Made by a program: the position numbers and the translations under genes. From an uncultured Spirochaetota bacterium (GTDB lineage: Bacteria > Spirochaetota > Spirochaetia > SZUA-6 > Fen-1364), in the NCBI GenBank assembly GCA_963781885.1, contig CAWAHW010000001.1, positions 160,001 through 224,000 on the forward strand: 64,000 bases of DNA, read 5' to 3'. Position 1 is the stretch's first letter; the number at the start of each line of letters is the position of its first letter. The notes beneath the pieces were generated by a model that had not been told where the DNA came from, ran no database searches, and saw nothing but the letters and a program-made list of their open reading frames with translations. Positions 1 to 64,000 of the stretch are shown one piece after another.

Positions 1-838
1 GGCAGCCTACATGGCGCTGCGCATCCACAGCCTTTTTGCCTGGGCCGCCGTCCTCATCCTCGTGATCCTCCTGTTCACCTCCCTCCTGCCAAGGGCCCGG
101 AAGCTCGGGCCTGCGGTGGCACGGCTGCTCGCGCCCGCGGGTCCCGTGACGTGCAGCCTGGAGGATATCAAGGAGCTGAAACGCATCTTCACCTCCCTGA
201 CCGGCACGCCGCGCGTGGTGCTTTCCGGCGTGAGCTTCGCTTATCGCCGCCAACGCCCCATTCTCCAAGGCATCGACATGTCCGTCTCGGCGCGGGAGAT
301 CGCCGTGGTCACCGGGGAGAGCGGCATCGGAAAGACCACCCTCCTGAAGCTTGTTGCCTCACTGCTTGCGCCCGTGGAAGGGAAAGTCGAAAGCCCCGCG
401 CGCATCGGCTACGTCTTCCAGGACGACAGGCTCCTGCCCTGGCGCACGGTGGCCGACAACACGGCCCTGCCCCTGCTCTACCAGGGTTACCCCCGCAAGA
501 ACGCGCTGTGCTTCGCCTCCTACCTGCTTGCGGAGGCGGGACTGGGCGGTGAGGAAGGGAAGAAGCCCGACGAGCTTTCCGGCGGCATGAAAAAGCGCGC
601 CTCGCTCGCCCGGTGCTTCGCGCGGCTTCCCGATGCCATCCTGATGGACGAGCCATTTTCCGGGCTGCATGCCGATGCGCGCAGCGAGCTCTGGGGCATG
701 TTCCTCAGGCTCCACGCCTTGCATCCCGTGCCGACTCTCATCGTCACGCATTATCCCGAGGAGATCGCCGACCGCGCGGCCTGCCGCCTGTACACGCTGC
801 AGGGCTCCCCGGCCCGGCTTGTGAGCGGGTCGCCGTGA
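1..838 (+). CDS. ABC transporter ATP-binding protein (NitT/TauT type), probably fused to the C-terminus of a permease; 5' end may lie outside the window
   Basis: Walker A GESGIGKT, signature LSGGMKKR, Walker B ILMDEP. A hydrophobic helix LFAWAAVLILVILLF lies at the N-terminus and the frame is open to the window edge. Confidence 0.8.
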   Translation, partial: AAYMALRIHSLFAWAAVLILVILLFTSLLPRARKLGPAVARLLAPAGPVTCSLEDIKELKRIFTSLTGTPRVVLSGVSFAYRRQRPILQGIDMSVSAREIAVVTGESGIGKTTLLKLVASLLAPVEGKVESPARIGYVFQDDRLLPWRTVADNTALPLLYQGYPRKNALCFASYLLAEAGLGGEEGKKPDELSGGMKKRASLARCFARLPDAILMDEPFSGLHADARSELWGMFLRLHALHPVPTLIVTHYPEEIADRAACRLYTLQGSPARLVSGSP

Positions 839-2181
839 GCATCGCGTCGTTGAAAGCCGTCTCCGCGCGCATCCAGGCAGCGGCTCTGGCGGCGGCGGAC
901 CCCTGCGCCGCGGTGCGCCGCGCCATCTCGCTCCACGGTGACACGCTTGCGGCGGCAGGATTCAGCATGGAGGCGCGCGGCAAACTCTCCCTTATCGCGG
1001 TGGGCAAGGCCTCGGTCGCGATGACGCGCGGCGCACTGGACCGTGTGGGCTCCCGGCTTTCCGCGGGCATCGTGGTCCATCCCCACGGTTATCCCGTCGG
1101 TGGGCTCTCGGACCGGCGCCTGGCGCTTTACGCCTCCGCGCATCCGTTGCCCGACGCGAGCGGGCTCGCCGCGGCCGGCAGGATTCTTGCGGCCGTTGAC
1201 GCCATGGGTGAAGACGAGCTCTGCCTCGTGCTTCTCTCCGGCGGCGGCTCCAGCCTTCTCCCCTGTCCCCTGCCGCCCCTCACGCTCGACGAGGTGATGG
1301 AGACGACCCGGCTCCTTCTTGCCAGTGGTGCCGACATCCACGAGCTGAACACGGTCCGCAAGCATCTGAGCGCCGTGGCAGGAGGAAGGCTTGCCGCCCG
1401 ATGCGCAGGCGTCATCGTGACCCTTGCCATCTCGGACGTGGTGGGGGACGACCCTGCCGTCATCGCCTCGGGGCCGACGGTCGCTGACCCCACCACATTT
1501 GCCGATGCGGCGGGTGTGCTTCGCCGCCATAGGCTGCTGGAGAGGGCGCCCCGGGCCGTGACGGCACTCCTGGAAGAAGGCTGCGCCGGCCGGAGAGCGG
1601 AGACGCCGAAGACGCTTCCTTCGCGCCATCTCTATTCCGTGATCGCGTCGGGCAATGTCGCGGCGGAAGCTGCGGCGGCAGAGGCGAGCCGGTGCGGCTT
1701 CACCCCGCTCATTGTGACGACGTCCCTGGAGGGAGAGGCGCGGGAGGCGGGACGGCTCCTGGCCTCGGTCGGCAAGGAATGCAAGGCGCATGGCAGACCC
1801 CTCCCCGCGCCCGCCTGCATTATTGCCGCAGGAGAGACCACGGTCACGGTCACCGGCAGCGGCACGGGCGGCAGAAATCAGGAGATCGCGCTCTCTGCCG
1901 CAACGGCGCTGCGCGGTGAGCCCTCCGTGCTTCTCACGTCATTTGCAACGGACGGAAAAGAAGGCAACACCGATGCAGCGGGAGCCTACGCCTCGAGCCT
2001 GACGGTCGCGGCCGGCGCTGCCCGGGGTCTGGATCCACACGCCTGTCTTCGCGACAACGATGCCCACCGGTTCCTCTCCGCCGCGGGAGAGGTGATCGCC
2101 ACCGGCCCCACCGGCACGAACGTGAACGACCTCACGTTTCTGTTGGTGGAGCAAGAGCCGGTTGCCCCATCACGATCCTGA
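835..2181 (+). CDS. Glycerate kinase type 2 (DUF4147/MOFRL)
   Basis: Motifs AVGKAS, LSGGGSSL, ELNTVRKHLS, ISDVVGD, GETTV, GGRNQE, TGPTGTNVND. GTG start overlaps the upstream TGA (GTGA). Confidence 0.9.
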   Translation: MSIASLKAVSARIQAAALAAADPCAAVRRAISLHGDTLAAAGFSMEARGKLSLIAVGKASVAMTRGALDRVGSRLSAGIVVHPHGYPVGGLSDRRLALYASAHPLPDASGLAAAGRILAAVDAMGEDELCLVLLSGGGSSLLPCPLPPLTLDEVMETTRLLLASGADIHELNTVRKHLSAVAGGRLAARCAGVIVTLAISDVVGDDPAVIASGPTVADPTTFADAAGVLRRHRLLERAPRAVTALLEEGCAGRRAETPKTLPSRHLYSVIASGNVAAEAAAAEASRCGFTPLIVTTSLEGEAREAGRLLASVGKECKAHGRPLPAPACIIAAGETTVTVTGSGTGGRNQEIALSAATALRGEPSVLLTSFATDGKEGNTDAAGAYASSLTVAAGAARGLDPHACLRDNDAHRFLSAAGEVIATGPTGTNVNDLTFLLVEQEPVAPSRS

Positions 2182-2258
2182 AAGGCGTGCACGGTCACGC
2201 CGGCCGTTTCGGCGGGTCGCATTGACTTCTGCTCCTCCGCGCTGCACACTGGTTTGTT

Positions 2259-3053
2259 GTGTCATTTCTCGAGCGATTGAGCAGGTCCACGGTCGTCAAG
2301 AACGTCCTGACGCTGATCGTCTATGCGTTCTACGCCTGCGTGCTGGGCGCAAGCCTCGCTCCGTCGCTGCTTCTCATCATCTGGGCTTTCGGTCGCATGC
2401 TGTCCCCGGCCATACTGTCCGGGGCAATCCCCGGTCTGGGATCGATCGTGCTCTTCTGCCTGTTCCTCGGCCTGTCGGCATTCGTCTTCTTTTTCTTCGG
2501 CCTGCTCCTGATGGGAGCCATCATTCGTCTCTTCTCCCTCGGCGTGAAGCCTGGCCGGCATGAAGCGGCGTCGACAACGGTGCTCCTGTGGATCGTCCTG
2601 AACGGCGTCTGGACGCTCGCGTTGCGCCTCATCCTGCCGCTCGTGCCCATGACCCCGTTCTCCCAGATGTTCCATCGCCTCTCGGGGTGCAGGATCGGCA
2701 AAAATGTCTGGATCAACACGATCAACATGGTCGACTGCTACATGGTGAGCATCGGCGACAATACGGTGATCGGGGGAGATGCAATAATCTCACCCCACGT
2801 CTTTGAGGACGGCAAGCTCCTCATCCAGCGCATCACGATCGGGAAAAACTGCCTCATCGGGGGCCATTCCTACATCAGCCCGGGCGTGACGATCGGAGAC
2901 GGGAGCATGATCGGCATGAAGGTGTACGTCCGCAAGGGCAGACACATACCGCCGGGGTCGCGCCTGACAGCCGTGGCAGGGCTGTCGTTCCGAGGCGCCC
3001 TCGACCTCGAGCGGGAAACGTATCGGAAGCTGCGCTCCGCGATCAGGAACTAG
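2259..3053 (+). CDS. Membrane-anchored hexapeptide-repeat (left-handed beta-helix) acyltransferase-like protein
   Basis: N-terminal TM helices, then IGKNVW/IGDNTV/IGKNCL/IGDGSM repeats. TTGACT-17-CACACT lies upstream. Confidence 0.75.
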   Translation: MSFLERLSRSTVVKNVLTLIVYAFYACVLGASLAPSLLLIIWAFGRMLSPAILSGAIPGLGSIVLFCLFLGLSAFVFFFFGLLLMGAIIRLFSLGVKPGRHEAASTTVLLWIVLNGVWTLALRLILPLVPMTPFSQMFHRLSGCRIGKNVWINTINMVDCYMVSIGDNTVIGGDAIISPHVFEDGKLLIQRITIGKNCLIGGHSYISPGVTIGDGSMIGMKVYVRKGRHIPPGSRLTAVAGLSFRGALDLERETYRKLRSAIRN

Positions 3054-3473
3054 GCGGGAAGGAGCTTCGCGGAGAGCGTGATCGTCGGTCCCGCAAGCGC
3101 CTTGGAAACGGGGCAGTCCTTCTTTGCCTTTTCAGCAAGCTTCTGGAAATCCGCCTCGGAAACTCCCGGGCACCACGGCTTCCGTGGATAGCTCTATCAG
3201 TGCGATCTTCGGCCCTTCCTCGAGGTGCACCGTCGCGGTGGTGCGCACATGCGTGGGCACGTGACCGGCGTCGGTGAGGAGAGCGGAGAGGAACATCGAG
3301 AAACACCCTGCGTGCGCCGCGCCGATCAGCTCTTCAGGATTCGTCCCCTTGCCGGATTCGAAGCGCGAGGCAAAGGTGTACGGGCCTTCCCAGGTGCCGC
3401 TTCCCAGCTTCATGGCGCCGGAACCTTCTTTCAGGGAGCCCTTCCATTCAGCCGTTGATGCACGAACTGCCAT
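3050..3473 (-). CDS. osmC: OsmC-family peroxiredoxin (frameshift at ~3168, probably a sequencing error)
   Basis: GTNPEELIGAAHAGCFSM. Removing one G restores ...PGVSEADFQKLAEKAKKDCPVSKAL..., with the second Cys and TAG at 3050-3052. Confidence 0.9.
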
Positions 3474-3544
3474 GATAACCTCCACTCCCGCCGCTGCGCG
3501 CAGCGCACCAGCAAGATCAAGGTACTGACGCCGCGCGCAAGGCG

Positions 3545-4735
3545 TCAATGCGACGTTCTTTGGATGCCGCGGAAGGCCTCCGCCATGCGCGTCAGGCATT
3601 CATCGAGGATGCGCCGGGGGCAGGCAAGATTGATGCGCTGCATGCCTTCCCCTCCCTTTCCGAACATCGGCCCTTCGTCAAACCAGACCTTCGCCCTGCC
3701 CAGCAGGAATTCGTTGAGCTGTTGGTCGTTCATGCCCAGGCCGCGCATGTCCAGGAGCGCCAGGTATGTGCCTTCCAGCGGAAAGGCCGTTACCGCCGGC
3801 AGCTCCCGGGCCAGATAGTCCGTCATATACCGGTCGTTCGCCAGCACGTAGGCGCGAAGCTCGTCCAGCCATGCATCGCCCTTGCGCCAGGCCGCCTCGG
3901 CGGCGGCAGCCGCAATTGCATTCGCCGGGCCGGCAAAGAGCGCGCTGTGAGTCTTTTCCAGCCGGGCGCGCAGCCGGGGATCCGGCACGACGGAAAGCGC
4001 GCCGCCCAGACCCGCAAGGTTGAATGTCTTTGTCGCCGACAGGAGCGTGACGCTGACGGCCGCCGCCTCGGGAGAGACGGCGGCGATGGGCACGTGATGG
4101 AAGCCGGGCATCGTAAGGTCGCAGTGTATTTCGTCACTGACGATCACGACGCCGCGCGCGGCGCAGATCGCCGCCAGGTCGCGCAGGGTGTCCGGCTCCC
4201 ACACGCGCGCAACCGGGTTGTGCGGGCTGCAGAGGACGAGCATGCGCGTGCCGGCATCCATCACTTTTTCAAGGCCGTCGAGGTCCATTTCCCATCGGTT
4301 GCCGATGAGCCACAGGGGGTTTTCCACCACGCGGCGCCCATTCCCCCTGATGCGGAGCGGGAACGGGTAATAGACAGGCGGTTGGATCACGACGCCGTCT
4401 CCTGGTTCGGTGAGCGCAAGGATCGCGGCAACGAGCCCCGGGATGACGCCCGGCGTCGGGAGCATCCAGTCGCGCGTCACGGTCCAGCCGTGCCGTCTCT
4501 GGAGCCAGGCTATGGCCGCGTCGAACCAGGAATCCGGCTCCAGCGTGTAGCCGAATATGCGCTGATCCACCCTTGCCTGTATCGCCTCCTGGATTTCCGG
4601 GGGCGCGCGGAAGTCCATGTCGGCAACCCAGAGCGGAAGAAGCCCGCTCCGGCCGGGCGCAAAGCGCTGCGCGAAGTCCCACTTCAGGGAGCTCGTGCCC
4701 CGGCGGTCGATCACGGTATCGAAATCGTAGCCCAT
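3545..4735 (-). CDS. patB: PatB/MalY PLP-dependent cystathionine beta-lyase
   Basis: LPLWVADMDF, LCSPHNP, SDEIHCD, SATKTFNLAG, RINLACP. Confidence 0.9.
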   Translation of the reverse strand: MGYDFDTVIDRRGTSSLKWDFAQRFAPGRSGLLPLWVADMDFRAPPEIQEAIQARVDQRIFGYTLEPDSWFDAAIAWLQRRHGWTVTRDWMLPTPGVIPGLVAAILALTEPGDGVVIQPPVYYPFPLRIRGNGRRVVENPLWLIGNRWEMDLDGLEKVMDAGTRMLVLCSPHNPVARVWEPDTLRDLAAICAARGVVIVSDEIHCDLTMPGFHHVPIAAVSPEAAAVSVTLLSATKTFNLAGLGGALSVVPDPRLRARLEKTHSALFAGPANAIAAAAAEAAWRKGDAWLDELRAYVLANDRYMTDYLARELPAVTAFPLEGTYLALLDMRGLGMNDQQLNEFLLGRAKVWFDEGPMFGKGGEGMQRINLACPRRILDECLTRMAEAFRGIQRTSH

Positions 4736-4766
4736 AACGTATTATATTGATGCAAGGAGGTACCCC

Positions 4767-5435
4767 ATGGCAACGGAGGACACCTTCTCTCCCGCCCCCC
4801 TTCCCCTTACCTTCACGTTATATGGTCATGCCACGCTGTCGATGACCTACGGCACCACGGTAATCCACGTGGACCCGGTCCGGGACTTCGCCGACTATTC
4901 CCGGGCAGCCAGGGCAGACATCATCCTGGTCACCCACGAGCACTCCGATCACCTCGACCTCGAGGCCATCGCCGCGCTGCGCAAGGACACCACTTCCATC
5001 GTGGTCGGTTCCAAGTGCGCGGGCAAGGTCAACGGCGCCATCGTCCTGCACAACGGGGACTCCCGCTCGCTTTCCGGCATCCGCATCGAGGCGGTGCCGG
5101 CGTACAATGTCGCGCACGAGCGGGCGCCCGGCGTGCCCTTCCATCCCAAAGGAAACGGCAACGGCTACGTGCTGACGCTGGGGGACCGCCGGGTCTACAT
5201 CGCCGGCGACACCGAGAACACGCGGGAGATGAAAGCGCTGAAAGGCATCGACATCGCCTTCCTGCCGATGAACCTGCCCTACACGATGACGCCCGAAATG
5301 GTCGCGGATGCGGCGCTCGCCTTCCGCCCGAAGATCCTTTACCCGTACCACGTCGGGGACACGGACACGTCGAGGCTCACGTCCCTGCTTGCCTCGGCGA
5401 AGGACATCGAGGTACGCATCAGACCGATGAAATAG
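4767..5435 (+). CDS. Metallo-beta-lactamase-fold hydrolase
   Basis: THEHSDH, YIAGDT, PYTM. SD AAGGAGG upstream. Confidence 0.85.
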   Translation: MATEDTFSPAPLPLTFTLYGHATLSMTYGTTVIHVDPVRDFADYSRAARADIILVTHEHSDHLDLEAIAALRKDTTSIVVGSKCAGKVNGAIVLHNGDSRSLSGIRIEAVPAYNVAHERAPGVPFHPKGNGNGYVLTLGDRRVYIAGDTENTREMKALKGIDIAFLPMNLPYTMTPEMVADAALAFRPKILYPYHVGDTDTSRLTSLLASAKDIEVRIRPMK

Positions 5436-5508
5436 GTCGATTGACTCGGCATCTTGTTCGACCCCATGATGCCGTGTGGGCCGTACGGGCCCCCGAAAGA
5501 AGGAAATC

Positions 5509-6778
5509 ATGAAGCGAAGCGCGCTCTTGTGCGCAATCCTGATGGCGTGCCTGGGATCCGCCGTGGCGGCGGCTCCCGTCGAGGTGAGCCTGGCCTACCC
5601 TGTTGCCGTCGATGCCCCGATCACGGCGATGCTGAAGGGCTGGGCGCAGGACTACATGATGAAGAATCCCGACGTGAAGGTGAACCTGATCTTTTCCGGC
5701 GGCTACCCCGACGTAAAGACCGCCATCCAGACCGCCATCCAGGGCGGCGCCACCCCGCCGACGCTGGCGGTGATGCTCGCCACCGACGTATACGACCTTG
5801 TGAACGCGAAATACGTCGACAGCCTGGATGACCTCGTGGCCGCGGCCCCCGGTGGAGCGGCTTTCATCAAGGACTTCCTGCCGGCCTACATGGGCAACTC
5901 CCACTACAAGGGCAAGCTGTGGAGCGTCCCCTTCCAGCGCTCGGCTGTGGTCTTGTACTACAACGCCGACCTTTTCGCCGCCGCGAAGCTCGCGCCGCCG
6001 AAAAGCTGGGACGAGCTGGGCAAGGACGCCCAGGCCCTGACGGTTGACGGGGGAAAGACGCGCTGGGGCATCGAGATCCCGACAGAGAATCCTTACTGGA
6101 CATTCCAGCCCCTGGCCATCGGCGCGGGCAAGAACGTCTTCACCGACGATGTGACGCTCAACTTCAACGCGCCCGAGGTGATCGACGCGGTGCAGTTCTA
6201 CATGGACCTGAGCCAGAAATACAAGGCAACACCCCCGGGAGTACAGGTGAGCTGGGGCTCATCCACGCAGAACTTCGCTGCCGGAAAGACGGCAATGATC
6301 ATTCACACGACCGGAAGCCTTGCCGGCATCCTCAAGACGGCCAAGTTCAAGGTCGGCGTCATGGCGGTCCCCGGAAAGATCGCGGGCACGCTGGCGAGCG
6401 TCACCGGCGGCGGAAACCTGTATCTCACCGCCGGCCACAGCGCCGCGGAGAGGAAGGCCGCCTTCGCCTTCGCCCAGTACCTCCTGGATCCGTCGCGCGT
6501 TGCCACTTTCAGCCAGGCAACCGGGTACATCCCGCACCGCACCTCGGCGGCGGCGACGCCCGAGTTCAAGGCGTGGCTCGCGCAGGTGCCCCAGGCGGCC
6601 GATGCATTCGCCGCCCTTTCATCGGCACCAGCCGGAGCTTGCGACGCAGAACCTGAACGCCGTGAAGACGATATTCAACAAGTACCTGCAGACCGCGTTC
6701 AACGGCACCCAGACACCCAAGGATGCCATGAACGCCGCGCAGAGCGAATCCGACAAGGCCCTGGCGGACTACCGCTAG
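5509..6778 (+). CDS. ABC transporter substrate-binding protein (UgpB-like); frameshift at ~6628
   Basis: Signal peptide and PFQRSAVVLYYNADLF. The C-terminus QPELATQ...KALADYR continues in another frame. Confidence 0.85.
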
Positions 6779-6826
6779 AGCCCGAGAGAGGTTGGCGTCA
6801 CGAAGCGCTACCGCATCCTGCCGTAC

Positions 6827-7675
6827 GTGCTCGTGGCGCCGACCCTCGTTTTCGTCTGCCTGTTCACGCTGCTTCCGCTGGGAGAAGTCCTGGTCGGGAG
6901 CCTCTTCAAGCACAAGCTCAACATCCCGAAGTACCAGGTGCCGGTCTTTGCAGGGTTCGGCAATTTCTCGGACCTGTTCCGGGATCCCGAGTTCCTGCAG
7001 GTCGCTACGAATACGGGCATCTATCTCCTGGCGCTCATTCCCCTCCTGCTGATCGCGGCCCTTTTGCTGGCATTCCTCCTGGAAGGCAAGATCAGGGGAC
7101 TGGCCTTTTTCCGGCTCGCGGCATTCCATCCCACCGTGCTCCCGCTGGTGAGCGCCGCGACGATCTGGATGTTCTTCCTTACCCCCGGGTACGGTCTCTG
7201 GAACCAGTTCCTTCGGCTTTTCGGCTACGCGGGACCTGAAAACTGGCTGGGCAACCCCTCCCTTGCGATCTTCGCCCTCGCGCTCGTGGCTTTCTGGAAA
7301 AATGTCGGCTTCCTCATGCTCTTCTTCCTGACCGGCCTGCAGAATCTCGACCGGTCCGTGGTCGAGGCCGCCCGCATGGACGGGTCCGGGGGCCTGCGCC
7401 TGGTCACGCGCATCATCCTTCCCCTGATCCGGCGCCAGACGCTCTTTGTCACGACGATCGCCTTCATCGGCGCATTCCAGACGGTCGACCACGTCTTCGT
7501 CCTGACACAGGGAGGGCCCAGCGGCACGAGCACGCTGCCCCTGTACTACCTCTGGCAGCTTCGTTTCGACCGTATGGACGTCGGCCGCGGAGATGCGGTC
7601 ACGCTGATGCTCGTCCTCGCGCTGCTCGCCTTCACGGTCACCAATACCCTCATCAGTGAACGACATGAAAAATAG
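6827..7675 (+). CDS. Carbohydrate ABC permease (UgpA-like); start uncertain
   Basis: EAARMDG loop, LTQGGP, multiple TM helices. Confidence 0.88.
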   Translation: MLVAPTLVFVCLFTLLPLGEVLVGSLFKHKLNIPKYQVPVFAGFGNFSDLFRDPEFLQVATNTGIYLLALIPLLLIAALLLAFLLEGKIRGLAFFRLAAFHPTVLPLVSAATIWMFFLTPGYGLWNQFLRLFGYAGPENWLGNPSLAIFALALVAFWKNVGFLMLFFLTGLQNLDRSVVEAARMDGSGGLRLVTRIILPLIRRQTLFVTTIAFIGAFQTVDHVFVLTQGGPSGTSTLPLYYLWQLRFDRMDVGRGDAVTLMLVLALLAFTVTNTLISERHEK

Positions 7676-8489
7676 GTTCGCTTCTTTCTCCCGTTTCGTC
7701 GTCCTCTGTATCCTGTCGATCCTGATGCTCGCTCCCCTGGTCTGGGCCGTGGCGGCGTCACTGCGGCCGCCCGAGTTTCCCTTCGCGCTGGGAAATGTCT
7801 TCTTCCATTCCACCCTCAGCCTTGCCAATTACGTCAAGGCATTTGCCCTTGCGCCATTCGCCCGGTACTACGCGAACACGCTCATGCAGGTCGGCGCGAT
7901 CATCGGCTTCCAGGTCGTCACCGCGAGCCTTGCGGCCTTTGCATTCGCGCGGTATCGCTTCAAAGGAGACCAGGCGCTCTTCACGATCATCCTTTTGCAG
8001 ATGATGATCCCGACGGCGGCCCTCCTCGTGCCGAACTTCGCCACGATCCGCTTCCTCCACCTGTACGACACCATCCCCGGCATCGCCCTGCCCTTCTTCG
8101 GCTCGGCCTTCGCCACGTTCCTCCTGCGCCAGAGCTTCCTGTCGCTGCCCCGGGACCTCGCGGACGCCGCGGCCATCGACGGCTGCCGTTGGGACCAGGA
8201 GCTGCGCCACGTGTATCTGTCCACGTCGAAGGCGTCGCTCGCCGCGATCGTCCTCTCGTCCCTGTCCTTCCATTGGAACGATTTCCTCTGGCCCCTCGTG
8301 GTCACACAGTCGGACAATGTCCGGCCGCTCACGGCGGGCCTCGTGCGCTTCACGCAGATGGGAGAGATCGGGGCGCAGTGGGGTCTGCTCTCGGCGGCAA
8401 CGATGATCGTCACCCTGCCCCTGCTGGTGGCCTTTGTAGTCTTTCAGAAGCAGTTCGTCAGGGGCTACATCTCGTCGGGCATCAAATGA
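7665..8489 (+). CDS. Carbohydrate ABC permease (UgpE-like)
   Basis: DAAAIDG, WNDFLWPLVV, QKQFVRG. Confidence 0.88.
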   Translation: MKNRFASFSRFVVLCILSILMLAPLVWAVAASLRPPEFPFALGNVFFHSTLSLANYVKAFALAPFARYYANTLMQVGAIIGFQVVTASLAAFAFARYRFKGDQALFTIILLQMMIPTAALLVPNFATIRFLHLYDTIPGIALPFFGSAFATFLLRQSFLSLPRDLADAAAIDGCRWDQELRHVYLSTSKASLAAIVLSSLSFHWNDFLWPLVVTQSDNVRPLTAGLVRFTQMGEIGAQWGLLSAATMIVTLPLLVAFVVFQKQFVRGYISSGIK

Positions 8490-8529
8490 AAAACGCCGTC
8501 CGCCTCAGGCGATGAATGGGAGCGGCTCG

Positions 8530-10284
8530 TCACGCCACCGGGGACCGGCCCAGGCGTCTGAGCGTCCGCACGACGCACGAATCCGCCTCATCGCCTGCGG
8601 GATGTTCGGCGAGAGTCCGATACAGCTCGATGCACGCCTGCTCGTAGCCGATCCCCGCCAGCGCCGCGATGATGCGGGTCGCCCTGTCCACGAGCTTCTT
8701 GTTCGTCGCGTTGACCTGGATCATCCAGTTTCCCCAGATCCGCCCGAGCCTTCCCATGGTGCCGGTGGACACCGTGTTGAAGATGAGCTTCACGGCCAGA
8801 TGGGAGAAAAGGTTCATCGATGTGCGCGGAAGTCCGATCGGGATGCGGATGGCGGGCAATCCTTCACGCCCGCGCGCGCCCTCCGCGGCGTCGATGGCGA
8901 GGACGGTCTTGCGCGGATAGCCGCCCGCTTCCCGCGCCAGATACCCCTCCACGCCCGCCGAAGGCGCGCCGCCGACCGTGACCGCGATCAGCGCGGAGAC
9001 GGGGGCTTCGCGGCGACTCGGATCCGGCTCGCTGCCGATGGCGTAGCGATAGATCTCCCCGACATCGAGCGCGGGCGGCTGCGCGATCATGCGCGCGGTC
9101 CCCTTCATGGCGATGTAGTCGTCACGCGTCCAGCTGATGCCGCGCGGCGCGCGGCGCAGCATGTGGTCCCACGCGTCGTGCGTGGCGCGCACGGGGTCCT
9201 TCACGAATGCCCAGGAGGGAGGCGATGAGACGTCATCCACGGTGCGGAAAGGCGGGACCATGAACGTGGGGGTGCGCTCCGTAGTGTCGGAGATGATGTC
9301 GAGCAGGTACTCGTCCGTGGCATAGGTGACGAGGCCGCGCGCTTTGTAGATGTCGGACTCGAGCTCCATCGCGGCGGCGATCCCGGCAAGGGCCGCTCCA
9401 GATGAAAGCCCGTCCACCAGACGATCGAAGCCGGCCGCATAGTCGAACGCGCCCGCCGGGCGCCGGTCCTCCGCGATGAGCGCGGCCGCCTGCTCGAGGG
9501 CCGCCCCGACCACGAGCATCTCGGAGCTCGTCGCCTGAAGGCGCGTGGAACCGGAAAGCGCCATGGGGCCCGTGAACAGATCGATCTTCACGATGCCCGG
9601 ACACTGGATCACCTCGCGCGACCGCTCGATGTGCGCGGCCAGCACGTCTGCCGGATTGTTGAAGACAAAGAAAACCGAGCAGCCGCGCTCATGGGCCTCC
9701 CACGCGGTGCCGATCACCGACGAGGTCTCCCCTCCCTCAGTGATGGCCACGAGGAGGTCGCCCCGCGAAAGACCGAGATCCCGGACCTGACGCCTTCCGA
9801 ACTCCTGGAAATCCTCGAAGTTCTCCACGGACCTGATGAGGGCGCGGTCTCCGCCGGTCATGATGCTGAAAGCCTGCGCTGCCAGGCGCCGACATTTCAC
9901 CGCCCCCGCGGGGTCCGTCCGTTCTGCGCGCAACGCCTCCTCCCCCCAGTACTCGCGCCACATCCGTTCGAGGATGATGGCGAGCCGGCCCGTTGCGCCG
10001 CATCCCGAGAAGCCGATCCTCTTTCCTTCGCGCGCGGCGCGCACGATTTCGCGGACGAGCGCCTCATAGGGGGCGCTTCTGAAGACCTCGGCCGCGCGCG
10101 GCGGAATGTCGCGGTCCACGGAAAGGAGCAGCGCGGCGCCCGCGGCGGCGTCCCGCTGCACGGTTGCGCTGAAGTCCTTTGTCCGGGGATGGGGGCCTTC
10201 GGTGGGAAGAATGCCGAGGTGGAACTGCGTCTCTTCCCGGATGAAGCGGCGCGCCTCGATGAGCGCCGCGTCCGCCCCGCTCAT
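8530..10284 (-). CDS. MurQ/glucokinase-regulatory-protein-like SIS-domain protein (~584 aa)
   Basis: GCGATGRL, GPMALSGSTRLQA and KLIFNTVSTGTMGRLG...NATNKKLVDRA resemble MurQ. ATGA overlap with the upstream gene. Confidence 0.7.
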   Translation of the reverse strand: MSGADAALIEARRFIREETQFHLGILPTEGPHPRTKDFSATVQRDAAAGAALLLSVDRDIPPRAAEVFRSAPYEALVREIVRAAREGKRIGFSGCGATGRLAIILERMWREYWGEEALRAERTDPAGAVKCRRLAAQAFSIMTGGDRALIRSVENFEDFQEFGRRQVRDLGLSRGDLLVAITEGGETSSVIGTAWEAHERGCSVFFVFNNPADVLAAHIERSREVIQCPGIVKIDLFTGPMALSGSTRLQATSSEMLVVGAALEQAAALIAEDRRPAGAFDYAAGFDRLVDGLSSGAALAGIAAAMELESDIYKARGLVTYATDEYLLDIISDTTERTPTFMVPPFRTVDDVSSPPSWAFVKDPVRATHDAWDHMLRRAPRGISWTRDDYIAMKGTARMIAQPPALDVGEIYRYAIGSEPDPSRREAPVSALIAVTVGGAPSAGVEGYLAREAGGYPRKTVLAIDAAEGARGREGLPAIRIPIGLPRTSMNLFSHLAVKLIFNTVSTGTMGRLGRIWGNWMIQVNATNKKLVDRATRIIAALAGIGYEQACIELYRTLAEHPAGDEADSCVVRTLRRLGRSPVA

Positions 10285-11531
10285 GCACGGCCCCCGTCCT
10301 GCGCAGCCTCGATCTCCTCGAAGAATCGGATGCAGGTGAGGAGCGCGCGCGGAATGTGGAAGCAACCCTTCCACTTCCCCCCCTTCTGCGTTGTCGACGG
10401 GTCCCCTTCCCGGTGGAGGTAGCCGAACCACTCGCCGTCGGCAGGGTCGTCGAAGCGCGCCCAGACGTAGTCGTCCACGCGGCGGAACCATTCCCAGAAT
10501 ACGGCGCGGCCGGTGATCTTGTAGGCGAGCAGGAACGCGCAGAGCGCTTCCGCGTGGACCCACCAGAGCTTCATGTCCCATTCGAGCTTTTCCGGCGGTC
10601 GGCCGTCCGCATCGAGATAGTAGAAAAGCCCTCCGAACGCCGCATCCCAGCCGCGCTCCGCCGTCCACAGCATTGCCTCGGTGACAAGGTCGACGATCGC
10701 ACGACGATCGACGGACCGGGAATCACGCTCATCGATGGGCCACGATTCCACCGCGCGCAGGACGAACCAGAGAACCTCCAGCGCGTGCCCGGGGGTGAGG
10801 AGCCGGCCCTCCATGCAGTCGGGGTGGCTGCCATCGGCGTACACGCGCTCGTAGACCGCGCGGCGCTCCCGGTCGATATGCAGCCTTGTCACCTGGTCTA
10901 TCGCTTCGCGCAGGTAACCTTCGCGCACGGCCGGCTCCACAAGATCGCCCATCTCCTGGGCAAGCCACACCTGGATCATGGGAAATGCCATGGCCATGAT
11001 CGGACGGTGGGCGGCGATCTGCTTCGTGAATCGCCCCTTGGGATTGGCTTTCCGTTCCTGGATGCGCCGATAGGTCGCCGCCGCGATCTCCCGGGCCTCC
11101 TCGTCTCCCGCCGCACGCGAGTATTCGGCCATGCCCGCCGCGGCGAAGCAGTCGGAGAAGATGTTGTACGCCTCCACCAGGGGCCGACCCGTGCGGTCCA
11201 ACGCGAAGTACCAGTCGCCCTCGGTGTTGCGGCCGTGCGCCTTCATGAACTCCACGCCCGCGCGCGCGTACTCCCGCCACGACGGCTCCGCGCGGTAGCC
11301 GGTGAAAAGCTTGGAAAACATCCAGACCCCGCGCCCCTGCAGCCACATGAACTTGTCCGTGTCGAAGATCGCTCCATCGCGCTCGAGGCAGCAGAAATAG
11401 CCTCCGTGCGCGCGATCGACCGAATGTCGCAGCCAGAACGGGAGAATGCTCTCCTCCAGGGAGCGGCGGTAGCGCTCTTTCAGGCGCGCCACCTCCGCGC
11501 GCATCGTCAATCGATCGAGGGAATCGTGCAT
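10281..11531 (-). CDS. N-acylglucosamine 2-epimerase (AGE family)
   Basis: DKFMWLQGRGVW, YNIFSDCF, PGHALE, KLWWVHAE, KGGKWKGCFHIPR. Confidence 0.9.
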   Translation of the reverse strand: MHDSLDRLTMRAEVARLKERYRRSLEESILPFWLRHSVDRAHGGYFCCLERDGAIFDTDKFMWLQGRGVWMFSKLFTGYRAEPSWREYARAGVEFMKAHGRNTEGDWYFALDRTGRPLVEAYNIFSDCFAAAGMAEYSRAAGDEEAREIAAATYRRIQERKANPKGRFTKQIAAHRPIMAMAFPMIQVWLAQEMGDLVEPAVREGYLREAIDQVTRLHIDRERRAVYERVYADGSHPDCMEGRLLTPGHALEVLWFVLRAVESWPIDERDSRSVDRRAIVDLVTEAMLWTAERGWDAAFGGLFYYLDADGRPPEKLEWDMKLWWVHAEALCAFLLAYKITGRAVFWEWFRRVDDYVWARFDDPADGEWFGYLHREGDPSTTQKGGKWKGCFHIPRALLTCIRFFEEIEAAQDGGRA

Positions 11532-11548
11532 GGGGATTGCGCCTCCGT

Positions 11549-12403
11549 CTATTTGATCGCCCCTGCCGTCAATCCCCGGATGAACCAGCGGGACATGAAA
11601 AGGTAGAGAACGAGCATGGGGATGATGGCGATGGAGAGCCCCGTGAAGAGCAGGCTCCAGTCGGTGGAGAACTGCCCGAAGAACGTGGTCAGGCCCACCG
11701 GGAGCGTCTTCAACCCGTTGCTCTGGAGGAACACGAGCGGGAAGAAAAAGTCGTTCCAGAGCGGCACCGCGTTGTAGATCGTCACGAGCGCGATGGCGGG
11801 CGTCGTGACGGGCATGACGATGCGCCGGTAGATGCCCCAGTCGTTGCAGCCGTCGATGCGCGCGGCGTGCTCCAGCTCCAGGGGTATCGAGCGCATGAAG
11901 CCCGACAGGATGAACACGGTCGACGGCAGGCCCATGGCAAGAAAGATCAGGACGATCGCCGCCCGGGTGTTCATCAGGCCCAGGCCCTTGATGAGCATGA
12001 AGAGCGGGATGATCGCCGCCTTCAGGGGCAGCATGATGCCGCTGAGGAAGAGCATGAAGATGAAGGTGCGCAGCTTGTAGCGGTAGCGGCCGACGCCGTA
12101 GGCCGCCATCGATCCCAGCAGGAGAACGAAGGCCATGGAGATCAGCGTGACGATGAGGCTGTTGGCGAAGTAGCGGCTGAAGCCCCTGTCGATCCAGACG
12201 ACCCTGTAGTTGGAGAGCACGATGTGGATGGGAAGCGCAAAGGGGTGCTGGAAGATTTCCCGCGTCGTCTTGAACGACGAGACGATCATGTTGAAAAGCG
12301 GGTAGAAGATGAGCAGGGCATAGAGGGCCATGAGGAGCTGGGCGGCGGAGAGGACGATCGCCCGCCCGGGGCCCGCGCCGCGGAACCGCAGGTCGGTGGT
12401 CAC
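11549..12403 (-). CDS. Carbohydrate ABC permease
   Basis: EHAARIDG, WNDFFFPLV, GLTAGAIK. Confidence 0.9.
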   Translation of the reverse strand: MTTDLRFRGAGPGRAIVLSAAQLLMALYALLIFYPLFNMIVSSFKTTREIFQHPFALPIHIVLSNYRVVWIDRGFSRYFANSLIVTLISMAFVLLLGSMAAYGVGRYRYKLRTFIFMLFLSGIMLPLKAAIIPLFMLIKGLGLMNTRAAIVLIFLAMGLPSTVFILSGFMRSIPLELEHAARIDGCNDWGIYRRIVMPVTTPAIALVTIYNAVPLWNDFFFPLVFLQSNGLKTLPVGLTTFFGQFSTDWSLLFTGLSIAIIPMLVLYLFMSRWFIRGLTAGAIK

Positions 12404-13314
12404 AGCTCAACCTCGCGCGATCGGGTGGCGGCGATCGATCCGATGGAGGCGACGAAGGTGAGCAGGTAGATGACCACGCCGATCGCGCTCCCGATGCCGA
12501 TCTGGGGATTTCCCGAATCCACGGAGCCGAACGCCGTGCGATAGAAAAGGGTGCCAATCGTGTCCGTGGAATAGTTGGGCGGGCCGTCGAGCCCGGTCAT
12601 GGTGTAGACCTGCTCGAAGACGTTGAGGCTCCCGATGATCGTGAGCACGGTGATGACGGCGATCGCCGGGATGATCAGGGGAAAGACGATCTTCCAGAAG
12701 GTTGTCCATTCCCGCGCGCCATCGAGATGCGCCGCCTCCAGACATTCGCCCGGCAGGCCGTCGATGGCCGCCAGAAAGACCAGTGACGGGAAACCCACCC
12801 AGCGCCAGATATTGACGACGATGACGGAGAAGGTGGCGATCTTCTCCTCACCCAGCCACGCGTGGGTCCAGCCCGTGAGCCCGACCAGCTTCAGGAATGC
12901 GTTGACGAGGCCGTTCGGCTTCAGGTACAGCCCCCACAGGAAGCCCACGGCAACGATGGAAAAAAGCACCGGGATGAAAAAGATCCGCTTGTAGAATCCG
13001 CTCCCGGCGACCCTGCGGCTGAGAAGGTAGCCGAAGAGCAGGCCGATGCTGTTCTGCACGAGCATCGTGACGAGGAACCACTTGAGGTTGTTGCCCAGGG
13101 CGCCGAAAAATCGCGTCCGGTAGGGATCGGCAAGAAGGATCTTGCGGAAGTTGTCCAGCCCGACGAAGCCGCCCCGGATGAGCTGCTGCCAGTCGAAGAG
13201 GCTGTTGAAGAGCGAGACAAAGAGGGGCAGGAGGATGAAGACGCCCACGACGGCGAGCCCCGGAAGCACAAAGAGGGTGATCCACAATCCCTTGCGGACG
13301 TCGGCTCTCGTCAT
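12400..13314 (-). CDS. Carbohydrate ABC permease
   Basis: EAAHLDGA and TM helices. ATG at 13314 follows AAGGGAGG. Confidence 0.9.
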   Translation of the reverse strand: MTRADVRKGLWITLFVLPGLAVVGVFILLPLFVSLFNSLFDWQQLIRGGFVGLDNFRKILLADPYRTRFFGALGNNLKWFLVTMLVQNSIGLLFGYLLSRRVAGSGFYKRIFFIPVLFSIVAVGFLWGLYLKPNGLVNAFLKLVGLTGWTHAWLGEEKIATFSVIVVNIWRWVGFPSLVFLAAIDGLPGECLEAAHLDGAREWTTFWKIVFPLIIPAIAVITVLTIIGSLNVFEQVYTMTGLDGPPNYSTDTIGTLFYRTAFGSVDSGNPQIGIGSAIGVVIYLLTFVASIGSIAATRSREVEL

Positions 13315-13342
13315 GGATGCCCTCCCTTCTGCGGAAAATGAA

Positions 13343-13371
13343 CGGGGCGGCGCGCCACGGCCGCCGCCCCG
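13343..13371 (-). terminator. GC-rich stem-loop after the binding-protein gene (partial terminator or mRNA stabiliser)
   Basis: CGGGGCGGCG/CGCCGCCCCG 10-bp stem, followed on the minus strand by TTCATTTT. Confidence 0.55.
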
Positions 13372-13387
13372 CGGATTGCCGGGCAGG

Positions 13388-14632
13388 CTACTTCTTGAAG
13401 GGAGCGTAGTACGTTGCGATCCCGTCCTGGATCTGCTTCGCGACGTCCGCCGGCGTGAGCGTTCCGGCAAACATGCCCTGAAGCGCCGCCTGCGCGAGCG
13501 TGGATCCGGTGGGCTGCTGGTAGCGGAAGCCCACGAGGAAGACGTACGGGGTCTCGTATTTCTGGAAGGAGAGCACCTTCGAGATGAAGGGATCCGCGGT
13601 GGTATCGACGCCCGGCACCACGGAGACCTGCTTGAGGCTCTTGATGAAGAAGTCGCCCGTCGCCTTGCTCGCGAAGTAACGCAGCAGCTTTGCGGCAGCG
13701 GCCTTGTTCTTCGATGCCGCGTTCATGCTGAAGTTCCCGTCGGCATACGTGGAAACGTACTGCGGGTCGCCCGCCTTTGCCGCGGGTCCGGGGAACACGT
13801 CGAGCTGCAGGTCGGGGTTCTGGGAGAGGAAATAGCCCGCCTCGAAGGAGCCGCCGATGAAGTGGCCGGCCTGCTCATTGATGAAGGAGGTCTGCATGTC
13901 GGTGTAGCTCACGCCCATGTAGAGATTCGGCAGGTAGGGAATGAGGTCTTTGAGCTTGCCGATCGCGTTCACGAAACGGGCATCCTGGAAGTTCGTCTGT
14001 CCCTTCACCACGGCGTTGAAGTAGTCATTGGCGCCGTAGAAATTGGGGCAGAGCGCTCCCAGCATGACCTCGAGGGTCCACCCATCCTTGGCGCCGTTGG
14101 CCAGGGGCTGGATGCCCGCCTTCTTCATCGCGTCGAGATTGGAGAGGAACTGGGCCCAGGTGGCAGGCGGCTTCAGTCCCAGCTTCGCGTACATCTTCTT
14201 GTTGTAGTAGACGAAAAGGGTCTGGCTGGCGAAAGGCACGCCGTATATCTTGCCGTCCTTGATCGACGTGGCTCCGCGCAGTGGCGCCGAGGCGAACCCC
14301 TTGAGCTCGGGCACCCACTGTTCCAGCGGCTCCAGGTAGCCGGACTGCGCGAATGTCTCCAGCCCGCCGTAGGCGCGGCTCTGGAACACATCCGGTCCCG
14401 CGCCGCCGCTCAGCGCCGCGGAGAGGATCGTGTTGTATTCCGTGTTCTTCTGCGCGGTCTGGACAACCTGGATGTCGGGGTTCAGCTTCTGGAAATCCGC
14501 CAGGAGCTGGTTGTACTTGTCCACGTCCTCGGGCCGCCAGGTCCAGTACTGGAGGGTCGTCTTCTGGCCGAAGGCGAGACCCGCGATACCAAGAATGAGC
14601 AAAGACGCGAGGAAAATCTTCCGTCCGTTCAT
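13388..14632 (-). CDS. Carbohydrate ABC substrate-binding protein
   Basis: Signal peptide, GPDVF, YGVPF...YYNKKMY. SD AGGAGG. Confidence 0.9.
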   Translation of the reverse strand: MNGRKIFLASLLILGIAGLAFGQKTTLQYWTWRPEDVDKYNQLLADFQKLNPDIQVVQTAQKNTEYNTILSAALSGGAGPDVFQSRAYGGLETFAQSGYLEPLEQWVPELKGFASAPLRGATSIKDGKIYGVPFASQTLFVYYNKKMYAKLGLKPPATWAQFLSNLDAMKKAGIQPLANGAKDGWTLEVMLGALCPNFYGANDYFNAVVKGQTNFQDARFVNAIGKLKDLIPYLPNLYMGVSYTDMQTSFINEQAGHFIGGSFEAGYFLSQNPDLQLDVFPGPAAKAGDPQYVSTYADGNFSMNAASKNKAAAAKLLRYFASKATGDFFIKSLKQVSVVPGVDTTADPFISKVLSFQKYETPYVFLVGFRYQQPTGSTLAQAALQGMFAGTLTPADVAKQIQDGIATYYAPFKK

Positions 14633-14736
14633 GGCTTCCTCCTGAGGCTTCCAGAGTGGCGTCGCCCTCCGAAGATGTCAAGTTGGACCGCCTCCGCCTC
14701 CTTCACGCGACGCGCGTTCTTCCGTATAGTGCCCCT

Positions 14737-15932
14737 GTGTCCTCCTCGGAAGAGCCCGATTCATTCATAATCGAAGGTGGCGAGGTCGTTCTCCCCGATC
14801 GCGTGATCAGGAACGGGGTCCTTCTTGCAAAGGGCGCAAAGATCCTCCACGCCGGACTGGCGCAGAAGCTGCCCCTTCCCCTTCCCGCCGGCTGTCGGCG
14901 CATCGATGCGCAGGGGGCGATCGTGTGTCCGGCGCTTTGGGAGCAGCACATACACGGCTGCGGCGGGATCAGCACGGAGGGGATGAGCCCCCGGTCGCTG
15001 AAAGAGATGGCGCGCTTTCTCGCCCGGCGCGGCGTCGGCGCCTTCCTTCCCACAACCGTCCCGCTCGAGGAATCCCTCTCGCTGTTGGGGGAGGCGATGG
15101 AGGCCACGGCGGGCGATCCCGACATCGCCGGGAGGATCCCGGCATCTCCGTGGAGGGTCCATTCGTCGCCCCGTCGCGTCGCGGGGCCATACCGGAAGGC
15201 CTCCTGCGGCAGCCGTCGCCCGCCTACCTTCAGCGTATGATCGCCCTTTGCCGGGGACACATGAAAATGCTCACCTTTGCACCCGAGCTGCCGAACGCGC
15301 GGGCGCTGCTGGACCCGCTCCGTGCTTCCGGCATCATCCCCTTCCTCGGGCATTCGGGAGCCGCGTTCACCGATCTGGCGGGCTACGAATCCATTTCCCC
15401 CCTGGGCGTCACGCATCTGTGGAACGGAATGAGCGGCGTGTCCCACAAGGAGCCGGGGCTCGCGCTCTGGGCCCTGCTGGACCGTCACGCCTTCACGGAG
15501 ATCAACTGCGACGGCACGCACGTCGACGATGCCGCGGTACAGCTCGTGCTTCGCACCCGTCCCGGGGAGAAGCTCATCGTCATCTCCGACGCCATAGCGC
15601 CGGCGGGCCTGGCGCCGGGCGGCGCGCCGTCCTTCCTGTATGGCAGGCGCCTGGTCGAGAAGGGCAGCGGCCTGTACGACGAAGACTCCGGTACGCTTGT
15701 CGGGTCGCGATCCCTGGTCCCGGACTGCCTCGTGCGGCTGGTGCACGATCTGAACGTGCCGCTTGCATCCGCGGTGAGCATGGCAACCTTGAATCCTGCC
15801 CGTCTCCTGGGCTACCCCTGCAAGGGCGCCTTGCTTCCCGGCTACGATGCCGACGTGGCCATCCTGAGCCGGGATTTCGCCCATTGCTCCTTCATGAGCT
15901 GGGAGGGGAGGCCTCTCTTCGAAGAGCCGTAG
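14737..15932 (+). CDS. nagA: N-acetylglucosamine-6-phosphate deacetylase; frameshift at ~15140; start uncertain (14656 or 14737)
   Basis: HIHGCGG, FLPT, EGPF, FAPEL, GHS, THLWNGM, DGTHV, ISDA, ATLNPA. Confidence 0.85.
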
Positions 15933-15935
15933 TGG

Positions 15936-17336
15936 TTACGGGACCGCCCGGTAGGTGCCGTCCGTCAGGTTGATGTCGATATTGTTGTCCGCGTGCGGCG
16001 GCTCGCCCTTCCACATCCCCTCGATCACGTCCTTCTTCATCGCGATCGCAAGCGATCCCATGAGGCTCAGGTTCTTCGTGGGATACATCTGCGTGCCCGT
16101 GAAATGCGCGTCCCCGGCGTAGTGCGCGAGCCCCGCCTCGGTGAGAGGCTCGGCGATGGTGTCCGCCTCCGCGCGGGAGATGCCGTAGCCCATGAGCACG
16201 CTTTCGATGTACGGGAACATTCCCTTGCGCGAATAGTCGCGCGCAAAGGCGGGGAAGCCCTCCGGCATCTCGGGAAGCGATTCAATGTGGAAGCTGCGCA
16301 CCTGCATGAGCTGGTCGGCGCCGATCTGCACGAGCCGGTACGGGCAGGGATAGGTGACGAGCGACCCGGTCTCGATGTCGTAGAGGAAACGGGGGCTCGG
16401 GGGCTCGCTCTTCGCGTCGCGGGCATCCCACCACGCACCGGCGATGTTCTGGGCGTGGAAGTGACCGGTGAAGACCGCGCGCACGCCGTCGTCCGCGAGC
16501 ATCAGGGAAAACGCGTCGTTGTCCTGCACGACGTACGCCGCGAACTGCTTCTTCTGCCCCGGGAAATGCTCCACCACCCCGTGGTGCATCATCACGATGA
16601 CGGCCTTGTTCTCCGCGCGGGCCCGCGCGAGGATCTCCTTCGCCCAGGCGAGCCTCTCCGGGGTGAACGATCCAGCGGTATGCTCGTGCTTCTCCTTTGC
16701 GCTGAGGTCGTAGCGGCAGGCATCCAGCGCCAGAAGCCACAGCCCGGGCGCGGGTTCCACGACGTAGGCAAGGGAGTTGGGGTCGCGCGCGATCGCCGCG
16801 TCGTAGCCGAAGTCGCGGTAGATCTCGGCAAAGCGCGCGGGGGTCACGTTGGGAATGCGGGAGGTCGTGTCCCCGTCGTACCGCACGGACTCGGGGTTGT
16901 TCACGTCGTGATTGCCCGGGATCACGAAGACGGGGATGCCGGCGGCCTTTATCCTTTCCAGCGCCGCGGCAACCGCGAGATGGACAGCCTCTTCCCCGTC
17001 CTTGCTGAGATCCCCGGGGACGAGCACGAAATGGGGCTTCGCCTCGATGATCTTGTCGATCACCGTATTCAGCAGGCTCACGCTGTGCTCGAAAATCTTC
17101 CTGTCGTCGAACTTGATCTTCTCAAAGGCGGGCTGCCCGATGCCCAGCTCGGGCAGGAAGATGTGCGGGTCGGAGAAGACGGCGAAGCTCGTCTCGGGAT
17201 AGGCGGGGAAAGGGCCTGTCGCTTTCTCCGCGCGGAAGCTCATGCTCGAGCATCCGGCGATAAGGAGCACTGCGAGTATCGCGAGGATCGCGGCGCGCAG
17301 CGCGATTGCGTGACGTCTGGTTGTCGCTGTCTTCAT
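15936..17336 (-). CDS. Calcineurin-like metallophosphoesterase lipoprotein
   Basis: Lipobox IAGC. Motifs DPH, GDLS, GNHD, MHH, GHFH. Confidence 0.85.
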   Translation of the reverse strand: MKTATTRRHAIALRAAILAILAVLLIAGCSSMSFRAEKATGPFPAYPETSFAVFSDPHIFLPELGIGQPAFEKIKFDDRKIFEHSVSLLNTVIDKIIEAKPHFVLVPGDLSKDGEEAVHLAVAAALERIKAAGIPVFVIPGNHDVNNPESVRYDGDTTSRIPNVTPARFAEIYRDFGYDAAIARDPNSLAYVVEPAPGLWLLALDACRYDLSAKEKHEHTAGSFTPERLAWAKEILARARAENKAVIVMMHHGVVEHFPGQKKQFAAYVVQDNDAFSLMLADDGVRAVFTGHFHAQNIAGAWWDARDAKSEPPSPRFLYDIETGSLVTYPCPYRLVQIGADQLMQVRSFHIESLPEMPEGFPAFARDYSRKGMFPYIESVLMGYGISRAEADTIAEPLTEAGLAHYAGDAHFTGTQMYPTKNLSLMGSLAIAMKKDVIEGMWKGEPPHADNNIDINLTDGTYRAVP

Positions 17337-17446
17337 GGGCTTTCCTTTTTCCAGGATGCGCCGAGAGTAGCAGGATGTACGTGATCGCGCAACAGCGCTG
17401 CGCGGACCCCGGCAGTTCTCCTTTTGGGCCTTAGCATGAAAACTTC

Positions 17447-17501
17447 TTGACATTTGGGAATCCATCGCCTAATAATCGTTATTGTAAGACAATCTTACAA
17501 T
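17447..17501 (+). promoter_or_regulatory. Sigma70 promoter with a palindromic GntR-type operator
   Basis: TTGACA at 17447-17452, TAATAAT at 17470-17476, ATTGTAAGA-CAA-TCTTACAAT at 17481-17501. Confidence 0.7.
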
Positions 17502-17563
17502 TCATGAAGTGCCGTCCAAAGTTTCATGGGCTCTAGTGGCGGGTATGATCGAGGGGTGGAGTC

Positions 17564-19195
17564 ATGAAACCTGTTACACGAAAAACCCTGGCATCTCTCA
17601 TCGCGGAGCAGATCAGGGCCGAAATCGTCCGGGGGAATCTCAAGGCTGCTCAACGCCTTCCCAGCGAGGCGGAGCTGAGCGCGGAGTTCAATGTCGGCCG
17701 GCCCACACTGCGGGAGGCCCTTCGCATCCTCGAGGGCCAGGGATGGGTCCAGATCAAATTCTCCACCGGTGTTTTCGTTTCCGATCCCGAGAATCTCGCG
17801 GACCGCATGTCCTCGTACTACGGCAAGGAAGGAATACGGGACCTCCTGGATTCCGAGCTCGCCCAGCTCCAGCACGAGGGCAGGGAGGTGCCTGCCTCCG
17901 CCAGAACCGATCTTCTCCACCTGCAGGAGGACGGAAAGCTGCGGGAGATCGAAGAGCTGGTGGAGAAACTGCAGAAGCTCCCGGCATCGTCCAGCTTCTC
18001 CTACGTGGAGCCGACGACGCTCGCCGACATACGATCCGCCCGACAGGCCGCCGCGGAAGCGCCGGACAAGCGTGACAGGGTGGCCGATCTGAGGGATCGC
18101 ATCCACGGCGGCCTGCTGGGCCGCTGCATCGGCAGCCTCCTTGGCACGCCGGTCAATGGGTGGACCGCGAACGCCATCGAGCAGTATCTGCGCGCGATCG
18201 ATCGCTACCCCCTGACGGGTCTCATGCCCTACGCCCCGAACGAGGTGGCGCGCGGCCAGTATTCATTCCTCGGAGCCGAAGCGCAGTCCGCGCCCGTGCC
18301 CCCGCGGGGCCTCCTGCGCGGGGTCGAGCCGGAGTTCGCCATCCTCAACGACACGATCATCAGCCTCAAGGTGATGCAGCTCCACGGGTGGGATTTTTCT
18401 TCCGAGGACGTCGGCGAGGAGTGGCTTTCTTCCCTTCCCTACCGGACGACGCTCACCGCGGAAAGACAGGCGTACGGAAACCTCGTGCGGGGCCTCTCCC
18501 CGCCGGCCACCGCCACGATCCTCAATCCCTTCCGCGAATGGATCGGCGGCACCGTGCGCGCCGACCTCTACGGCTACGTCTGCCCGGGCGACCCTGCGCT
18601 GGCGGCGATGCTTGCCTTCCGCGACGCAACCGTTTCCCATACGAAGAACGGCGTCTACGGCGCCATGTTCGTGGCCGCTGCCATCGCCGCGGCGTTTGTC
18701 GCACAAAGCGCGGAGGAGATCGTCACGGCGGGCATGGGCCAGATCCCGCAGCGCTCCCGGTTGTGGGAGCTTCTGTCCCAGGTCGTGCAGTGGTGGAAGG
18801 ACGGAACGGAGTGGCAGGTTTCCGTGGCGCGCATCGAGGAGCGCTGCGCGGACTACCGGCGGCCGCACGTGCTGCCCAACGCGGCAAGAATCGCCGTCGG
18901 CGTCCTGCACGGGGGCCTGGACGTCCGCGCGACGATCTGCACGACCGTCATGTGCGGGAACGACCCGGACTGCAATGCCGGCGCTGCGGGCTCCATCATC
19001 GGCGTGCACGCGGGCGCCCGCGGCATTCCCGACGATTTCCGGCACGCCGTCGGTGACCGGCTCCCGAGCGCCGTGCTCGGCTTTCACGAGACGAAAATCA
19101 GCCTGGTGGCGGAAATGGCGGAAAAGATCGCGGCCTCCCGTCCGGGCGAGGGACGCGAGACGGTCAAGCCGGCGCGCGATGCGAAACGGATCTGA
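17564..19195 (+). CDS. GntR winged-HTH fused to an ADP-ribosylglycohydrolase-fold domain
   Basis: LPSEAELSAEFNVGRPTLREAL, then GLLGRCIG...NPFREWIG..RADLYG..DATVSHTKNGVYG..DPDCNAGAAGS. Confidence 0.85.
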   Translation: MKPVTRKTLASLIAEQIRAEIVRGNLKAAQRLPSEAELSAEFNVGRPTLREALRILEGQGWVQIKFSTGVFVSDPENLADRMSSYYGKEGIRDLLDSELAQLQHEGREVPASARTDLLHLQEDGKLREIEELVEKLQKLPASSSFSYVEPTTLADIRSARQAAAEAPDKRDRVADLRDRIHGGLLGRCIGSLLGTPVNGWTANAIEQYLRAIDRYPLTGLMPYAPNEVARGQYSFLGAEAQSAPVPPRGLLRGVEPEFAILNDTIISLKVMQLHGWDFSSEDVGEEWLSSLPYRTTLTAERQAYGNLVRGLSPPATATILNPFREWIGGTVRADLYGYVCPGDPALAAMLAFRDATVSHTKNGVYGAMFVAAAIAAAFVAQSAEEIVTAGMGQIPQRSRLWELLSQVVQWWKDGTEWQVSVARIEERCADYRRPHVLPNAARIAVGVLHGGLDVRATICTTVMCGNDPDCNAGAAGSIIGVHAGARGIPDDFRHAVGDRLPSAVLGFHETKISLVAEMAEKIAASRPGEGRETVKPARDAKRI

Positions 19196-19254
19196 AGCAA
19201 TGGAATGCACATCATCGGTGCGGGGATGAACCCCGCCGGAAGAAGGAGGAAGAG

Positions 19255-20541
19255 ATGTCCGAAACAGTGAATGTCCGGGGCAGACAGGACAGGGGGGCTC
19301 CCCAGATCCTGCCTGCCCGTGCGCAATCCGACCTGATCACGGAGCTGGTGAGAAACCGACTCGATACGGTTCTTCCCGTTGCCATGAAGGAGGCGGGGCT
19401 CGACATGTGGATCATCCTCAGCCAGGAGGACGACCTGGACCCCCTCTACAAGACGATGGTTCCGATGGACTGCTGGAACCCGATCCTCCAGATGCTCGTC
19501 TTCGTCGACGAGGGCAACGGAAAGATCAGCCGGTACAGCATCTCGGGGACCGATACGAAGGACCTCTACGAGCGTCCCTACATCGGACAGCTGGAGGAGA
19601 AGCAGTGGCCGGTGCTCCTCGACCTGGTAAACAAGCGGGACCCGAAGACCATCGGGGTGAATATCGGATCGGTGGCATGGGCGGCCGGCGGGCTCACGCA
19701 CTTCCTCTACAAGCAGCTTGAGGAAAAGCTCCCACAGAAGTACGCGAAACGCCTGGTCTCCGCGGAGAAAGCCGCCGTGCGCTGGGGTGCCTGCCTCACG
19801 GATCGGGAGATCGATCTTTTCCGGCACGTCGTGGAGATCGCCCACGGCATCATCGCCGACAGCTTCAGCCGGATGACGATCACCCCCGGGGTGACCACCG
19901 TGGACGACCTGGTGTGGTTCTACTGGCAGCGCTCCATCGATCTGGGCCTCGAGCTCTCCTTCCGGCCCTATTTCCGTCTCATTCGAAGCGACGCCGCCAT
20001 CCAGCTCCATGGCGCCAATGACAAGGTCATCAGGCCCGGGGACGCCATTCACAGCGACGTGGGCATCAAGTACCTTCGGATGAACTCGGACAACCAGCAC
20101 ATCGCTTACGTTCCCCGGAGGGGCGAGACGGATGCCCCTGCCGGGCTCAAGGCGCTCATGGCGCAGACCAACAGGCTGCAAGACATCTTCATGAGCGAGT
20201 TCAAGGTGGGCATCTCGGGCAATCAGCTTCTGCAGAACATCCTGAATCGGGCTCGGCGCGAAGGGATCGGCATGCCCCGGGTCTACTCCCACTCACTCGG
20301 GCTCTTCCTCCACCAGCCGGGACCCCTCATCGGCCTGCCGTGGGAACAGGAGAAGCCCCTGGCCCGTGGCGAGGTCCTGATGCAGCACAACTATGCATTC
20401 ACCATGGAGTTGAGCACGGATGGGCCGGTGCCGGAGTGGAACGGCCAGACCGTCAGATGCCCCATGGAGGAGCCGGTCGTGTTCACAAAGGAAGGCTGCA
20501 TGACGTTGAAGGGTCGGCAGACCGAGTTCTACTTGATATGA
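19255..20541 (+). CDS. M24-family (Xaa-Pro aminopeptidase-like) metallopeptidase
   Basis: PGVTT, and metal ligands in SDVG, SDNQH, HSLG..H, MEL and EE. SD AGGAGG. Confidence 0.8.
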   Translation: MSETVNVRGRQDRGAPQILPARAQSDLITELVRNRLDTVLPVAMKEAGLDMWIILSQEDDLDPLYKTMVPMDCWNPILQMLVFVDEGNGKISRYSISGTDTKDLYERPYIGQLEEKQWPVLLDLVNKRDPKTIGVNIGSVAWAAGGLTHFLYKQLEEKLPQKYAKRLVSAEKAAVRWGACLTDREIDLFRHVVEIAHGIIADSFSRMTITPGVTTVDDLVWFYWQRSIDLGLELSFRPYFRLIRSDAAIQLHGANDKVIRPGDAIHSDVGIKYLRMNSDNQHIAYVPRRGETDAPAGLKALMAQTNRLQDIFMSEFKVGISGNQLLQNILNRARREGIGMPRVYSHSLGLFLHQPGPLIGLPWEQEKPLARGEVLMQHNYAFTMELSTDGPVPEWNGQTVRCPMEEPVVFTKEGCMTLKGRQTEFYLI

Positions 20542-20549
20542 GCTTTTGC

Positions 20550-20600
20550 TTGACATCCGCCATTGGGCATGATTGTATTATTGTCAGACAATAATACAAT
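20550..20600 (+). promoter_or_regulatory. oppA promoter with a 29-bp palindromic operator
   Basis: TTGACA at 20550-20555. ATTGTATTATTGTC-A-GACAATAATACAAT at 20572-20600 has perfect 14-bp arms. Confidence 0.75.
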
Positions 20601-20649
20601 TTAGAAAACAACCCACGGACGTGGGAAAGCAAGGAAAAGGAGGAGTAGC

Positions 20650-22290
20650 ATGAAAGATTTCAAGACCAGATGGGCACGCATTGCGGTTTTCGCGATCGTG
20701 TTCATGGTGGGCGCGAGTGCCGTATTCGCGGCTGCGCAGAAGATTCTGTATCTGCCCGCCGACGCGGAGTTCGACAATCTCGACCCGCGGGTGTTGACGT
20801 CCACCATCCAGCAGCTCGTGCAGTTCGGCATTTTCGAGCCGCTCGTGCGCACGCACGACGGTCAGCTCCTGCCCGGCATGGCGAAGACCTGGGAGGAGTC
20901 CAAGGATGGAATGACCTATACCTTCCATCTCCGGGATGCCAAGTGGTCCGATGGAAAAGCGGTGACGGGCGGCGACTTTGTGCACGCGTTCGTGCGCATG
21001 TTCCAGATCTGCCCGGCAAGTCCCATCTATGACGACATCAAGAACGGAGCGGAGCTGCGCGCGGGCAAGGTGCAGCCGGCCGACCTCGGCGTGAAGGCGC
21101 CGGACGACAAGACGGTGGTCATCACCCTGAAGAACCCCGCTCCCTACTTCATGGGCCTCATCGCGAGCTCCTTCGGCGCGCCGGGCCGTGAAGACCTCGT
21201 CGCCAAGTACGGCGATGCCTACGGCGCGAGCGTCGACTCGCTGGCCAGCAATGGCCCCTTCATCCTCAAGGAATGGAAGAAGGACGACAAGATCGTGATG
21301 GTGAAAAACCCCAACTACTGGAACGCGGGAGCCATCAAGCTGGACCAGGTCGTCGTCTACGTCCTTCCCACCCCCCAGACCCAGCGGAATCTCTTTGACA
21401 GCGGGCAGCTCGACATGTATCTCCCCCGCGCCGAATCCGAGGCCAAGGATTACCAGGCAAAGGGCCTCCTGAGCTTCTTCGTACGCGGCGGGATCCGCGA
21501 CCTGCAGATCAACCGGCACGGCCAGAATGACCCCGTGAAGGCGAAGATCCTGAGCAATGTGAACTTCATGAAGGCCATCTCCTACGCCATCGACCGGCAG
21601 GGCTACGTGGACAACGTTCTCCAGGGAGCCGGCTACCCGGCCACCGTGCAGACGCCCCCCGGGACCGGCGTCTACCCCGGAAAGACCTGGGGCCAGGTGA
21701 GCACGAATATCGGCAAGTACCATCCCGTGAAGGCGGACCTGGCGAAGTCCAAGGCATACATGGATCTCGTGCTGAAGGACAACGGGTTCACCTCGGTGGA
21801 CCAGCTCCCGACGTTCGACTTCCTGACCTCGATCGGGCCCGACGATCCCAAGGACGTCACCGGTTACCTGCTGGGCGTCTTCAAGCAGATGGGCCTGAAG
21901 ATCAACGTGAAGCTCGCGACGGGCCAGCAGTTCTACAACAACCTGTACAAGCCCGCCCTCGCCTGGGACATGTGCCGCGCGGGGTGGGGCCCTGACTTCG
22001 ACGACCCGGCGACGTACATGGGCTACTGGGTCACCGCGTCCACCGACATGGGCGTGACCTATGAGAATGCCCAGTTCGATACTCTGTTTGCAAAGGCCAA
22101 CATGGAAACCGACCTCGTGAAGAGGGCTGTAATCCTCAACCAGGCCGAGGCCTTGTTCTCCGACAATGCGCCGTGCATCCCCATTACGTGGTATAAGGGT
22201 GAGATCGCGCTGTCGGCGCGCGTGAAGGGCTTCACGACCGCCATCACCGGACTGACGACGGACTATATCTTCGCGGACGTCACCAAGTAA
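20650..22290 (+). CDS. oppA: Peptide ABC transporter substrate-binding protein
   Basis: Signal peptide, YTFHLRDAKWSDG, SNGPF, KNPNYW, GWGPDFDDP. Confidence 0.9.
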   Translation: MKDFKTRWARIAVFAIVFMVGASAVFAAAQKILYLPADAEFDNLDPRVLTSTIQQLVQFGIFEPLVRTHDGQLLPGMAKTWEESKDGMTYTFHLRDAKWSDGKAVTGGDFVHAFVRMFQICPASPIYDDIKNGAELRAGKVQPADLGVKAPDDKTVVITLKNPAPYFMGLIASSFGAPGREDLVAKYGDAYGASVDSLASNGPFILKEWKKDDKIVMVKNPNYWNAGAIKLDQVVVYVLPTPQTQRNLFDSGQLDMYLPRAESEAKDYQAKGLLSFFVRGGIRDLQINRHGQNDPVKAKILSNVNFMKAISYAIDRQGYVDNVLQGAGYPATVQTPPGTGVYPGKTWGQVSTNIGKYHPVKADLAKSKAYMDLVLKDNGFTSVDQLPTFDFLTSIGPDDPKDVTGYLLGVFKQMGLKINVKLATGQQFYNNLYKPALAWDMCRAGWGPDFDDPATYMGYWVTASTDMGVTYENAQFDTLFAKANMETDLVKRAVILNQAEALFSDNAPCIPITWYKGEIALSARVKGFTTAITGLTTDYIFADVTK

Positions 22291-22315
22291 GGCGCCGCAC
22301 GCAGTATGAGCGAAC

Positions 22316-22341
22316 GAGGCCGGGTCGCGGGACCCGGCCTC
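22316..22341 (+). terminator. Stem-loop between oppA and oppB
   Basis: GAGGCCGGGTC-GCGG-GACCCGGCCTC followed by TCTT. Confidence 0.55.
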
Positions 22342-22409
22342 TCTTCATCCCTCAAAGTCAAAATGAAAGTCGGTGAGACCCGGGGTTCCATCCCCGGGGA
22401 AGGACGGGT

Positions 22410-23330
22410 ATGGCACGCTATATTCTGAATCGCGTCCTTGTCGCGATTCTCACGATGTTTGTCCTGGCGACGACCACCTTCTTCCTCATGCGGCTGGTGC
22501 CCGGCGACCCCATGGCCGGGCCCAAGGTGACACCGGAGGTGAAGGCGATCCTCCGCAAGCACTACGGGCTGGACAAGCCCCTGATGGAGCAATACGTCAT
22601 CTACATGGGCAATCTCCTGCGGGGGGACTTCGGCTGGTCCATGGCCAAGCGCGGCAATCGCGTGAACGACATCATCCGTGACGCCTTTCCCGCCTCCCTG
22701 GACCTCGGCGTCCGGTCGATGATCGTCGCCATCATCATGGGCCTCTTTTTCGGGATCGTCGCGGCCCTCCACCGGGGAAAGCCCATGGACTACCTCACGG
22801 TGATCCTCGTCCTGGTCGGCATCTCCGTGCCCAGCTTCGTCGTTGCCGGCCTGCTCCAGTATTTCTTCGGCGTCTACCTCCACGTCCTGCCCGTGGCCCG
22901 CTACGACAACTGGAAGGCGACGCTCATGCCGACATTCGCCCTGAGCCTCGGCACGATGGCCACCCTTGCCCGCTACATGCGCGCGAGCATGCTGGAGATC
23001 GTCAACGCCGACTACATCAAGACGGCAAAGGCCAAGGGATTGAGTCGTCTGCAGATCGTCATGCGCCACCAGGTGCGCAACGCCCTGTTCCCGATCCTCA
23101 CCATCCTGGGTCCCGCCATCGCCATGGTGCTCACGGGGTCCTTCATCATCGAGACGGTCTTCGCCATCCCCGGCCTGGGCCGGCACTACGTGAACGCGAT
23201 GCAGAATCTCGACTACACCCTCATGCTGGGCCTCACGCTGTTCTTCGGTTTCTTCCTGATCGCGATGAATCTCCTGGTGGACTTCGCCTACGGGCTGATC
23301 GATCCCCGGGTCCGGCACACGCGGGGATGA
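22410..23330 (+). CDS. oppB: Peptide ABC permease
   Basis: YIKTAKAKGL, ETVFAIPGLG, DPRVR. Confidence 0.92.
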   Translation: MARYILNRVLVAILTMFVLATTTFFLMRLVPGDPMAGPKVTPEVKAILRKHYGLDKPLMEQYVIYMGNLLRGDFGWSMAKRGNRVNDIIRDAFPASLDLGVRSMIVAIIMGLFFGIVAALHRGKPMDYLTVILVLVGISVPSFVVAGLLQYFFGVYLHVLPVARYDNWKATLMPTFALSLGTMATLARYMRASMLEIVNADYIKTAKAKGLSRLQIVMRHQVRNALFPILTILGPAIAMVLTGSFIIETVFAIPGLGRHYVNAMQNLDYTLMLGLTLFFGFFLIAMNLLVDFAYGLIDPRVRHTRG

Positions 23331-23340
23331 GGAGCGTGCC

Positions 23341-24258
23341 ATGAGCGAGCTGCCGCGGGAGATGTTCACACCGCTCGATCGGGCGGAAAAGGCCGGGCTG
23401 AAGACGGAAACCGAGACGATCGCGTTCTGGAGCGACGTCTGGCGCCGGTTCCGCAGGAACAAGGCGGGCATGGCGGGAGTGGTGATCGTCCTCCTCTTCG
23501 TGATCCTCGCGATCGTCGGCCCGTCGCTCGTGCCCTTCAAGTTCGACCAGATCGACCTGACGTCCACCTACGTCCTTCCCGGACGCGCGCACTGGTTCGG
23601 CACCGACCTCCTGGGCAGGGACATCTGGGCCGAGCTCTGGGTGGGCGCCCGCGTCTCGCTCCTGATCGGCGTCGTCTCCGCGCTGAGCCAGATGGTCATC
23701 GGCACGATCATCGGCTCCCTCTCCGGCATCTATGGCGGCAAGGTCGACATGATCATCATGCGCGCCGTGGACATCCTGATCGCGGTCCCCTTCCTGATCT
23801 GGGTGAGCCTCTTCATGCTCGTGCTGAAGCCGGGCATACAGTCCATCATCCTCGCCTTCTCCATCACCGAATGGAAAGGCATGGCGCGCCTCGTGCGTGG
23901 CGAGGTCCTGCGCCTGAAAGAGACGGAATACGTCCTGGCAAGCAAGGGCATGGGGGCTTCCACCTGGCGCCTGATCACGAAGCATTTCTTTCCCAATCTC
24001 CTCCCCGTGGTCACCGTCTCCGTGACATTCCAGGTCACCGCCGCGATATTCGGCGAGGCGTTTCTGAGCTACATCGGCCTGGGCATCCAGCCGCCGCTCA
24101 CCTCATGGGGGGTCCTGATCGCGTCAGGGATCAACGAGATGCGCTCCTACACCTACATGCTCTTCATACCGGCGGTCTTCATCAGCCTCACGATGCTGTC
24201 GCTGCAGCTCATTGGCGACAGCCTTCGCGACGCCACCGACCCGAAGCTCCGGCAGTAA
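23341..24258 (+). CDS. oppC: Peptide ABC permease
   Basis: HWFGTDLLGRD, EAFLSYIGLG, GDSLRDATDPK. Confidence 0.92.
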   Translation: MSELPREMFTPLDRAEKAGLKTETETIAFWSDVWRRFRRNKAGMAGVVIVLLFVILAIVGPSLVPFKFDQIDLTSTYVLPGRAHWFGTDLLGRDIWAELWVGARVSLLIGVVSALSQMVIGTIIGSLSGIYGGKVDMIIMRAVDILIAVPFLIWVSLFMLVLKPGIQSIILAFSITEWKGMARLVRGEVLRLKETEYVLASKGMGASTWRLITKHFFPNLLPVVTVSVTFQVTAAIFGEAFLSYIGLGIQPPLTSWGVLIASGINEMRSYTYMLFIPAVFISLTMLSLQLIGDSLRDATDPKLRQ

Positions 24259-24271
24259 GGGGCGCGCGAAG

Positions 24272-25297
24272 ATGCCACAGGAAAAGCTTCTCGAAGTGCA
24301 GAATCTCACGATCTCCTTCCACACGTTCGCCGGCGACGTCTCGGCCGTGCGCAACGTGGACTTCGACCTGCGCCCGGGCGAGGTGATCGCCATCGTGGGG
24401 GAGTCGGGGAGCGGCAAGAGCGTCTCCACGCAGGCGATACTCGGGCTCACGCCGATTCCCCCCGGCGAGATCAAGAGCGGCAAAATCCTTTTCAAAGGGG
24501 AGAACCTGCTCACCTGCAGTGCCAGACGCCTGAGCGAGGTGAGCGGCGCGCAGATTTCGATGATCTTCCAGGACCCGATGACCTCGTTGAATCCCACGAT
24601 GAAGGTGGGAAACCAGATCCGGGAAATCCTCCACCAGCACGCGCGGCTCACCCGGGCGGAAAGCGCGGAGCGGGCCATGGAGCTCATGAATCTCGTCGGT
24701 ATCCCCGAGCCCCGGGTGCGCCTGGGCCAGTATCCCCACGAGTTCTCGGGCGGCATGCGCCAGCGCGCCATGATCGCCATGGCAATGGCCAATCGCCCCG
24801 AGATCCTCATTGCCGACGAGCCGACGACGGCGCTCGACGTCACCATCCAGTCGCAGATACTCCGGCTGCTGCGCGAGCTGCAGCGCGACTTTCACACGGC
24901 CATCATCCTCATCACCCACGACCTCGGCGTGGTTGCGGGCATGGCGGACCGCATCGTGGTCATGTACGCGGGCAGGGTCATGGAGGAAGGCACGACCGAC
25001 CAAGTCTACTATCGCCCCCACCATCCCTATACGGCCGGTCTGCTCCAGGCCGTTCCGAGCCTCGCGGATGACGAGCGGAAAAAGCTGCGCACCATCGAGG
25101 GCACGCCGCCCTTCCTTCTCCATGTTCCCCCCGGGTGCCCCTTTGCCGAGCGTTGCGACTATTCGATGCGCATCTGCAAGGAAAAGGAGCCGCCGTACCA
25201 CCATCCCGAGGCCGGCAACCGGGTCTTCTGCTGGCTCTACGACGAGGGTGCATCGGATCAGCGCGCGCGATTCGCGGCAAGGGAAGTGGCGCAATGA
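24272..25297 (+). CDS. oppD: Peptide ABC ATPase
   Basis: GESGSGKS, YPHEFSGGMRQR, DEPTTALDVT, C-terminal Cys cluster. Confidence 0.92.
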   Translation: MPQEKLLEVQNLTISFHTFAGDVSAVRNVDFDLRPGEVIAIVGESGSGKSVSTQAILGLTPIPPGEIKSGKILFKGENLLTCSARRLSEVSGAQISMIFQDPMTSLNPTMKVGNQIREILHQHARLTRAESAERAMELMNLVGIPEPRVRLGQYPHEFSGGMRQRAMIAMAMANRPEILIADEPTTALDVTIQSQILRLLRELQRDFHTAIILITHDLGVVAGMADRIVVMYAGRVMEEGTTDQVYYRPHHPYTAGLLQAVPSLADDERKKLRTIEGTPPFLLHVPPGCPFAERCDYSMRICKEKEPPYHHPEAGNRVFCWLYDEGASDQRARFAAREVAQ

Positions 25298-26250
25298 CGG
25301 CAAAGATCCTGGAGCTTCATCATCTCCAGAAGCATTTCACCCTGAGCAGGGGACGGGTGCTGAAGGCCGTGGAGAACATCGACCTTGACATCTACGAAGG
25401 GGAGACCTTCGGGCTGGTCGGAGAGTCGGGCTGCGGAAAGTCCACGCTGGGAAGGACCATCAAAGGCATCTACGAGCCCACGGCCGGCCAGATCCTTTAT
25501 AACGGAAAGGATACCGCTCACATGGACGGCCAGGAGCGCAAGCTCTACCGCCGTGATTTACAGATCATCTTCCAGGACCCCTACTCATCGCTCAACCCCC
25601 GCATGACGGTGAAGGAGCTGATCGCCGAGGGGCTGGAGATACACGGTCTGGGCACGAAGGAAGAGCAGAAAGAAAGGGTCTTCGAGACGCTGAAGCTCGT
25701 GGGGCTCAGCCCCGAGTACGTGACGCGCTTCGCGCACGAGTTTTCCGGCGGCCAGAGACAGAGGCTTGCCATCGCGCGCGCGCTTGCCGTGAGGCCGCGC
25801 TTCATCGTCTGCGATGAGCCCATCTCCGCGCTGGACGTCTCCATCCAGGGGCAAATCGTGAACCTCATGAAGGACCTGCAGCGAGAGCTCGGCCTCACGT
25901 ACCTCTTCATTGCCCATGACCTGTCCATGGTGAAGTACATCAGCGACCGCGTCGGGGTGATGTACCTGGGAAGACTGGTGGAGGTCGCCGACAAGGCGGA
26001 GCTTTTCGCCAATCCGCAGCATCCCTATACGCAGGCTCTGCTGTCTTCCATCCCGATCCCCAATCCGAACATCGAGCGGCAGCGGAAGGAGATCCCCATC
26101 GAGGGGGAGATCCCCAGCCCCCTTGAAAAAATCGACGGCTGCAGCTTCAAGACGCGCTGCCCTTTCGCAGTGGCAAAATGCGACACCATGGCCTACGAGC
26201 TTCGGGACATCGGCAACCAGCACGTCGTGATGTGCACGAAGTTCCAGTAG
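25294..26250 (+). CDS. oppF: Peptide ABC ATPase
   Basis: GESGCGKS, FSGGQRQR, DEPISALDVS. ATGA overlap. Confidence 0.92.
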   Translation: MTAKILELHHLQKHFTLSRGRVLKAVENIDLDIYEGETFGLVGESGCGKSTLGRTIKGIYEPTAGQILYNGKDTAHMDGQERKLYRRDLQIIFQDPYSSLNPRMTVKELIAEGLEIHGLGTKEEQKERVFETLKLVGLSPEYVTRFAHEFSGGQRQRLAIARALAVRPRFIVCDEPISALDVSIQGQIVNLMKDLQRELGLTYLFIAHDLSMVKYISDRVGVMYLGRLVEVADKAELFANPQHPYTQALLSSIPIPNPNIERQRKEIPIEGEIPSPLEKIDGCSFKTRCPFAVAKCDTMAYELRDIGNQHVVMCTKFQ

Positions 26251-26321
26251 CCGCGCGTCGCTTTCCCTGGGCCCCTTGACGCTTGACCCCCCGCGCTCCC
26301 TGGTGTAAGTTCGTGAAGGTT

Positions 26322-26408
26322 ATGAACGGAAAAGGCTTGCAGACACGGCTCGCGCTCCTCGTCGTCGTACTCGTACTTTCGGGAGGCACCGCCGTGTGTG
26401 CACCGTAG
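26322..26408 (+). CDS. ilvB leader peptide MNGKGLQTRLALLVVVLVLSGGTAVCAP (28 aa)
   Basis: Read manually. A Leu/Val codon run lies between the promoter (TTGACC 26283, TAAGTT 26306) and the terminator. Confidence 0.8.
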   Translation: MNGKGLQTRLALLVVVLVLSGGTAVCAP

Positions 26409-26429
26409 GCTGGTCAAGCGAATTGACAC

Positions 26430-26468
26430 AAGCCCTGCTCGGTGGACACCGAGCGGGGCTTTTTTTTT
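26430..26468 (+). terminator. Attenuator terminator upstream of ilvB
   Basis: AAGCCCTGCTCGGTG-GA-CACCGAGCGGGGCTT followed by a T run. Confidence 0.88.
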
Positions 26469-26482
26469 CCGAAGGAGGGGTC

Positions 26483-28147
26483 ATGGAGTACAGCGGTGCG
26501 TCCCTGCTGATCGAGCTTCTGAAGCGGCAAGGCATCGGTATCGTGGCGGGCATACCCGGGGGCGCGAATCTCCCCCTGTACGACGCGCTGGGCCAGAGCG
26601 ACATGCGCCACATCCTCGTGCGGCACGAGCAGGCGGGCGGTTTCCTTGCCCAGGGCATGGCCCGCTCCACGGGCAAGGCCGCGGCGTGCATGGCAACGTC
26701 AGGCCCGGGCGCGGTGAACCTGCTCACCGCCATTGCCGATGCAAAGCTCGACTCTGTGCCCATCATCGCCGTCACGGGTCAGGTCGCCTCGGGGCTGATC
26801 GGCACCGACGCCTTCCAAGAGGTTGACACCTACGGCATGAGCATCCCCGTGACGAAGCACAACTTCCTGGTCCGCTCGATCCAGGAGCTGCTCGAGGTCG
26901 TTCCGGAAGCTTTCCGCTTCGCCCTCTCGGGCAGGCAGGGCCCCGTGCTCATCGACATGCCCAAGGACGTCCAGCAGGCACGGATCGATCTTGCCGACCT
27001 GCCCGCACCGGGCGTGCCCGACCCTGCCCCCGTCCCTGACGGGGCCGTGCTCGCCTCCATGGCGCGCCTGATCGCCTCCGCGGAACGGCCCCTGCTCTAC
27101 GTCGGCGGCGGCGTCGTGGCCTCGGGGGCGGAAGAGGAGGTGCGCGCGCTTTCCGCGGCGTGCGGCATACCGGTGGTCTGCACGCTCATGGGGATCGGCA
27201 TCATGGACCCGGACGACCCGCTCCACCTTGGCATGCTCGGCATGCATGGAAGCCAGGCCACGAATCTCGCGGTGGACCGCACGGACCTCCTCATCGCGCT
27301 GGGCGTGCGTTTCGACGACCGTGCAACGGGTCTCATTGCCGGCTTTGCCCCCCGCGCGCGAGTCATCCACATGGATATCGACGAGGCGGAGATCGGCAAG
27401 ATCCGGCGGCCCGACATCTCGGCGGCCTGCGACGTGAAGCGCGCCCTGCGGAGGCTGAACCGCCTGGTGGGCACGACGCGCCGGGAGGCCTGGCGGGCGG
27501 AGATCGAAGCGATGAAGCGCGCTCATCCCCTGGCCGTTCCCGACGATCCCTCCCACGCGAGCAATCTCGTGCGGTCACTCGCCGCGCTGGCGCCCGACGC
27601 GCTCCTCACGGTGGACGTCGGCCAGCACCAGATGTGGGCGGCGCAGTGCTGGCCCGTGCGCGGCACCCGGCGCTTCCTCACCTCCGGGGGTCTGGGGACA
27701 ATGGGTTTCGCGGTTCCCGCGGCGATGGGCGTCGCCCTTGCGCACCCCGGGCAGAGCGTGCTCGCGCTCACGGGTGACGGCTCGCTCCTCATCAACATCC
27801 AGGAGCTGGCCACCATCGCGGAGAACCGGCTGGACGTGAAAATCTGCGTCTTCAACAACGGCCACCTGGGGCTCGTGCGGCAGCAGCAGGAGCTTTTCTA
27901 CGGCAAGCGCTACGTGGCCTCTCGTTTCGACACGCGCCCGGATTTCGCCGCGATCGCCCGCGGCTTCGGCATCCCCGGCTGCACGATCGGCCTCCCCCAC
28001 GACAGGGCCTCGCTGACCCGCGCGCTCTCCATCAAGGGACCCGCCCTGCTGGACATCGCGCTGTGCGAGACGGAGAACGTCTACCCCATGGTCCCGCCCG
28101 GAAAGAGCAACGTCGAGGCCATCCTCAGCCAAAGGAGCGATGCATGA
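26483..28147 (+). CDS. ilvB: Acetolactate synthase large subunit
   Basis: RHEQ, TSGPGA, TDAFQE, LGMLGMHG, RFDDR, VGQHQMW, GDGS...NN. Confidence 0.95.
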   Translation: MEYSGASLLIELLKRQGIGIVAGIPGGANLPLYDALGQSDMRHILVRHEQAGGFLAQGMARSTGKAAACMATSGPGAVNLLTAIADAKLDSVPIIAVTGQVASGLIGTDAFQEVDTYGMSIPVTKHNFLVRSIQELLEVVPEAFRFALSGRQGPVLIDMPKDVQQARIDLADLPAPGVPDPAPVPDGAVLASMARLIASAERPLLYVGGGVVASGAEEEVRALSAACGIPVVCTLMGIGIMDPDDPLHLGMLGMHGSQATNLAVDRTDLLIALGVRFDDRATGLIAGFAPRARVIHMDIDEAEIGKIRRPDISAACDVKRALRRLNRLVGTTRREAWRAEIEAMKRAHPLAVPDDPSHASNLVRSLAALAPDALLTVDVGQHQMWAAQCWPVRGTRRFLTSGGLGTMGFAVPAAMGVALAHPGQSVLALTGDGSLLINIQELATIAENRLDVKICVFNNGHLGLVRQQQELFYGKRYVASRFDTRPDFAAIARGFGIPGCTIGLPHDRASLTRALSIKGPALLDIALCETENVYPMVPPGKSNVEAILSQRSDA

Positions 28148-28437
28148 ACGGCCTGCCGAATACCATTGTGAAGCTCATGGTGAGGAACCACCCGGGAACG
28201 ATGTCGCACATCACGGGTCTTTTCTCGCGGCGCGGCTTCAACCTCGAGGGCATCCTCTGCGCGCCGGTGGACAGCGGCGCCGACAGCGCCATGTATCTCC
28301 TGGTGCGCAACGACGACCGTCTGGAGCAGATCGTGAAGCAGCTCGGGAAGCTCTATGACGTGAAGTCGGTGGCCGTGCAGGACGACCTTGACCACACGGT
28401 CTTCAACCGCATCGAGGAGATGATGAACGACGCATAG
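28144..28437 (+). CDS. ilvN: Acetolactate synthase small (ACT) subunit
   Basis: VRNHPGTMSHITGLFSRRGFNLEGI, QLGKLYDV. Confidence 0.92.
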   Translation: MNGLPNTIVKLMVRNHPGTMSHITGLFSRRGFNLEGILCAPVDSGADSAMYLLVRNDDRLEQIVKQLGKLYDVKSVAVQDDLDHTVFNRIEEMMNDA

Positions 28438-28471
28438 CGTGGAGCGCCACGGATGCGGGGGGATCCGCCGC

Positions 28472-30379
28472 TCAGATCTGCTTCACCTGGAGGCAGCGGA
28501 CCATATACAGCTCGATATAGCGCAGGAGGAGATCGCGCTTCTTGATCTGCGTGAGGCTCTTGCTGATCGAAAGCTGTTCGGCAAGGGCGTGTATCCTCTT
28601 GGGGTCCGGCGGCCGCACGAGGAAGCTCCGACGGACCGGCCGCAGAAAATCGCGGACAAGGGCGTTGACGTCTTCCACGAGATTCTTCTTCTGGTCCGGC
28701 GCGTACAGCGGATTCCACTTGTCGGCGAGCTCCGCAAGGGTGGCGTCGATCGTGCTTCCTTTGGAAACATATTGCGATATCAGGGACTGCACGCTGCGCT
28801 TGTAGCGCAGGAGATTCTCCTTGCTCTGCGCCTTGCCGGCGTCTGCCTCGATCGTTTTCACGCCCGTTTCCACGGGAGCTGCCGGCGCCGTGGCCGCCGG
28901 TGCGGGAGAGCCCCCGTCCTCCGCCGCGCCCCTCCTGCCGGCGAACATCCGGCGGAACATGCGGAGGATGGAGCTCAACACGGGCACCGTCATCCAGAAT
29001 GGCAGGTAGATCCGGGCATTTTTCAGGAGCTGCACGCGGGAGAGTCCCAGGAGCTCGTCGAAGGGGCGAAGGATATTCTCCACGGCAAAGCACTTTCCCA
29101 GCTCGCGTTTCGCATCGTCGGCAATACGTGCCTCTTCGGCCGTGAGGTAGAGCAGGCCCCCATTGGACAGCGCCGTCAGAAGCGGAAAGCCCTTCTTCAC
29201 CCGGGTGTCCACGTCCTTGCGGAACGCGGCGTCGGTCTTTGCCACGACCGGGGAGCGATCCTCCCGCAGCTCCGCGGTCCACTCGTCGAGGTACTGCTTG
29301 CGAAGGACCTCGGAGCACTCGGCGAGCTTTTTCAGGAAGACCGGCACGACGAAGTCGCGCTGGATGAAATATTCCTTCTTCTGCTCCGCCGCGTGGACGC
29401 GCACGATCTGGGGGACCGATTCGTCTCCCGTCCGCTTGGTCTTCTCCTTCAGGAATGAATGGATGAAATCCTGACTGTGCTTGTTGACGAAGGTCACGCC
29501 CTTGTCGTCCTTCAGGCGATAGAGCTCCTGGAAGCCGAAGACGAACGGGCTCTTGCGGACCTGCGCCTCAAGGCTCTTCCTGTCATCCGCCCACTCCTTC
29601 TCCCGCTGCACCGCCCCCTTTTTGTGGAAGACGGTGTAGCCGATGATGTAGGCGGACTGGCACACCCCCTGGTCCTGGTCGGTCCTTTCCTGCTTCGCGC
29701 GGAAGTCTTGGAGAACGAGGTTGGACAGGTGCGTCCAGAACCGGAAGCTGAAGTCGGTGGGATCGAGAACCGAGACGGCGGCCTTCTTGGGCCGCATCGA
29801 CACGTCCTCCATCCATTGCCGTACGGACACCTCGCTGCCGCGCAGGGCCCCCAGGAGCTTCGTCTCGGCGTACGCGGCATTCTTCCCGTCTTGCAGATAA
29901 CGGCTGAGCTTTGCCACGGCGGCGTCGATCAGCTCCGCGCCCACGCATTCATGCGGGACGACCAGCGGGTCCAGGCCGTCGGGGAACTGCAGCCGCACGA
30001 TGCCCTTCATGCCGGGCGCGCTCGTCTCCAGAAGCGCACCCAACTGCGCCTTCACGTCGGCGGCGATGAGGGACCCAGCGGCAAGGGGCGCGGGCGCCGT
30101 CTCTTCGCGCGGAAAGGGCCGGCCCGGGTCGACGCTGAGACGACGGTACTCCTCCGCAAGGGCGAGGCCCGGAAAGTCCGGGATGGTCACGATGCGGGGT
30201 TTTCCCGCCTCCACGGAAACAATGGTGAGATCGGCGAGCTCCGTGACGGCCGCCTCGATCTCCCCCGGCTGGACCTGGCCCTTGGTGAGAGAGGTCGCGA
30301 ACTGGCGCAGATCTATCGTCGCGCTTTTCGTGCGAAGCGCGAACGCCTGCAAAAGGGGGAGCAAGTCCTTGGCAAGCAT
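28472..30379 (-). CDS. Hypothetical cytoplasmic protein (635 aa)
   Basis: Long ORF with host-like codon use. TTGAAC-17-TACACT ends 11 nt before the ATG. Confidence 0.75.
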   Translation of the reverse strand: MLAKDLLPLLQAFALRTKSATIDLRQFATSLTKGQVQPGEIEAAVTELADLTIVSVEAGKPRIVTIPDFPGLALAEEYRRLSVDPGRPFPREETAPAPLAAGSLIAADVKAQLGALLETSAPGMKGIVRLQFPDGLDPLVVPHECVGAELIDAAVAKLSRYLQDGKNAAYAETKLLGALRGSEVSVRQWMEDVSMRPKKAAVSVLDPTDFSFRFWTHLSNLVLQDFRAKQERTDQDQGVCQSAYIIGYTVFHKKGAVQREKEWADDRKSLEAQVRKSPFVFGFQELYRLKDDKGVTFVNKHSQDFIHSFLKEKTKRTGDESVPQIVRVHAAEQKKEYFIQRDFVVPVFLKKLAECSEVLRKQYLDEWTAELREDRSPVVAKTDAAFRKDVDTRVKKGFPLLTALSNGGLLYLTAEEARIADDAKRELGKCFAVENILRPFDELLGLSRVQLLKNARIYLPFWMTVPVLSSILRMFRRMFAGRRGAAEDGGSPAPAATAPAAPVETGVKTIEADAGKAQSKENLLRYKRSVQSLISQYVSKGSTIDATLAELADKWNPLYAPDQKKNLVEDVNALVRDFLRPVRRSFLVRPPDPKRIHALAEQLSISKSLTQIKKRDLLLRYIELYMVRCLQVKQI

Positions 30380-30500
30380 ATCGTGAATAAAGTGTAGTCC
30401 AAGGATTCCGCCCGTTCAAGTTCGCGCATGCGGCGCGCAAAAACGCTTTGCCTTGAAATGCACCTTCCCGCCGAGTAGACTGTACAACGAGACAGGCACA

Positions 30501-31691
30501 GTGAAGCTCTCGACGTCGCTACCGCTTCTCTTCGCGCTCTTTGCAATGGCGGCCCTGCCCGCGGCGGCCCAGCAGCAGCCACCCCTGGTCTGCCTCGTCA
30601 CGACAATCCAGGACCTCTCAGCCCCCGGCTCCGACACGGGCGCCTACGAACAGACGATCACCGACGCGGTGAGCGCGGCGGCCGGCGCGCACGGCTACAC
30701 CCTCGTGCCCGCCTCCGCCGGGCGCGATGCCGCCGCGGCGTCGCCGTCACCCGATGCGTCGCCTGGCGGCGCGCAGGCGGCATCTCTCGCCGTGGCGCGC
30801 GCCGTCGGGGCAGATGTCGCGGTGACGGGATCCTTCGTCGTGGAGAACGACCAGATATTTTTCACCATTCAATGCTGGGACGTGGCAGCGGGAAAGCTCG
30901 CCGCGGGCGTCCAGCAGACGACCCCCTTCAACCTGGCCTTTTTCGCGCTGCTCGATGAAAGCCTCGGCACGCTGTTCTCCTCGGTCCAAGTGGAGAGGAA
31001 CAATGCGCCGCGGCTCGTCTTCACCTCCCCCGACGAGGGGATGGAGGTCATCCTTTCCGGCGACGTGGACATCGGGCAGGTCAGCGGCGGCCGCGTGAGC
31101 TGGCCGGTGACGGGCGTGGCGCCGGGGACGAAGATCGTTGTGGAAAAGCGCAAGACAGGGTTCCACACCGATCGCCAGACTGTGACCCTGGTCACGGGCA
31201 AGGAGATTCCCCTGACGCGCCTGACCCCGCTCCACGCGTCGTCCGTGGAGTATTCAGAAACGATCGGACAGCTCATCGGCGTCGGCGCGGCGATGCGCGC
31301 CTACATGATCCCGGACTGGCTCTACTTCTCCATCGGCGGTTACCCGTGGATACAACCGCCGGCCTCCGTCGCGCTGCGCGCCGCTTTTCACTTCGACGAA
31401 GAGCTCAATCTCGGCGGCTACGTCATCTTCTCACCGGGCTCCCCGTTCCGCCTCGGCCTTGCAAGCGGCGTCGGCCTCGTTCTCACTTTCATGAGCACAC
31501 CGGGTTTCCCCGTCTATACCGATGCCTATGTGGACCTCGCCCGCATCTCGCTCGAGCTCGACCTGCCGCGCGTGGCCTTTTTCATCCGGCCCGAGTTCAG
31601 GTACGCCCTGGGGTTGGGAACGAATCTGCTGGGAACGGGCTGGCTCATGCAAAACGGCCCCGGCATTTCGATCGGCATGGTGGTCAGATGA
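30501..31691 (+). CDS. Exported protein with a possible C-terminal beta-barrel
   Basis: Signal peptide, an N-terminal alpha/beta domain, and alternating hydrophobic strands at the C-terminus. Confidence 0.65.
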   Translation: MKLSTSLPLLFALFAMAALPAAAQQQPPLVCLVTTIQDLSAPGSDTGAYEQTITDAVSAAAGAHGYTLVPASAGRDAAAASPSPDASPGGAQAASLAVARAVGADVAVTGSFVVENDQIFFTIQCWDVAAGKLAAGVQQTTPFNLAFFALLDESLGTLFSSVQVERNNAPRLVFTSPDEGMEVILSGDVDIGQVSGGRVSWPVTGVAPGTKIVVEKRKTGFHTDRQTVTLVTGKEIPLTRLTPLHASSVEYSETIGQLIGVGAAMRAYMIPDWLYFSIGGYPWIQPPASVALRAAFHFDEELNLGGYVIFSPGSPFRLGLASGVGLVLTFMSTPGFPVYTDAYVDLARISLELDLPRVAFFIRPEFRYALGLGTNLLGTGWLMQNGPGISIGMVVR

Positions 31692-32714
31692 GCCGCTTTG
31701 TTCGTGCCGCAGCAGCCGCCCTCGCGGTCCTTCTTCTCGGCTCGTGCGACGTGCTTTTCATGGGCCGTTTTCCTTCCGATGTCACCCAGGCGACCGCGCG
31801 CATCGATCTGTCCTCCTCCATATCCGCGTCTGCGGCGAGCTCATTCACGCTGTCGGTGGTTGCGGCGGGAAACCTCGAGTTCGTCGTGCTTGCCTCTAGC
31901 CTGGGCTTCGACAGCTCCCAACCCCACGTCCTGGTCCTGTCTCCGCAGCTCACGTTCCAGCAGAAGTATTCGACGGACGATCTTGCGGTGGTGCCGACCG
32001 GGCGGCGTGTCCTTCAGGGGAGACGCGGTCCTTTCCCACCTCGTCGACGGCAAAATCGTCATCGGCGACCTCCAGACATCGCCCTCTTCGACGGGGCTTA
32101 TGCCGGACGTCATGCTTCCCTCCGCGTTCCTTAGCGGGTGGACCATCGAAGGGCCGCAGCCGACCTACCTGACGTGGACCAACTTCCGCGAGGATCCGGG
32201 GACTCAGACGCTGTTCTACGACGAATATCCGGGCGACTGGAGCACGCAGACGCCCAAGCAGCATCCGGTCTCCTCCGGTTCGACCCAGTACAACCTGGCG
32301 GGGGTCTTCACGGATCCCACGGACGGCAACAACAACACGGCGCTGATGGCCTTTTCCGAAAACAACACCCAGCAGGACACCATTCATTTCATCCAGGTCC
32401 CGAAGAACGCCGATTTCATCAACCAGTTTCCCGGGCCTCCCATCATGGAAAACCCCGCCTACACGAGCGCGCAGTTCGTGAAGAACGGTCTTGAAAGCGA
32501 TGCCTTGTGGGCCACCGCCGACAGCATCATCGGCTACGATTCAAACGACGGGGAGCTCGTCCGTTTCAGCCCGACGGACCCCAGTGTCGAGGCGAGGCTG
32601 CGGGTCTCCGCGCACGTGCAGAACGGGCACCTTGCCTTCAGCTTTGCCGGCGGCTACTACTGCACGTGGGATCCTGATACAAGGGTGCTCACCCGATACG
32701 AGAAGTGGTGGTAG
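31688..32714 (+). CDS. Hypothetical lipoprotein; frameshift at ~32000
   Basis: MSRFVRAAAAALAVLLLGSC lipobox and ATGA overlap. The C-terminal half is in the 31698..32714 frame. Confidence 0.65.
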
Positions 32715-32717
32715 CCC

Positions 32718-35700
32718 TTATTCGACCGTGGGGAGCCAGACCCGGAACGTCGTCCCCGCGCCTGCTTCGCTTTCCACCTCGATCCTTCCCCCCGATTCGG
32801 ACACCGTGCTGCGGCAGACCGAGAGGCTCAGGCCCACCCCCTTGACGCGCGCCTGCGGCGAGTCCGCGGCAGCCCACTCCCCCTTTGTTGTGAAAAATGG
32901 CGTGAACAGCCGCGGGATATCCTCGCGGGGAATGCCGCAGCCGGTATCGCGCACTTCCACGAAGGCGGCGTGGGGACCCGTGCCCGTCCGGATCGAGAGC
33001 GTGCGGATTGGCCGGTCGAGCATGGCATCGAGCGAGTTGCCCAGGAGCGACGTGAGCACGAACGTGGCCCGCGACTTGTGGACGCGCACGGGCGGCGTCT
33101 CTGGCATGTCGAGAACCACCTTCACGTCCATCTCTTCAAACCTGTGCTCGAAAACGCGGAGGAGGGGCCCGACGAGCAGATTGAGCTGGCACGTCTCGCT
33201 GCCCGACTCGGAGGAAACGGTGAGCCCCTGGAGCTGCGCGGTGATGTCGACGAGCCGGTCGACGCCTTTCAGGGCTTCTTCCGCGAAAGAGCGCGCGACG
33301 GTGGAAAGCCCGGGGGCCTCCAGAAGCATGTCCAGGTAGCCCTTGACGACCGTATTGATGTTGTTGAACTGGTGGGCGATTCCGCCGGCAAGGGTGCCGA
33401 GGCTTTCCAGGCGTTGCGCCTGGATGAGCCGCGCCTGGATCGCCTTTTCATCCGTCATGTCGCGCGCAATGACGGCGACGCCGACAGTCCGTCCCGTCTG
33501 GTCGCGAATGGGCGCGAGCGCATAAGCGACCGCGATCGTCGCGCCGTTCCGCTTCCGCGCGCTCGCTTCGAAGAACTGGCCCTCCTGCCCGTCCCGCACC
33601 TTTTCCCAGAACGGCCGCGTCGTCTCAAACACCTCCCCGCTCATGAGGGCGGCAACCGGCCGGCGGAGCATCTCCTCCGCGGCATAGCCGAACACCTCCT
33701 CCGCCCCCCTGTTCCAGCTCGTGACCAGATCCTCACCGTCCACGCCGAATATCGCCTCCCGCGCCGATTCGACGAGCGTGGCAAGCCGCAGGATCCTCTC
33801 CTCCGCGCGGCGATGCTCGGTGATGTCCTTGGAAAGCCCGAAGGTGCCGATGATGTGGCCTCGTGCGTCGCGCAGGGGCATCTTCGTGGTCGATACCCAC
33901 GTCTCGTGACCGTCGGGCCACGTCTCCTTTTCCTCCAGGTCGATGATCGGCACCCCTGACTGGATGATGGCCTGCTCGGCATCCATGGCCGGCTGGGCGT
34001 GCACGGGCGTGTAGAAGTCGAAATCGGTCTTGCCGATCGCCTGGGACGGATCGCTCAGGCCGAGGGCGCCGGCCATGGACTTGTTGATGAGCACGAAACG
34101 GCTGCGCTCGTCCTTGAAGTAGATGTGGTCGGGAAGCGTGTCCATCAGGATGGCGCTCAGGGCGCGCTCGCGCTCCAGCGTGTCGATCACGCGCTGGCGC
34201 GCGCTGGAAAGCAGGGAGCTGTTGAGCAGGCCGCTCAGCTGCACGCAGAACGACTCGTAGATCGTGGGATCGCGCTGCCCCGGCTCGAAGGCGAGGTAGC
34301 CGATCTGGTCTTCGCGGAAGTACGTCGCCGTGGCAATGAGCGTGCGCCGCCGGTCGCGGGGCAGGAAGCGCGCCGGCAGGAAAGCTTCCGCGGGGGAAAA
34401 GCTCCGTTCGTCGTCCGCCACGGTCACCGGCTTCCCGTCGACCCAGGCGAGGGTCGCCTCGGCGCGATCCGGCACCACCCAGGCGTCCCCATGGAGATGG
34501 CGTTTCCACCCGGGATAGCAGACGATGAGGCAGGTCCCTATGTCGAGGAGCGGCAGCTGCACCGCCAGGTCGTTCATCAGCTCGCTCATGGAGGCGCCGG
34601 ACGCAAGACGTTCCGTGACACGACGAAGAAGCGCCAGGTGCCGCAGCAGCTCGTTGAAGCGCTTGCCCTGCTCCAGGCGCAGCGAGTCCGACAGAAGCAT
34701 GAGGGCCTTTTCGAACCAGGTCTGCAGGTTCTCCACGACTTCCCGCGACCGCGCCGCGGCGAGGAGCTCTGCCTGCAGCGCCGTGATGAGGGTCTGCCAT
34801 GCGGTGAGATCGATGCCGCCGGTCAGCTCGTCGTTCAGGATTTCCTGGAAGCCCTCCAGGAATGTCGCCGTGCCGGCATTCTCCGCCAGCCGCAGGAGCG
34901 CGCGCCCGACAGCGTCGGGTGAATGCTCGGGCAGCCGCGGCTCAAGCCCCGCAAGGCACCTCTCCACGATCTGGTCGGGGCGGAGCGGCGCGCCCGCGGC
35001 GCGCCCCGGGCGCGTCGGAAGGGCGTCAAGGGCGACGACCGCCCGCGGGAGGCAGCCGCACGACGTCCGCAGCACGAGCTCCGCCGGCAGCACCAACTCC
35101 ATGGCTGCCGGCTTCCCGTCGGCAAGCCCGGCGGCGAGCGTCGCGGCTGTCTTGCCCTGCTCGATCAGCCGCTGGCCGACGGTCGTGATGGCAGGCACGA
35201 CGAACTGCGAGTCGGGGATGTCGTCGAAACCGATGAGGGAGACGTCCCGGGGAACGGCGTATCCGCGGTCGCGGAGCTCTTCCAATGCGCCAATGGCCAT
35301 TTCGTCGTTTGCGGCGACGAGGGCCTGGAAATCTAGCTTTTTGCGGCGCTGGAAGTGTTCCGCGACGGCCCGGCGGCCGCCGGCCCGGGAGAAATCTCCG
35401 GCAAGCCACAGTGCGGGGTCCTCCTCGAGGCCCCGTTCCCGCACGACCTCGCGATAGGTCGCGAATCGCTCCTGCGCTTCCTTGTTCGCCTCGGGGCCCT
35501 TGAGGAAGGCGACCCTGCGCGGCCCGTGCGCGGCCACGAGGTGCTCCATCGCGGCGCGCATTCCGGCGCCGTTGTTCGCGAAGATGCTCGGCACCCCCTC
35601 GATCTTGACGCCAATGCTCACGCGCGGCATCCCCTCGAAGCGCGCCAAGAGGGCCAGGAGACGCTCGTAGGTGATGAAGGACCCCTGGGTCCCGGTGGCC

Positions 35701-35915
35701 ATCACCAGCGCATCGATTGCCCCCGTGGTGATGTAGTCGAAGATGACATTGCTCTGGTATTCGTGCCCGACCGGTGTGCCAAGGACCCGGCCCGAGAAAA
35801 CGATGAGGTTCGCGTCCAGGCTCTGCGCGCCGATGGAAACCCCATCAATGATCTGCCGCGCATATCCTGAAACGAGCTGGTCGATAAGAAGACCCAGGGT
35901 GATGCGCTTCCTCAT
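32718..35915 (-). CDS. Sensor histidine kinase with a LacI-type sugar-binding domain and two PAS domains
   Basis: AANDEMAIG, IGFDD, VLRTSCGC, PAS (IYFKD, WNRGAE), H-box GIAHQFNN, DTGCGI, FTPFFTTK, GVGLSL. Confidence 0.88.
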   Translation of the reverse strand: MRKRITLGLLIDQLVSGYARQIIDGVSIGAQSLDANLIVFSGRVLGTPVGHEYQSNVIFDYITTGAIDALVMATGTQGSFITYERLLALLARFEGMPRVSIGVKIEGVPSIFANNGAGMRAAMEHLVAAHGPRRVAFLKGPEANKEAQERFATYREVVRERGLEEDPALWLAGDFSRAGGRRAVAEHFQRRKKLDFQALVAANDEMAIGALEELRDRGYAVPRDVSLIGFDDIPDSQFVVPAITTVGQRLIEQGKTAATLAAGLADGKPAAMELVLPAELVLRTSCGCLPRAVVALDALPTRPGRAAGAPLRPDQIVERCLAGLEPRLPEHSPDAVGRALLRLAENAGTATFLEGFQEILNDELTGGIDLTAWQTLITALQAELLAAARSREVVENLQTWFEKALMLLSDSLRLEQGKRFNELLRHLALLRRVTERLASGASMSELMNDLAVQLPLLDIGTCLIVCYPGWKRHLHGDAWVVPDRAEATLAWVDGKPVTVADDERSFSPAEAFLPARFLPRDRRRTLIATATYFREDQIGYLAFEPGQRDPTIYESFCVQLSGLLNSSLLSSARQRVIDTLERERALSAILMDTLPDHIYFKDERSRFVLINKSMAGALGLSDPSQAIGKTDFDFYTPVHAQPAMDAEQAIIQSGVPIIDLEEKETWPDGHETWVSTTKMPLRDARGHIIGTFGLSKDITEHRRAEERILRLATLVESAREAIFGVDGEDLVTSWNRGAEEVFGYAAEEMLRRPVAALMSGEVFETTRPFWEKVRDGQEGQFFEASARKRNGATIAVAYALAPIRDQTGRTVGVAVIARDMTDEKAIQARLIQAQRLESLGTLAGGIAHQFNNINTVVKGYLDMLLEAPGLSTVARSFAEEALKGVDRLVDITAQLQGLTVSSESGSETCQLNLLVGPLLRVFEHRFEEMDVKVVLDMPETPPVRVHKSRATFVLTSLLGNSLDAMLDRPIRTLSIRTGTGPHAAFVEVRDTGCGIPREDIPRLFTPFFTTKGEWAAADSPQARVKGVGLSLSVCRSTVSESGGRIEVESEAGAGTTFRVWLPTVE

Positions 35916-36011
35916 GCTCCTCGGCCTCTCTGCCTCGGCGCATCCACTGTAGGCGCACGCCGGCTGATCCGTCAAGCGCGGAAACAACCCCGATGAGGAC
36001 GGCTGGCGGGT

Positions 36012-37172
36012 TTACTGGAACGCCATCACGGACGCCTTGTTGCCGTTCGAAGGATCGCGGAAGGCAACATAGGGGACGTCCCCGGGACCGATGGCAATGG
36101 AGAGGTAGTCGACCGCGCCGGTTGTAAAATCAGGAGCTCCCACGACAGTCCATTGTGTGCCGTCGTATTTCATAACCGTGACGCGGTTGCTGGACGTGTT
36201 GTCCGCGAACGCGACAAAAGGGGTGCCTTGGGAATCGATGGCGATCACGGCGCCCCCGAATGTGCTTCCGGGTGAAAGGGGGCGCGAACCGACGAGCAAC
36301 CACGTCCCTGACGATTGTGAGAACTGCATGACAACAGCCCCGTACCCCACCGCGGGGTCGGAATAGACGATGAATTGCGTGCCATTCGGAGATACCGCTG
36401 AATGCAGGTTGTACACCGATGCAGGGGTGAATCCCGGCGATCCGCGCTGCACCCAGGCTCCGCTGTAGCGAAGCTCAGAAGCTTCGTTGCCTTGCGAGCC
36501 GTCTTCGAAAGCAATGGAAAGCTGGTCGTTGGAATCCACGTTCATCGTGATTTCACCGGCGCCAGAAGGAACCGAAATAGGAGCGGGATACATCGACCAT
36601 GGGCCGCCATTCGAGGTCATGACATCGAGGTTGAAGCCCGTGCCATCGTAGATACCCACATAAAGGTTGCCGGAGGAATCTATGACGATGGGTGTATTGT
36701 CGGCGCTGGGCGTCGGCGAAAAGCCCTGTCCTCCTATATAACTCCATGAACCGCTATAGCGCGCAACTGACGCTCTTCCCGCTGCCGCGCTGTCCGTGAA
36801 TGAGACATATACCTGCGTGCCGGAGGAAAACGCGAGATTGACCATGTCCACATTGCCGCTTGAGAACGGCCCCCCCACTTGTGTCCAGCTTCCCTGCAAA
36901 AAACGCCAGAGAGTGCCCGCGCCGGCATTCCAATCCTGAAACGCTACATAGGGTGTGCCCGAGGTGGGCTGAAACGCCATTGTCAGGGACCCAACCCCCC
37001 CTGGGGAAAACCCCGACTGCCCGACATATGACCAGCCGACGTGATTCGCCCATATCGATTTGTCCTGCGTCACCGTGGTCGGGCATCCCGCCATCATCGC
37101 GAGCGCCACAACCAGGACCGCTGCCCCGGTAAGACGGGCACGCCGAACGGAAATTCCAATACCCTTCTGCAT
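36012..37172 (-). CDS. Beta-propeller-like repeat lipoprotein; start uncertain
   Basis: Lipobox MAGC and repeated W..VG..GF / PYVAF.D / ASVM units. Confidence 0.7.
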   Translation of the reverse strand: MQKGIGISVRRARLTGAAVLVVALAMMAGCPTTVTQDKSIWANHVGWSYVGQSGFSPGGVGSLTMAFQPTSGTPYVAFQDWNAGAGTLWRFLQGSWTQVGGPFSSGNVDMVNLAFSSGTQVYVSFTDSAAAGRASVARYSGSWSYIGGQGFSPTPSADNTPIVIDSSGNLYVGIYDGTGFNLDVMTSNGGPWSMYPAPISVPSGAGEITMNVDSNDQLSIAFEDGSQGNEASELRYSGAWVQRGSPGFTPASVYNLHSAVSPNGTQFIVYSDPAVGYGAVVMQFSQSSGTWLLVGSRPLSPGSTFGGAVIAIDSQGTPFVAFADNTSSNRVTVMKYDGTQWTVVGAPDFTTGAVDYLSIAIGPGDVPYVAFRDPSNGNKASVMAFQ

Positions 37173-37282
37173 GTTTACCATTCTATATATCAAGAATGCT
37201 GCCATTCAATGCCCAAAGCAAGATGAAAAACATTGACATCGAGGCCGGCATTCAACAGAATTGAGGAAAGGTGACGGGATCG

Positions 37283-38512
37283 ATGAAATCCGCCGGGGTC
37301 GTCTGTGCGCTGTTCCTCCTCTTTGTCTTCTCGGCGGGTGCCCAGAATGCGGGTCCGCCGGAAGGACAAGCGGCGCGCCGGCTCCTGCTCGTCGTCACGA
37401 AGGATGCCGGCTCCACCCTCTCCACCAACGACGTGCAGCTCCTTTCCCAGTCCATCCTCATGCAGGTGCAGAAGGCCACCGATGAAGTCATCGTCGTGGA
37501 GTCCCCCGGCCCGGGGGACCTCTCCGCCGCGGGGTTGGAGGAGGCCGCGAAGGCCGCCGGCGCTGACAGCTGGCTGACCGTTGATGCCACCGGGAGCTGG
37601 ACCGCGCTGACGCTCGCCGTACGCTCCTTCGACCTCATCTCCAATGCAACGGTCATGGACGTCTCCGTGAGCAGGGCGCAATGGCAGTCGGCACTCGATC
37701 TCGCGCAGGAAGCGTGGGAGGAGATCGTGCAACCCGTCGCGGGTCACTATCACTTCGTGACTGCCGCACCCCCTCCCGCGGCCACGACGATGGCACGCCT
37801 GACCGTCAAGGCGATTCCGGGAACGACGATCGACGGCCTGGGAAAGACGGCGCTGGTTGCCGATCAAAACGGCACCGCCTCCCGTGACGTGCCGGCGCCG
37901 CACCAATACACGCTCCTCTCGAGCCTGCGCGGATACTCCTTGTCGAGCACCACGATCTTCGTCGCGGGCGACCGTGCCGTGCAGCTCGACCAGCGCCCGC
38001 TGTCGCATTGGGCCGCGGAGCTTTCCCTGCAGGACCAGGCCAACCCCGGCTTCGCACTTTCCTGGTTTCCCGTCCCGGGCATCCTGGCAATCAGACTCCA
38101 GGTCACGTCGTACCTCGTCGGCCTCTCGCTTGGCTCCGCGGATCCGTTCTCCAGCGTACCCGTGACGGACGTCCTGCTCGAGGCGGGGGTGTATGGACCT
38201 CTTGAGCCGCGCCTCATCCGCGTGTATGCGATGCTGGGCGTCTCCCTGAGGATCGACAGTCCCGCGGATTCCTCGCCCACACTCGATCCCCTGTCGCTCG
38301 TCGGGTTGAAAGACATCATGGGCGCGGAGCTCTCGCTCTCCCCGCGGACGGGCCTTTTTGCCGAGTGGGCGCCGACGCTGTACTTCACGGCCGTGCCCAC
38401 GCTGATGGAGGCCGCCCTCGGACCGGGCAACACCCCGACGGGCTGGGTCTTTACGTCGGGGGCCGCCATCAACATCCTGGAATTTCGTGTCGGCTTTCGG
38501 TGGCAGCTATGA
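37283..38512 (+). CDS. Exported protein with a possible C-terminal beta-barrel
   Basis: Signal peptide, C-terminus EFRVGFRWQL, upstream TTGACA-17-CAGAAT (37233-37261). Confidence 0.65.
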   Translation: MKSAGVVCALFLLFVFSAGAQNAGPPEGQAARRLLLVVTKDAGSTLSTNDVQLLSQSILMQVQKATDEVIVVESPGPGDLSAAGLEEAAKAAGADSWLTVDATGSWTALTLAVRSFDLISNATVMDVSVSRAQWQSALDLAQEAWEEIVQPVAGHYHFVTAAPPPAATTMARLTVKAIPGTTIDGLGKTALVADQNGTASRDVPAPHQYTLLSSLRGYSLSSTTIFVAGDRAVQLDQRPLSHWAAELSLQDQANPGFALSWFPVPGILAIRLQVTSYLVGLSLGSADPFSSVPVTDVLLEAGVYGPLEPRLIRVYAMLGVSLRIDSPADSSPTLDPLSLVGLKDIMGAELSLSPRTGLFAEWAPTLYFTAVPTLMEAALGPGNTPTGWVFTSGAAINILEFRVGFRWQL

Positions 38513-39640
38513 AGAAACTGATTCTCGGCCTCGCAATGGCTGCCCTTTTGATCTCCTGCTCGCCCATTCCCTATGATGCCGGGCTTGCCCGGATCCGCGC
38601 GCGCCGTGGCGAGAATGAACCAGGACAATCCCTCCCTGGTCACCGTGGATTTCAACCACAATATGAGCTCTTCCGAGCAGATTCTTGCCTTCTATCCCCG
38701 GGTCACGGCATCGGGATTCGACTACAGCACGGGATTCGTGCTGACACAGGAAGGCATCGACATCGGGGTCCACGGGGTTGCCGCCAATGCAAGCACGGGC
38801 CTGCTCAGCGGTTTCGGGGACACTTTTCCCACCATTCCCAACCAGGACCCGCTGTACCCGTCCTGGCTTGCCTGGCCGACAAAAGACGTCCCCGGTTCCA
38901 ATGCTTGGCTCTCCCTGCTCACATTCGACTCCCTCGAGCCAGACTTGAACAACCAGGCGATGCAATTCATGGTCCAGCCGGGAAGTCCCCCGCTGTTCTC
39001 GACCGGGACTCAAAGCAAGTTGAGCACCGTGATCGCCCCCATTTTTCCCGGGTACGTCATCGGCGGATCGGTGGATGCAGATACCCTCCCGGGCAACGAC
39101 GACACGTATTGGCTTGCCCGAGATTCCGGGGGCCAGTTCGCCGAGGTCTGGAGCCCGCTCTCGTCCACGGCGCCCGCCTTTGCGCAGCTGCGCTCCTCGG
39201 GCTCGTACACGCTGAGCTTCATTCCCTCTGGAATCGCGCACGTGCAATATTTCTACGATGAGAACCAGGCGGGCGACCCTTTGCGGCAACCCAACGCGAG
39301 CTTCGCATCGTGGAACGATGGCGCGGGCTGGGTCTGCTATCGATGGACGGAAAACCCTCCGGGCTCGTTTCCCTTCGTGAAGATCCCCATCGATCACCGC
39401 GTCGACGCCCTGTTGAGCACCGGGCAGCTCTTTTCCACGGAAGGGGGCACCGGCCGACTGTATAGCCGTGACGGCGATCTTCTTGCAAGCTTTTCGCTGG
39501 GAAATCTGCGGTTCCTCTCGGAGGAGTACGTCGGCGGGCAGCCGCGGATGTACTTCTCCCAGTTCCTGTCCTTCAATCAGCAGACGGGTTTTAACGTGTA
39601 TTGGATTCCCACCGCCTCACTTGCAACGCTGGGAGACTGA
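38509..39640 (+). CDS. Hypothetical lipoprotein; frameshift at ~38590
   Basis: MKKLILGLAMAALLISC lipobox and ATGA overlap. Continues in the 38573..39640 frame. Confidence 0.65.
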
Positions 39641-39657
39641 TCGGGGGAGCGGCGGCC

Positions 39658-42208
39658 CTACTTTGCCGAGATGAGCTTCTGCAGGGACTGCAGGAGACTC
39701 TTCATGCGCGCATCTTTTTCGGCTGAAATCTTCGTGCTGAGCCAGGCATTCTGCGCGTCCGCGCCCTTCTGGTTTGCAAGCCCCGTCATCAGTGTCGCAA
39801 GCTGATCCATCGCGCTGCGGCGTCCGGTGGTGATCCCGTCGGTGGAAAGCTGCGCGTCGTAGCGGTTCACGCGGCCCAGGATGCCGGAGAAGACCTTGTC
39901 CAGCGTCGAGTAGAATCCCTGGCGGCTGCCCCCCGAGGCGAAAAGCGCCTTGCCCTGGTCGTCCTTGAACTTCGCAAGGTTGTCGTCTTCCTGCTTCGCG
40001 TAGGTGATGTAGGCGGCAACAATATCGTTGAAGTCCGCAAGGTTCTTCTGGTCTTCAGCGGAGAGCCCGGTGCCGTTTGCCGCGGCCGTGGGGGTTGCCG
40101 CGCCAGTCGATGCCACCGACGCTTGCGCCGTTTTCAGCGCCTCGGCGGCGCGATCGGCGAGCTGCCTCTGCCGGTCGGCCTCCTGCCGGGCAGCGGCCAG
40201 GTCCGTCGTGAGCCGGGCATTGTCGGCGCCCAGCTTCGTGACCTGTGCCGTGAGGTCGGCGGCCTTCCTGGTGGCCGCATCGAGGTTCTTCTGCAGATCG
40301 GAGGAAGCAGCCGAGGAGGCGCTGGAGGCATTCGCAATGTCCCCGAACCTCTGGTTGAGCGCGCGCAGGAGCGTCGCGCTGTCGGCCTTTGCCCGGGTCC
40401 TGCGTGCTGCCCAGGAGCGCGATGATGCTCTTCTTGACGGCAAGGATCTCCGCGAGCCCCGCGTCGAGCTGCTTCTGCACACCCGCGAGCTGCGCCGTGA
40501 GAGCGCTCACCTGGTCGGTCTCCGCCTTGAGCGCGGCGGCCGCCCCGTCGTTCATCGCGGCCACGCTGTCGGTGATCCCCTTGACGGCGGCGAGGTTCTG
40601 CTGGCTCTGGGGATAGCCCTGGAGGATGCCGAGATACTGCTGGAGCGCGTCGGGATACTGCCCCTGCTTCTGGAGGGCCGCCGCCTGTGTGAGGAGCGGA
40701 GCCGCCGCCTGGGTCTGATCGTTCTGGCTCTTCTGCGCCGTCAGGGACGCGGTTGCGTTGCCGATGTTGGCAAGCGTCGTGGCAAGCCGCGCGGAGGTCT
40801 CGGGGAGGTAGGTGAAGGCATCCCGGTAGGCCTGGAGCGCATCGGGGAGGCGGCCGGCCGCGAATGCCGCCTCGGCGCGCGCGAGGCCGGCATGGAGGGC
40901 GTCCTGCCGCGCGGCCTCCGCGTCGCGCGCCTTGTTCGTGAAATAGGCGTAGCTCTTTGCGACCTCGGGGATTACCGCCAGCGACTGGCCGTACAACGTC
41001 TCCGCGTCGGCCACCTTGCCGGCGCGCAGCAGGGTGTCGGCATTGGCCACCCGGCTGCGGATGTCGGCAAGCTTTCCCGCGGCATCCACGAGCGAGGCGG
41101 TGTCCACCTTGCCCTTGTCGATCTCGTTCTGCACGAGCGTCGTGAGGGAATCCACAATGAAAAGGTCCACGGTGCGCCGCTTGGCGATGCCGGGAAGCGT
41201 TGCAACGTCACTGGAGTTGACATAGGTGGATATCGCCTGGAGGCTCACAAGAGCCTTGGGGTAATTCTTCGCCGCGATGTCCGCCTGCGCGACGCCGTAC
41301 AGACCGGTGATCTGCTGCGTGACGAGGTCTTCCTGCTGCTTCTGGGAAGTGAGCGCCGTGAGCTGCGCCTGCGTCTGCGCCTCTGAGCTTTGCAGCTCTT
41401 TCGTCTTCTGTGCGAGCTGGGTCTGGAGGTCCGCCTCGCGCTGCCGTGAATCCGCGAGCACCTGCTGACGGTCCGCATTCGCCTTGGCGAGGTCTGAGTT
41501 GAATTGGGCCTGCAGATTCTGCAGCGTCGCTTCCGACTTCTTTCGGTCCTCGTCGGCCTGCGCCTTGAAGGCATCGAGCTGCGTGTTGAACGCGGCGTTC
41601 TGCTGCGCCGACAAGTCGTTGAGCTTCTTCTGGATGTCCGCGTCGGAGAGGCCCTGCTTCTGGAGGCGCGCCTTCTCCGCGTCCAGCTCCGCCTGCAGGG
41701 AGGCCTTCAACTGGCTCTCCTTCTCCTGGACCTTGGCGTCCATGTTCGCCTGAAGGTCCTGTCTCTGCTTGTCGATCTGGGAGAGCTGGGTCTGGATCTG
41801 GCTGATCTGGTTGTTCTTCTCCTGGAGCTTCGCGTCGGATTCCTTCTTCACTTCCTCGATCAGCTTGCCTTCCGCGGTGATGGTGCCGGTGTCCTCGCGT
41901 GAGGCCTGGGTCTCACCCCGCTGGAAAAGGAAATAGAAGAGCGCGAGACCTGCGGCAAGGACCACGACCGCGCCGACGATGACCATGACGGGGAAGAGGA
42001 CGCCGCGCTTGGCAGCCTTGACGGCGAACATCTCGGGGCTCACCGCGATGCGGCTGCCGGTTGCCACCTTCTCGATTTCCGCCCGGATCTCCTTCTGCTC
42101 CTCCCGGGTGATGCCCGAGTCGGGATCGAAGGCGAACTCCTCCCGGTCGTCGGGGGCGAAGCCGAGGGCTTTCCTGAGCGTCAGAGCCTTTTCGAGGAGT
42201 CCCAGCAT
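39658..42208 (-). CDS. Single-TM long coiled-coil/helical-repeat protein; frameshift at ~40393
   Basis: TM helix near residues 70-95, then Q/K/E/A-rich heptads. The C-terminal part is in the 39658..40482 frame. Confidence 0.7.
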
Positions 42209-42273
42209 GCGCGCTTACCCCGATCCGATTCTCGACAGCGGTGCCGCCAATCTTGAATGATGGCCCCGTTCCG

Positions 42274-43929
42274 TCATTTGTGCGTCATCACTTCCACCCC
42301 GTCCCAGGCCTCCGGCGGGGGCGTCTTCGCGTAACCCCTGCTCCTCTCCAGGAGCATCGCGGCGATCGGGTCGCGCGGCATGAGCTTCAGCGCGTCCTTG
42401 AAATACCCCGCGGCCCGGGAGAAGCTCCTGTCATAGTACTCCGCCATGCCAAGATTGTGCAGACCCCACGCCTCCTTCTCCGCGGCGGAGAGGTCTCTCC
42501 GGGCGGTGTAGATCTTCACCCCCTGCTTCTTGCCCTTCACCGCGACGGTGTCGAGCAACCGGCAGGGGACGGACTCCTTGATGGAGCGGTGGAGGCTTTC
42601 CGCGAAAAGCAGGTCCTGGTAATAGGTCTTCGTGAGCCCGGCAAGCCGGGAAGCGAGGTTCACCGGGTCGCCAATGACGGTGTAGCTCATCTTCGTTTCG
42701 GTGCCGATGGTCCCGAACGTGACGAGGCCCCGATTGATGCCGACGCTCACGGAAAAGGGACGGTGGCCCGCCGCGGTGCGGCGTCGGTTGAAATCGCGCA
42801 GCGCCTCGGTCATCTCGATGCCGGCAAGCACCGAGCGCAGCGCGTCGTCCTCCCGCTTGACCGGGGCGCCGAAGAACGCCATGACCGCATCCGTGATGTA
42901 CTTGTCCACCATGCCGCCGCGCGCCTGAATGGTGTCCACCATGGCACGGAAGTACGGCTCCAGGGACTGGACGAGCTCGTCGGGCCGCAGCGCGGTGGAG
43001 ATCTCCGCGTAGTTGGTGATGTGGGAGAACATGACGGAGAGAATGCCTTCGTCGCCGCTTACCTTGCTCTCGTTCGCCTGCACCTGCTTGATGACGTCTT
43101 CGGGCACGTACTGGCGGAAGACCTCCTTTATTTTTCGTTCGCGCATGCGCGACACGGCCGCCTTCAGCGCGTACGCCTTGATCTGCCGGTAGGCCGCGTC
43201 GAGGCCGTCCACCATGATGTTGAATGTCTGCGCGAGCTGACCGATCTCGTCGTGGTATTCCACCACCACCCGCTTCGACAGGTCGTTGGTGGAGATGATG
43301 TCCTGCATGGTCGATGCGACGCGGCGCAGCGGCCGGGTGAGGTAACCGGAAAAAAGCAGCACGAGGATCACCCCGCCCAGGATGGCCGCCGCGAGGATGA
43401 TGCCCGTGCGGATGGCGATCTGGTTCACCTGGTCGTAGAACGCGGCCCGCTCCTCGCTCACCACCATGTACCAGCCAAAGGGATCGAACCAGAAGCCCTG
43501 GGCCACGCGGGCCTTTCCCCCGATGGAGACCGTGACCAGGTCGGCGCTCTTCTTCGCGGCAAGCGCGGAAAGCCGCTGCTGCTCGCCGGGCTGGAGCGTC
43601 ACGTCGCTCGTGCTCATCAGCACGGCGCCATCCGGTCCCGTGGCAAGGATGAGCTCCGTGGCGCTCCGCACGATGCTGCGCGCGTAGCCTTCCACGGCCT
43701 GCTGGGTGGCGGAGACCATCTCGGGTTTACCCGTGAGGTTGTTGTCCACCAGGAGCCGCCACTGGCTCTGTGCCTGGGTCTGCAACTCCTCCGACTTGAA
43801 GCCGAGGAAGTCTTTGGCGATGCGCGTGATCCCGTTGGATGCGGAGAAATAACTGCTCACGCCGGTGAGGGCGAGGGTTGCCACGACCAGGGGCACGACG
43901 ATCAGCACGATTTTCAGCCGTATGCTCAC
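42274..43929 (-). CDS. Class III adenylyl cyclase, 2TM-sensor-HAMP-cyclase (C2-like half)
   Basis: HAMP DEIGQLAQTFN. VDKYITDA, YTVIGDPVNLASRL and VKGKK are present. The first metal Asp is replaced (FSHITNY). Confidence 0.9.
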   Translation of the reverse strand: MSIRLKIVLIVVPLVVATLALTGVSSYFSASNGITRIAKDFLGFKSEELQTQAQSQWRLLVDNNLTGKPEMVSATQQAVEGYARSIVRSATELILATGPDGAVLMSTSDVTLQPGEQQRLSALAAKKSADLVTVSIGGKARVAQGFWFDPFGWYMVVSEERAAFYDQVNQIAIRTGIILAAAILGGVILVLLFSGYLTRPLRRVASTMQDIISTNDLSKRVVVEYHDEIGQLAQTFNIMVDGLDAAYRQIKAYALKAAVSRMRERKIKEVFRQYVPEDVIKQVQANESKVSGDEGILSVMFSHITNYAEISTALRPDELVQSLEPYFRAMVDTIQARGGMVDKYITDAVMAFFGAPVKREDDALRSVLAGIEMTEALRDFNRRRTAAGHRPFSVSVGINRGLVTFGTIGTETKMSYTVIGDPVNLASRLAGLTKTYYQDLLFAESLHRSIKESVPCRLLDTVAVKGKKQGVKIYTARRDLSAAEKEAWGLHNLGMAEYYDRSFSRAAGYFKDALKLMPRDPIAAMLLERSRGYAKTPPPEAWDGVEVMTHK

Positions 43930-45590
43930 GAGGCCCTCGGAAGGTCCATGCCGTTCCAGCTCTCCGGGGGAGGCGATTTTTCGAACCGCGCGCAGCGCTC
44001 CAGGAACATCGCGGCAAGCTCATCCCCCGGCAGGGCCTTCACCACGTCGCGGAAGTACCCCGCGGCGCGGGAGAAGTTCCTGTCGTGGTATTCGGCCATG
44101 CCGAGATTGTGCTGGCCCCAGGCGTCGATCTGCCGCGCGTCGAGCGTCCGGCGCGCCGTGTAGATCTTGATCACCCCCGCGGAGGAGACCGGCACCCAGT
44201 CGAGGAGACGGCAGGGGATCTGGTCATGGACGGAGCGATGGAGGCTCTCCGAGAAGATGAGCGGCTGGTGGTAGATCTTCGTGAGCCCCTCGAAATGCTC
44301 GGCGAGCTCCGCCATGTCGCCGATGACCGTATATTCCTTCTTCTTCTCCGTCCCGATGTTGCCGATGGTCACCATGCCGTAGTTGACCCCGACGCCGATG
44401 CGAAACTCCGGCATGCCCGCCGCCTTCTGCCCGACGTTGAAGCCGTCCAACGCCTCGATCATCTCCACGCCCGCACGCACCGATTCCAGCGCGAAGCTCG
44501 ATTTCGCGGCCGGATCCGCCTGCGCGCCGAAGAATGCCTTGATGGCATCGCCGATGTATTTGTCCACGATGCCGTCGCGCTTCATGATGATCGCCACCAT
44601 GGTGTCGAAGTAGCGGTTGAGGGAATGCACGAGCTCGTCGGGCTTCATGCTCTCGGAGATCGTCGTGAAGCTGCGGATATCGGAGAAAAGCACGGAAAGC
44701 ACGCGGTTGTCGCCGACCAGGGTGTCCTCGGGGTTGGCGAAGTACTGGTGGATGACATGCTCGGGCACGAACTTGCCGAACAGGGTCTGCGTGCGCTTCT
44801 CCTGCCTCTGTGCCACGACTGCCTTGAACGCGAATCCCTTGATCTGCCGATAGGCCTCGTTCAGGCGCTCGATCATGAGGTTGAAGGTCTGGGCGAGCTG
44901 TCCGATCTCGTCGTCGTATTCGACGACCACCCGCGCGGAGAGATCGTTCGTGGAGATGATGTCCCGCATCGTCTTCATCACCCGCCGCAGCGGCCGCGTG
45001 AGGTAGCCGGCAAAGACGAGCACCAGGAGCACGCCGATGAGGATGGAACCGGCCAGGATGATGCCCGTGCGCACGGCGATCTGGTTCACCTGGTCGTAGA
45101 ACGCGGCGCGCTCCTCGCTCACGACCACGTACCAACCGAAGGGATCGAACCAGAACGGCTTCGCCACGCGCGAGGCTCCGCCGATGGAGATATTCACGAG
45201 GTCCGTGCTTTTTGCCGCCGCCAGGGCGGCGAGTGACTGCTGCTCACCGGCCTGGTAGGAGACCGGCGAGCTGCTCATCGCGAGCGTGCCATCCGCGGTG
45301 ACCGCGACGATGAGCTCCGTGCGGCTGCGCACGATGCTGCGGGCATAACCTTCCACGGCGGCCTTTGTCGCCGCCACCATCTCCGGCTTGCCGGTGAGAT
45401 TGTTGTCCACGAGCAGGCGCCACTGGCTTTCGGCCTGGTTCTGCAGCTCGAGCGCCTTGAAACCGAGGAACTCTTTTGCGATGCGGGTGATGCCGTTGGA
45501 TGCGGAGAAATAGCTGCTCACCCCCGTGAGGGCGAGGGTGGCGACGATCAGGGGCACGACGATGAGGATGATCTTGAGACGGATGCTCAT
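43926..45590 (-). CDS. Class III adenylyl cyclase, 2TM-sensor-HAMP-cyclase (C1-like half)
   Basis: FSDIRSFT and VDKYIGDA are present. NxxxR is replaced (GDMAELAEHF). Confidence 0.9.
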   Translation of the reverse strand: MSIRLKIILIVVPLIVATLALTGVSSYFSASNGITRIAKEFLGFKALELQNQAESQWRLLVDNNLTGKPEMVAATKAAVEGYARSIVRSRTELIVAVTADGTLAMSSSPVSYQAGEQQSLAALAAAKSTDLVNISIGGASRVAKPFWFDPFGWYVVVSEERAAFYDQVNQIAVRTGIILAGSILIGVLLVLVFAGYLTRPLRRVMKTMRDIISTNDLSARVVVEYDDEIGQLAQTFNLMIERLNEAYRQIKGFAFKAVVAQRQEKRTQTLFGKFVPEHVIHQYFANPEDTLVGDNRVLSVLFSDIRSFTTISESMKPDELVHSLNRYFDTMVAIIMKRDGIVDKYIGDAIKAFFGAQADPAAKSSFALESVRAGVEMIEALDGFNVGQKAAGMPEFRIGVGVNYGMVTIGNIGTEKKKEYTVIGDMAELAEHFEGLTKIYHQPLIFSESLHRSVHDQIPCRLLDWVPVSSAGVIKIYTARRTLDARQIDAWGQHNLGMAEYHDRNFSRAAGYFRDVVKALPGDELAAMFLERCARFEKSPPPESWNGMDLPRAS

Positions 45591-45758
45591 AGACGATACT
45601 CACAATTTCGGCACATCGAAGGCAAAGGTGGAGGCGCGCCCATCCCGGATAAAAATACCCGCGCTGTCGCGGGCGCGCAAGGGCTGGCGCGGGCGCCGGC
45701 GGACCTTGCGCGATTCCCCTTCCCGGGCCATCATGGCTCGCCCGGAAAGGATGGTGCC

Positions 45759-48700
45759 ATGCGTGCGCGCCCGATCGTCCTGACACTCGCAATGCTGGTC
45801 GTCTTCGACCTGACGGCACGCGTGAACGCCGCCGACCGTATTGCCTTCACGCCGCCCGTGGTCTCATCCGAACCGACGGGTCTCGCCGCAACCGTGGGTG
45901 ACATCATCGATCGCGCAACGGAGCTGATGGCCAGGGTCTATGCGCCGAGCTTCACGGTGCAGGCGGACGCGCGTCAGGCCGACTATGCCGCGGCCACCAT
46001 CGCCACGCAGGACAAGGAAACACTCACGATCGTCGTCTCCCTGAAGCGCGCGTCGGACGCCTCGACGACCCCCACGCTGGTCTGGAACGGACCCGAGACG
46101 CCGGATACGCCGCTCTGGCTCGCCCGCGCGGTCTTCCTGCTGTGGAGCTCCTTCCATGGTTTCCTCGCCGACCAGAAGGGCGCGCCCCCGGTCTTCGTCG
46201 ACGAGCTGCCCGTGACGGCGGTGAATCCGCTCGCCACGCCGCTGGGCATCGCCGTCACTCCGTCCGGCACCATCGGCGCCGCGCTCGCGCTGACCTGTGT
46301 GGAGCTCGACAGCACCTTCCGCCTGATGAGCGAGCCGGGCAGGTCGCTCGCGGAGCGCGCGACACCGATCTATATCGGCAGCGTGGCGACCACGCCCGGG
46401 GGTTCGTTCCTCATGAAGCCGAGCACCGGTCGCGACCTCTACCGGCTGCAGCCCGGCGCCGCCGCTCCCCAGCGCATGCCGACCGGCATGGAGCTTTCCA
46501 CCACGTTTTACTGGGCGGCGTACCCCGACGGCAGCGCCCTCCTCATCGACGCCATGAATCACAAGGCCTGGCGCGTGGCCCCGGGCAACAAGCGCCAGGA
46601 GGTTCCGCTCTTCAGCTCGCCCAACTCGTACCCGACCGCTTATGCAATCGGTCCCGAGGGATCTATCTGGGTCTACGACCCGCTCCTTCGCGGCGTGCAC
46701 GTCTACACGGGCGAAGGCAAGCCGCTGGACATCGTGCTTCCCCTGGCCGATCCGTCGACTGCCGTTGCCGCCACCTCCATGGACGTGGGCCCGGACGGCA
46801 GCTTCATCCTGTTCGCGAACAAGACCCTCACGAAGTACCGGCGCGACGGCCGTCTGGTCTGGTCGCTCACGACGCTCGAAGGCTCCGAAGAGCCCGACAT
46901 GCCGGCCACGGCAAGCATCGCGGTGGACTGGTCGCGCGGGCTGATCTACCTCTGCGACGTGCTCGGGAGGCGCATCGTGAAGCTGCTCGACCGCGACGAG
47001 GCTGCCGCGCGCGGCGCGCACGACGATTTCGAGGAAAGGCTGATCGCGCTGCGCGCGGCCGGGCCGGGCGAGGAAGCGCAGGAGGCGGCGGTGGCGAGGC
47101 TCTATGCCGCCGCGGACTCGCCGATCATGGCAAAGACGTGGTGGCAGAAGGTGGCCGACGCGGACCCCGACGACGCCGAGGCCGCGGCGCAGCTTCAGGC
47201 CATCGAGGTGGCGGATCTGCGGACCGCCGCGCAGGCGCTGGACGCCAGCGCGCGCGCCACCCTCGCCACAATCGGCATTGAAACCGCGCGCCTGAGCTAC
47301 ATGCAGGCGATACAGAAGTACGAGCTTCTGCTGAGCAAGGCGCCGGCGGACGAGCAGGCGCGGACGGCGATGAACGCCCTGAAAGACCTGTTCAGCGAAA
47401 ACGGTCAGGGCGCCGTCCCGCAGAAGCCCCTCACCGTGGGCGACATGAAAATTGCCAATCTTTTTCCTTCGCTCATGCAGTGGTACGGGTCGCATCCGCC
47501 CGGCACCGTGACGGTGTCCAACCCGCTTGCCGACCCGGTGGAGAAGGTGCAGGTGAGCTTCTTCATCCCTCAATTCATGGACCTGCCGGTGGAGTCACGG
47601 ACGGTCCCGCGGCTCGGCCCGGGGGAGAGTGCGTCATTCAACCTGGCGCCGGCCTTCAACCAGAAGGTCCTCGAGCTGCAGGAGGACATGACGACGCAGG
47701 TGCAGGTGACGGTGAGCTGGACGGCAGCAGGCGCCGCGCAGTCCACGACCCGCACCGGCAGCGCCACGATCTACCGCAATACCGCCCTCACCTGGACCGA
47801 CACGCGCAAGATCGCCTCCTTCATCACGCCCAACGAATCCACCGTGAGCGGTTTTGCCGCGCGTGTCTTGGCGTCCAGCGACACCGCTCCCCCCGCATTC
47901 CTTTCCAAGACGATATTCCAGGCCATGCGCATCTGCGATGCGGTTGGCGCCTACGGCATCGCCTATGTCCCGGATCCCGATTCCCCCTTCTCCAAGGCCC
48001 TCGGCAAGGCGGAGATCGTGGACACGGTGCGTTTCCCCCGTGTCACGCTCTACAACAGGACGGGCGACTGCGACGATACCACCGCGCTGCTCTGCTCGCT
48101 CTTGGAATCCGCCGGCGTGCGCACGGCGATCCTCACCACGCCGGGCCACATCTTTCTTGCATTCGACACCGGCGAGCCGGGGAGAATGCCCCCTACCTCA
48201 CGGGCGGCGCCTACGAAGCCATGACGCGGGCCGGGGAGGCGTGGATCCCCGTCGAAACGACCATCCTGTCGCAGGGCTTCATGGCGGCGTGGGCATCGGC
48301 ATCGGACCTCGTGCGGAAATACGGCCAGACGGACGGCTTCGAGTTCATCCCCGTGGCAGGCATGCGCGACGCGTATCCCGCGCTGCCGCTTCCGCCCAGC
48401 GCCCTCACCGTCGCGGAGCCGGGACGCTCGAGCGTGGACCATGCCTACGCCGCGTCGCTTGCCGGCTTCACCGATACCCTGTACACCGGCAGGCTTGGCA
48501 GCTTGAATACATCGCTTGCATCCCTCTCCGGCAGCGCGGCGGTCAAGGCGAGGGTGCAGATCGGAATCCTCGACGCTCTTTTCGGGAAGCTGCCGGAAGC
48601 GGAAGTCTCTTTCCGTAAGGCCATTGCCGATGAACCGGCCATGGTGTCGCCATACGTGAACCTGGCGAACGTCCGGATCCTGTCGCACGATCAGGCCGGA

Positions 48701-48970
48701 GCACTCCAGGCGGTGCAACAGGGCCTTTCGAAAAACGCCGGTTCGGCGCTCCTCAATCTGCTCGCGGCGCGCATCTACTCCGACAAGGGGGACACGGCGA
48801 GCACGAGCACCTTTTTCGCAAAGGCAGTGAAGGCAGCTCCCGACCTTGCCGCGCGCTACGCCGCCATGGTGCCGGGCCTTGCGGCAGCCGCCCGGGGTGG
48901 AGATTCCGGCATTCAGCGCGCCGCGCAGGCGGATGCATCGCCTGCGGTCCTGTGGGGAACCGATCAATAG
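45759..48970 (+). CDS. Large exported protein: NHL-like propeller, helical repeats, transglutaminase-like domain, TPR; frameshift at ~48180
   Basis: Signal peptide, GDCDD, PGHIF, WIPVETT. C-terminal TPR-like helices are in the 47480..48970 frame. Confidence 0.7.
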
Positions 48971-49034
48971 TTGACAGATTGATTTTTCAGAGCTACTATT
49001 GGATTAGTCCAATATCAATTGGATCAATCCAATT
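48971..49034 (+). promoter_or_regulatory. Sigma70 promoter with two tandem palindromic operators
   Basis: TTGACA 48971-17-TACTAT 48994. TATTGGA-TTAG-TCCAATA at 48997-49014 and AATTGGAT-CA-ATCCAATT at 49017-49034. Confidence 0.8.
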
Positions 49035-50051
49035 ATGGTCAAGCTTGTCAGTATCAACAGGAAATCGAAAACACCCGCTTACCGACAGATCGTCCAGCAG
49101 ATAGAGCTCGCCATCAAGCAGGGAAGGCTGAAACCAGGCGAAAGGCTGCCGCCGGAACGGGAGCTTGCAACAGGACTTGAGGTTGCGCGCGGCACGGTGA
49201 CACGGGCATATGCCGAGCTTGTCCGCCTGTCGCTCATCGACGTCGCGCAGGGCCGGGGCAGCATCGTCATTGCCGGCGACACCAAGGATGCCGTGGGGAG
49301 AAAGGAGCAGGCAGAGGGCCTGATCCGCCGGCTGATCGACTCGCTTGCACGTCTGAAATTCGGCTACCCCGAGATGCGCGCCATGGTGGACCTTGCAATC
49401 GCCGGACAGGAGGAGGCGCTTACCGGCCTGAATGTCGCCGCGGTGGACTGCAACCCCGAAACACTCGGTATCTTCCAGCGGCAGATCGGGCTCCTCTCCC
49501 GCGTCAGCATCCGCGCGTACCTTCTTTCGGACATTGCAGGCGATCCCGCTCCCGCGGAGCGTCTCCGCGATTTCGACCTCCTCCTCACCACGTCCACCCA
49601 CTACGGCGATCTTTGCGCGCTCGCCCCGGGCCTCGTGCGGCGCATCCTCCAGGTCACGGTTGCACCGAGCCAGGAGACGGTGATGCGTCTGGCGTCGGTG
49701 CAGCAGGGCGCCCGGATCGGCGTGCTCTGCGAGAGCGCGAAATTCCTCGCCATCGTCCAGCAGCGCCTGGCAGGGATGCACGTGAGCGGTTCGGTGGACG
49801 CGCTTTTCTGGCCGCGCGCGCCCGGGGCGCTTTCGGATTTTGCCTCGAACAGGCAGGTCCTCATCCTTCCGCCCGGCGGCCACGGCTCGCCGTCGCGCGA
49901 AGAGGCGCGCGCCCTGCTTTCCTTCTCCGAGCAGGGGGGAACGGTCATCGTCTTCGACTACCAGATCGAGAAAGGATCGCTCGTGTACGTTGAAGAGCGC
50001 GTGCGCGATCTGCTGGAGAGCCGGGCCGGCGCCGGAAGGGATGCCCGATGA
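49035..50051 (+). CDS. GntR-family transcriptional regulator
   Basis: PAYRQIVQQI...LPPERELA...VARGTVTRAY. Confidence 0.88.
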   Translation: MVKLVSINRKSKTPAYRQIVQQIELAIKQGRLKPGERLPPERELATGLEVARGTVTRAYAELVRLSLIDVAQGRGSIVIAGDTKDAVGRKEQAEGLIRRLIDSLARLKFGYPEMRAMVDLAIAGQEEALTGLNVAAVDCNPETLGIFQRQIGLLSRVSIRAYLLSDIAGDPAPAERLRDFDLLLTTSTHYGDLCALAPGLVRRILQVTVAPSQETVMRLASVQQGARIGVLCESAKFLAIVQQRLAGMHVSGSVDALFWPRAPGALSDFASNRQVLILPPGGHGSPSREEARALLSFSEQGGTVIVFDYQIEKGSLVYVEERVRDLLESRAGAGRDAR

Positions 50052-50485
50052 ACGCCCCCACCATCGTACTGGGCGTCATTGGCGCCGACTGCCACTCCGT
50101 CGGCAACAAGATCCTCGATGCGTTCTTCACGGACAAAGGCTTCCGGGTGGTGAATCTCGGGGTCATGGTGTCGCAGGACGAGTTCATCGACGCCGCCATT
50201 GAAACAGGGGCTGCCGCGATACTCGTCTCGTCGCTGTACGGGCATGGCGAGATCGACTGCGAAGGATTCCGCGGCCGGTGCGTGGAGCGCGGGCTGGAGG
50301 AGATCGTCCTCTACGTCGGGGGCAATCTGGTCGTGGGCAAGACGCCGCGCGCGGCGGTCGCGGAAAAGTTCTCCGCCATGGGTTTCGACCGCGTTTTTTT
50401 CCCCCGCGACGACCTGGAGGAAGCTGCCCGGCTTCTTGGCGAAGACATCCGTGCCCGACGTCAGGCAGTGGCGGGCCCTGCGTGA
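50048..50485 (+). CDS. glmS: Glutamate (methylaspartate) mutase S subunit, B12-binding
   Basis: GADCHSVGNK (DxHxxG), SSLYGHG, YVGGNLVVG. Confidence 0.93.
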   Translation: MNAPTIVLGVIGADCHSVGNKILDAFFTDKGFRVVNLGVMVSQDEFIDAAIETGAAAILVSSLYGHGEIDCEGFRGRCVERGLEEIVLYVGGNLVVGKTPRAAVAEKFSAMGFDRVFFPRDDLEEAARLLGEDIRARRQAVAGPA

Positions 50486-51899
50486 AACGCGTCCTCAGCG
50501 TCGACATCGGCTCCACGTGGACAAAGGCCGCGCTTTTCGGGCTTGACGGGGCTGCCCCGGTGCTGGGCACGACCCAGGTGCCGACCACGCAGGACGACCT
50601 TTCCCGGGGGTTCACGGCCGCCGCCTGCGCGCTGTTGGGGCTCGCTCCCGACACCCCTGCATCGCGCATCGGCGCGGAGCTTCCCGTCCACGTCTGCTCG
50701 TCGGCAAAGGGAGGGCTTGCAATCGCGGCCGTGGGCATCGTGCCCGACCTCACGGTGAGCGTTGCGCGACTCGCCGCGGCCTCGGCAGGCGCGCGGATCG
50801 CCGCCACGACCGCGTACAAGATCGGCGCGGCCCAGCTCGCGGAGATCGAGGCCGTGAAGCCCGACATCGTGCTTCTTTGCGGCGGTACCGACGGAGGCAA
50901 CGAGAGCTGCGTCCTGCACAACGCGCGCGCCCTTGCCGCAATGACGGGAAACGCGGCCATCGTCTACGCCGGCAACGCGGCACTGGGAGCGGAAGTACGC
51001 GGCATCCTTGCGGGCAGGTCGCTCCAGGTCGTGCGGAACGTGATGCCCAATGTCGGGGTGCTCGACATCGAGCCGGCGCGCGCCGCGATACAGTCCATTT
51101 TTCTGGAGCGCATCGTGGAGGGGAAGGGGTTGGAGGAAGTGCGCGCCACGAGCGCGGGGGATCTCCGGCCCACGCCCCTTGCCGTCTACGAGCTTCTGGA
51201 AGCAGTTGCGGCATCCGGCGCGGCGCCCCCCCTGCTCCTCATTGACATGGGGGGAGCCACCACTGACATCTACTCGCTCTGCCCTTCCTTCTCCCCGGAG
51301 GAAGGCACCGTGCTGCGCGGCATCGAGCCCCCCGGCTCATGCGGACCGTGGAGGGAGACCTTGGTCTGCGCGTGGGCGCCGCAGCGGCCGCGGAGACCGG
51401 GAGCGCCTATATTGAAACGCGCCTCAAGGAAACAGGGACACCGCCAGAGGCATTCGCAGCGTGGGTGCAGCGCGCCACCGGAAGCCCCGAGGTCCTCCCG
51501 GGGAACGAGACCGAACAGATGTTCGACGACATACTCGCGGAGGCATGCCTCTTCCATGCCCTCTGCCGGCACGCCGGCACCATGGAGGAAGTCTGGACGC
51601 CGGGAGGCAAGGTGCGCGTCCAGCGGGGCAAGGACCTGCGCGGCGTCGCCCTTATCGCGACAAGCGGCGGCTGGCTTTCCCGCCGGGGATCCAACGCGCC
51701 GCTCCTGCGCGCCCTTGCCGCGGCGCGGGGCGACACGCGCGCCGTGCGGCTTCTTCCCGCCGCGCCCCGGGTCGCGGCCGATGCGCGCTATCTCCTGCCC
51801 CTGCTGGGCAACGTCGTTTCCGCGTACCCGACGGAGGCAACCCGACTCGCCGCGGAGTGCATGGGAGCGCTCATTCCCGAGGAAACGCATGCGCGATAG
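50482..51899 (+). CDS. glmL: Glutamate mutase accessory/reactivating protein L; frameshift at ~51330
   Basis: DIGSTWTK, CSSAKGGL, GGTDGGN, PTP, DMGGATTDIYS. RTVEGDLGLR follows the shift. Confidence 0.88.
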
Positions 51900-53334
51900 G
51901 AAGATGCCCCTTGCAGACCTTCTTGCCGCGCGCCCGGCCGTTCTTTCATCCTGGCCCACGGGCGCCGGGGTGGACCTCGACGAAGCCTGCGCGTGGCAGG
52001 CGAAAATCCCCGCGGAAAAGCGCTTCTCCACGGCGATGCGCGCGGCGCGCGACGCCCGGCGCGTGCTCATCCAGCCGCGCGCAGGTGTGGCCCTCATCGA
52101 CGAGCATATCAGGCTCCTGAAGTACCTCGAAACAGAAGGGGAAGCGGATCTCCTGCCGACAACGATCGACGCCTATACCCGGCAGAATCGCTACGAGGAG
52201 GCCGCGCGGGGCATCGAGAAGTCGATCAACGCCGGCACCTCGCTTCTGAACGGCTTCCCCGCGGTCAATCACGGGGTTGCCGGCTGCCGGCGGGTCACGG
52301 AGAGCGTCAATCGACCGGTGCAGGTCCGCCATGGCACCCCCGATGCGCGCCTGCTCGCGGAGATCACCCTGGCAGGCGGATTCACGAGCTTCGAGGGCGG
52401 CGGCATCTCCTACAACATCCCCTACACCAAGAACGTGCCGCTCCCGAAGTCGCTGCAGGACTGGAAGTATGTCGACAGGCTCTGCGGGCTGTACGAGGAG
52501 AGGGGCTCGCCGATCAACCGCGAGCCCTTCGGTCCGCTCACGGGCACGCTCGTGCCGCCGTGCATCGGGCACGCCGTGGCGATCATAGAAGGCCTCCTGG
52601 CGCTGGAGCAGGGCGTGCGCTCGATCACGCTCGGCTACGGCCAGGGCGGCAACATGGCGCAGGACGTGGCGGCGATCGCGACCCTCCGCGAGCTTGCGGA
52701 GGAGTACTTCCAGGACGCCGGCTTTTCCGACTATGAGCTCAGCATCGTGTTCCATCAATGGATGGGGGGGTTCCCGGAGGATGAGTCGCGCGCATTCTCC
52801 ATCATCTGCTGGGGCGCCGCGGTGGCGGCCTTCGGCGGGGCCGACAAGGTGATCGTGAAGACCCCGCACGAGGCGATGGGCATCCCCACCCGGGAGGCGA
52901 ATGCACAGGGTCTGCGGGCCACGCGGCAGACAATCGCCATGCTCGCCGACCAGCCGCGCATCGAGACGCCGGAGGTGCTTCGCGAGAAGGAGATCATCCG
53001 CCGCGAGGTGGACTGCCTGCTGCCGCGCGTGCTCGCGCTCGGCTCGGGCGACACCGCCGCGGGCGCCGCGGCCGCATTCGAGGCCGGCATCCTCGACGTC
53101 CCCTTCGCCCCGTCGGTGCATACGCGCGGCAAGATACTTCCCATGCGCGACAACGAAGGGTGCATCCGCATCTTCAACCCCGGCGCCGTGCCGCTCGATG
53201 ACGACATCGCGGCGCTGCACCGGGAAAAGCTGGCAGAGCGCGCCCGGGCGGAAGGCCGGATCGTTTCCTTCCAGATGGTGACGGACGATATCTACGCCGT
53301 CAGCAAGGGCAGGCTCGTCGGGAGGCCCCGATGA
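51889..53334 (+). CDS. glmE: Glutamate mutase E subunit
   Basis: QPRAGV, LPTTIDAYTRQN, LLNGFP, RHGTPD, EGGGISYNIPY, NREPFGPLTG, HQWMGGFP. Confidence 0.95.
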   Translation: MRDRKMPLADLLAARPAVLSSWPTGAGVDLDEACAWQAKIPAEKRFSTAMRAARDARRVLIQPRAGVALIDEHIRLLKYLETEGEADLLPTTIDAYTRQNRYEEAARGIEKSINAGTSLLNGFPAVNHGVAGCRRVTESVNRPVQVRHGTPDARLLAEITLAGGFTSFEGGGISYNIPYTKNVPLPKSLQDWKYVDRLCGLYEERGSPINREPFGPLTGTLVPPCIGHAVAIIEGLLALEQGVRSITLGYGQGGNMAQDVAAIATLRELAEEYFQDAGFSDYELSIVFHQWMGGFPEDESRAFSIICWGAAVAAFGGADKVIVKTPHEAMGIPTREANAQGLRATRQTIAMLADQPRIETPEVLREKEIIRREVDCLLPRVLALGSGDTAAGAAAAFEAGILDVPFAPSVHTRGKILPMRDNEGCIRIFNPGAVPLDDDIAALHREKLAERARAEGRIVSFQMVTDDIYAVSKGRLVGRPR

Positions 53335-54581
53335 AAATCAGACGCGCGCTCTTTTCTCCCGGTCGCTCGGCTTTCTTCTTCGACGATCAGCGCGCCATCA
53401 AGGCCGGCGCACCTCACGACGGCTTCGACTACGAGGGAGCGGCTGTCACGCCCGGCTTCCGCCGGGTCCGGGTTGGCGGGGAATGCATCTCCGTGATGTT
53501 GATGCTGGATGATGGAAGCGTCGCGCTGGGAGACTGCGCGGCCGTGCAGTATTCGGGCGCCGGGGGCAGGGACCAGCTCTTCCTCGCCGCGGATTTCATC
53601 CCGGTCCTGGAAAAGCACGTGCGGCCGCTGCTGGAAGGCGCGAGGGTGGACGGGTTTCGCGCCATGGCGGCCCGCATCGAGGCGGTGCGCGTGAACGGGC
53701 AGCCCCTGCACACGGCCATCCGTTACGGAGTGAGCCAGGCTCTCCTGGATGCGCGCGCGCACGCGGAGCGCTGCACGGCCTGTGAAGTGATCTGCCGGGA
53801 GTGGGGACTGCCCGTGGATGCCTCACCCGTGCCGATATTCGGGCAGTCGGGCGACAATCGCTATGAGAACGTGGACAAGATGATTCTCAAGGCAGTCGAC
53901 GCCCTGCCGCACGGCCTCATCAATTCCGTGGATGAGAAGCTGGGCCGTGATGGGGAAAAGCTGCGCGAGTACATTCGGTGGCTCGCGGCAAGGATCGGGA
54001 AGCTTGCGCCGCATCCCGGATACCTGCCGGACCTCCACATCGACGTGTACGGGACAATCGGCCTCATCTTCGACGACGATCCCGTGCGCGTCGCCGCGTA
54101 TCTCGCCTCTCTGCAGCGGGAGGCAGGTCCGCATCGGCTGTACATCGAGGGGCCGGTGGACGTCGGGGAAAAGGCGCATCAGATGGAAGCGCTGCGCGCC
54201 ATCAAGGCGGAGCTTGAGCGCCGGGAGTCCCCCGTGCGCATCGTGGCCGACGAGTGGTGCAACACCCTGGAGGACGTGCGCGACTTCACGGATGCCGCTG
54301 CCTGCCACATGGTGCAGATCAAGACCCCGGACCTCGGCGGCATCCAGAACATCGTGGAGAGCGTCCTGTACTGCCGGGCGCACGGCATGGAGGCCTACCA
54401 GGGCGGCACGTGCAATGAGACGGATGTCTCGGCGCGCTGCTGCGTGCAGCTTGCCCTTGCGACCCGCCCGATGCGCATTCTGGCGAAGCCCGGCATGGGT
54501 TTCGACGAGGGATACATGATCGTGAAGAACGAGATGGAGCGCACGCGCGCGATCATCTCCGCCCGGGAGGTGAAAAAGTGA
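53331..54581 (+). CDS. mal: Methylaspartate ammonia-lyase
   Basis: FFFDDQRAIK, GDCAAVQYSGAGGRD, LPHGLIN, HIDVYG, ADEWCN, QIKTPDLG, GGTCNET, KPGMG. Confidence 0.95.
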   Translation: MKIRRALFSPGRSAFFFDDQRAIKAGAPHDGFDYEGAAVTPGFRRVRVGGECISVMLMLDDGSVALGDCAAVQYSGAGGRDQLFLAADFIPVLEKHVRPLLEGARVDGFRAMAARIEAVRVNGQPLHTAIRYGVSQALLDARAHAERCTACEVICREWGLPVDASPVPIFGQSGDNRYENVDKMILKAVDALPHGLINSVDEKLGRDGEKLREYIRWLAARIGKLAPHPGYLPDLHIDVYGTIGLIFDDDPVRVAAYLASLQREAGPHRLYIEGPVDVGEKAHQMEALRAIKAELERRESPVRIVADEWCNTLEDVRDFTDAAACHMVQIKTPDLGGIQNIVESVLYCRAHGMEAYQGGTCNETDVSARCCVQLALATRPMRILAKPGMGFDEGYMIVKNEMERTRAIISAREVKK

Positions 54582-55952
54582 GCGTGCACGAGTTCCGGGT
54601 CCTTTCCCCCACGGCCATACTCGGGTACGGCTTTCCCGAGGAGTCCTTCCGAAACGGTATCGCGAAAGAGGCCCGACCTGATCGCCTGCGACGCCGGCTC
54701 CACCGATCCCGGGCCCTACTACTTGGGAAGCGGCAAGTCCTTCACCGACCGCGCATTCGTGAAGCGGGACCTCACCTTCATGCTCGTGGAGGGCGTACGG
54801 CGTGGCGTTCCCGTCGTGGTGGGCACGGCAGGAGGGTCGGGGGCCGCGCCGCACCTGGCGTGGTGCCGCTCCATCATTGAAGAGATCGCAGCGGAGCACC
54901 GCTTGAGCTTCACGATGGGTGTCATTTCCTCTGACGTCAGCAAGCAGACCGTGAAGCAGGCACTCGCGGCCGGACGTATCCAGGCCCTGCCCTTTGTTCC
55001 GCCGCTGGATGAAAAGGCCATCGACGAATCCCCGCACATCGTGGCGCAGATCGGGTGCGAGCCGCTGCAGAAGGCGCTGGCCGCGGGATGCAATGTCGTC
55101 CTGGCAGGTCGCTGCTACGACCCGGCCAACTTTGCGGCCCTTCCCATCATGAAGGGCTTTCCCGAGGGCCTCTGCCTGCACATGGGAAAGATCCTCGAGT
55201 GCGGCGCCATCGCCGCAACGCCGGGAAGCGGAGCCGACTGCGCATTCGCCACGATATACGATGACCATTTCGTGCTGGAGGCGCTTTCGCCGAAGCGGCG
55301 CTTCACGCGCGAATCCGCGGCCGCGCATACCCTCTACGAAAAGTCCGACCCCTACAGGCTGCCGGGCCCCGGCGGCCTGATCGACCTCACGGGCTGCTCC
55401 TTCACCGACCTGGGTGAGGGGCGCGTGGAGGTGCGGGGCAGCCGGCACGAGAAGACGCCCGCCTACTGGGTGAAGCTGGAAGGGGCGCGGCGGATCGGCT
55501 CGCGATCCATCAGCATCGCGGGGGTGCGCGACCCGATCATGGTGCGCGACATCGAGCCCATCCTGGAGTCGGTGCGCCAGCAGGTGCGCGCCATGGCAGG
55601 GAACACGATTGCCGGCGAGCTTTTCTTTCACGTCTACGGCAAAAACGGCGTCATGGGGCCGGGCGAGCCGGTGCGCGCATCGACCTCCCACGAGCTGGGA
55701 ATCGTGATGGAGGCAATCTCGCCCACGCAGGAGCAGGCCGATACGCTCGTGAGCGTCACCCGGTCCACGCTCCTGCATTACGGCTATCCCGGACGCATCT
55801 CCACGGCTGGCAACCTCGCCTTCCCCTTCTCCCCTTCCGACATTCGGGCAGGCGACGTCTACGGCTTCTCGATCTACCATCTCATGCAGGTGGACGACCC
55901 GGCCGGCTTCCCGCTCGAAATGGTGCGCATCAGGAATGGAGCGGCATCATGA
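54578..55952 (+). CDS. AtuA-like (DUF1446) protein; frameshift at ~54666
   Basis: SPTAILGYGFP, ACDAGSTDPGPYYLG after correction, GTAGGSG, GKILECG, AAHTLYEK. Confidence 0.8.
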
Positions 55953-56269
55953 AAAAAAGCATCATGGAGGTGGCGCGCGTCATCAGGTCCAAGAACTCGG
56001 GTCCCTACGAGCTCACGCTGGACGTCATGTTCAGCGACAGGAAACACTACGAGCTCTTCCGCGACCGCGGAATAATTTCCAAGGACCTCATCGGCAGGCT
56101 CTACGGCGTGGCGCCGTCCGAGATACTCGGCATCGTCTGGTTCGAGCCCTGCAATGCCGTGAAGGCGACCATCCGCAGGCGCATTGCGTCCGGCGCACCC
56201 GGTGACACCGACATCTACGGCGCGCAGCAGCATGCGCCGCTTCTTTCCATCGAGTTCGAGGAAGGATGA
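55949..56269 (+). CDS. DUF4387-family protein
   Basis: IRSKNSGPYELTLDV, DIYGAQQHAPL. Confidence 0.85.
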   Translation: MKKSIMEVARVIRSKNSGPYELTLDVMFSDRKHYELFRDRGIISKDLIGRLYGVAPSEILGIVWFEPCNAVKATIRRRIASGAPGDTDIYGAQQHAPLLSIEFEEG

Positions 56270-57243
56270 CGATGGCAGACAAGCCCGATATCAGCCAGCT
56301 CCAGCAGCAGTTCTCCCACCCGACCTCATCCTCCGAGACGCTGATCTATGCCACGTATTACGCGCCGCGCGGCAGGCAGCGCCTCTACATGCTGGGCGCA
56401 GAGCTCTCCCATCGCTACCTCTACCCCAGCGATCTGCTTGTCGGCATCATAGGAGCGGAAGGCTCGGGAAAGTCCACGCTCATCAAAGGTCTTTTCCCCG
56501 GTCTGGAGCTCACGAACGACGACGACGGCGTGAACATCCGGCCTGCCCAGCTCTACGCCTTCACGCCGGACGACTACTTCGCCCCGCACACCTTCCACAT
56601 CGACGTGCGCTACGAGCGCGCCTTCCATCAGCCCTGGCAGATCGCGGAAGCGGTCACCACGGCGGTGTCCCACGGCCGCCGGGTCATCGTGGAGCATTTC
56701 GACCTGCTCTACGAAACTCTCGGCTACAACGCGCAGATCATCTTCGGCATCGGCGAGGAGGTGATCGTGGCGCGGCCCGGCGTGTTCGGCCCCTTCCCCG
56801 CGTCGATCAAGGCCGTGGCGGACAAGACGATACGCTACCGTCTCATGGCGCACTCGGCGGAGGACATCACCAGCTACGTGCTGGAGCGCGACTACAACTA
56901 CAGGATCCCCGTGCATCACTCCGACGTGAAGCACGGCTTCGTCATCAGCTTCCAGCAGGAACCGCGCATCGACCTCGTGCAGCTGGAGCTGCGCGTGAAG
57001 GAGATCATCGCGGCCGACGTGCCCATCGCGCCGGCAGGCGAGGACCGCATCAGCATCGGCGAGCATCAGATACCCTGCACGGGCACGCGCACGCACGTGC
57101 AGCACTCCGGCCAGATCGAGAACTTCCGCCTGCTGAAGGAGTTCCGCTACCACCCGTTCCAGCGCGAGTACATGCTGGTGGGAATCGTCGGCAGCCACGA
57201 GCCCGCCGGTTACGAAGAAATCACGCGCGTGCCCGAGCTGTAG
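56266..57243 (+). CDS. P-loop protein with a C-terminal Ala/Thr-tRNA-synthetase editing (SAD)-like domain
   Basis: GAEGSGKS, HSAED, CTGTRTHV...GQI. Confidence 0.7.
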   Translation: MTMADKPDISQLQQQFSHPTSSSETLIYATYYAPRGRQRLYMLGAELSHRYLYPSDLLVGIIGAEGSGKSTLIKGLFPGLELTNDDDGVNIRPAQLYAFTPDDYFAPHTFHIDVRYERAFHQPWQIAEAVTTAVSHGRRVIVEHFDLLYETLGYNAQIIFGIGEEVIVARPGVFGPFPASIKAVADKTIRYRLMAHSAEDITSYVLERDYNYRIPVHHSDVKHGFVISFQQEPRIDLVQLELRVKEIIAADVPIAPAGEDRISIGEHQIPCTGTRTHVQHSGQIENFRLLKEFRYHPFQREYMLVGIVGSHEPAGYEEITRVPEL

Positions 57244-57278
57244 AGCGGCGGCAGCGCGCAGTTTGCCGGGAGGACGAC

Positions 57279-58469
57279 ATGAAACTTGCAGAGCGATTCT
57301 CCAAGCTGGGCACGGAAACAGCCTTTGCCGTCGCGGATGAAAGCAGGAAGCTCGCCCAGACGGGTCTCCGCATCTTCCCCTTCCACATCGGCGACTTGGA
57401 CCTGAAGACCCCGGCGAATATCATGGACGCGGCCACCCGCGCGATGCGGGAAGGAAAGACCGGCTACTGCTCCAACTGGGGCATCCCCGAGCTTCGCGAG
57501 GCCGTTGCCGCGGACATCAACCGCAGCCATGGGACGGGCTACACGGCGGCGAATGTCGCCATCCAGCCCGGCGGCAAGCCGGTCATCCACAAGTTCATTC
57601 TTTCCTTCATGAATCCCGGTGACGAAGTCCTGTACCCCAGCCCCGGCTACCCGATCTATGAGTCTGCCATTGGCTTTCACGGTGGAAGGCCCTTGCCTTA
57701 CAGCTACGTGGAAACGCCGCAGGGTTTCGCGATGAATGTGGCGGACATTGAAAGGAAAATCACCCGTGCAACGCGCCTCCTGATCTTCAACAACCTGCAG
57801 AATCCCACGGGCGCGGAGGCAAGCCCGGAAGAGCTCGCCGAGATCGCCCAGCTGGTGATCCGCCACGATCTCACCGTCTTGTGCGACGAAGCCTATTTCG
57901 ATATCCGCTACGAGGGGCAGTCGCAGTCGCTGGCGTCCCTGCCGGGCATGGAGGAGCGCTGCCTCATTCTGTACACGTTTTCGAAGAAGTACGCGATGAC
58001 GGGGTGGAGGCTGGGAGCGGCGGTCGGGCCGGCGGCCATGGTGGAGGCCGTCGCGAAGCTCAACGTGAATGACGAGTCCTGCACAAACCACTTCGTCCAA
58101 TACGGCGGCCTGGAAGCGCTCACGGGGCCGCAGGATGGCGCCCGGCAGATCATCGAGGTCCTGCGCCAGCGCCGCGACCGCTGCCACGAGCTTGCAAACG
58201 CGGTTCCCGGCATGCGATGCGGCCGGCCCCGCGCGACGTTCTACCTCTTTCCCAATGTGAGCGGCATCATGCGCGCGATGAAAATCGACGACTACGAAAA
58301 GTTCCGCCGCGCGATCCTGGAGGCAACGGGTGTCTCCTTCTGCACTCGCATGCATTTCGGCAGGCCGCTGCCGGGGGAGACCGAGCGCTACATCCGTCTG
58401 TCGTATTCGGGCATCGACGTGCGGAATATCGAGGAAGGGCTGGGTCGGCTGAAAGACTACCTGGGATAG
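57279..58469 (+). CDS. Class I/II PLP aminotransferase (AspC-like)
   Basis: GIPELR, NPTG, DEAY, FSKKYAMTGWRLG, YIRLSY. Confidence 0.9.
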   Translation: MKLAERFSKLGTETAFAVADESRKLAQTGLRIFPFHIGDLDLKTPANIMDAATRAMREGKTGYCSNWGIPELREAVAADINRSHGTGYTAANVAIQPGGKPVIHKFILSFMNPGDEVLYPSPGYPIYESAIGFHGGRPLPYSYVETPQGFAMNVADIERKITRATRLLIFNNLQNPTGAEASPEELAEIAQLVIRHDLTVLCDEAYFDIRYEGQSQSLASLPGMEERCLILYTFSKKYAMTGWRLGAAVGPAAMVEAVAKLNVNDESCTNHFVQYGGLEALTGPQDGARQIIEVLRQRRDRCHELANAVPGMRCGRPRATFYLFPNVSGIMRAMKIDDYEKFRRAILEATGVSFCTRMHFGRPLPGETERYIRLSYSGIDVRNIEEGLGRLKDYLG

Positions 58470-58534
58470 CAGCGCCGACGGCGCCGGGTCTCCTTGCTTG
58501 TCCCGCACGCCGCAGTCCTTTATGATCCCGCATC

Positions 58535-61237
58535 GTGGCTGTTGCATCCGCGGTACAGGACTATCTGCACGTCACCCCGGCGGGAAACCTGCGCCCCGCC
58601 CCTGACTGGGCCCCGGCCGCGGCGAGCTCACCCGAAACCGTGCCGTCGTCCACGCTTCCGCGCGCCCGGGAGGCTTTCAAGGCCAGCGCCGCTGCCGGCC
58701 TCTTCGAGCTTGCCGCGCATCCCACCAGCGGCGGCCTTCCCCCGCAGCTTGCGTACTGGCGCGATTTCGCCGCGCGCTACCTGAGCGAGCGCTGCCATAC
58801 GCCCACGGGCGTCGCGGAGCTGCAGCCGGTTCCTCCGCCCTCCCCCGCGGACACGATGACCCTGCTCTTCAGCGTGCCGCCCCTGCAGGGCGCCGAGTAC
58901 CTGACGGACGCGGTGCTCCACCGACTCTGGACGGAGCTGGATGAGTGGACCTGCGCGGAGGCCGTGCGCGCCGGCGGCCTGGAGAAGTTCCTGTCCGCGC
59001 GCGCGCCCTTGTGGCGGCAGGTCGGCCGGGTCTGCTTCCACCTGGCGGAAAATAAAAAGGATCCCGAGTTCCCCTTTGCCTTTCTTGCCACGTATGCGCC
59101 GCGCGTCTCCTCCTCCACCGGCATTCGTTACCAGCCCCTTTCCCGCGCGCTCCAGGAGTTTGCCGGGGAAAGAAATCGCAAGGCTTTGATCCATCTCCTC
59201 ACACCCGTCGAGCGCGCGGCAGCAGCGAGCCCCGTCATCCGGCAGCTCGTGGATTCACGCGACATCTACCATCCCCTTGCCTGGACGGCCGACGAGGCTT
59301 ATCGCTTCCTCCAGGAGATCCCCCTGTACGAGCAGAGCGGGGTGCTCGTGCGCGTGCCGGACTGGTGGACCCGGCGGAGCCGGCCGATGGCGGCCGTCAG
59401 GATCGGGTCGCACACGCACGGCGTGCTGGGCCTGGATGCGCTGCTGGACTTCCAGGTCGACGTGGCCGTCGGGGACCAGACGCTCACGGAAAAAGAGATC
59501 AATCGCCTTCTTGCCGGGTCTGACGGGCTTGTCTTCCTGAAGGGCCGGTGGGTCGAGGTCGATACAAAGAAGCTCTCCGAGGCGCTCGCGCACTGGCAGC
59601 GTCTCCGGGAAGGCGCCGGCAAGGACGGCATTTCTTTCGCCGAGGGAATGCGCCTCCTCGCGGGGGCATCTGAAGATCTTGCCGCCCCCGGGGTTGAGGC
59701 GGCGGCATGGTCCTTCGTGGAAGCAGGGGCGTGGCTGAAGGAGATCCTGGAGCAGCTGCGGTCTCCCGAGGCACTGCAGACGGCACTCCCCGGCCGGGAG
59801 CTTCACGCTACGCTCCGCCCCTACCAAGAGGCGGGGGTGCGGTGGCTGCGCCTCCTCACGGGCCTGGGCCTGGGCGCCTGTCTTGCCGATGACATGGGGC
59901 TGGGAAAGACCATACAGGTCCTGGGTCTCCTGCTTCTCCTGCGCGGCCAGAAGGCCCGTCCTTCACTGCTGGTTCTCCCGGCATCGCTCCTTGCCAACTG
60001 GAAGGCGGAGATCGAGCGATTCGCCCCGTCGCTCAGCGTTCGCTTCCTCCACCCGTCCTTCGGGCCGCTTCCCGCAGGTCCCGTCGCCGCCGACGAGCTT
60101 GCCCGCACCGACGCCGTGCTCACGACGTACGGCATGGTGCTTCGCCAGCCCTGGCTGGAGTCCGTCGACTGGACCCTGCTCGTGCTCGACGAGGCACAGG
60201 CCATCAAGAATCCCGGAGCGCGGCAGACCCGGGCGGTGAAACGCCTGCGCGCACGGATGCGTGTCGCCCTGACGGGAACACCGGTCGAAAACCGGCTCAC
60301 CGACCTCTGGTCGCTCTTCGACTTCCTCTGCCCGGGCCTCCTGGGAAGCCAGACGCGCTTCTCTTCCTTTGCAAAGGGGCTGGAAAAAAACCAGACCGAG
60401 CGCTTCCTCCCGATCCGAAATCTCGTGCGGCCGTACATCCTCCGACGGATGAAGACCGACAAGGCGGTCATCGCCGACCTGCCGGACAAGACGGTCGTGC
60501 CGGCCTGGTGCGGCCTCACAAAGGAGCAGGCGGCGCTGTACAAGGGCGTCGTGGACAGGCTGGCCGACAGCCTCAAGGATCGGGAAGGCATCCAGCGCCG
60601 CGGCGCGGTCCTTGCGGCCCTGCTTTCGCTCAAGCAGGTCTGCAATCATCCCTCCCATCTCCGCGGGGATGCGCGCTGGGATCCCGCGGCGAGCGGAAAG
60701 TTCGCGCGGCTTGCCGAGATCGGGGAGGAGATCGCCCAGCGCCAGGACCGCGCCCTGGTCTTCACGCAGTTCCGCGAGATGACCGAGCCTCTTGCGGCAT
60801 TCCTGGCGGGAGTATTCGGCAGGCCGGGCCTCGTCCTCCACGGCCAGACGCGCGTGGCGGAGCGGCAGAAGCTCGTGGAAGCATTCCAGGCCGATGACGG
60901 ACCGCCATTCTTCGTGCTCTCCCTGAAGGCGGGCGGCACGGGTTTGAATCTCACCGCGGCCTCCCACGTCATCCACTTCGACCGATGGTGGAACCCGGCC
61001 GTGGAAAACCAGGCGACGGACCGCGCCTTCCGCATCGGCCAGAAGAGGAACGTCCTTGTCCACACCTTCATCTGCCGCGGCACCGTGGAGGAGAAGATCG
61101 ACGAGCTGATCCGCCAGAAGACCGCCCTTGCCCGCGACCTCCTGGAAGCGGGCGGAGAAGCGCTCCTCACGGAGATGAGCGACGAGGAGCTTCTCTCGAC
61201 GATCTCCCTCGACCTCGAGCGCGCGCGGGCAGAATGA
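58535..61237 (+). CDS. SNF2-family helicase-like ATPase
   Basis: LRPYQ, LADDMGLGKT, DEAQ, LTGTPVEN, SLKAGGTGLNL, DRWWNPAVENQATDRA. Confidence 0.93.
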   Translation: MAVASAVQDYLHVTPAGNLRPAPDWAPAAASSPETVPSSTLPRAREAFKASAAAGLFELAAHPTSGGLPPQLAYWRDFAARYLSERCHTPTGVAELQPVPPPSPADTMTLLFSVPPLQGAEYLTDAVLHRLWTELDEWTCAEAVRAGGLEKFLSARAPLWRQVGRVCFHLAENKKDPEFPFAFLATYAPRVSSSTGIRYQPLSRALQEFAGERNRKALIHLLTPVERAAAASPVIRQLVDSRDIYHPLAWTADEAYRFLQEIPLYEQSGVLVRVPDWWTRRSRPMAAVRIGSHTHGVLGLDALLDFQVDVAVGDQTLTEKEINRLLAGSDGLVFLKGRWVEVDTKKLSEALAHWQRLREGAGKDGISFAEGMRLLAGASEDLAAPGVEAAAWSFVEAGAWLKEILEQLRSPEALQTALPGRELHATLRPYQEAGVRWLRLLTGLGLGACLADDMGLGKTIQVLGLLLLLRGQKARPSLLVLPASLLANWKAEIERFAPSLSVRFLHPSFGPLPAGPVAADELARTDAVLTTYGMVLRQPWLESVDWTLLVLDEAQAIKNPGARQTRAVKRLRARMRVALTGTPVENRLTDLWSLFDFLCPGLLGSQTRFSSFAKGLEKNQTERFLPIRNLVRPYILRRMKTDKAVIADLPDKTVVPAWCGLTKEQAALYKGVVDRLADSLKDREGIQRRGAVLAALLSLKQVCNHPSHLRGDARWDPAASGKFARLAEIGEEIAQRQDRALVFTQFREMTEPLAAFLAGVFGRPGLVLHGQTRVAERQKLVEAFQADDGPPFFVLSLKAGGTGLNLTAASHVIHFDRWWNPAVENQATDRAFRIGQKRNVLVHTFICRGTVEEKIDELIRQKTALARDLLEAGGEALLTEMSDEELLSTISLDLERARAE

Positions 61238-61247
61238 GGGAACGAGC

Positions 61248-62097
61248 ATGAGATACGGTTGGAAGCCATACGTGCCGGTCGGACAGCGCAGAAAGAGTGC
61301 CGAGCAGGCAATGGGGCGCCTGCGCAAAAGCGGCGTGTCCCTCCAGCCGGTGCGGATCGAAGGACGGCTCATCGCGCGCACCTTCTGGGGCAAGGCATGG
61401 TGCGATCACCTGGAATCCTACAGCGATTTTGAGAACAGGCTCCCTCGGGGAAGGACGTACGTGCGAAACGGCTCGGTCTGTCACCTGGAGATCCTGCGCG
61501 GCCGGGTCAATGCGAAGGTCCAGGGCAGCAGCATGTACACCGTGGCCGTCGACATCAGCCCACTGCCCGGTCCCTCCTGGAAGGCCATCAAGAAGCGCTG
61601 CACCGGCAGAATCTCCTCCCTGCTCGATCTCCTGCAAGGCCGGCTTTCCGCGGGTGTCATGGAGGTCGTGACCGACCGCGACGCGGGGCTTTTCCCGTCC
61701 CCGCGCGAGATCAGGATGCAATGCTCCTGCCCGGATTGGGCAACGATGTGCAAGCACGTGGCGGCCGTGCTCTACGGTGTCGGCGCGCGTCTGGACGCGC
61801 AACCGGAGCTTCTCTTTCCTGTTGCGCGGTGTCGACCACGAAGAGCTGATCGATGCGCGCGCGGAGGCTGCCGTGCGGGAAGTGGTGAGCGGCGGCAAGG
61901 GCAGGCGCATCGCGGAGAAGGACCTGGGCGCGATATTCGGCCTGGACGTGGATACCGGCGCGACGCCGCGGCGGAAACGCGCCGGAAAGGCGCCCCAAGA
62001 GAAAGCTGCGCCGCGGGCGAAGAGCAAAGTGAAGGGCACGCCTGCGAAGCAGGCGAAGAAGCCGCGAACAAAACCCCGACGGCCGGCCCGGAAATAG
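61248..62097 (+). CDS. SWIM zinc-finger protein with a Lys/Ala/Pro-rich tail; frameshift at ~61817
   Basis: NRLPRGRTY, CSCPDWATMCKH. LLRGVDHEEL continues after the shift. Confidence 0.85.
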
Positions 62098-62194
62098 GCC
62101 CGGAAAATTGAGTTGCGATATTTACGTTTCGCATAAACCGCACATTTCAGCAGCGATTCGCAAAGGCGAATTAAGTTTCCAGTCGTTTACAGGA

Positions 62195-62870
62195 CTAGAT
62201 GCGGCGTCGTGCCGCGTCAAATCGTTGGCGCAATTGTTCCAGCGTCAGTCCCGCCGTATCGGGGAGCAGCCAGTCGGCGCCGGGAAGCTCCCGACCGATG
62301 CCGACCGCGAACATGCCCGCTGCTTTGATGGCCTGCACGCCCACGGCTGCATCCTCGACGCCGACGCAGTTCTGGATCGGCACGTCGACGCCCGCGGCTG
62401 CCTCGAAGAATATCTCGGGGTCGGGCTTGCCTTTCAGGATCTTCCCGGCGTCCACCAGGTAATCGATGGACCCTTCGATGCCCAGGTGCCGGACGATGCC
62501 CGGCGCGCTCCTGCTCGCCGAGGCCACGGCGATCCTGATCCCGCCCGCCCTGAGCTCTGAAAGAAGCTCCGCGATGCCGGGCAGGATGTCGCCCGGGGTG
62601 AGCGTGGCAAGGAGCTCCTGGTAGTACCCGTTCTTGCGCGCCGCCAGTGCCTCGAGCTCCGCGCGCCTCTTCTCGACGCCGGCCGTGCGCAGGATGATCT
62701 GGAGGCTGTCCAGCCGGCCGACCCCGCGCAGGTTCTCGTTTACGGTTCTATCGAAGGGAATGCCCTCTTCCCGGCAGAGCCGATTCCAGGCCCGGAAATG
62801 CAGCTCCGCGGTGTCCGTGAGGACGCCGTCAAGATCGAAGATGACGCATTCCAGACCGGGGCGCGCAATC
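62195..62870 (-). CDS. pgmB: Beta-phosphoglucomutase domain (probably fused to the upstream GH65)
   Basis: IFDLDGVLTDTAELH, ASAS, GKPDPEIF, GVEDA. Confidence 0.88.
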
Positions 62871-64000
62871 GACGGACACGGAAGCCCCGGGCGCAAGTGA
62901 AAGCTCGCGGCCCCGATGCGCGATGGAGAGCTGCTGACCCTCAATGAGACGGTAGGTGGCCGCGTCGCGGGTGAAGACGGCTTCCAGGAGCCTTCCTTTC
63001 CAGCGCAGCCGGAAGCAGAGCCTTTCCCACGCGGCGGGAAGCAGGGGGGAAAAGCCCAGGCGGCCGTCAAAATCGCGCATGCCCGCGAAGCCCTGGACGA
63101 TGGAGATCCACGTGCCCGCCATGGCGGCGGTATGCACCCCGTCCTCCACGTTGCCGTTCAGGTCGTCCAGGTCCATGCGGGCCGTGCGGGAGAAATAGGC
63201 GTAGGCCGCCTCGGTGTAGCCGAGCTCCGCCGCCGCGACGCTCTGGATGCACGGTGAAAGCGAGGAATCGCCAGTCGTGAGCGGGTCGTAGAAATCGAAG
63301 TTGCGCTTCTTCTCCGCAAGGGAGAAACGGTCGCCCAGGAGCACCTGCGCGAGCACGACGTCGGGCTGTTTCAGCACCTGGCGTCTGTAGATCACCAGGG
63401 GATGATAGTGGAGAAGAAGCGGATAGTTTTCCGCCGGGGTGCCTTCAAAATCCCAGGGAACGCGGTCCAGGAAGGAGTCGTCCTGCACGTGGATGCCCAG
63501 CGCCGGATCGAATGGCATGCACATGCGTGACGCGGCGCGGCGCCATTCCGCCGGCTCGCCGTCCCCGAGATGGATGGCCGCCGCAATGCGTCGGAGGGTC
63601 TCGGGCTCCTCGGCGGCCAGCGTGTCGGCGACCCGCGCGGCATACGCGAGATTTTCCTGCGCCATGATATTCGTGTAAAAGTTGTTGTTCACGAGCGCCG
63701 AATATTCATCGGGGCCCGTCACCTCATTGATGCAGAACGCATCCCCCTTGCGGGGCACGTAGCTTCCCAGGTCCACCCAGAGGCGCGCCGTCTCGAAAAG
63801 AAGCTCGGCGCCGCGCTCCCGCAGCAGCTCGCGGTCGTCCGTTGCCGCGACGTAGACGCGAAGCGCGTGGGCGATGTCGGCGTTGATGTGATACTGGGCC
63901 GTGCCGGCAGGGTAGTACGGCGACGTTTCCTCGCCGCCGATGGTGCGCCAGGGAAAGAGCGCGCCCTTCTGGCTCATCTCCGCCGCGCGCGCACGAGCCT
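62829..64000 (-). CDS. Glycoside hydrolase family 65 (maltose/trehalose/kojibiose phosphorylase), 5'-truncated by the window
   Basis: FPWRTI, QYHINADI, VTGPDEY, KQPDV, DSSLS, DGVHTA. Confidence 0.92.
   Translation of the reverse strand, partial: ARARAAEMSQKGALFPWRTIGGEETSPYYPAGTAQYHINADIAHALRVYVAATDDRELLRERGAELLFETARLWVDLGSYVPRKGDAFCINEVTGPDEYSALVNNNFYTNIMAQENLAYAARVADTLAAEEPETLRRIAAAIHLGDGEPAEWRRAASRMCMPFDPALGIHVQDDSFLDRVPWDFEGTPAENYPLLLHYHPLVIYRRQVLKQPDVVLAQVLLGDRFSLAEKKRNFDFYDPLTTGDSSLSPCIQSVAAAELGYTEAAYAYFSRTARMDLDDLNGNVEDGVHTAAMAGTWISIVQGFAGMRDFDGRLGFSPLLPAAWERLCFRLRWKGRLLEAVFTRDAATYRLIEGQQLSIAHRGRELSLAPGASVSVDCAPRSGMRHLRS

Follow-up and report, generated by a model that had tools for sequence, protein, structure and literature searches.

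The window analysed here (the whole stretch of 64,000 nucleotides) carries on its forward strand a single gene in which a GntR-type winged helix-turn-helix (wHTH) is joined in frame to a protein of the ADP-ribosylglycohydrolase (ARH) fold; its product is referred to as P0001. Genes for an M24-family metallopeptidase and for an OppABCDF-like importer follow, and candidate operators were found in front of the regulator gene and of oppA. All features are collected in Table 1.

Table 1. Features at the GntR-ARH locus (positions in the window; residue numbers of P0001).
Feature	Position	Strand	Basis or remark
sigma70-type promoter-like site of the regulator gene, TTGACA-18 nt-AATAAT	17447..17476	+	11/12 consensus matches
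Candidate operator 1, perfect 9+3+9 inverted repeat with TTGT-N3-ACAA	17481..17501	.	Just downstream of the -10 hexamer
GntR-wHTH/ARH-fold fusion gene (P0001)	17564..19195	+	Single 543-aa ORF, no internal stop; Pfam, AlphaFold2 model
GntR/FadR-type wHTH, residues ~8-73	17585..17782	+	Pfam PF00392, PDB sequence matches
Helical N-terminal extension, residues ~88-174	17825..18085	+	Common to stand-alone members of the ARH subfamily
ARH fold, residues ~172-527	18077..19144	+	Pfam, structure comparison
N198 at the catalytic Glu position (ARH3 E41; E of DraG GATVE)	18155..18157	+	Profile alignment to DraG
F258-A259-I260 in place of DDD (classical ARH TDD; ARH3 MgA ligands T76/D77/D78)	18335..18343	+	Alignments
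Predicted homodimer interface, residues 285-295 and 304-310, with 87-88	18416..18493	+	Two-copy model
H359, retained His of the ARH TH motif	18638..18640	+	Aligned to TH of MJ1187; in 12/12 clade members
D467-P-D469-C470, retained MgB ligands (ARH3 D314/D316)	18962..18973	+	Both Asp in 13/13 clade rows
M24-family metallopeptidase	19255..20541	+	PF00557, E 7.4e-10; 59-nt gap after the regulator
Perfect TTGACA (-35-like) upstream of oppA	20550..20555	+	Conserved in L001
Candidate operator 2, perfect 29-bp palindrome with 14-nt arms, before oppA	20572..20600	.	TTGT-N4-TTGT-N3-ACAA-N4-ACAA
OppA-like family-5 substrate-binding protein	20650..22290	+	PDB and Pfam matches
OppB-, OppC-, OppD- and OppF-like permeases and ATPases	22410..26250	+	Pfam; order as in L001

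The original prediction, a GntR-type HTH followed by a full ARH protein in place of an FCD or UTRA domain, was borne out by the Pfam architecture search. GntR (PF00392) was matched at residues 12-72 (E 1.8e-18; 66.4 bits against a cut-off of 27) and ADP_ribosyl_GH (PF03747) at residues 182-490 (E 3.5e-38; 132 bits, above the curated cut-off), and neither FCD nor UTRA was among the matches (FCD: none at E 0.01). In NCBIfam the best 25 of 28 matches were confined to the N-terminal region and lay far under the cut-offs. P0001 was modelled with AlphaFold2 from a 61-row alignment (mean pLDDT 80; weak at residues 239-254, near the D263 loop, with pLDDT <50). Residues 172-526 of the model were superposed on ARH3 with Z 30.0 (rmsd 3.3, 298 residues aligned) and on DraG with Z 26.0 (rmsd 3.5, 286 aligned), a comparison that the prediction had proposed and that confirmed the fold, all-helical as in the ARH/DraG superfamily; matches of this region to ARH structures ranged over Z 24-30. 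Residues 8-78 matched a FadR-type wHTH with Z 13.3 (rmsd 0.8, 69 aligned; wHTHs of FadR and NanR at Z ~13). NanR and PdhR were the top PDB sequence matches of the wHTH, and its best shorter full-length relatives were FadR/FCD regulators.

The segment between the two domains proved to be well conserved: E98, Q101, E105, G106, E149, P150 and I156 are each found in 84-99% of 243 members of the ARH subfamily that have no HTH. Judged by this conservation, residues ~88-174 are an extension of the protein and no free linker; because it is the stand-alone subfamily's own extension, the fusion amounts to a wHTH placed on a whole ARH protein of ~440 aa.

The closest GTDB locus (L001, from a Spirochaetaceae MAG; 86% identity) has the same 543-aa gene in the same gene order, from which a spirochaete is the probable host. 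Between this pair dN/dS was 0.058 for the HTH, 0.09 for the ARH domain and 0.06-0.13 for every segment, so that a decaying pseudogene was ruled out. The two separate genes that the original prediction had reckoned with did not appear: the same GntR fusion is seen in 72 of the 347 full-length ARH domains compared, and L001 is an independent, syntenic case, by which a joining through assembly error or frameshift was ruled out as well. These counts refer to an alignment of 358 sequences, from which 11 were dropped (<85% core coverage) and which includes near-duplicates. As to a phage link, 14 phage records matched P0001, none over 80% of the query, and among the eight matches listed the HTH end alone was covered.

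The motifs on which loss of the active site had been predicted, LGTPVNG (residues 193-199), EPEFAILND (255-263) and DPDCN (467-471), are all present; the motifs described as usual, LGxPVEG and xDDD, turned out to be those of this ARH subfamily, the solved ARHs reading GDALGxxxE and TDDT at these places. In P0001 the equivalents of ARH3 E41, D77 and D78 are N198, A259 and I260, so that both the catalytic Glu and the N-terminal MgA ligands of active ARHs are missing as proposed, and the Asp residues of the C-terminal DxDT, the MgB ligands, remain as D467 and D469. Profile alignments placed D467/D469/C470 on DADT and the DDD of the subfamily on the TDD of MJ1187; the ARH3 T317 column is Cys in P0001 (C470) and in 286/334 subfamily rows. 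DDD and FAI were matched without gaps by hmmalign and by one MAFFT run. Another MAFFT run gapped this loop, drawing on acidic residues that lack conservation in the group of close relatives described below (E255 is E, D, A or H; E257 is E, Q or A), and the loop alignment is ambiguous for P0010-P0012.

P0001 belongs to an inactivated clade of 13 rows (P0001-P0012 and L001), 12 members of which span 50-86% identity. The catalytic Glu is present in 331/334 rows outside the clade and in 0/13 inside; the Asp columns of the DDD motif are conserved in 327-329 of the 334 outside rows, and the first of them is A in 10/13 clade rows and G, E or S in the remainder. D467 and D469 are conserved in 13/13. 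About 20 subfamily-conserved positions are altered in the clade, including C191, K195, E198, D258-D260, Y263, A329, Q330, T468, N471 and T474; unchanged are T298-A-E300, N321, R324, E325, W326, R332, D334, S358-H359, N362, H435, N439, D467 and D469. The loss is thus selective on sequence grounds, the surroundings of the first metal being changed and the rest of the pocket staying. The conserved Tyr is replaced by D263 in 10/13 clade rows, and by D or His in 12/13; D263 could be a substitute metal ligand.

In ARH3, MgA is held by T76/D77/D78 and MgB by D314/D316/T317, and D77A loses MgA and activity but binds ADP-ribose with a KD of 0.06 vs 1.42 uM, whereas D314A weakens binding to 62.9 uM (PMC8141533). 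E41A, T76R, D77N and D78N each cripple the enzyme, E41A still being able to bind ligand (PMC8319183). The residue pattern of P0001 would accordingly be that of a binder without catalysis, and its ARH domain is very probably inactive as an enzyme.

HTH types in the 347-row alignment were labelled with custom profiles and confirmed by Pfam for those among 30 proteins scanned. The 72 rows with a GntR HTH comprise 57 with an intact site, the 13 of the clade, one truncated row and P0129, whose site is altered (E to C, DDD to DYP, DxD kept). A LacI HTH was found in nine rows, all intact (P0157 combines an entire LacI repressor with ARH), and an XRE HTH in 13, 12 of them intact; 253 rows are without HTH (246 intact). 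Since three unrelated HTH types occur, the ARH subfamily was recruited at least three times. The notion that disabling had turned the fold into a sensor did not hold: all five carboxylates are kept in 57/72 GntR, 9/9 LacI and 12/13 XRE fusions, and four loci with an intact site carry the operator described below, so that disabling is not the origin of the proposed sensor role.

A tree of 37 selected rows of the 347 was calculated with IQ-TREE after the main N-terminal trait columns had been taken out. The clade was supported at 100/100 and nested among intact GntR fusions at 92/95, just under the starred threshold; this nesting indicates that fusion came first and inactivation later. By dN/dS (0.09, one pair) the clade is under purifying selection. 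A separate second inactivation in P0129 was not established, as an AU test did not reject its grouping with the clade (p 0.376). All GntR fusions were monophyletic at SH 0.977 in FastTree, P0128 and P0129 being unplaced in IQ-TREE; the LacI fusions looked polyphyletic, a single origin still being compatible. Among the best 120 of 339 matches to a profile of the clade alignment, none was a new full-length member; a fragment (P0279) has the C-terminal motif of the clade. Members of the parent ARH subfamily occur widely in sugar operons of bacteria and archaea, and no characterised substrate was found for the subfamily in the literature searched.

Modelled as two copies, residues 6-505 gave a score of 0.54, the best control reaching 0.00; the mark applied to this score was reached by 20/30 proteins solved as pairs and by 1/23 solved as single chains. 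The model runs agreed in at least 65% of contacts, with pLDDT >=80. The model thus lends support to a putative dimerisation of P0001 through its C-terminal domain. The predicted interface lies on either side of the conserved TAER loop and also takes in residues 87-88, at the junction with the HTH, a position that offers, in the model, a route from the pocket to the DNA-binding heads. At W287, P292 and Y304 the residue is the same in 88-98% of stand-alone members, and the parent enzymes may therefore already be dimers, which would explain the repeated recruitment of HTH domains.

The promoter-like site of the regulator gene was the only match of the scan in 17200-20700 (shuffle mean 0.4), and both of its hexamers are conserved in L001. 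The 19-nt core of candidate operator 1 is identical in L001 (start 9891), where the flanks have diverged. A search of the window with the operator 1 pattern gave two matches, against 0.02 expected by chance, the second lying before oppA. Candidate operator 2 is the longest of three palindromes in the 64-kb window with arms of at least 9 nt and a loop of at most 3 nt, and is conserved in L001 with one change adjoining the centre; the -10 element of oppA is a weak one that the promoter scan did not pick up. No Rfam family was matched at its gathering score in 14000-29000, where riboswitches and other RNA control were looked for.

With two to three mismatches, the window-derived pattern also precedes the intact fusions of L002 and L004. 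The exact TTGT-N4-TTGT-N3-ACAA lies within 250 nt upstream of six of the six GntR-ARH genes that have at least 100 nt of upstream DNA (about three lineages: the window with L001, L002 with L004, and L005 with L006), a count that is partly circular because the 19-nt consensus was composed after these six upstream regions were known. It was found at 0/75 HTH-less ARH genes (best: two mismatches) and 0/1 LacI-ARH gene, and the sole other exact matches in 1.18 Mb lie before the oppA genes of the window and of L001. The motif was not found in exact form at the upstream amino-sugar cluster or at the second GntR gene (49035), and its assignment to either of these was rejected. In the FadR subfamily the consensus consists of TKGT and ACMA boxes whose GT and AC are separated by 3 nt (PMC4494728), a spacing that the candidate core fits; the palindromic GT-Nx-AC operator near regulated promoters that is typical of GntR regulators is therefore present, as far as computation goes. 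TTGT-N4-TTGT-N3-ACAA is put forward as a newly recognised, FadR-type candidate operator of GntR-ARH genes. The one-component regulator suggested by the original prediction has in this way gained a conserved candidate operator and a probable regulon.

The M24 peptidase gene is probably co-transcribed with the regulator gene; its product is 97% identical and syntenic in L001, gave no PDB sequence match, and has D268, D279, H346, E385 and E405 at positions that fit the metal ligands of the M24 family. The best PDB matches of OppA were the peptide binders OppA and DppE (E 1e-54 to 1e-46), chitooligosaccharide binders following at E ~1e-12. The predicted regulon comprises the regulator, the M24 peptidase and the OppABCDF-like importer, and P0001 appears, from the positions of the two conserved sites, to control a peptide-uptake operon. 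The regulon content of the clade differs from that of the intact fusions, which in L004, L005 and L006, the three cases with sequence on the downstream side, precede family-1 sugar ABC systems (in L004 with a rhamnosidase-family hydrolase). The link to Opp and M24 may be local, as the two degenerate-clade contexts, both spirochaete-like, are closely related. Gene calling gave no further ARH in the 64-kb window, so that this neighbourhood does not encode an enzyme acting on the proposed ligand.

With regard to the ligand, the least certain step of the reading, proteins encoded near ARH relatives were scanned in three sets (87 proteins; 74 of 84 multi-locus cluster representatives; 68 proteins near ARH genes in a subset selected from 79 loci). 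Most belong to sugar, ribose and nucleoside catabolism: stand-alone relatives lie near genes for ribokinase/PfkB (L037, L074, L082, L083), a nucleoside hydrolase (L038) and sugar ABC systems, further neighbours are glycoside hydrolases, ROK kinases, NanE, AGE and Gfo/Idh oxidoreductases, and relatives are fused to IU_nuc_hydro (P0195) or PfkB (P0243). The neighbours also include many housekeeping and unrelated genes. ADP-ribosyltransferase, sirtuin, macrodomain and NAD-salvage families were not found among the neighbours scanned. The columns before the GxxxR motif read R324-E325-W326 throughout the subfamily. By a motif-based numbering they would correspond to S148, Y149 and G150 of ARH3, which together with F143 bind adenosine there. 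Substitution S148A or G150E cripples ARH3 (PMC8319183). Together with the neighbour content, the R-E-W columns make a ribosyl or glycosyl conjugate a likelier ligand than a protein ADP-ribosylation signal. Sensing through the ARH pocket is likely; that the ligand is a small glycosyl, most probably ribosyl, conjugate is given about even odds, and a linkage to peptide is a guess prompted by the Opp and M24 genes of two related genomes. Free ADP-ribose may be one candidate among others; the original prediction had named ADP-ribose, next to related conjugates, as the ligand sensed.

As a whole, these data are best explained by a dimeric GntR-ARH repressor with a dead ARH sensor, to which we assign a probability of roughly 0.6. 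It builds on the fusion, the residue losses, the selection, the conservation and co-occurrence of the operator and the synteny, which are evident in the sequences compared, and on an ARH fold and a dimer that are predicted by modelling. P0001 would be a homodimeric repressor of a GntR branch, its ARH-fold domain serving as effector-binding and dimerisation module; repression as such is very likely. Its wHTH would bind TTGT-N3-ACAA sites to which further TTGT/ACAA half-sites are added at a spacing of 8 bp, with site 1 by its own promoter (regulator and M24 peptidase) and site 2 before the genes of the opp importer. The ARH domain would descend from hydrolases of sugar and ribose catabolic operons; in the clade, its catalytic Glu and MgA ligands have gone, and the MgB ligands and the remaining pocket are kept. 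So disabled, it may bind, without cleaving, a small glycosyl (most likely ribosyl) conjugate, plausibly linked to an amino acid or peptide and imported by the Opp system. Ligand binding next to the dimer interface would lead to release of DNA and thus to induction of uptake and peptidase.

Free ADP-ribose or an ADP-ribosylated peptide as effector would make P0001 the ARH-fold counterpart of NrtR, a dead hydrolase that senses ADP-ribose (PMC4666351). The residues kept and lost match the ARH3 variant with the tightest ADP-ribose binding (PMC8141533), the His of the TH motif is kept, and ARH genes occur in ribose-scavenging loci, B. thetaiotaomicron being able to use ADP-ribose (bioRxiv 10.1101/574913). 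This reading is nevertheless considered unlikely, given the R-E-W residues where those of ARH3 that contact adenosine align (numbered by motif) and the lack of ADP-ribosylation and NAD-salvage families among the neighbours scanned; moreover, AraR of the NrtR family has moved from ADP-ribose to arabinose (PMC4666351), which implies that the fold does not fix the ligand.

Quite unlikely, too, is an ARH domain that acts as a dimerisation scaffold, or whose pocket now answers to a peptide, an amino acid or a metal, in keeping with the Opp/M24 regulon. A regulon unlike that of the intact fusions, the many altered subfamily positions and the conserved surface of the predicted dimer would fit it, and ARH folds occur as subunits of unrelated complexes (8xks_Q and 9hny_FP, by their entry titles). 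A scaffold, however, gives no obvious role to the eight polar pocket residues E300, R324, E325, H359, N362, H435, D467 and D469, which are found in 12/12 clade members at 50-86% identity. That the domain is a remodelled but active hydrolase, with D263 or nearby acids as ligands and P0001 as a bifunctional enzyme-repressor, is very unlikely: the exchange of Tyr for D or His in nearly all clade rows would suit it, and most relatives have an intact site and may well be bifunctional, but three essential carboxylates have been lost jointly where single losses cripple ARH3 (PMC8141533, PMC8319183), and E255 and E257 vary within the clade. An artefact, be it two genes fused by assembly error or a decaying pseudogene, is practically excluded, although all records come from environmental assemblies, by the 72 rows of shared architecture, the independent syntenic genome and the low dN/dS.

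The dead-sensor reading can be extended, tentatively and with considerable doubt, to the following course: a dimer-prone ARH subfamily would have been recruited at least three times as a sensor, most fusions would cleave their own inducer, and the clade would have become a pure sensor by deleting nothing but the catalytic metal, reporting on an as yet unrecognised salvage pathway in which Opp would take up ribosylated or ADP-ribosylated peptides and the M24 peptidase would trim them.

P0001 is a GntR-family member, with the N-terminal wHTH (PF00392), that fits none of the six subfamilies described in PMC4494728 (FadR, HutC, MocR, YtrA, AraR and PlmA), for none of which that source gives an ARH domain; GntR-ARH looks like a previously undescribed branch of the family. 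With FadR, PdhR and NanR it shares the sequence and structure of the wHTH and, in its candidate operator, the TKGT-N3-ACMA core (PMC4494728). It differs from them in having a ~440-aa ARH protein, with PF03747 at residues 182-490, in place of a helical FCD effector domain of 150-170 aa, and in the extra half-sites of its candidate operator at 8-bp spacing. The C-terminal domains of HutC, MocR, YtrA, AraR and PlmA are likewise absent, the region being taken up by the ARH domain. In MocR and AraR a GntR wHTH is also grafted onto an unrelated fold (aminotransferase-like and LacI-like, respectively; PMC4494728), but fold and effector are other ones.

P0001 would work like NrtR and is no member of its family, which senses ADP-ribose or a sugar (BtAraR included). 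NrtR and, as proposed, P0001 are one-component repressors that combine a wHTH with a hydrolase fold of impaired catalytic carboxylates (PMC4666351); the sensor of NrtR is an N-terminal Nudix fold with the wHTH C-terminal, whereas P0001 has an N-terminal GntR wHTH and an all-helical ARH domain. ARH3, ARH1, DraG and Tri1 share with P0001 the fold, the C-terminal DxD and the His of the TH motif. The P0001 subfamily departs from them by Asp-to-Cys in the ARH3 D34 column, Thr-to-Cys/Ser in the T317 column, R-E-W in the adenosine segment and the N-terminal extension, and the P0001 clade in addition by lacking E41/T76/D77/D78 equivalents and by its fusion to an HTH. ARH2 (ADPRHL1) likewise has the ARH fold, altered metal motifs and no shown activity, but is a vertebrate muscle protein without DNA-binding domain (PMC9738213).

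GntR-ARH gives the GntR family a further class of effector domain, for which operator and regulon are predicted. Together with its relatives it forms a natural series, leading from the enzyme on its own to the fusion with an intact site and on to the disabled one, in which the change of an enzyme into a sensor could be studied. As such a regulator would report ligand binding by releasing DNA, the substrate of the parent subfamily would become accessible to screening. In the literature searched (titles and starts of abstracts) no paper on an HTH-ARH fusion was found. Nor did the operator, the selectivity of the inactivation or the repeated recruitment by HTH domains turn up in print within that literature. 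Automatic names at JGI already show the GntR-ARH two-domain architecture, so that the fusion itself is on record. Separate regulators are described for other ARH loci: ARH-centred systems with Nudix or WYL regulators have been reported (PMC9503650), and in E. coli the GntR repressor GgaR (YegW), which responds to ADP-glucose, controls the yegTUV operon of transporter, ARH (YegU) and kinase, but regulator and ARH are, unlike in P0001, encoded by separate genes (PMC10819704).

Conserved cysteines were found at two classical active-site columns of the ARH subfamily to which the regulator (P0001, a GntR HTH fused to an ARH fold) belongs. Among the 334 subfamily rows outside the degenerate clade, the column of ARH3 D34 (S191 in P0001) holds Cys in 304 and that of ARH3 T317 (C470 in P0001) in 286; the D34-column Cys is absent from the degenerate clade. 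Judged from the alignment, these residues may reflect a different metal or redox chemistry in the subfamily. A second GntR–ARH protein, P0129, has lost the matching residues, perhaps independently: its Glu is changed to Cys and its DDD to DYP, with the DxD kept. Seven proteins inside the GntR clade (P0064–P0069 and P0071) lack the HTH; P0064–P0068 are probably truncated gene calls, because they start at an internal Met located after the HTH.

The same subfamily is also fused to LacI-type HTH domains (P0075, P0085, P0086, P0088, P0114, P0142, P0152 and L060:4948-6555, a genomic locus) and to XRE-type HTH domains (P0110, P0113, P0118, P0119, P0174, P0181, P0184, P0215, P0231, P0239, P0249 and P0263), and nearly all of these fusions have intact metal sites. 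Other arrangements were an ARH domain joined to a nucleoside hydrolase (P0195), a PfkB kinase joined to ARH (P0243) and ARH placed behind a complete LacI repressor (P0157).

In the structure comparison, the P0001 model matched PDB chains 8xks_Q, 8xqw_G, 9hny_FP and 6sga_FP (Z 20–29). According to the entry titles, these are ARH-fold chains of a chloroplast import motor and of trypanosome mitoribosome assembly complexes, possibly further non-enzymatic uses of the fold.

Other features of the window
Feature	Position	Strand
Operator consensus copy, one mismatch	5945-5963	
Amino-sugar-type cluster and divergent metallophosphoesterase	6827-17336	
Long ORFs, no Pfam match	28475-30379, 30840-32711, 36015-39637, 45792-48221, 56266-57240	
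Histidine kinase, LacI-type sugar-binding domain and PAS domains	32721-35915	(-)
GC-rich perfect palindrome	37501-37519	
Two tandem genes, each HAMP plus adenylate/guanylate cyclase, adjoining TPR proteins	42277-45590	(-)
Second GntR protein, 338 aa	49035-50048	

The amino-sugar-type cluster upstream of the regulator encodes a sugar ABC system, a GKRP/MurQ-like SIS protein, a GlcNAc 2-epimerase and a NagA-like amidohydrolase. Its synteny with L001, the closest GTDB locus, is partial, and in L001 one gene of the enolase superfamily and one of family GH3 are inserted ahead of the regulator. A motif search of the cluster returned no exact copy of the candidate operator consensus (TTGT-N4-TTGT-N3-ACAA). 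The one-mismatch copy and the palindrome are probably unrelated. The second GntR protein is without a recognised FCD or UTRA domain, its sole further domain match being DUF4350, below threshold; it is followed by a glutamate mutase/methylaspartate ammonia-lyase cluster.

Follow-up and report, generated by a model that had tools for sequence, protein, structure and literature searches.

Two overlapping genes in the genome of an uncultured peat-soil spirochaete encode class III nucleotidyl cyclases that depart from the canonical active site at different positions, which raises the question whether they are defective copies or complementary halves of a single enzyme. The genes, designated A (the 'C1-like' chain) and B (the 'C2-like' chain), lie in a window of 64,000 nucleotides, the whole stretch of DNA that was analyzed, and were compared with relatives from other genomes and from metagenome contigs. 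Both open reading frames were called in the window and the sequence confirms the GTGA stop/start overlap that joins them (Table 1), as described in the initial sequence-only reading. The overlap suggests translational coupling of A and B. The motif GAGGG is found 4 nt upstream of the GTG start codon of B, and this start is backed by N-terminal homology to A and to orthologs.

Table 1. Positions of the cyclase gene pair, its active-site residues and its neighbors in the window.
Feature	Position	Strand	Description
Gene A	43926–45590	-	554 aa; ATG start; ORF call
Gene B	42274–43929	-	551 aa; GTG start; architecture as A; ORF call
GTGA stop/start overlap A/B	43926–43929	-	TGA stop of A and GTG start of B; sequence read
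Layout of A			TM1, residues 5–27; sCache-like extracytoplasmic sensor, 28–172; TM2, 173–195; HAMP, 193–245 (same residues in B); linker, 246–290; class III cyclase, 291–480; short TPR-like tail
Linker HAMP-to-cyclase	A 44721–44855; B 43060–43194	-	Residues 246–290 in A
A D304	44679–44681	-	First metal-binding Asp (FSDIRSF), retained; codon check; Asp in 12/12 A-type
A D348	44547–44549	-	Second metal-binding Asp (KYIGDAIKA), retained; codon check
A K351	44538–44540	-	Beside D348; A-type-specific; B-type and canonical relatives have Met here
A E428...H432 (AELAEH)	44295–44309	-	Columns of canonical VNLASR; transition-state Asn/Arg replaced; codons E428 44307–44309, H432 44295–44297
A V468-S-S-A471	44178–44189	-	Replaces the KGK phosphate-binding motif
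B H303	43021–43023	-	Replaces the first metal Asp (FSHITNY); next RSFT loop also replaced
B T346-D347	42889–42894	-	Second metal Asp kept; preceding Gly changed to Thr
B N424...R428 (VNLASR)	42646–42660	-	Transition-state Asn/Arg retained
B K465-G466-K467	42529–42537	-	KGK retained
Downstream 717-aa protein	40055–42208	-	Coiled-coil/TPR protein; ORF call; Pfam TPR_2; synteny
Upstream 821-aa protein	45759–48224	+	Divergently transcribed; ORF call; kept upstream neighbor of the locus

A and B are identical at 357 of 551 positions (65%, BLASTP) and have the layout of HAMP-linked receptor cyclases, in which a sensor between two transmembrane helices (spans of A read from the sequence) is followed by a HAMP and a cyclase domain. 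Both exceed the Pfam cut-off of 21.9 bits for PF00211 and qualify as class III nucleotidyl cyclases (59.3 bits for A, which covers just positions 9–139 of the 183 in the profile, and 65.1 bits for B), and both exceed the cut-off for HAMP (48.9 and 46.0 bits, respectively). The sensor was modeled with a pLDDT of 91.2, and its best matches among PDB folds are the Cache/PDC sensors 5g4y, TlpB and WalK (TM about 0.6, E about 1e-3); searches of the N-terminal halves against NCBIfam gave only sub-threshold, receptor-kinase-like matches. The transmembrane, sensor and HAMP regions had been called nearly identical. Their paralogous similarity is clear but the wording was too strong, as residues 1–254 of A and B show 78% identity in protein and 77.7% in DNA; the cyclase domains are 54.5% identical in protein. 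A and B differ most in the linker (40% identity), which between orthologs is conserved at 97% (A) and 94% (B).

The gene for the 717-aa coiled-coil/TPR protein starts 65 nt past B on the same strand and adjoins the cyclase gene or genes in all locus types, and probably forms one operon with A and B. Promoter and terminator scans inside this putative operon gave nothing convincing, and a terminator-like hairpin upstream of A had no credible match in Rfam (rpfG scored 17 bits, where the gathering score is 75.9).

Class III cyclases canonically use six residues: two metal-binding aspartates, a lysine and an aspartate or threonine for the base, and an asparagine and an arginine for the transition state. 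Class IIIb enzymes carry threonine rather than aspartate as the second substrate-specifying residue. The motif columns in A and B were set by alignment to the solved bacterial class III cyclases CyaB (3r5g) and Cya2 (2w01), and 6fht. Neither chain holds all six residues by itself: A has four (Asn is replaced by Glu and Arg by His), and B has five (the first Asp is replaced by His). Besides its two aspartates, A retains K344 and T421. In B, which also keeps K343 and T417, the first metal Asp is the only one of the six to be lost; gone as well are its RSFT loop and the Gly that precedes the second Asp. The motif YTVIG, which contains T421 in A and T417 in B, assigns both chains to class IIIb. 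Jointly, A and B supply all six canonical residues, on complementary sides. The residues named in the sequence-only reading, and their codons, were confirmed by codon check and by alignment to the solved cyclases.

The same division of residues is found among relatives, for which 12 distinct A-type, 13 distinct B-type and 31 canonical sequences were compared. In the A-type sequences both Asp, the Lys, the Gly, K351 and the Thr are each present in 12/12 and KGK is absent in 12/12; the Asn column holds Glu (5/12) or Asp (7/12), and the Arg column His (11/12) or Asn (1/12). The B-type sequences all show the changes of Asp to His and of Gly to Thr (each 13/13), and all retain the second Asp, Lys, Thr, Asn, Arg and KG(K/R) (13/13). 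Canonical relatives have every one of these catalytic residues (31/31). The split is thus of the C1/C2 type, one chain (12/12 A-type) having both metal-binding Asp and lacking Asn, Arg and KGK, and the other (13/13 B-type) lacking the first metal-binding Asp and having Lys, Thr, Asn, Arg and KGK. Orthologs had been proposed as the place to look for this reciprocal pattern, and the A-type and B-type relatives show it without exception. As the multi-residue pattern recurs across many independent assemblies, chance and a sequencing or assembly artifact were ruled out, in keeping with the earlier statement that indel errors do not explain the changes.

Both A and B are under purifying selection: between the genomes G000 and G004, dN/dS is 0.042/0.496 for A and 0.052/0.533 for B (about 0.1), and for the cyclase parts 0.076/0.485 and 0.053/0.498, respectively. 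Pseudogene decay of A or B in the window was ruled out, since the frames are intact and dN/dS against the G004 orthologs is about 0.1. Assembly frameshifts were seen in the A-type copy of G019 and in both copies of G021, which could be long-read errors or decay. We also considered that both chains are pseudo-enzymes, yielding no cyclic nucleotide as homo- or heterodimer and acting as a receptor, scaffold or nucleotide-binding sensor. This would fit the failure of each single chain to provide the six residues, but the losses mirror each other exactly and the residues of one full site remain, invariant in 12 A-type and 13 B-type sequences and under purifying selection; random decay would not have spared such a site, and we consider this explanation very improbable.

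The two types generally occur together. A is followed directly by B in the six family genomes in which both copies are visible (G000, G004, G008, G014, G019, and G021). An A-type gene was seen at 11 metagenome loci; a B-type gene comes next at 10 of them, and at the eleventh (L072) just 56 residues of the following gene are visible. On three metagenome contigs, the syntenic locus has a B-type gene but no A-type gene, with the conserved upstream neighbor directly flanking the former. The B-type gene of L079 is intact and nested inside the B clade, that of L096 is truncated after about residue 392, and that of L097 ends with the contig. B can therefore persist without an adjacent A. A histidine can in principle ligate metal, and these solitary genes, together with the five canonical residues and the KGK of B, would agree with an alternative in which the B·B homodimer is the real enzyme, with His303 as metal ligand (perhaps with another metal preference), and A a dead modulating paralog, for instance dominant-negative or signal-integrating. 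Against this stand the conservation of the first Asp in 31/31 canonical sequences, its uniform replacement by His in 13/13 B-type sequences along with the loss of the RSFT loop and the Gly, and the truncation of one of the three solitary genes. Moreover, A keeps exactly what B has lost (D304, D348 and the loop) in 12/12 sequences and under purifying selection, which would not be needed in a dead modulator. A metal-Asp mutant of the cyclase Rv1625c, D300A, is described as inactive in the available text of PMC4821796. Overall, we judge a functional B·B enzyme to be unlikely.

In trees of the cyclase region, the A-type sequences fall on one branch and the B-type sequences on another, with SH-aLRT values of 99 for each in the tree of 38 rows and of 94 (A) and 99 (B) in that of 60 rows. 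The stems of the two clades are long and their subclades match, and on these trees A-type and B-type sequences have co-diverged. The N-terminal tree places A and B together in a single clade (99/95) nested among canonical genes. An AU test was applied to a group that was named only after the first tree had been seen. Between the same upstream and downstream neighbors, the sister species G002, G003 and G011 have one canonical gene, and we interpret the A/B pair as a tandem duplication at this syntenic locus. Divergent pairs exist in G024, G001 and G010; that of G024, which has long branches with a support of 86–90, may share the A/B duplication or have arisen separately.

The N-terminal parts of the two genes have a separate history. 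In G019 and L093, A and B are identical from nt 1 to about 720 (1 and 7 mismatches, respectively), past which their identity falls to roughly 50–60%, with the border at the same codon (approximately 240) in both; between G019 and L093, this tract is only 81% identical. These tracts reflect gene conversion that homogenized the N-terminal ~720 nt of A and B in two organisms and ended at the HAMP/linker border. Across the family, type-specific fixed differences amount to 0 of 244 N-terminal columns, 5 of 45 in the linker and 14 of 191 in the cyclase domain.

The pairing of A with B need not be exclusive, and the two could complement other canonical sensor-cyclases in a network of mixed dimers. 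Besides A and B, the genome encodes 13 class III cyclase domains, which keep both Asp, Asn and Arg with the exception of one weak partial match (L015), as well as 22 matches to cNMP-binding domains. Intact Asp residues on any other chain would in principle suffice to complete B, and solitary B-type loci exist. However, these other cyclases are at most about 36% identical over the catalytic region and differ in their N-terminal parts, whereas the sensor, transmembrane and HAMP regions of A and B are 78% identical, without type-specific differences, and homogenized by gene conversion. The overlap of the genes, their preserved adjacency and order, and the parallel A and B subclades likewise argue against mixed dimers, and we regard such a network as quite improbable.

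Modeling of the dimers had been proposed in the sequence-only reading, and A residues 245–484 were modeled with B residues 245–481. The A·B model passed its controls with a score of 0.77 (best of three controls 0.00), a mark that 58 of 80 solved complexes attained, as did 2 of 110 mismatched pairs; these counts apply only roughly here, since the alignments were our own and the model included ATP and Mg. At least 90% of the contacts were the same between runs, and the pLDDT of the partner is at least 84. As similar complexes have already been solved, this result speaks to a likeness to class III dimers and, with A·B as the modeled pair, does not distinguish a heterodimer from the homodimers A·A and B·B. 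At the modeled interface, type-specific residues are not significantly enriched (9/19 vs. 61/217, p = 0.11). Within the interface the linker is modeled as a parallel coiled coil, in which no clear charge complementarity was seen by eye.

Taken together, we consider it likely that A and B form a heterodimer in which one site is competent and the other a degenerate pocket, and that cAMP is probably made only by this mixed pair. In such a mechanism, A and B would be co-expressed from the overlapping genes, inserted into the membrane and paired as A·B through the sensor, the transmembrane helices, the HAMP four-helix bundle, the linker coiled coil and the head-to-tail cyclase dimer. Two pseudo-symmetric sites would arise at the cyclase interface, of which one is complete: A would contribute the two metal-binding aspartates, D304 and D348, and B the adenine-specifying K343/T417, the transition-state N424/R428 and the KGK lysine, allowing conversion of ATP to cAMP. 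The second site, formed by H303/D347 of B and K344/T421/E428/H432 of A and lacking KGK, would be catalytically dead. With regard to the original prediction of an obligate C1/C2-like pair, conservation, co-divergence, selection and the model favor the part with one complete and one degenerate site; the term obligate, like the predicted inactivity of each homodimer, is not supported as written, in view of the three contigs with B-type and no A-type genes and of the loss of just one of the six canonical residues in B.

The second site is probably kept as a pocket, as its replacement residues are conserved. They comprise His303 (13/13) and Asp347 in B, and an acidic residue at 428 (12/12), His432 (11/12), Lys344/Thr421 and the A-specific Lys351 in A. 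Their fixation across the clades points away from relaxed drift and fits selection for the binding of a ligand or metal. More tentatively, and with greater doubt than confidence, the dead site could be a new regulatory pocket, a counterpart of the forskolin or allosteric site, with recurrent conversion keeping the sensor halves identical. If true, the pair would be a natural and recently evolved model of the transition from a homodimeric receptor cyclase to a pseudo-heterodimer that has a catalytic site and a regulatory site. The pair would have originated from one canonical homodimeric sensor-cyclase gene by tandem duplication and reciprocal loss, after which the sensor modules remained equivalent, through gene conversion in some lineages, while selection kept the catalytic halves different. 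Its stages are still visible, as a single canonical gene, a tandem pair, conversion-homogenized sensors and catalytic halves held apart by selection, so that the origin of asymmetric cyclases is directly testable with two small, clonable genes. A and B would also offer a half-of-sites enzyme, the spare pocket of which may be regulatory.

Bacterial class III cyclases are described as homodimerizing monomers in the available text of PMC4821796 and PMC9552081, one of which calls the contrast with the eukaryotic pseudo-heterodimer a fundamental difference. Our search of openly readable main texts found no paper on a natural two-gene bacterial class III heterodimer; so far, such a design has been described for animal enzymes. 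A natural C1/C2-like gene pair would mean that bacteria readily evolve the asymmetric design, in this case inside a single genus. Its logic is shared by two Rv1625c mutants, D300A and R376A, each inactive, which complement one another on co-expression, regulation requiring matching receptors (PMC4821796, available text); like these, A and B combine a chain without the metal Asp with a chain without the Arg, and their sensors are kept alike. The Rv1625c pair is a laboratory construct of single point mutations in a natural class IIIa homodimer, whereas A and B are natural. The closest solved sequences, CyaB of P. aeruginosa (3r5g) and Cya2 (2w01, and in the 6fht fusion), match with E-values of 1e-24 to 1e-33 and have the same fold and motif columns, but have the full catalytic set on a single chain and form homodimers with two equivalent sites. 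The canonical sister genes (e.g., L037/L066 of G002 and L041 of G011) share the architecture and neighbors of A and B at 57–66% identity, but are single genes at the locus with all catalytic residues.

Heterodimers of separately encoded, paralogous chains with a residue split are known from the alpha and beta subunits of soluble guanylyl cyclase. Separately encoded paralogous chains also form heterodimers in the fungal rhodopsin-guanylyl cyclase/NeoR system, according to the available text of PMC8815786 and PMC10622942. In contrast to A and B, both systems are eukaryotic guanylyl cyclases with H-NOX/PAS or rhodopsin sensors, and their genes are not in tandem overlap. In mammalian adenylyl cyclases, exemplified by the VC1·IIC2 cores (1AZS, 1CJK), C1 provides the two metal Asp, and C2 the residues for specificity together with Asn, Arg and the phosphate Lys, which results in a single active site and a pseudo-symmetric pocket that is degenerate. 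The split between A and B is alike: the mammalian PDB matches of A all lie in C1 regions, among them the VC1 chains (1azs_A, 1cjk_A, E about 1e-6), and the match of B to AC9 falls in the C2 region. Mammalian AC1-9 are single fused chains of class IIIa with two 6TM anchors, whereas A and B are two overlapping genes, each with a two-TM Cache-HAMP module. Their specificity pair is Lys/Thr (IIIb type) instead of the mammalian Lys/Asp (IIIa), and A still has a Lys/Thr of its own. The origin of the pair is independent of the mammalian enzymes, recent, and placed inside one spirochaete genus. By this comparison, A and B do not belong to the AC1-9 family and resemble it only in the way they would work.

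The two paralogous minus-strand sensor-cyclase genes, A and B, overlap in a GTGA that holds the TGA stop codon of A and the GTG start codon of B, and their proteins are 65% identical (357/551). Both carry a class III cyclase domain (PF00211; 59.3 bits in A and 65.1 bits in B, Pfam cut-off 21.9) and a HAMP domain above the Pfam cut-off. In each protein, an N-terminal transmembrane helix, an extracytoplasmic domain of ~145 residues and a second transmembrane helix precede the HAMP domain; a linker of ~45 residues then leads to the cyclase domain, which is followed by a short TPR-like tail. Pfam has no match for the extracytoplasmic domain, whose structural model is confident (pLDDT 91.2, 30-row alignment). 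Single-Cache/PDC sensors (5g4y, TlpB and the ectodomain of WalK) are its top PDB folds (TM ~0.6, with a weak E of ~1e-3). A leader of 168 nt separates the start of A from the divergent gene, and contains a terminator-like hairpin with no credible match in Rfam.

Coordinates of the cyclase genes, their neighbors and the identical A/B tracts in relatives
Feature	Sequence	Position	Strand	Description
Gene A	window	43926-45590	minus	ORF, 554 aa, ATG start
Gene B	window	42274-43929	minus	ORF, 551 aa, GTG start
Coiled-coil/TPR protein, 717 aa	window	40055-42208	minus	starts 65 nt downstream of B
Divergent neighbor, 821 aa	window	45759-48224	plus	adjoins the cyclase locus in all locus types
Terminator-like hairpin	window	45657-45677	minus	GC-rich, with T-run; ~67 nt 5' of the ATG of A
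Identical tract, genome G019	locus L064	1397-2120 vs 3065-3788		1 mismatch; nt 1 to ~720 of the genes
Identical tract, metagenome locus	locus L093	2501-3220 vs 4162-4881		7 mismatches; nt 1 to ~720 of the genes

Catalytic motif columns were set by alignment to the solved bacterial class III cyclases CyaB (3r5g), Cya2 (2w01) and the 6fht fusion. A retains both metal-binding aspartates, D304 (FSDIRSF) and D348 (KYIGD), and the Lys/Thr specificity pair (K344 and T421). Where its relatives have VNLASR, A has AELAEH, with the Asn changed to E428 and the Arg to H432, and VSSA stands in place of their KGK. In B, the first metal Asp is replaced by H303, the RSFT loop following it is gone, and Thr replaces the Gly ahead of the second metal Asp, while D347, K343, T417, N424, R428 and KGK are retained. 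Class III cyclases dimerize head to tail, and VC1·IIC2 structures and reviews establish that the metal aspartates of each chain then lie opposite the Lys, Thr, Asn, Arg and Lys of its partner. An A·B dimer would therefore have one complete site, with the aspartates from A and the rest from B, and a second site without a metal ligand, Asn, Arg and KGK. From the Lys/Thr pair we infer that the substrate is ATP. As B has lost a single canonical residue, a B homodimer may show residual activity; pairing of A and B as 'obligate', as proposed by the sequence-only reading, is unproven.

The complex of A245-484 and B245-481 was modeled with ATP and two Mg. Three runs scored 0.77, while the best of three controls scored 0.00; the score of the complex is reached in 58 of 80 solved complexes and in 2 of 110 mismatched pairs, rates that apply roughly here given the custom alignments and small molecules used. 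At least 90% of contacts recur between the runs, with the partner pLDDT at 84 or more. The interface consists of a parallel linker coiled coil and the usual head-to-tail cyclase contacts, which bring, for example, A 344-348 to B 417 and B 343-347 to A 419-421. Because homologous dimers are already solved, this result speaks for likeness to these dimers and not for a preference of hetero- over homodimer.

We searched the 25 GTDB species genomes of the family, including the genome of the window (G000), 24 of which gave a match, and also scanned contig collections; records of related sequences are labeled as Spirochaetaceae/Spirochaetota MAGs from fen and peat. Together these yielded 61 distinct complete cyclase domains of the subfamily, 31 of them canonical, in which none of D, K, G, D, T, N, R and KG[K/R] is missing. 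The A-type set (12 distinct sequences, leaving out the frameshifted L038 and the divergent L050) keeps D, K, G, D, T and the A-specific K351 in 12/12. Its Asn column holds Glu in 5/12 and Asp in 7/12, its Arg column His in 11/12 and Asn in 1/12, and KGK is gone in 12/12. All 13 distinct B-type sequences (counted without a repeat of the B sequence of the window and without the divergent L048, L050 and L054) have the Asp to His and Gly to Thr changes and keep all other residues. The reciprocal losses described in the sequence-only reading are thus confirmed by the ORFs, the residue columns and their recurrence in relatives, and its codon positions were all correct on checking.

In trees of the cyclase region, A-type and B-type sequences each form one branch (SH-aLRT 99 and 99 with 38 rows; 94 and 99 with 60 rows). 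Both branches have long stems and matching subclades, which indicates that the two types diverged together. The N-terminal tree unites A and B in a single clade (99/95) that lies within the canonical genes. The pairs lie at a syntenic locus, bordered upstream by the divergently transcribed gene of the 821-aa protein and downstream by that of the 717-aa coiled-coil/TPR protein, and genomes G002, G003 and G011 have a single canonical gene between these two neighbors (the downstream one alone where the locus is short). Judged from this nesting and synteny, the pair is the product of in-place duplication of one canonical gene followed by reciprocal residue loss. Both genes are under purifying selection between G000 and its congener G004, with dN/dS of 0.042/0.496 for A and 0.052/0.533 for B, and 0.076/0.485 and 0.053/0.498 for the respective cyclase parts. 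Comparing the window's A with its B gives similar dS throughout, whereas dN rises from 0.15 over residues 1-254 to 0.41 for the cyclase domain and 0.54 for the linker. Since the 717-aa gene directly follows pairs and canonical singles alike, it may belong to the same operon and encode a functional partner. The 821-aa neighbor has no Pfam family; in NCBIfam, its residues 584-802 match anti-phage protein ProA below threshold (46.7 bits against a cut-off of 1500).

Of the 25 genomes, 8 carry A/B-type genes, and all 8 belong to the genus of the window. Six (G000, G004, G008, G014, G019 and G021) show both genes, adjacent and in A-then-B order; contig ends limit the view in G005 (A only) and G013 (B only). 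The 35 metagenome loci comprise 11 with an A-type gene, 17 canonical loci, 4 N-terminal fragments and 3 with B only, and a B-type gene directly follows the A-type gene in 10 of the 11. The eleventh, a metagenome contig of 2145 nt (L072), carries an A-type tail, a full A-type gene and only 56 residues from the start of a third, all tandem cyclases. Against a strictly obligate pairing stand the three B-only loci, where the B-type gene directly adjoins the conserved upstream neighbor. One of these genes (L079) is intact, with the downstream neighbor in place, and is nested within the B clade, so that A was secondarily lost or moved there; the others are truncated after ~residue 392 (L096) or cut by the contig end (L097). 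Frameshifts in the A-type copy of G019 and in both G021 copies, all in few-contig assemblies, reflect sequencing error or decay. At one G004 contig end (L035/L017) the final ~13 residues of the A-type gene turn to the canonical motif GDMVNLA, where another contig of this genome (L059/L018) has AELAEH; the former is probably a chimera due to paralogues.

Further reciprocal pairs, of greater divergence, are present at the syntenic locus. In G024 (L050, C400) the order is reversed, with an upstream B-like copy (FSHI, VNLASR and KGK) and a downstream A-like copy that keeps both aspartates and has changed Lys, Thr, Asn, Arg and KGK; both have long branches and group, with weak support, next to the B and A clades, respectively (86 and 90). 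The downstream copy of G001 (L048/L023, C1) has lost both aspartates and the G010 copy (L054) the second one. These two make up a clade of their own within the canonical genes (96), so that the metal Asp was lost independently there, and the origin is probably independent too. The upstream G001 copy keeps D, D and N, has Arg changed to Glu, and contains a frameshift and a TGA in that assembly.

Fixed differences between A-type and B-type sequences number 0 in 244 N-terminal columns, 5/45 in the linker, 14/191 in the cyclase domain and 0/70 in the tail. A of G019 groups as sister to B of the same genome in the N-terminal tree (100/99), and A-type monophyly is rejected by an AU test (p = 2.5e-9), for a group named only after a first tree had been seen. 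Near-identical A/B tracts in G019 and L093 share a border at codon ~240, at the end of HAMP, beyond which (~nt 720) A-B DNA identity drops to roughly 50-60%. As G019 and L093 are only 81% identical in the converted stretch, the tracts represent two separate events. Recent conversion is not evident in the window pair, whose N-terminal parts differ by a dS of 0.76, and no tract erasing the catalytic difference was seen among A/B-type pairs. These tracts indicate recurrent gene conversion confined to the sensor-TM-HAMP module and, with the lack of N-terminal fixed differences, imply that these modules are interchangeable and repeatedly homogenized. According to one study, Rv1625c chimeras that combine complementing mutants with differing receptors are active and unregulated (PMC4821796). 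The conversion pattern fits a mixed dimer that needs matched sensor halves.

With 15 matches to PF00211 and 22 to cNMP-binding domains, 21 of the latter above the cut-off, the G000 genome (4.64 Mb, 7 contigs) is very rich in predicted cyclic-nucleotide signaling. In one weak extra domain resembling a cyclase (L015, 27 bits), His occupies the Arg column.

Among eukaryotic cyclases, sGC is a heterodimer encoded by separate genes. Fungal rhodopsin cyclases are likewise described as such heterodimers in PMC8815786 and PMC10622942. Homodimerization is stated for bacterial class III cyclases, in contrast to eukaryotic pseudo-heterodimers, in PMC4821796 and PMC9552081. A natural bacterial two-gene class III heterodimer was not found in full-text literature searches; closed reviews, PMC2447327 and supplements may hold predictions. 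The most likely mechanism, and a probable one, is that A and B form a receptor adenylyl cyclase as a dedicated heterodimer, in which one site is catalytic and the other is a degenerate pocket that has been conserved. The pair is predicted to work like the C1/C2 core of the animal cyclases, but is no member of that family, being encoded by two genes, of class IIIb residue type and built as Cache-HAMP receptors.
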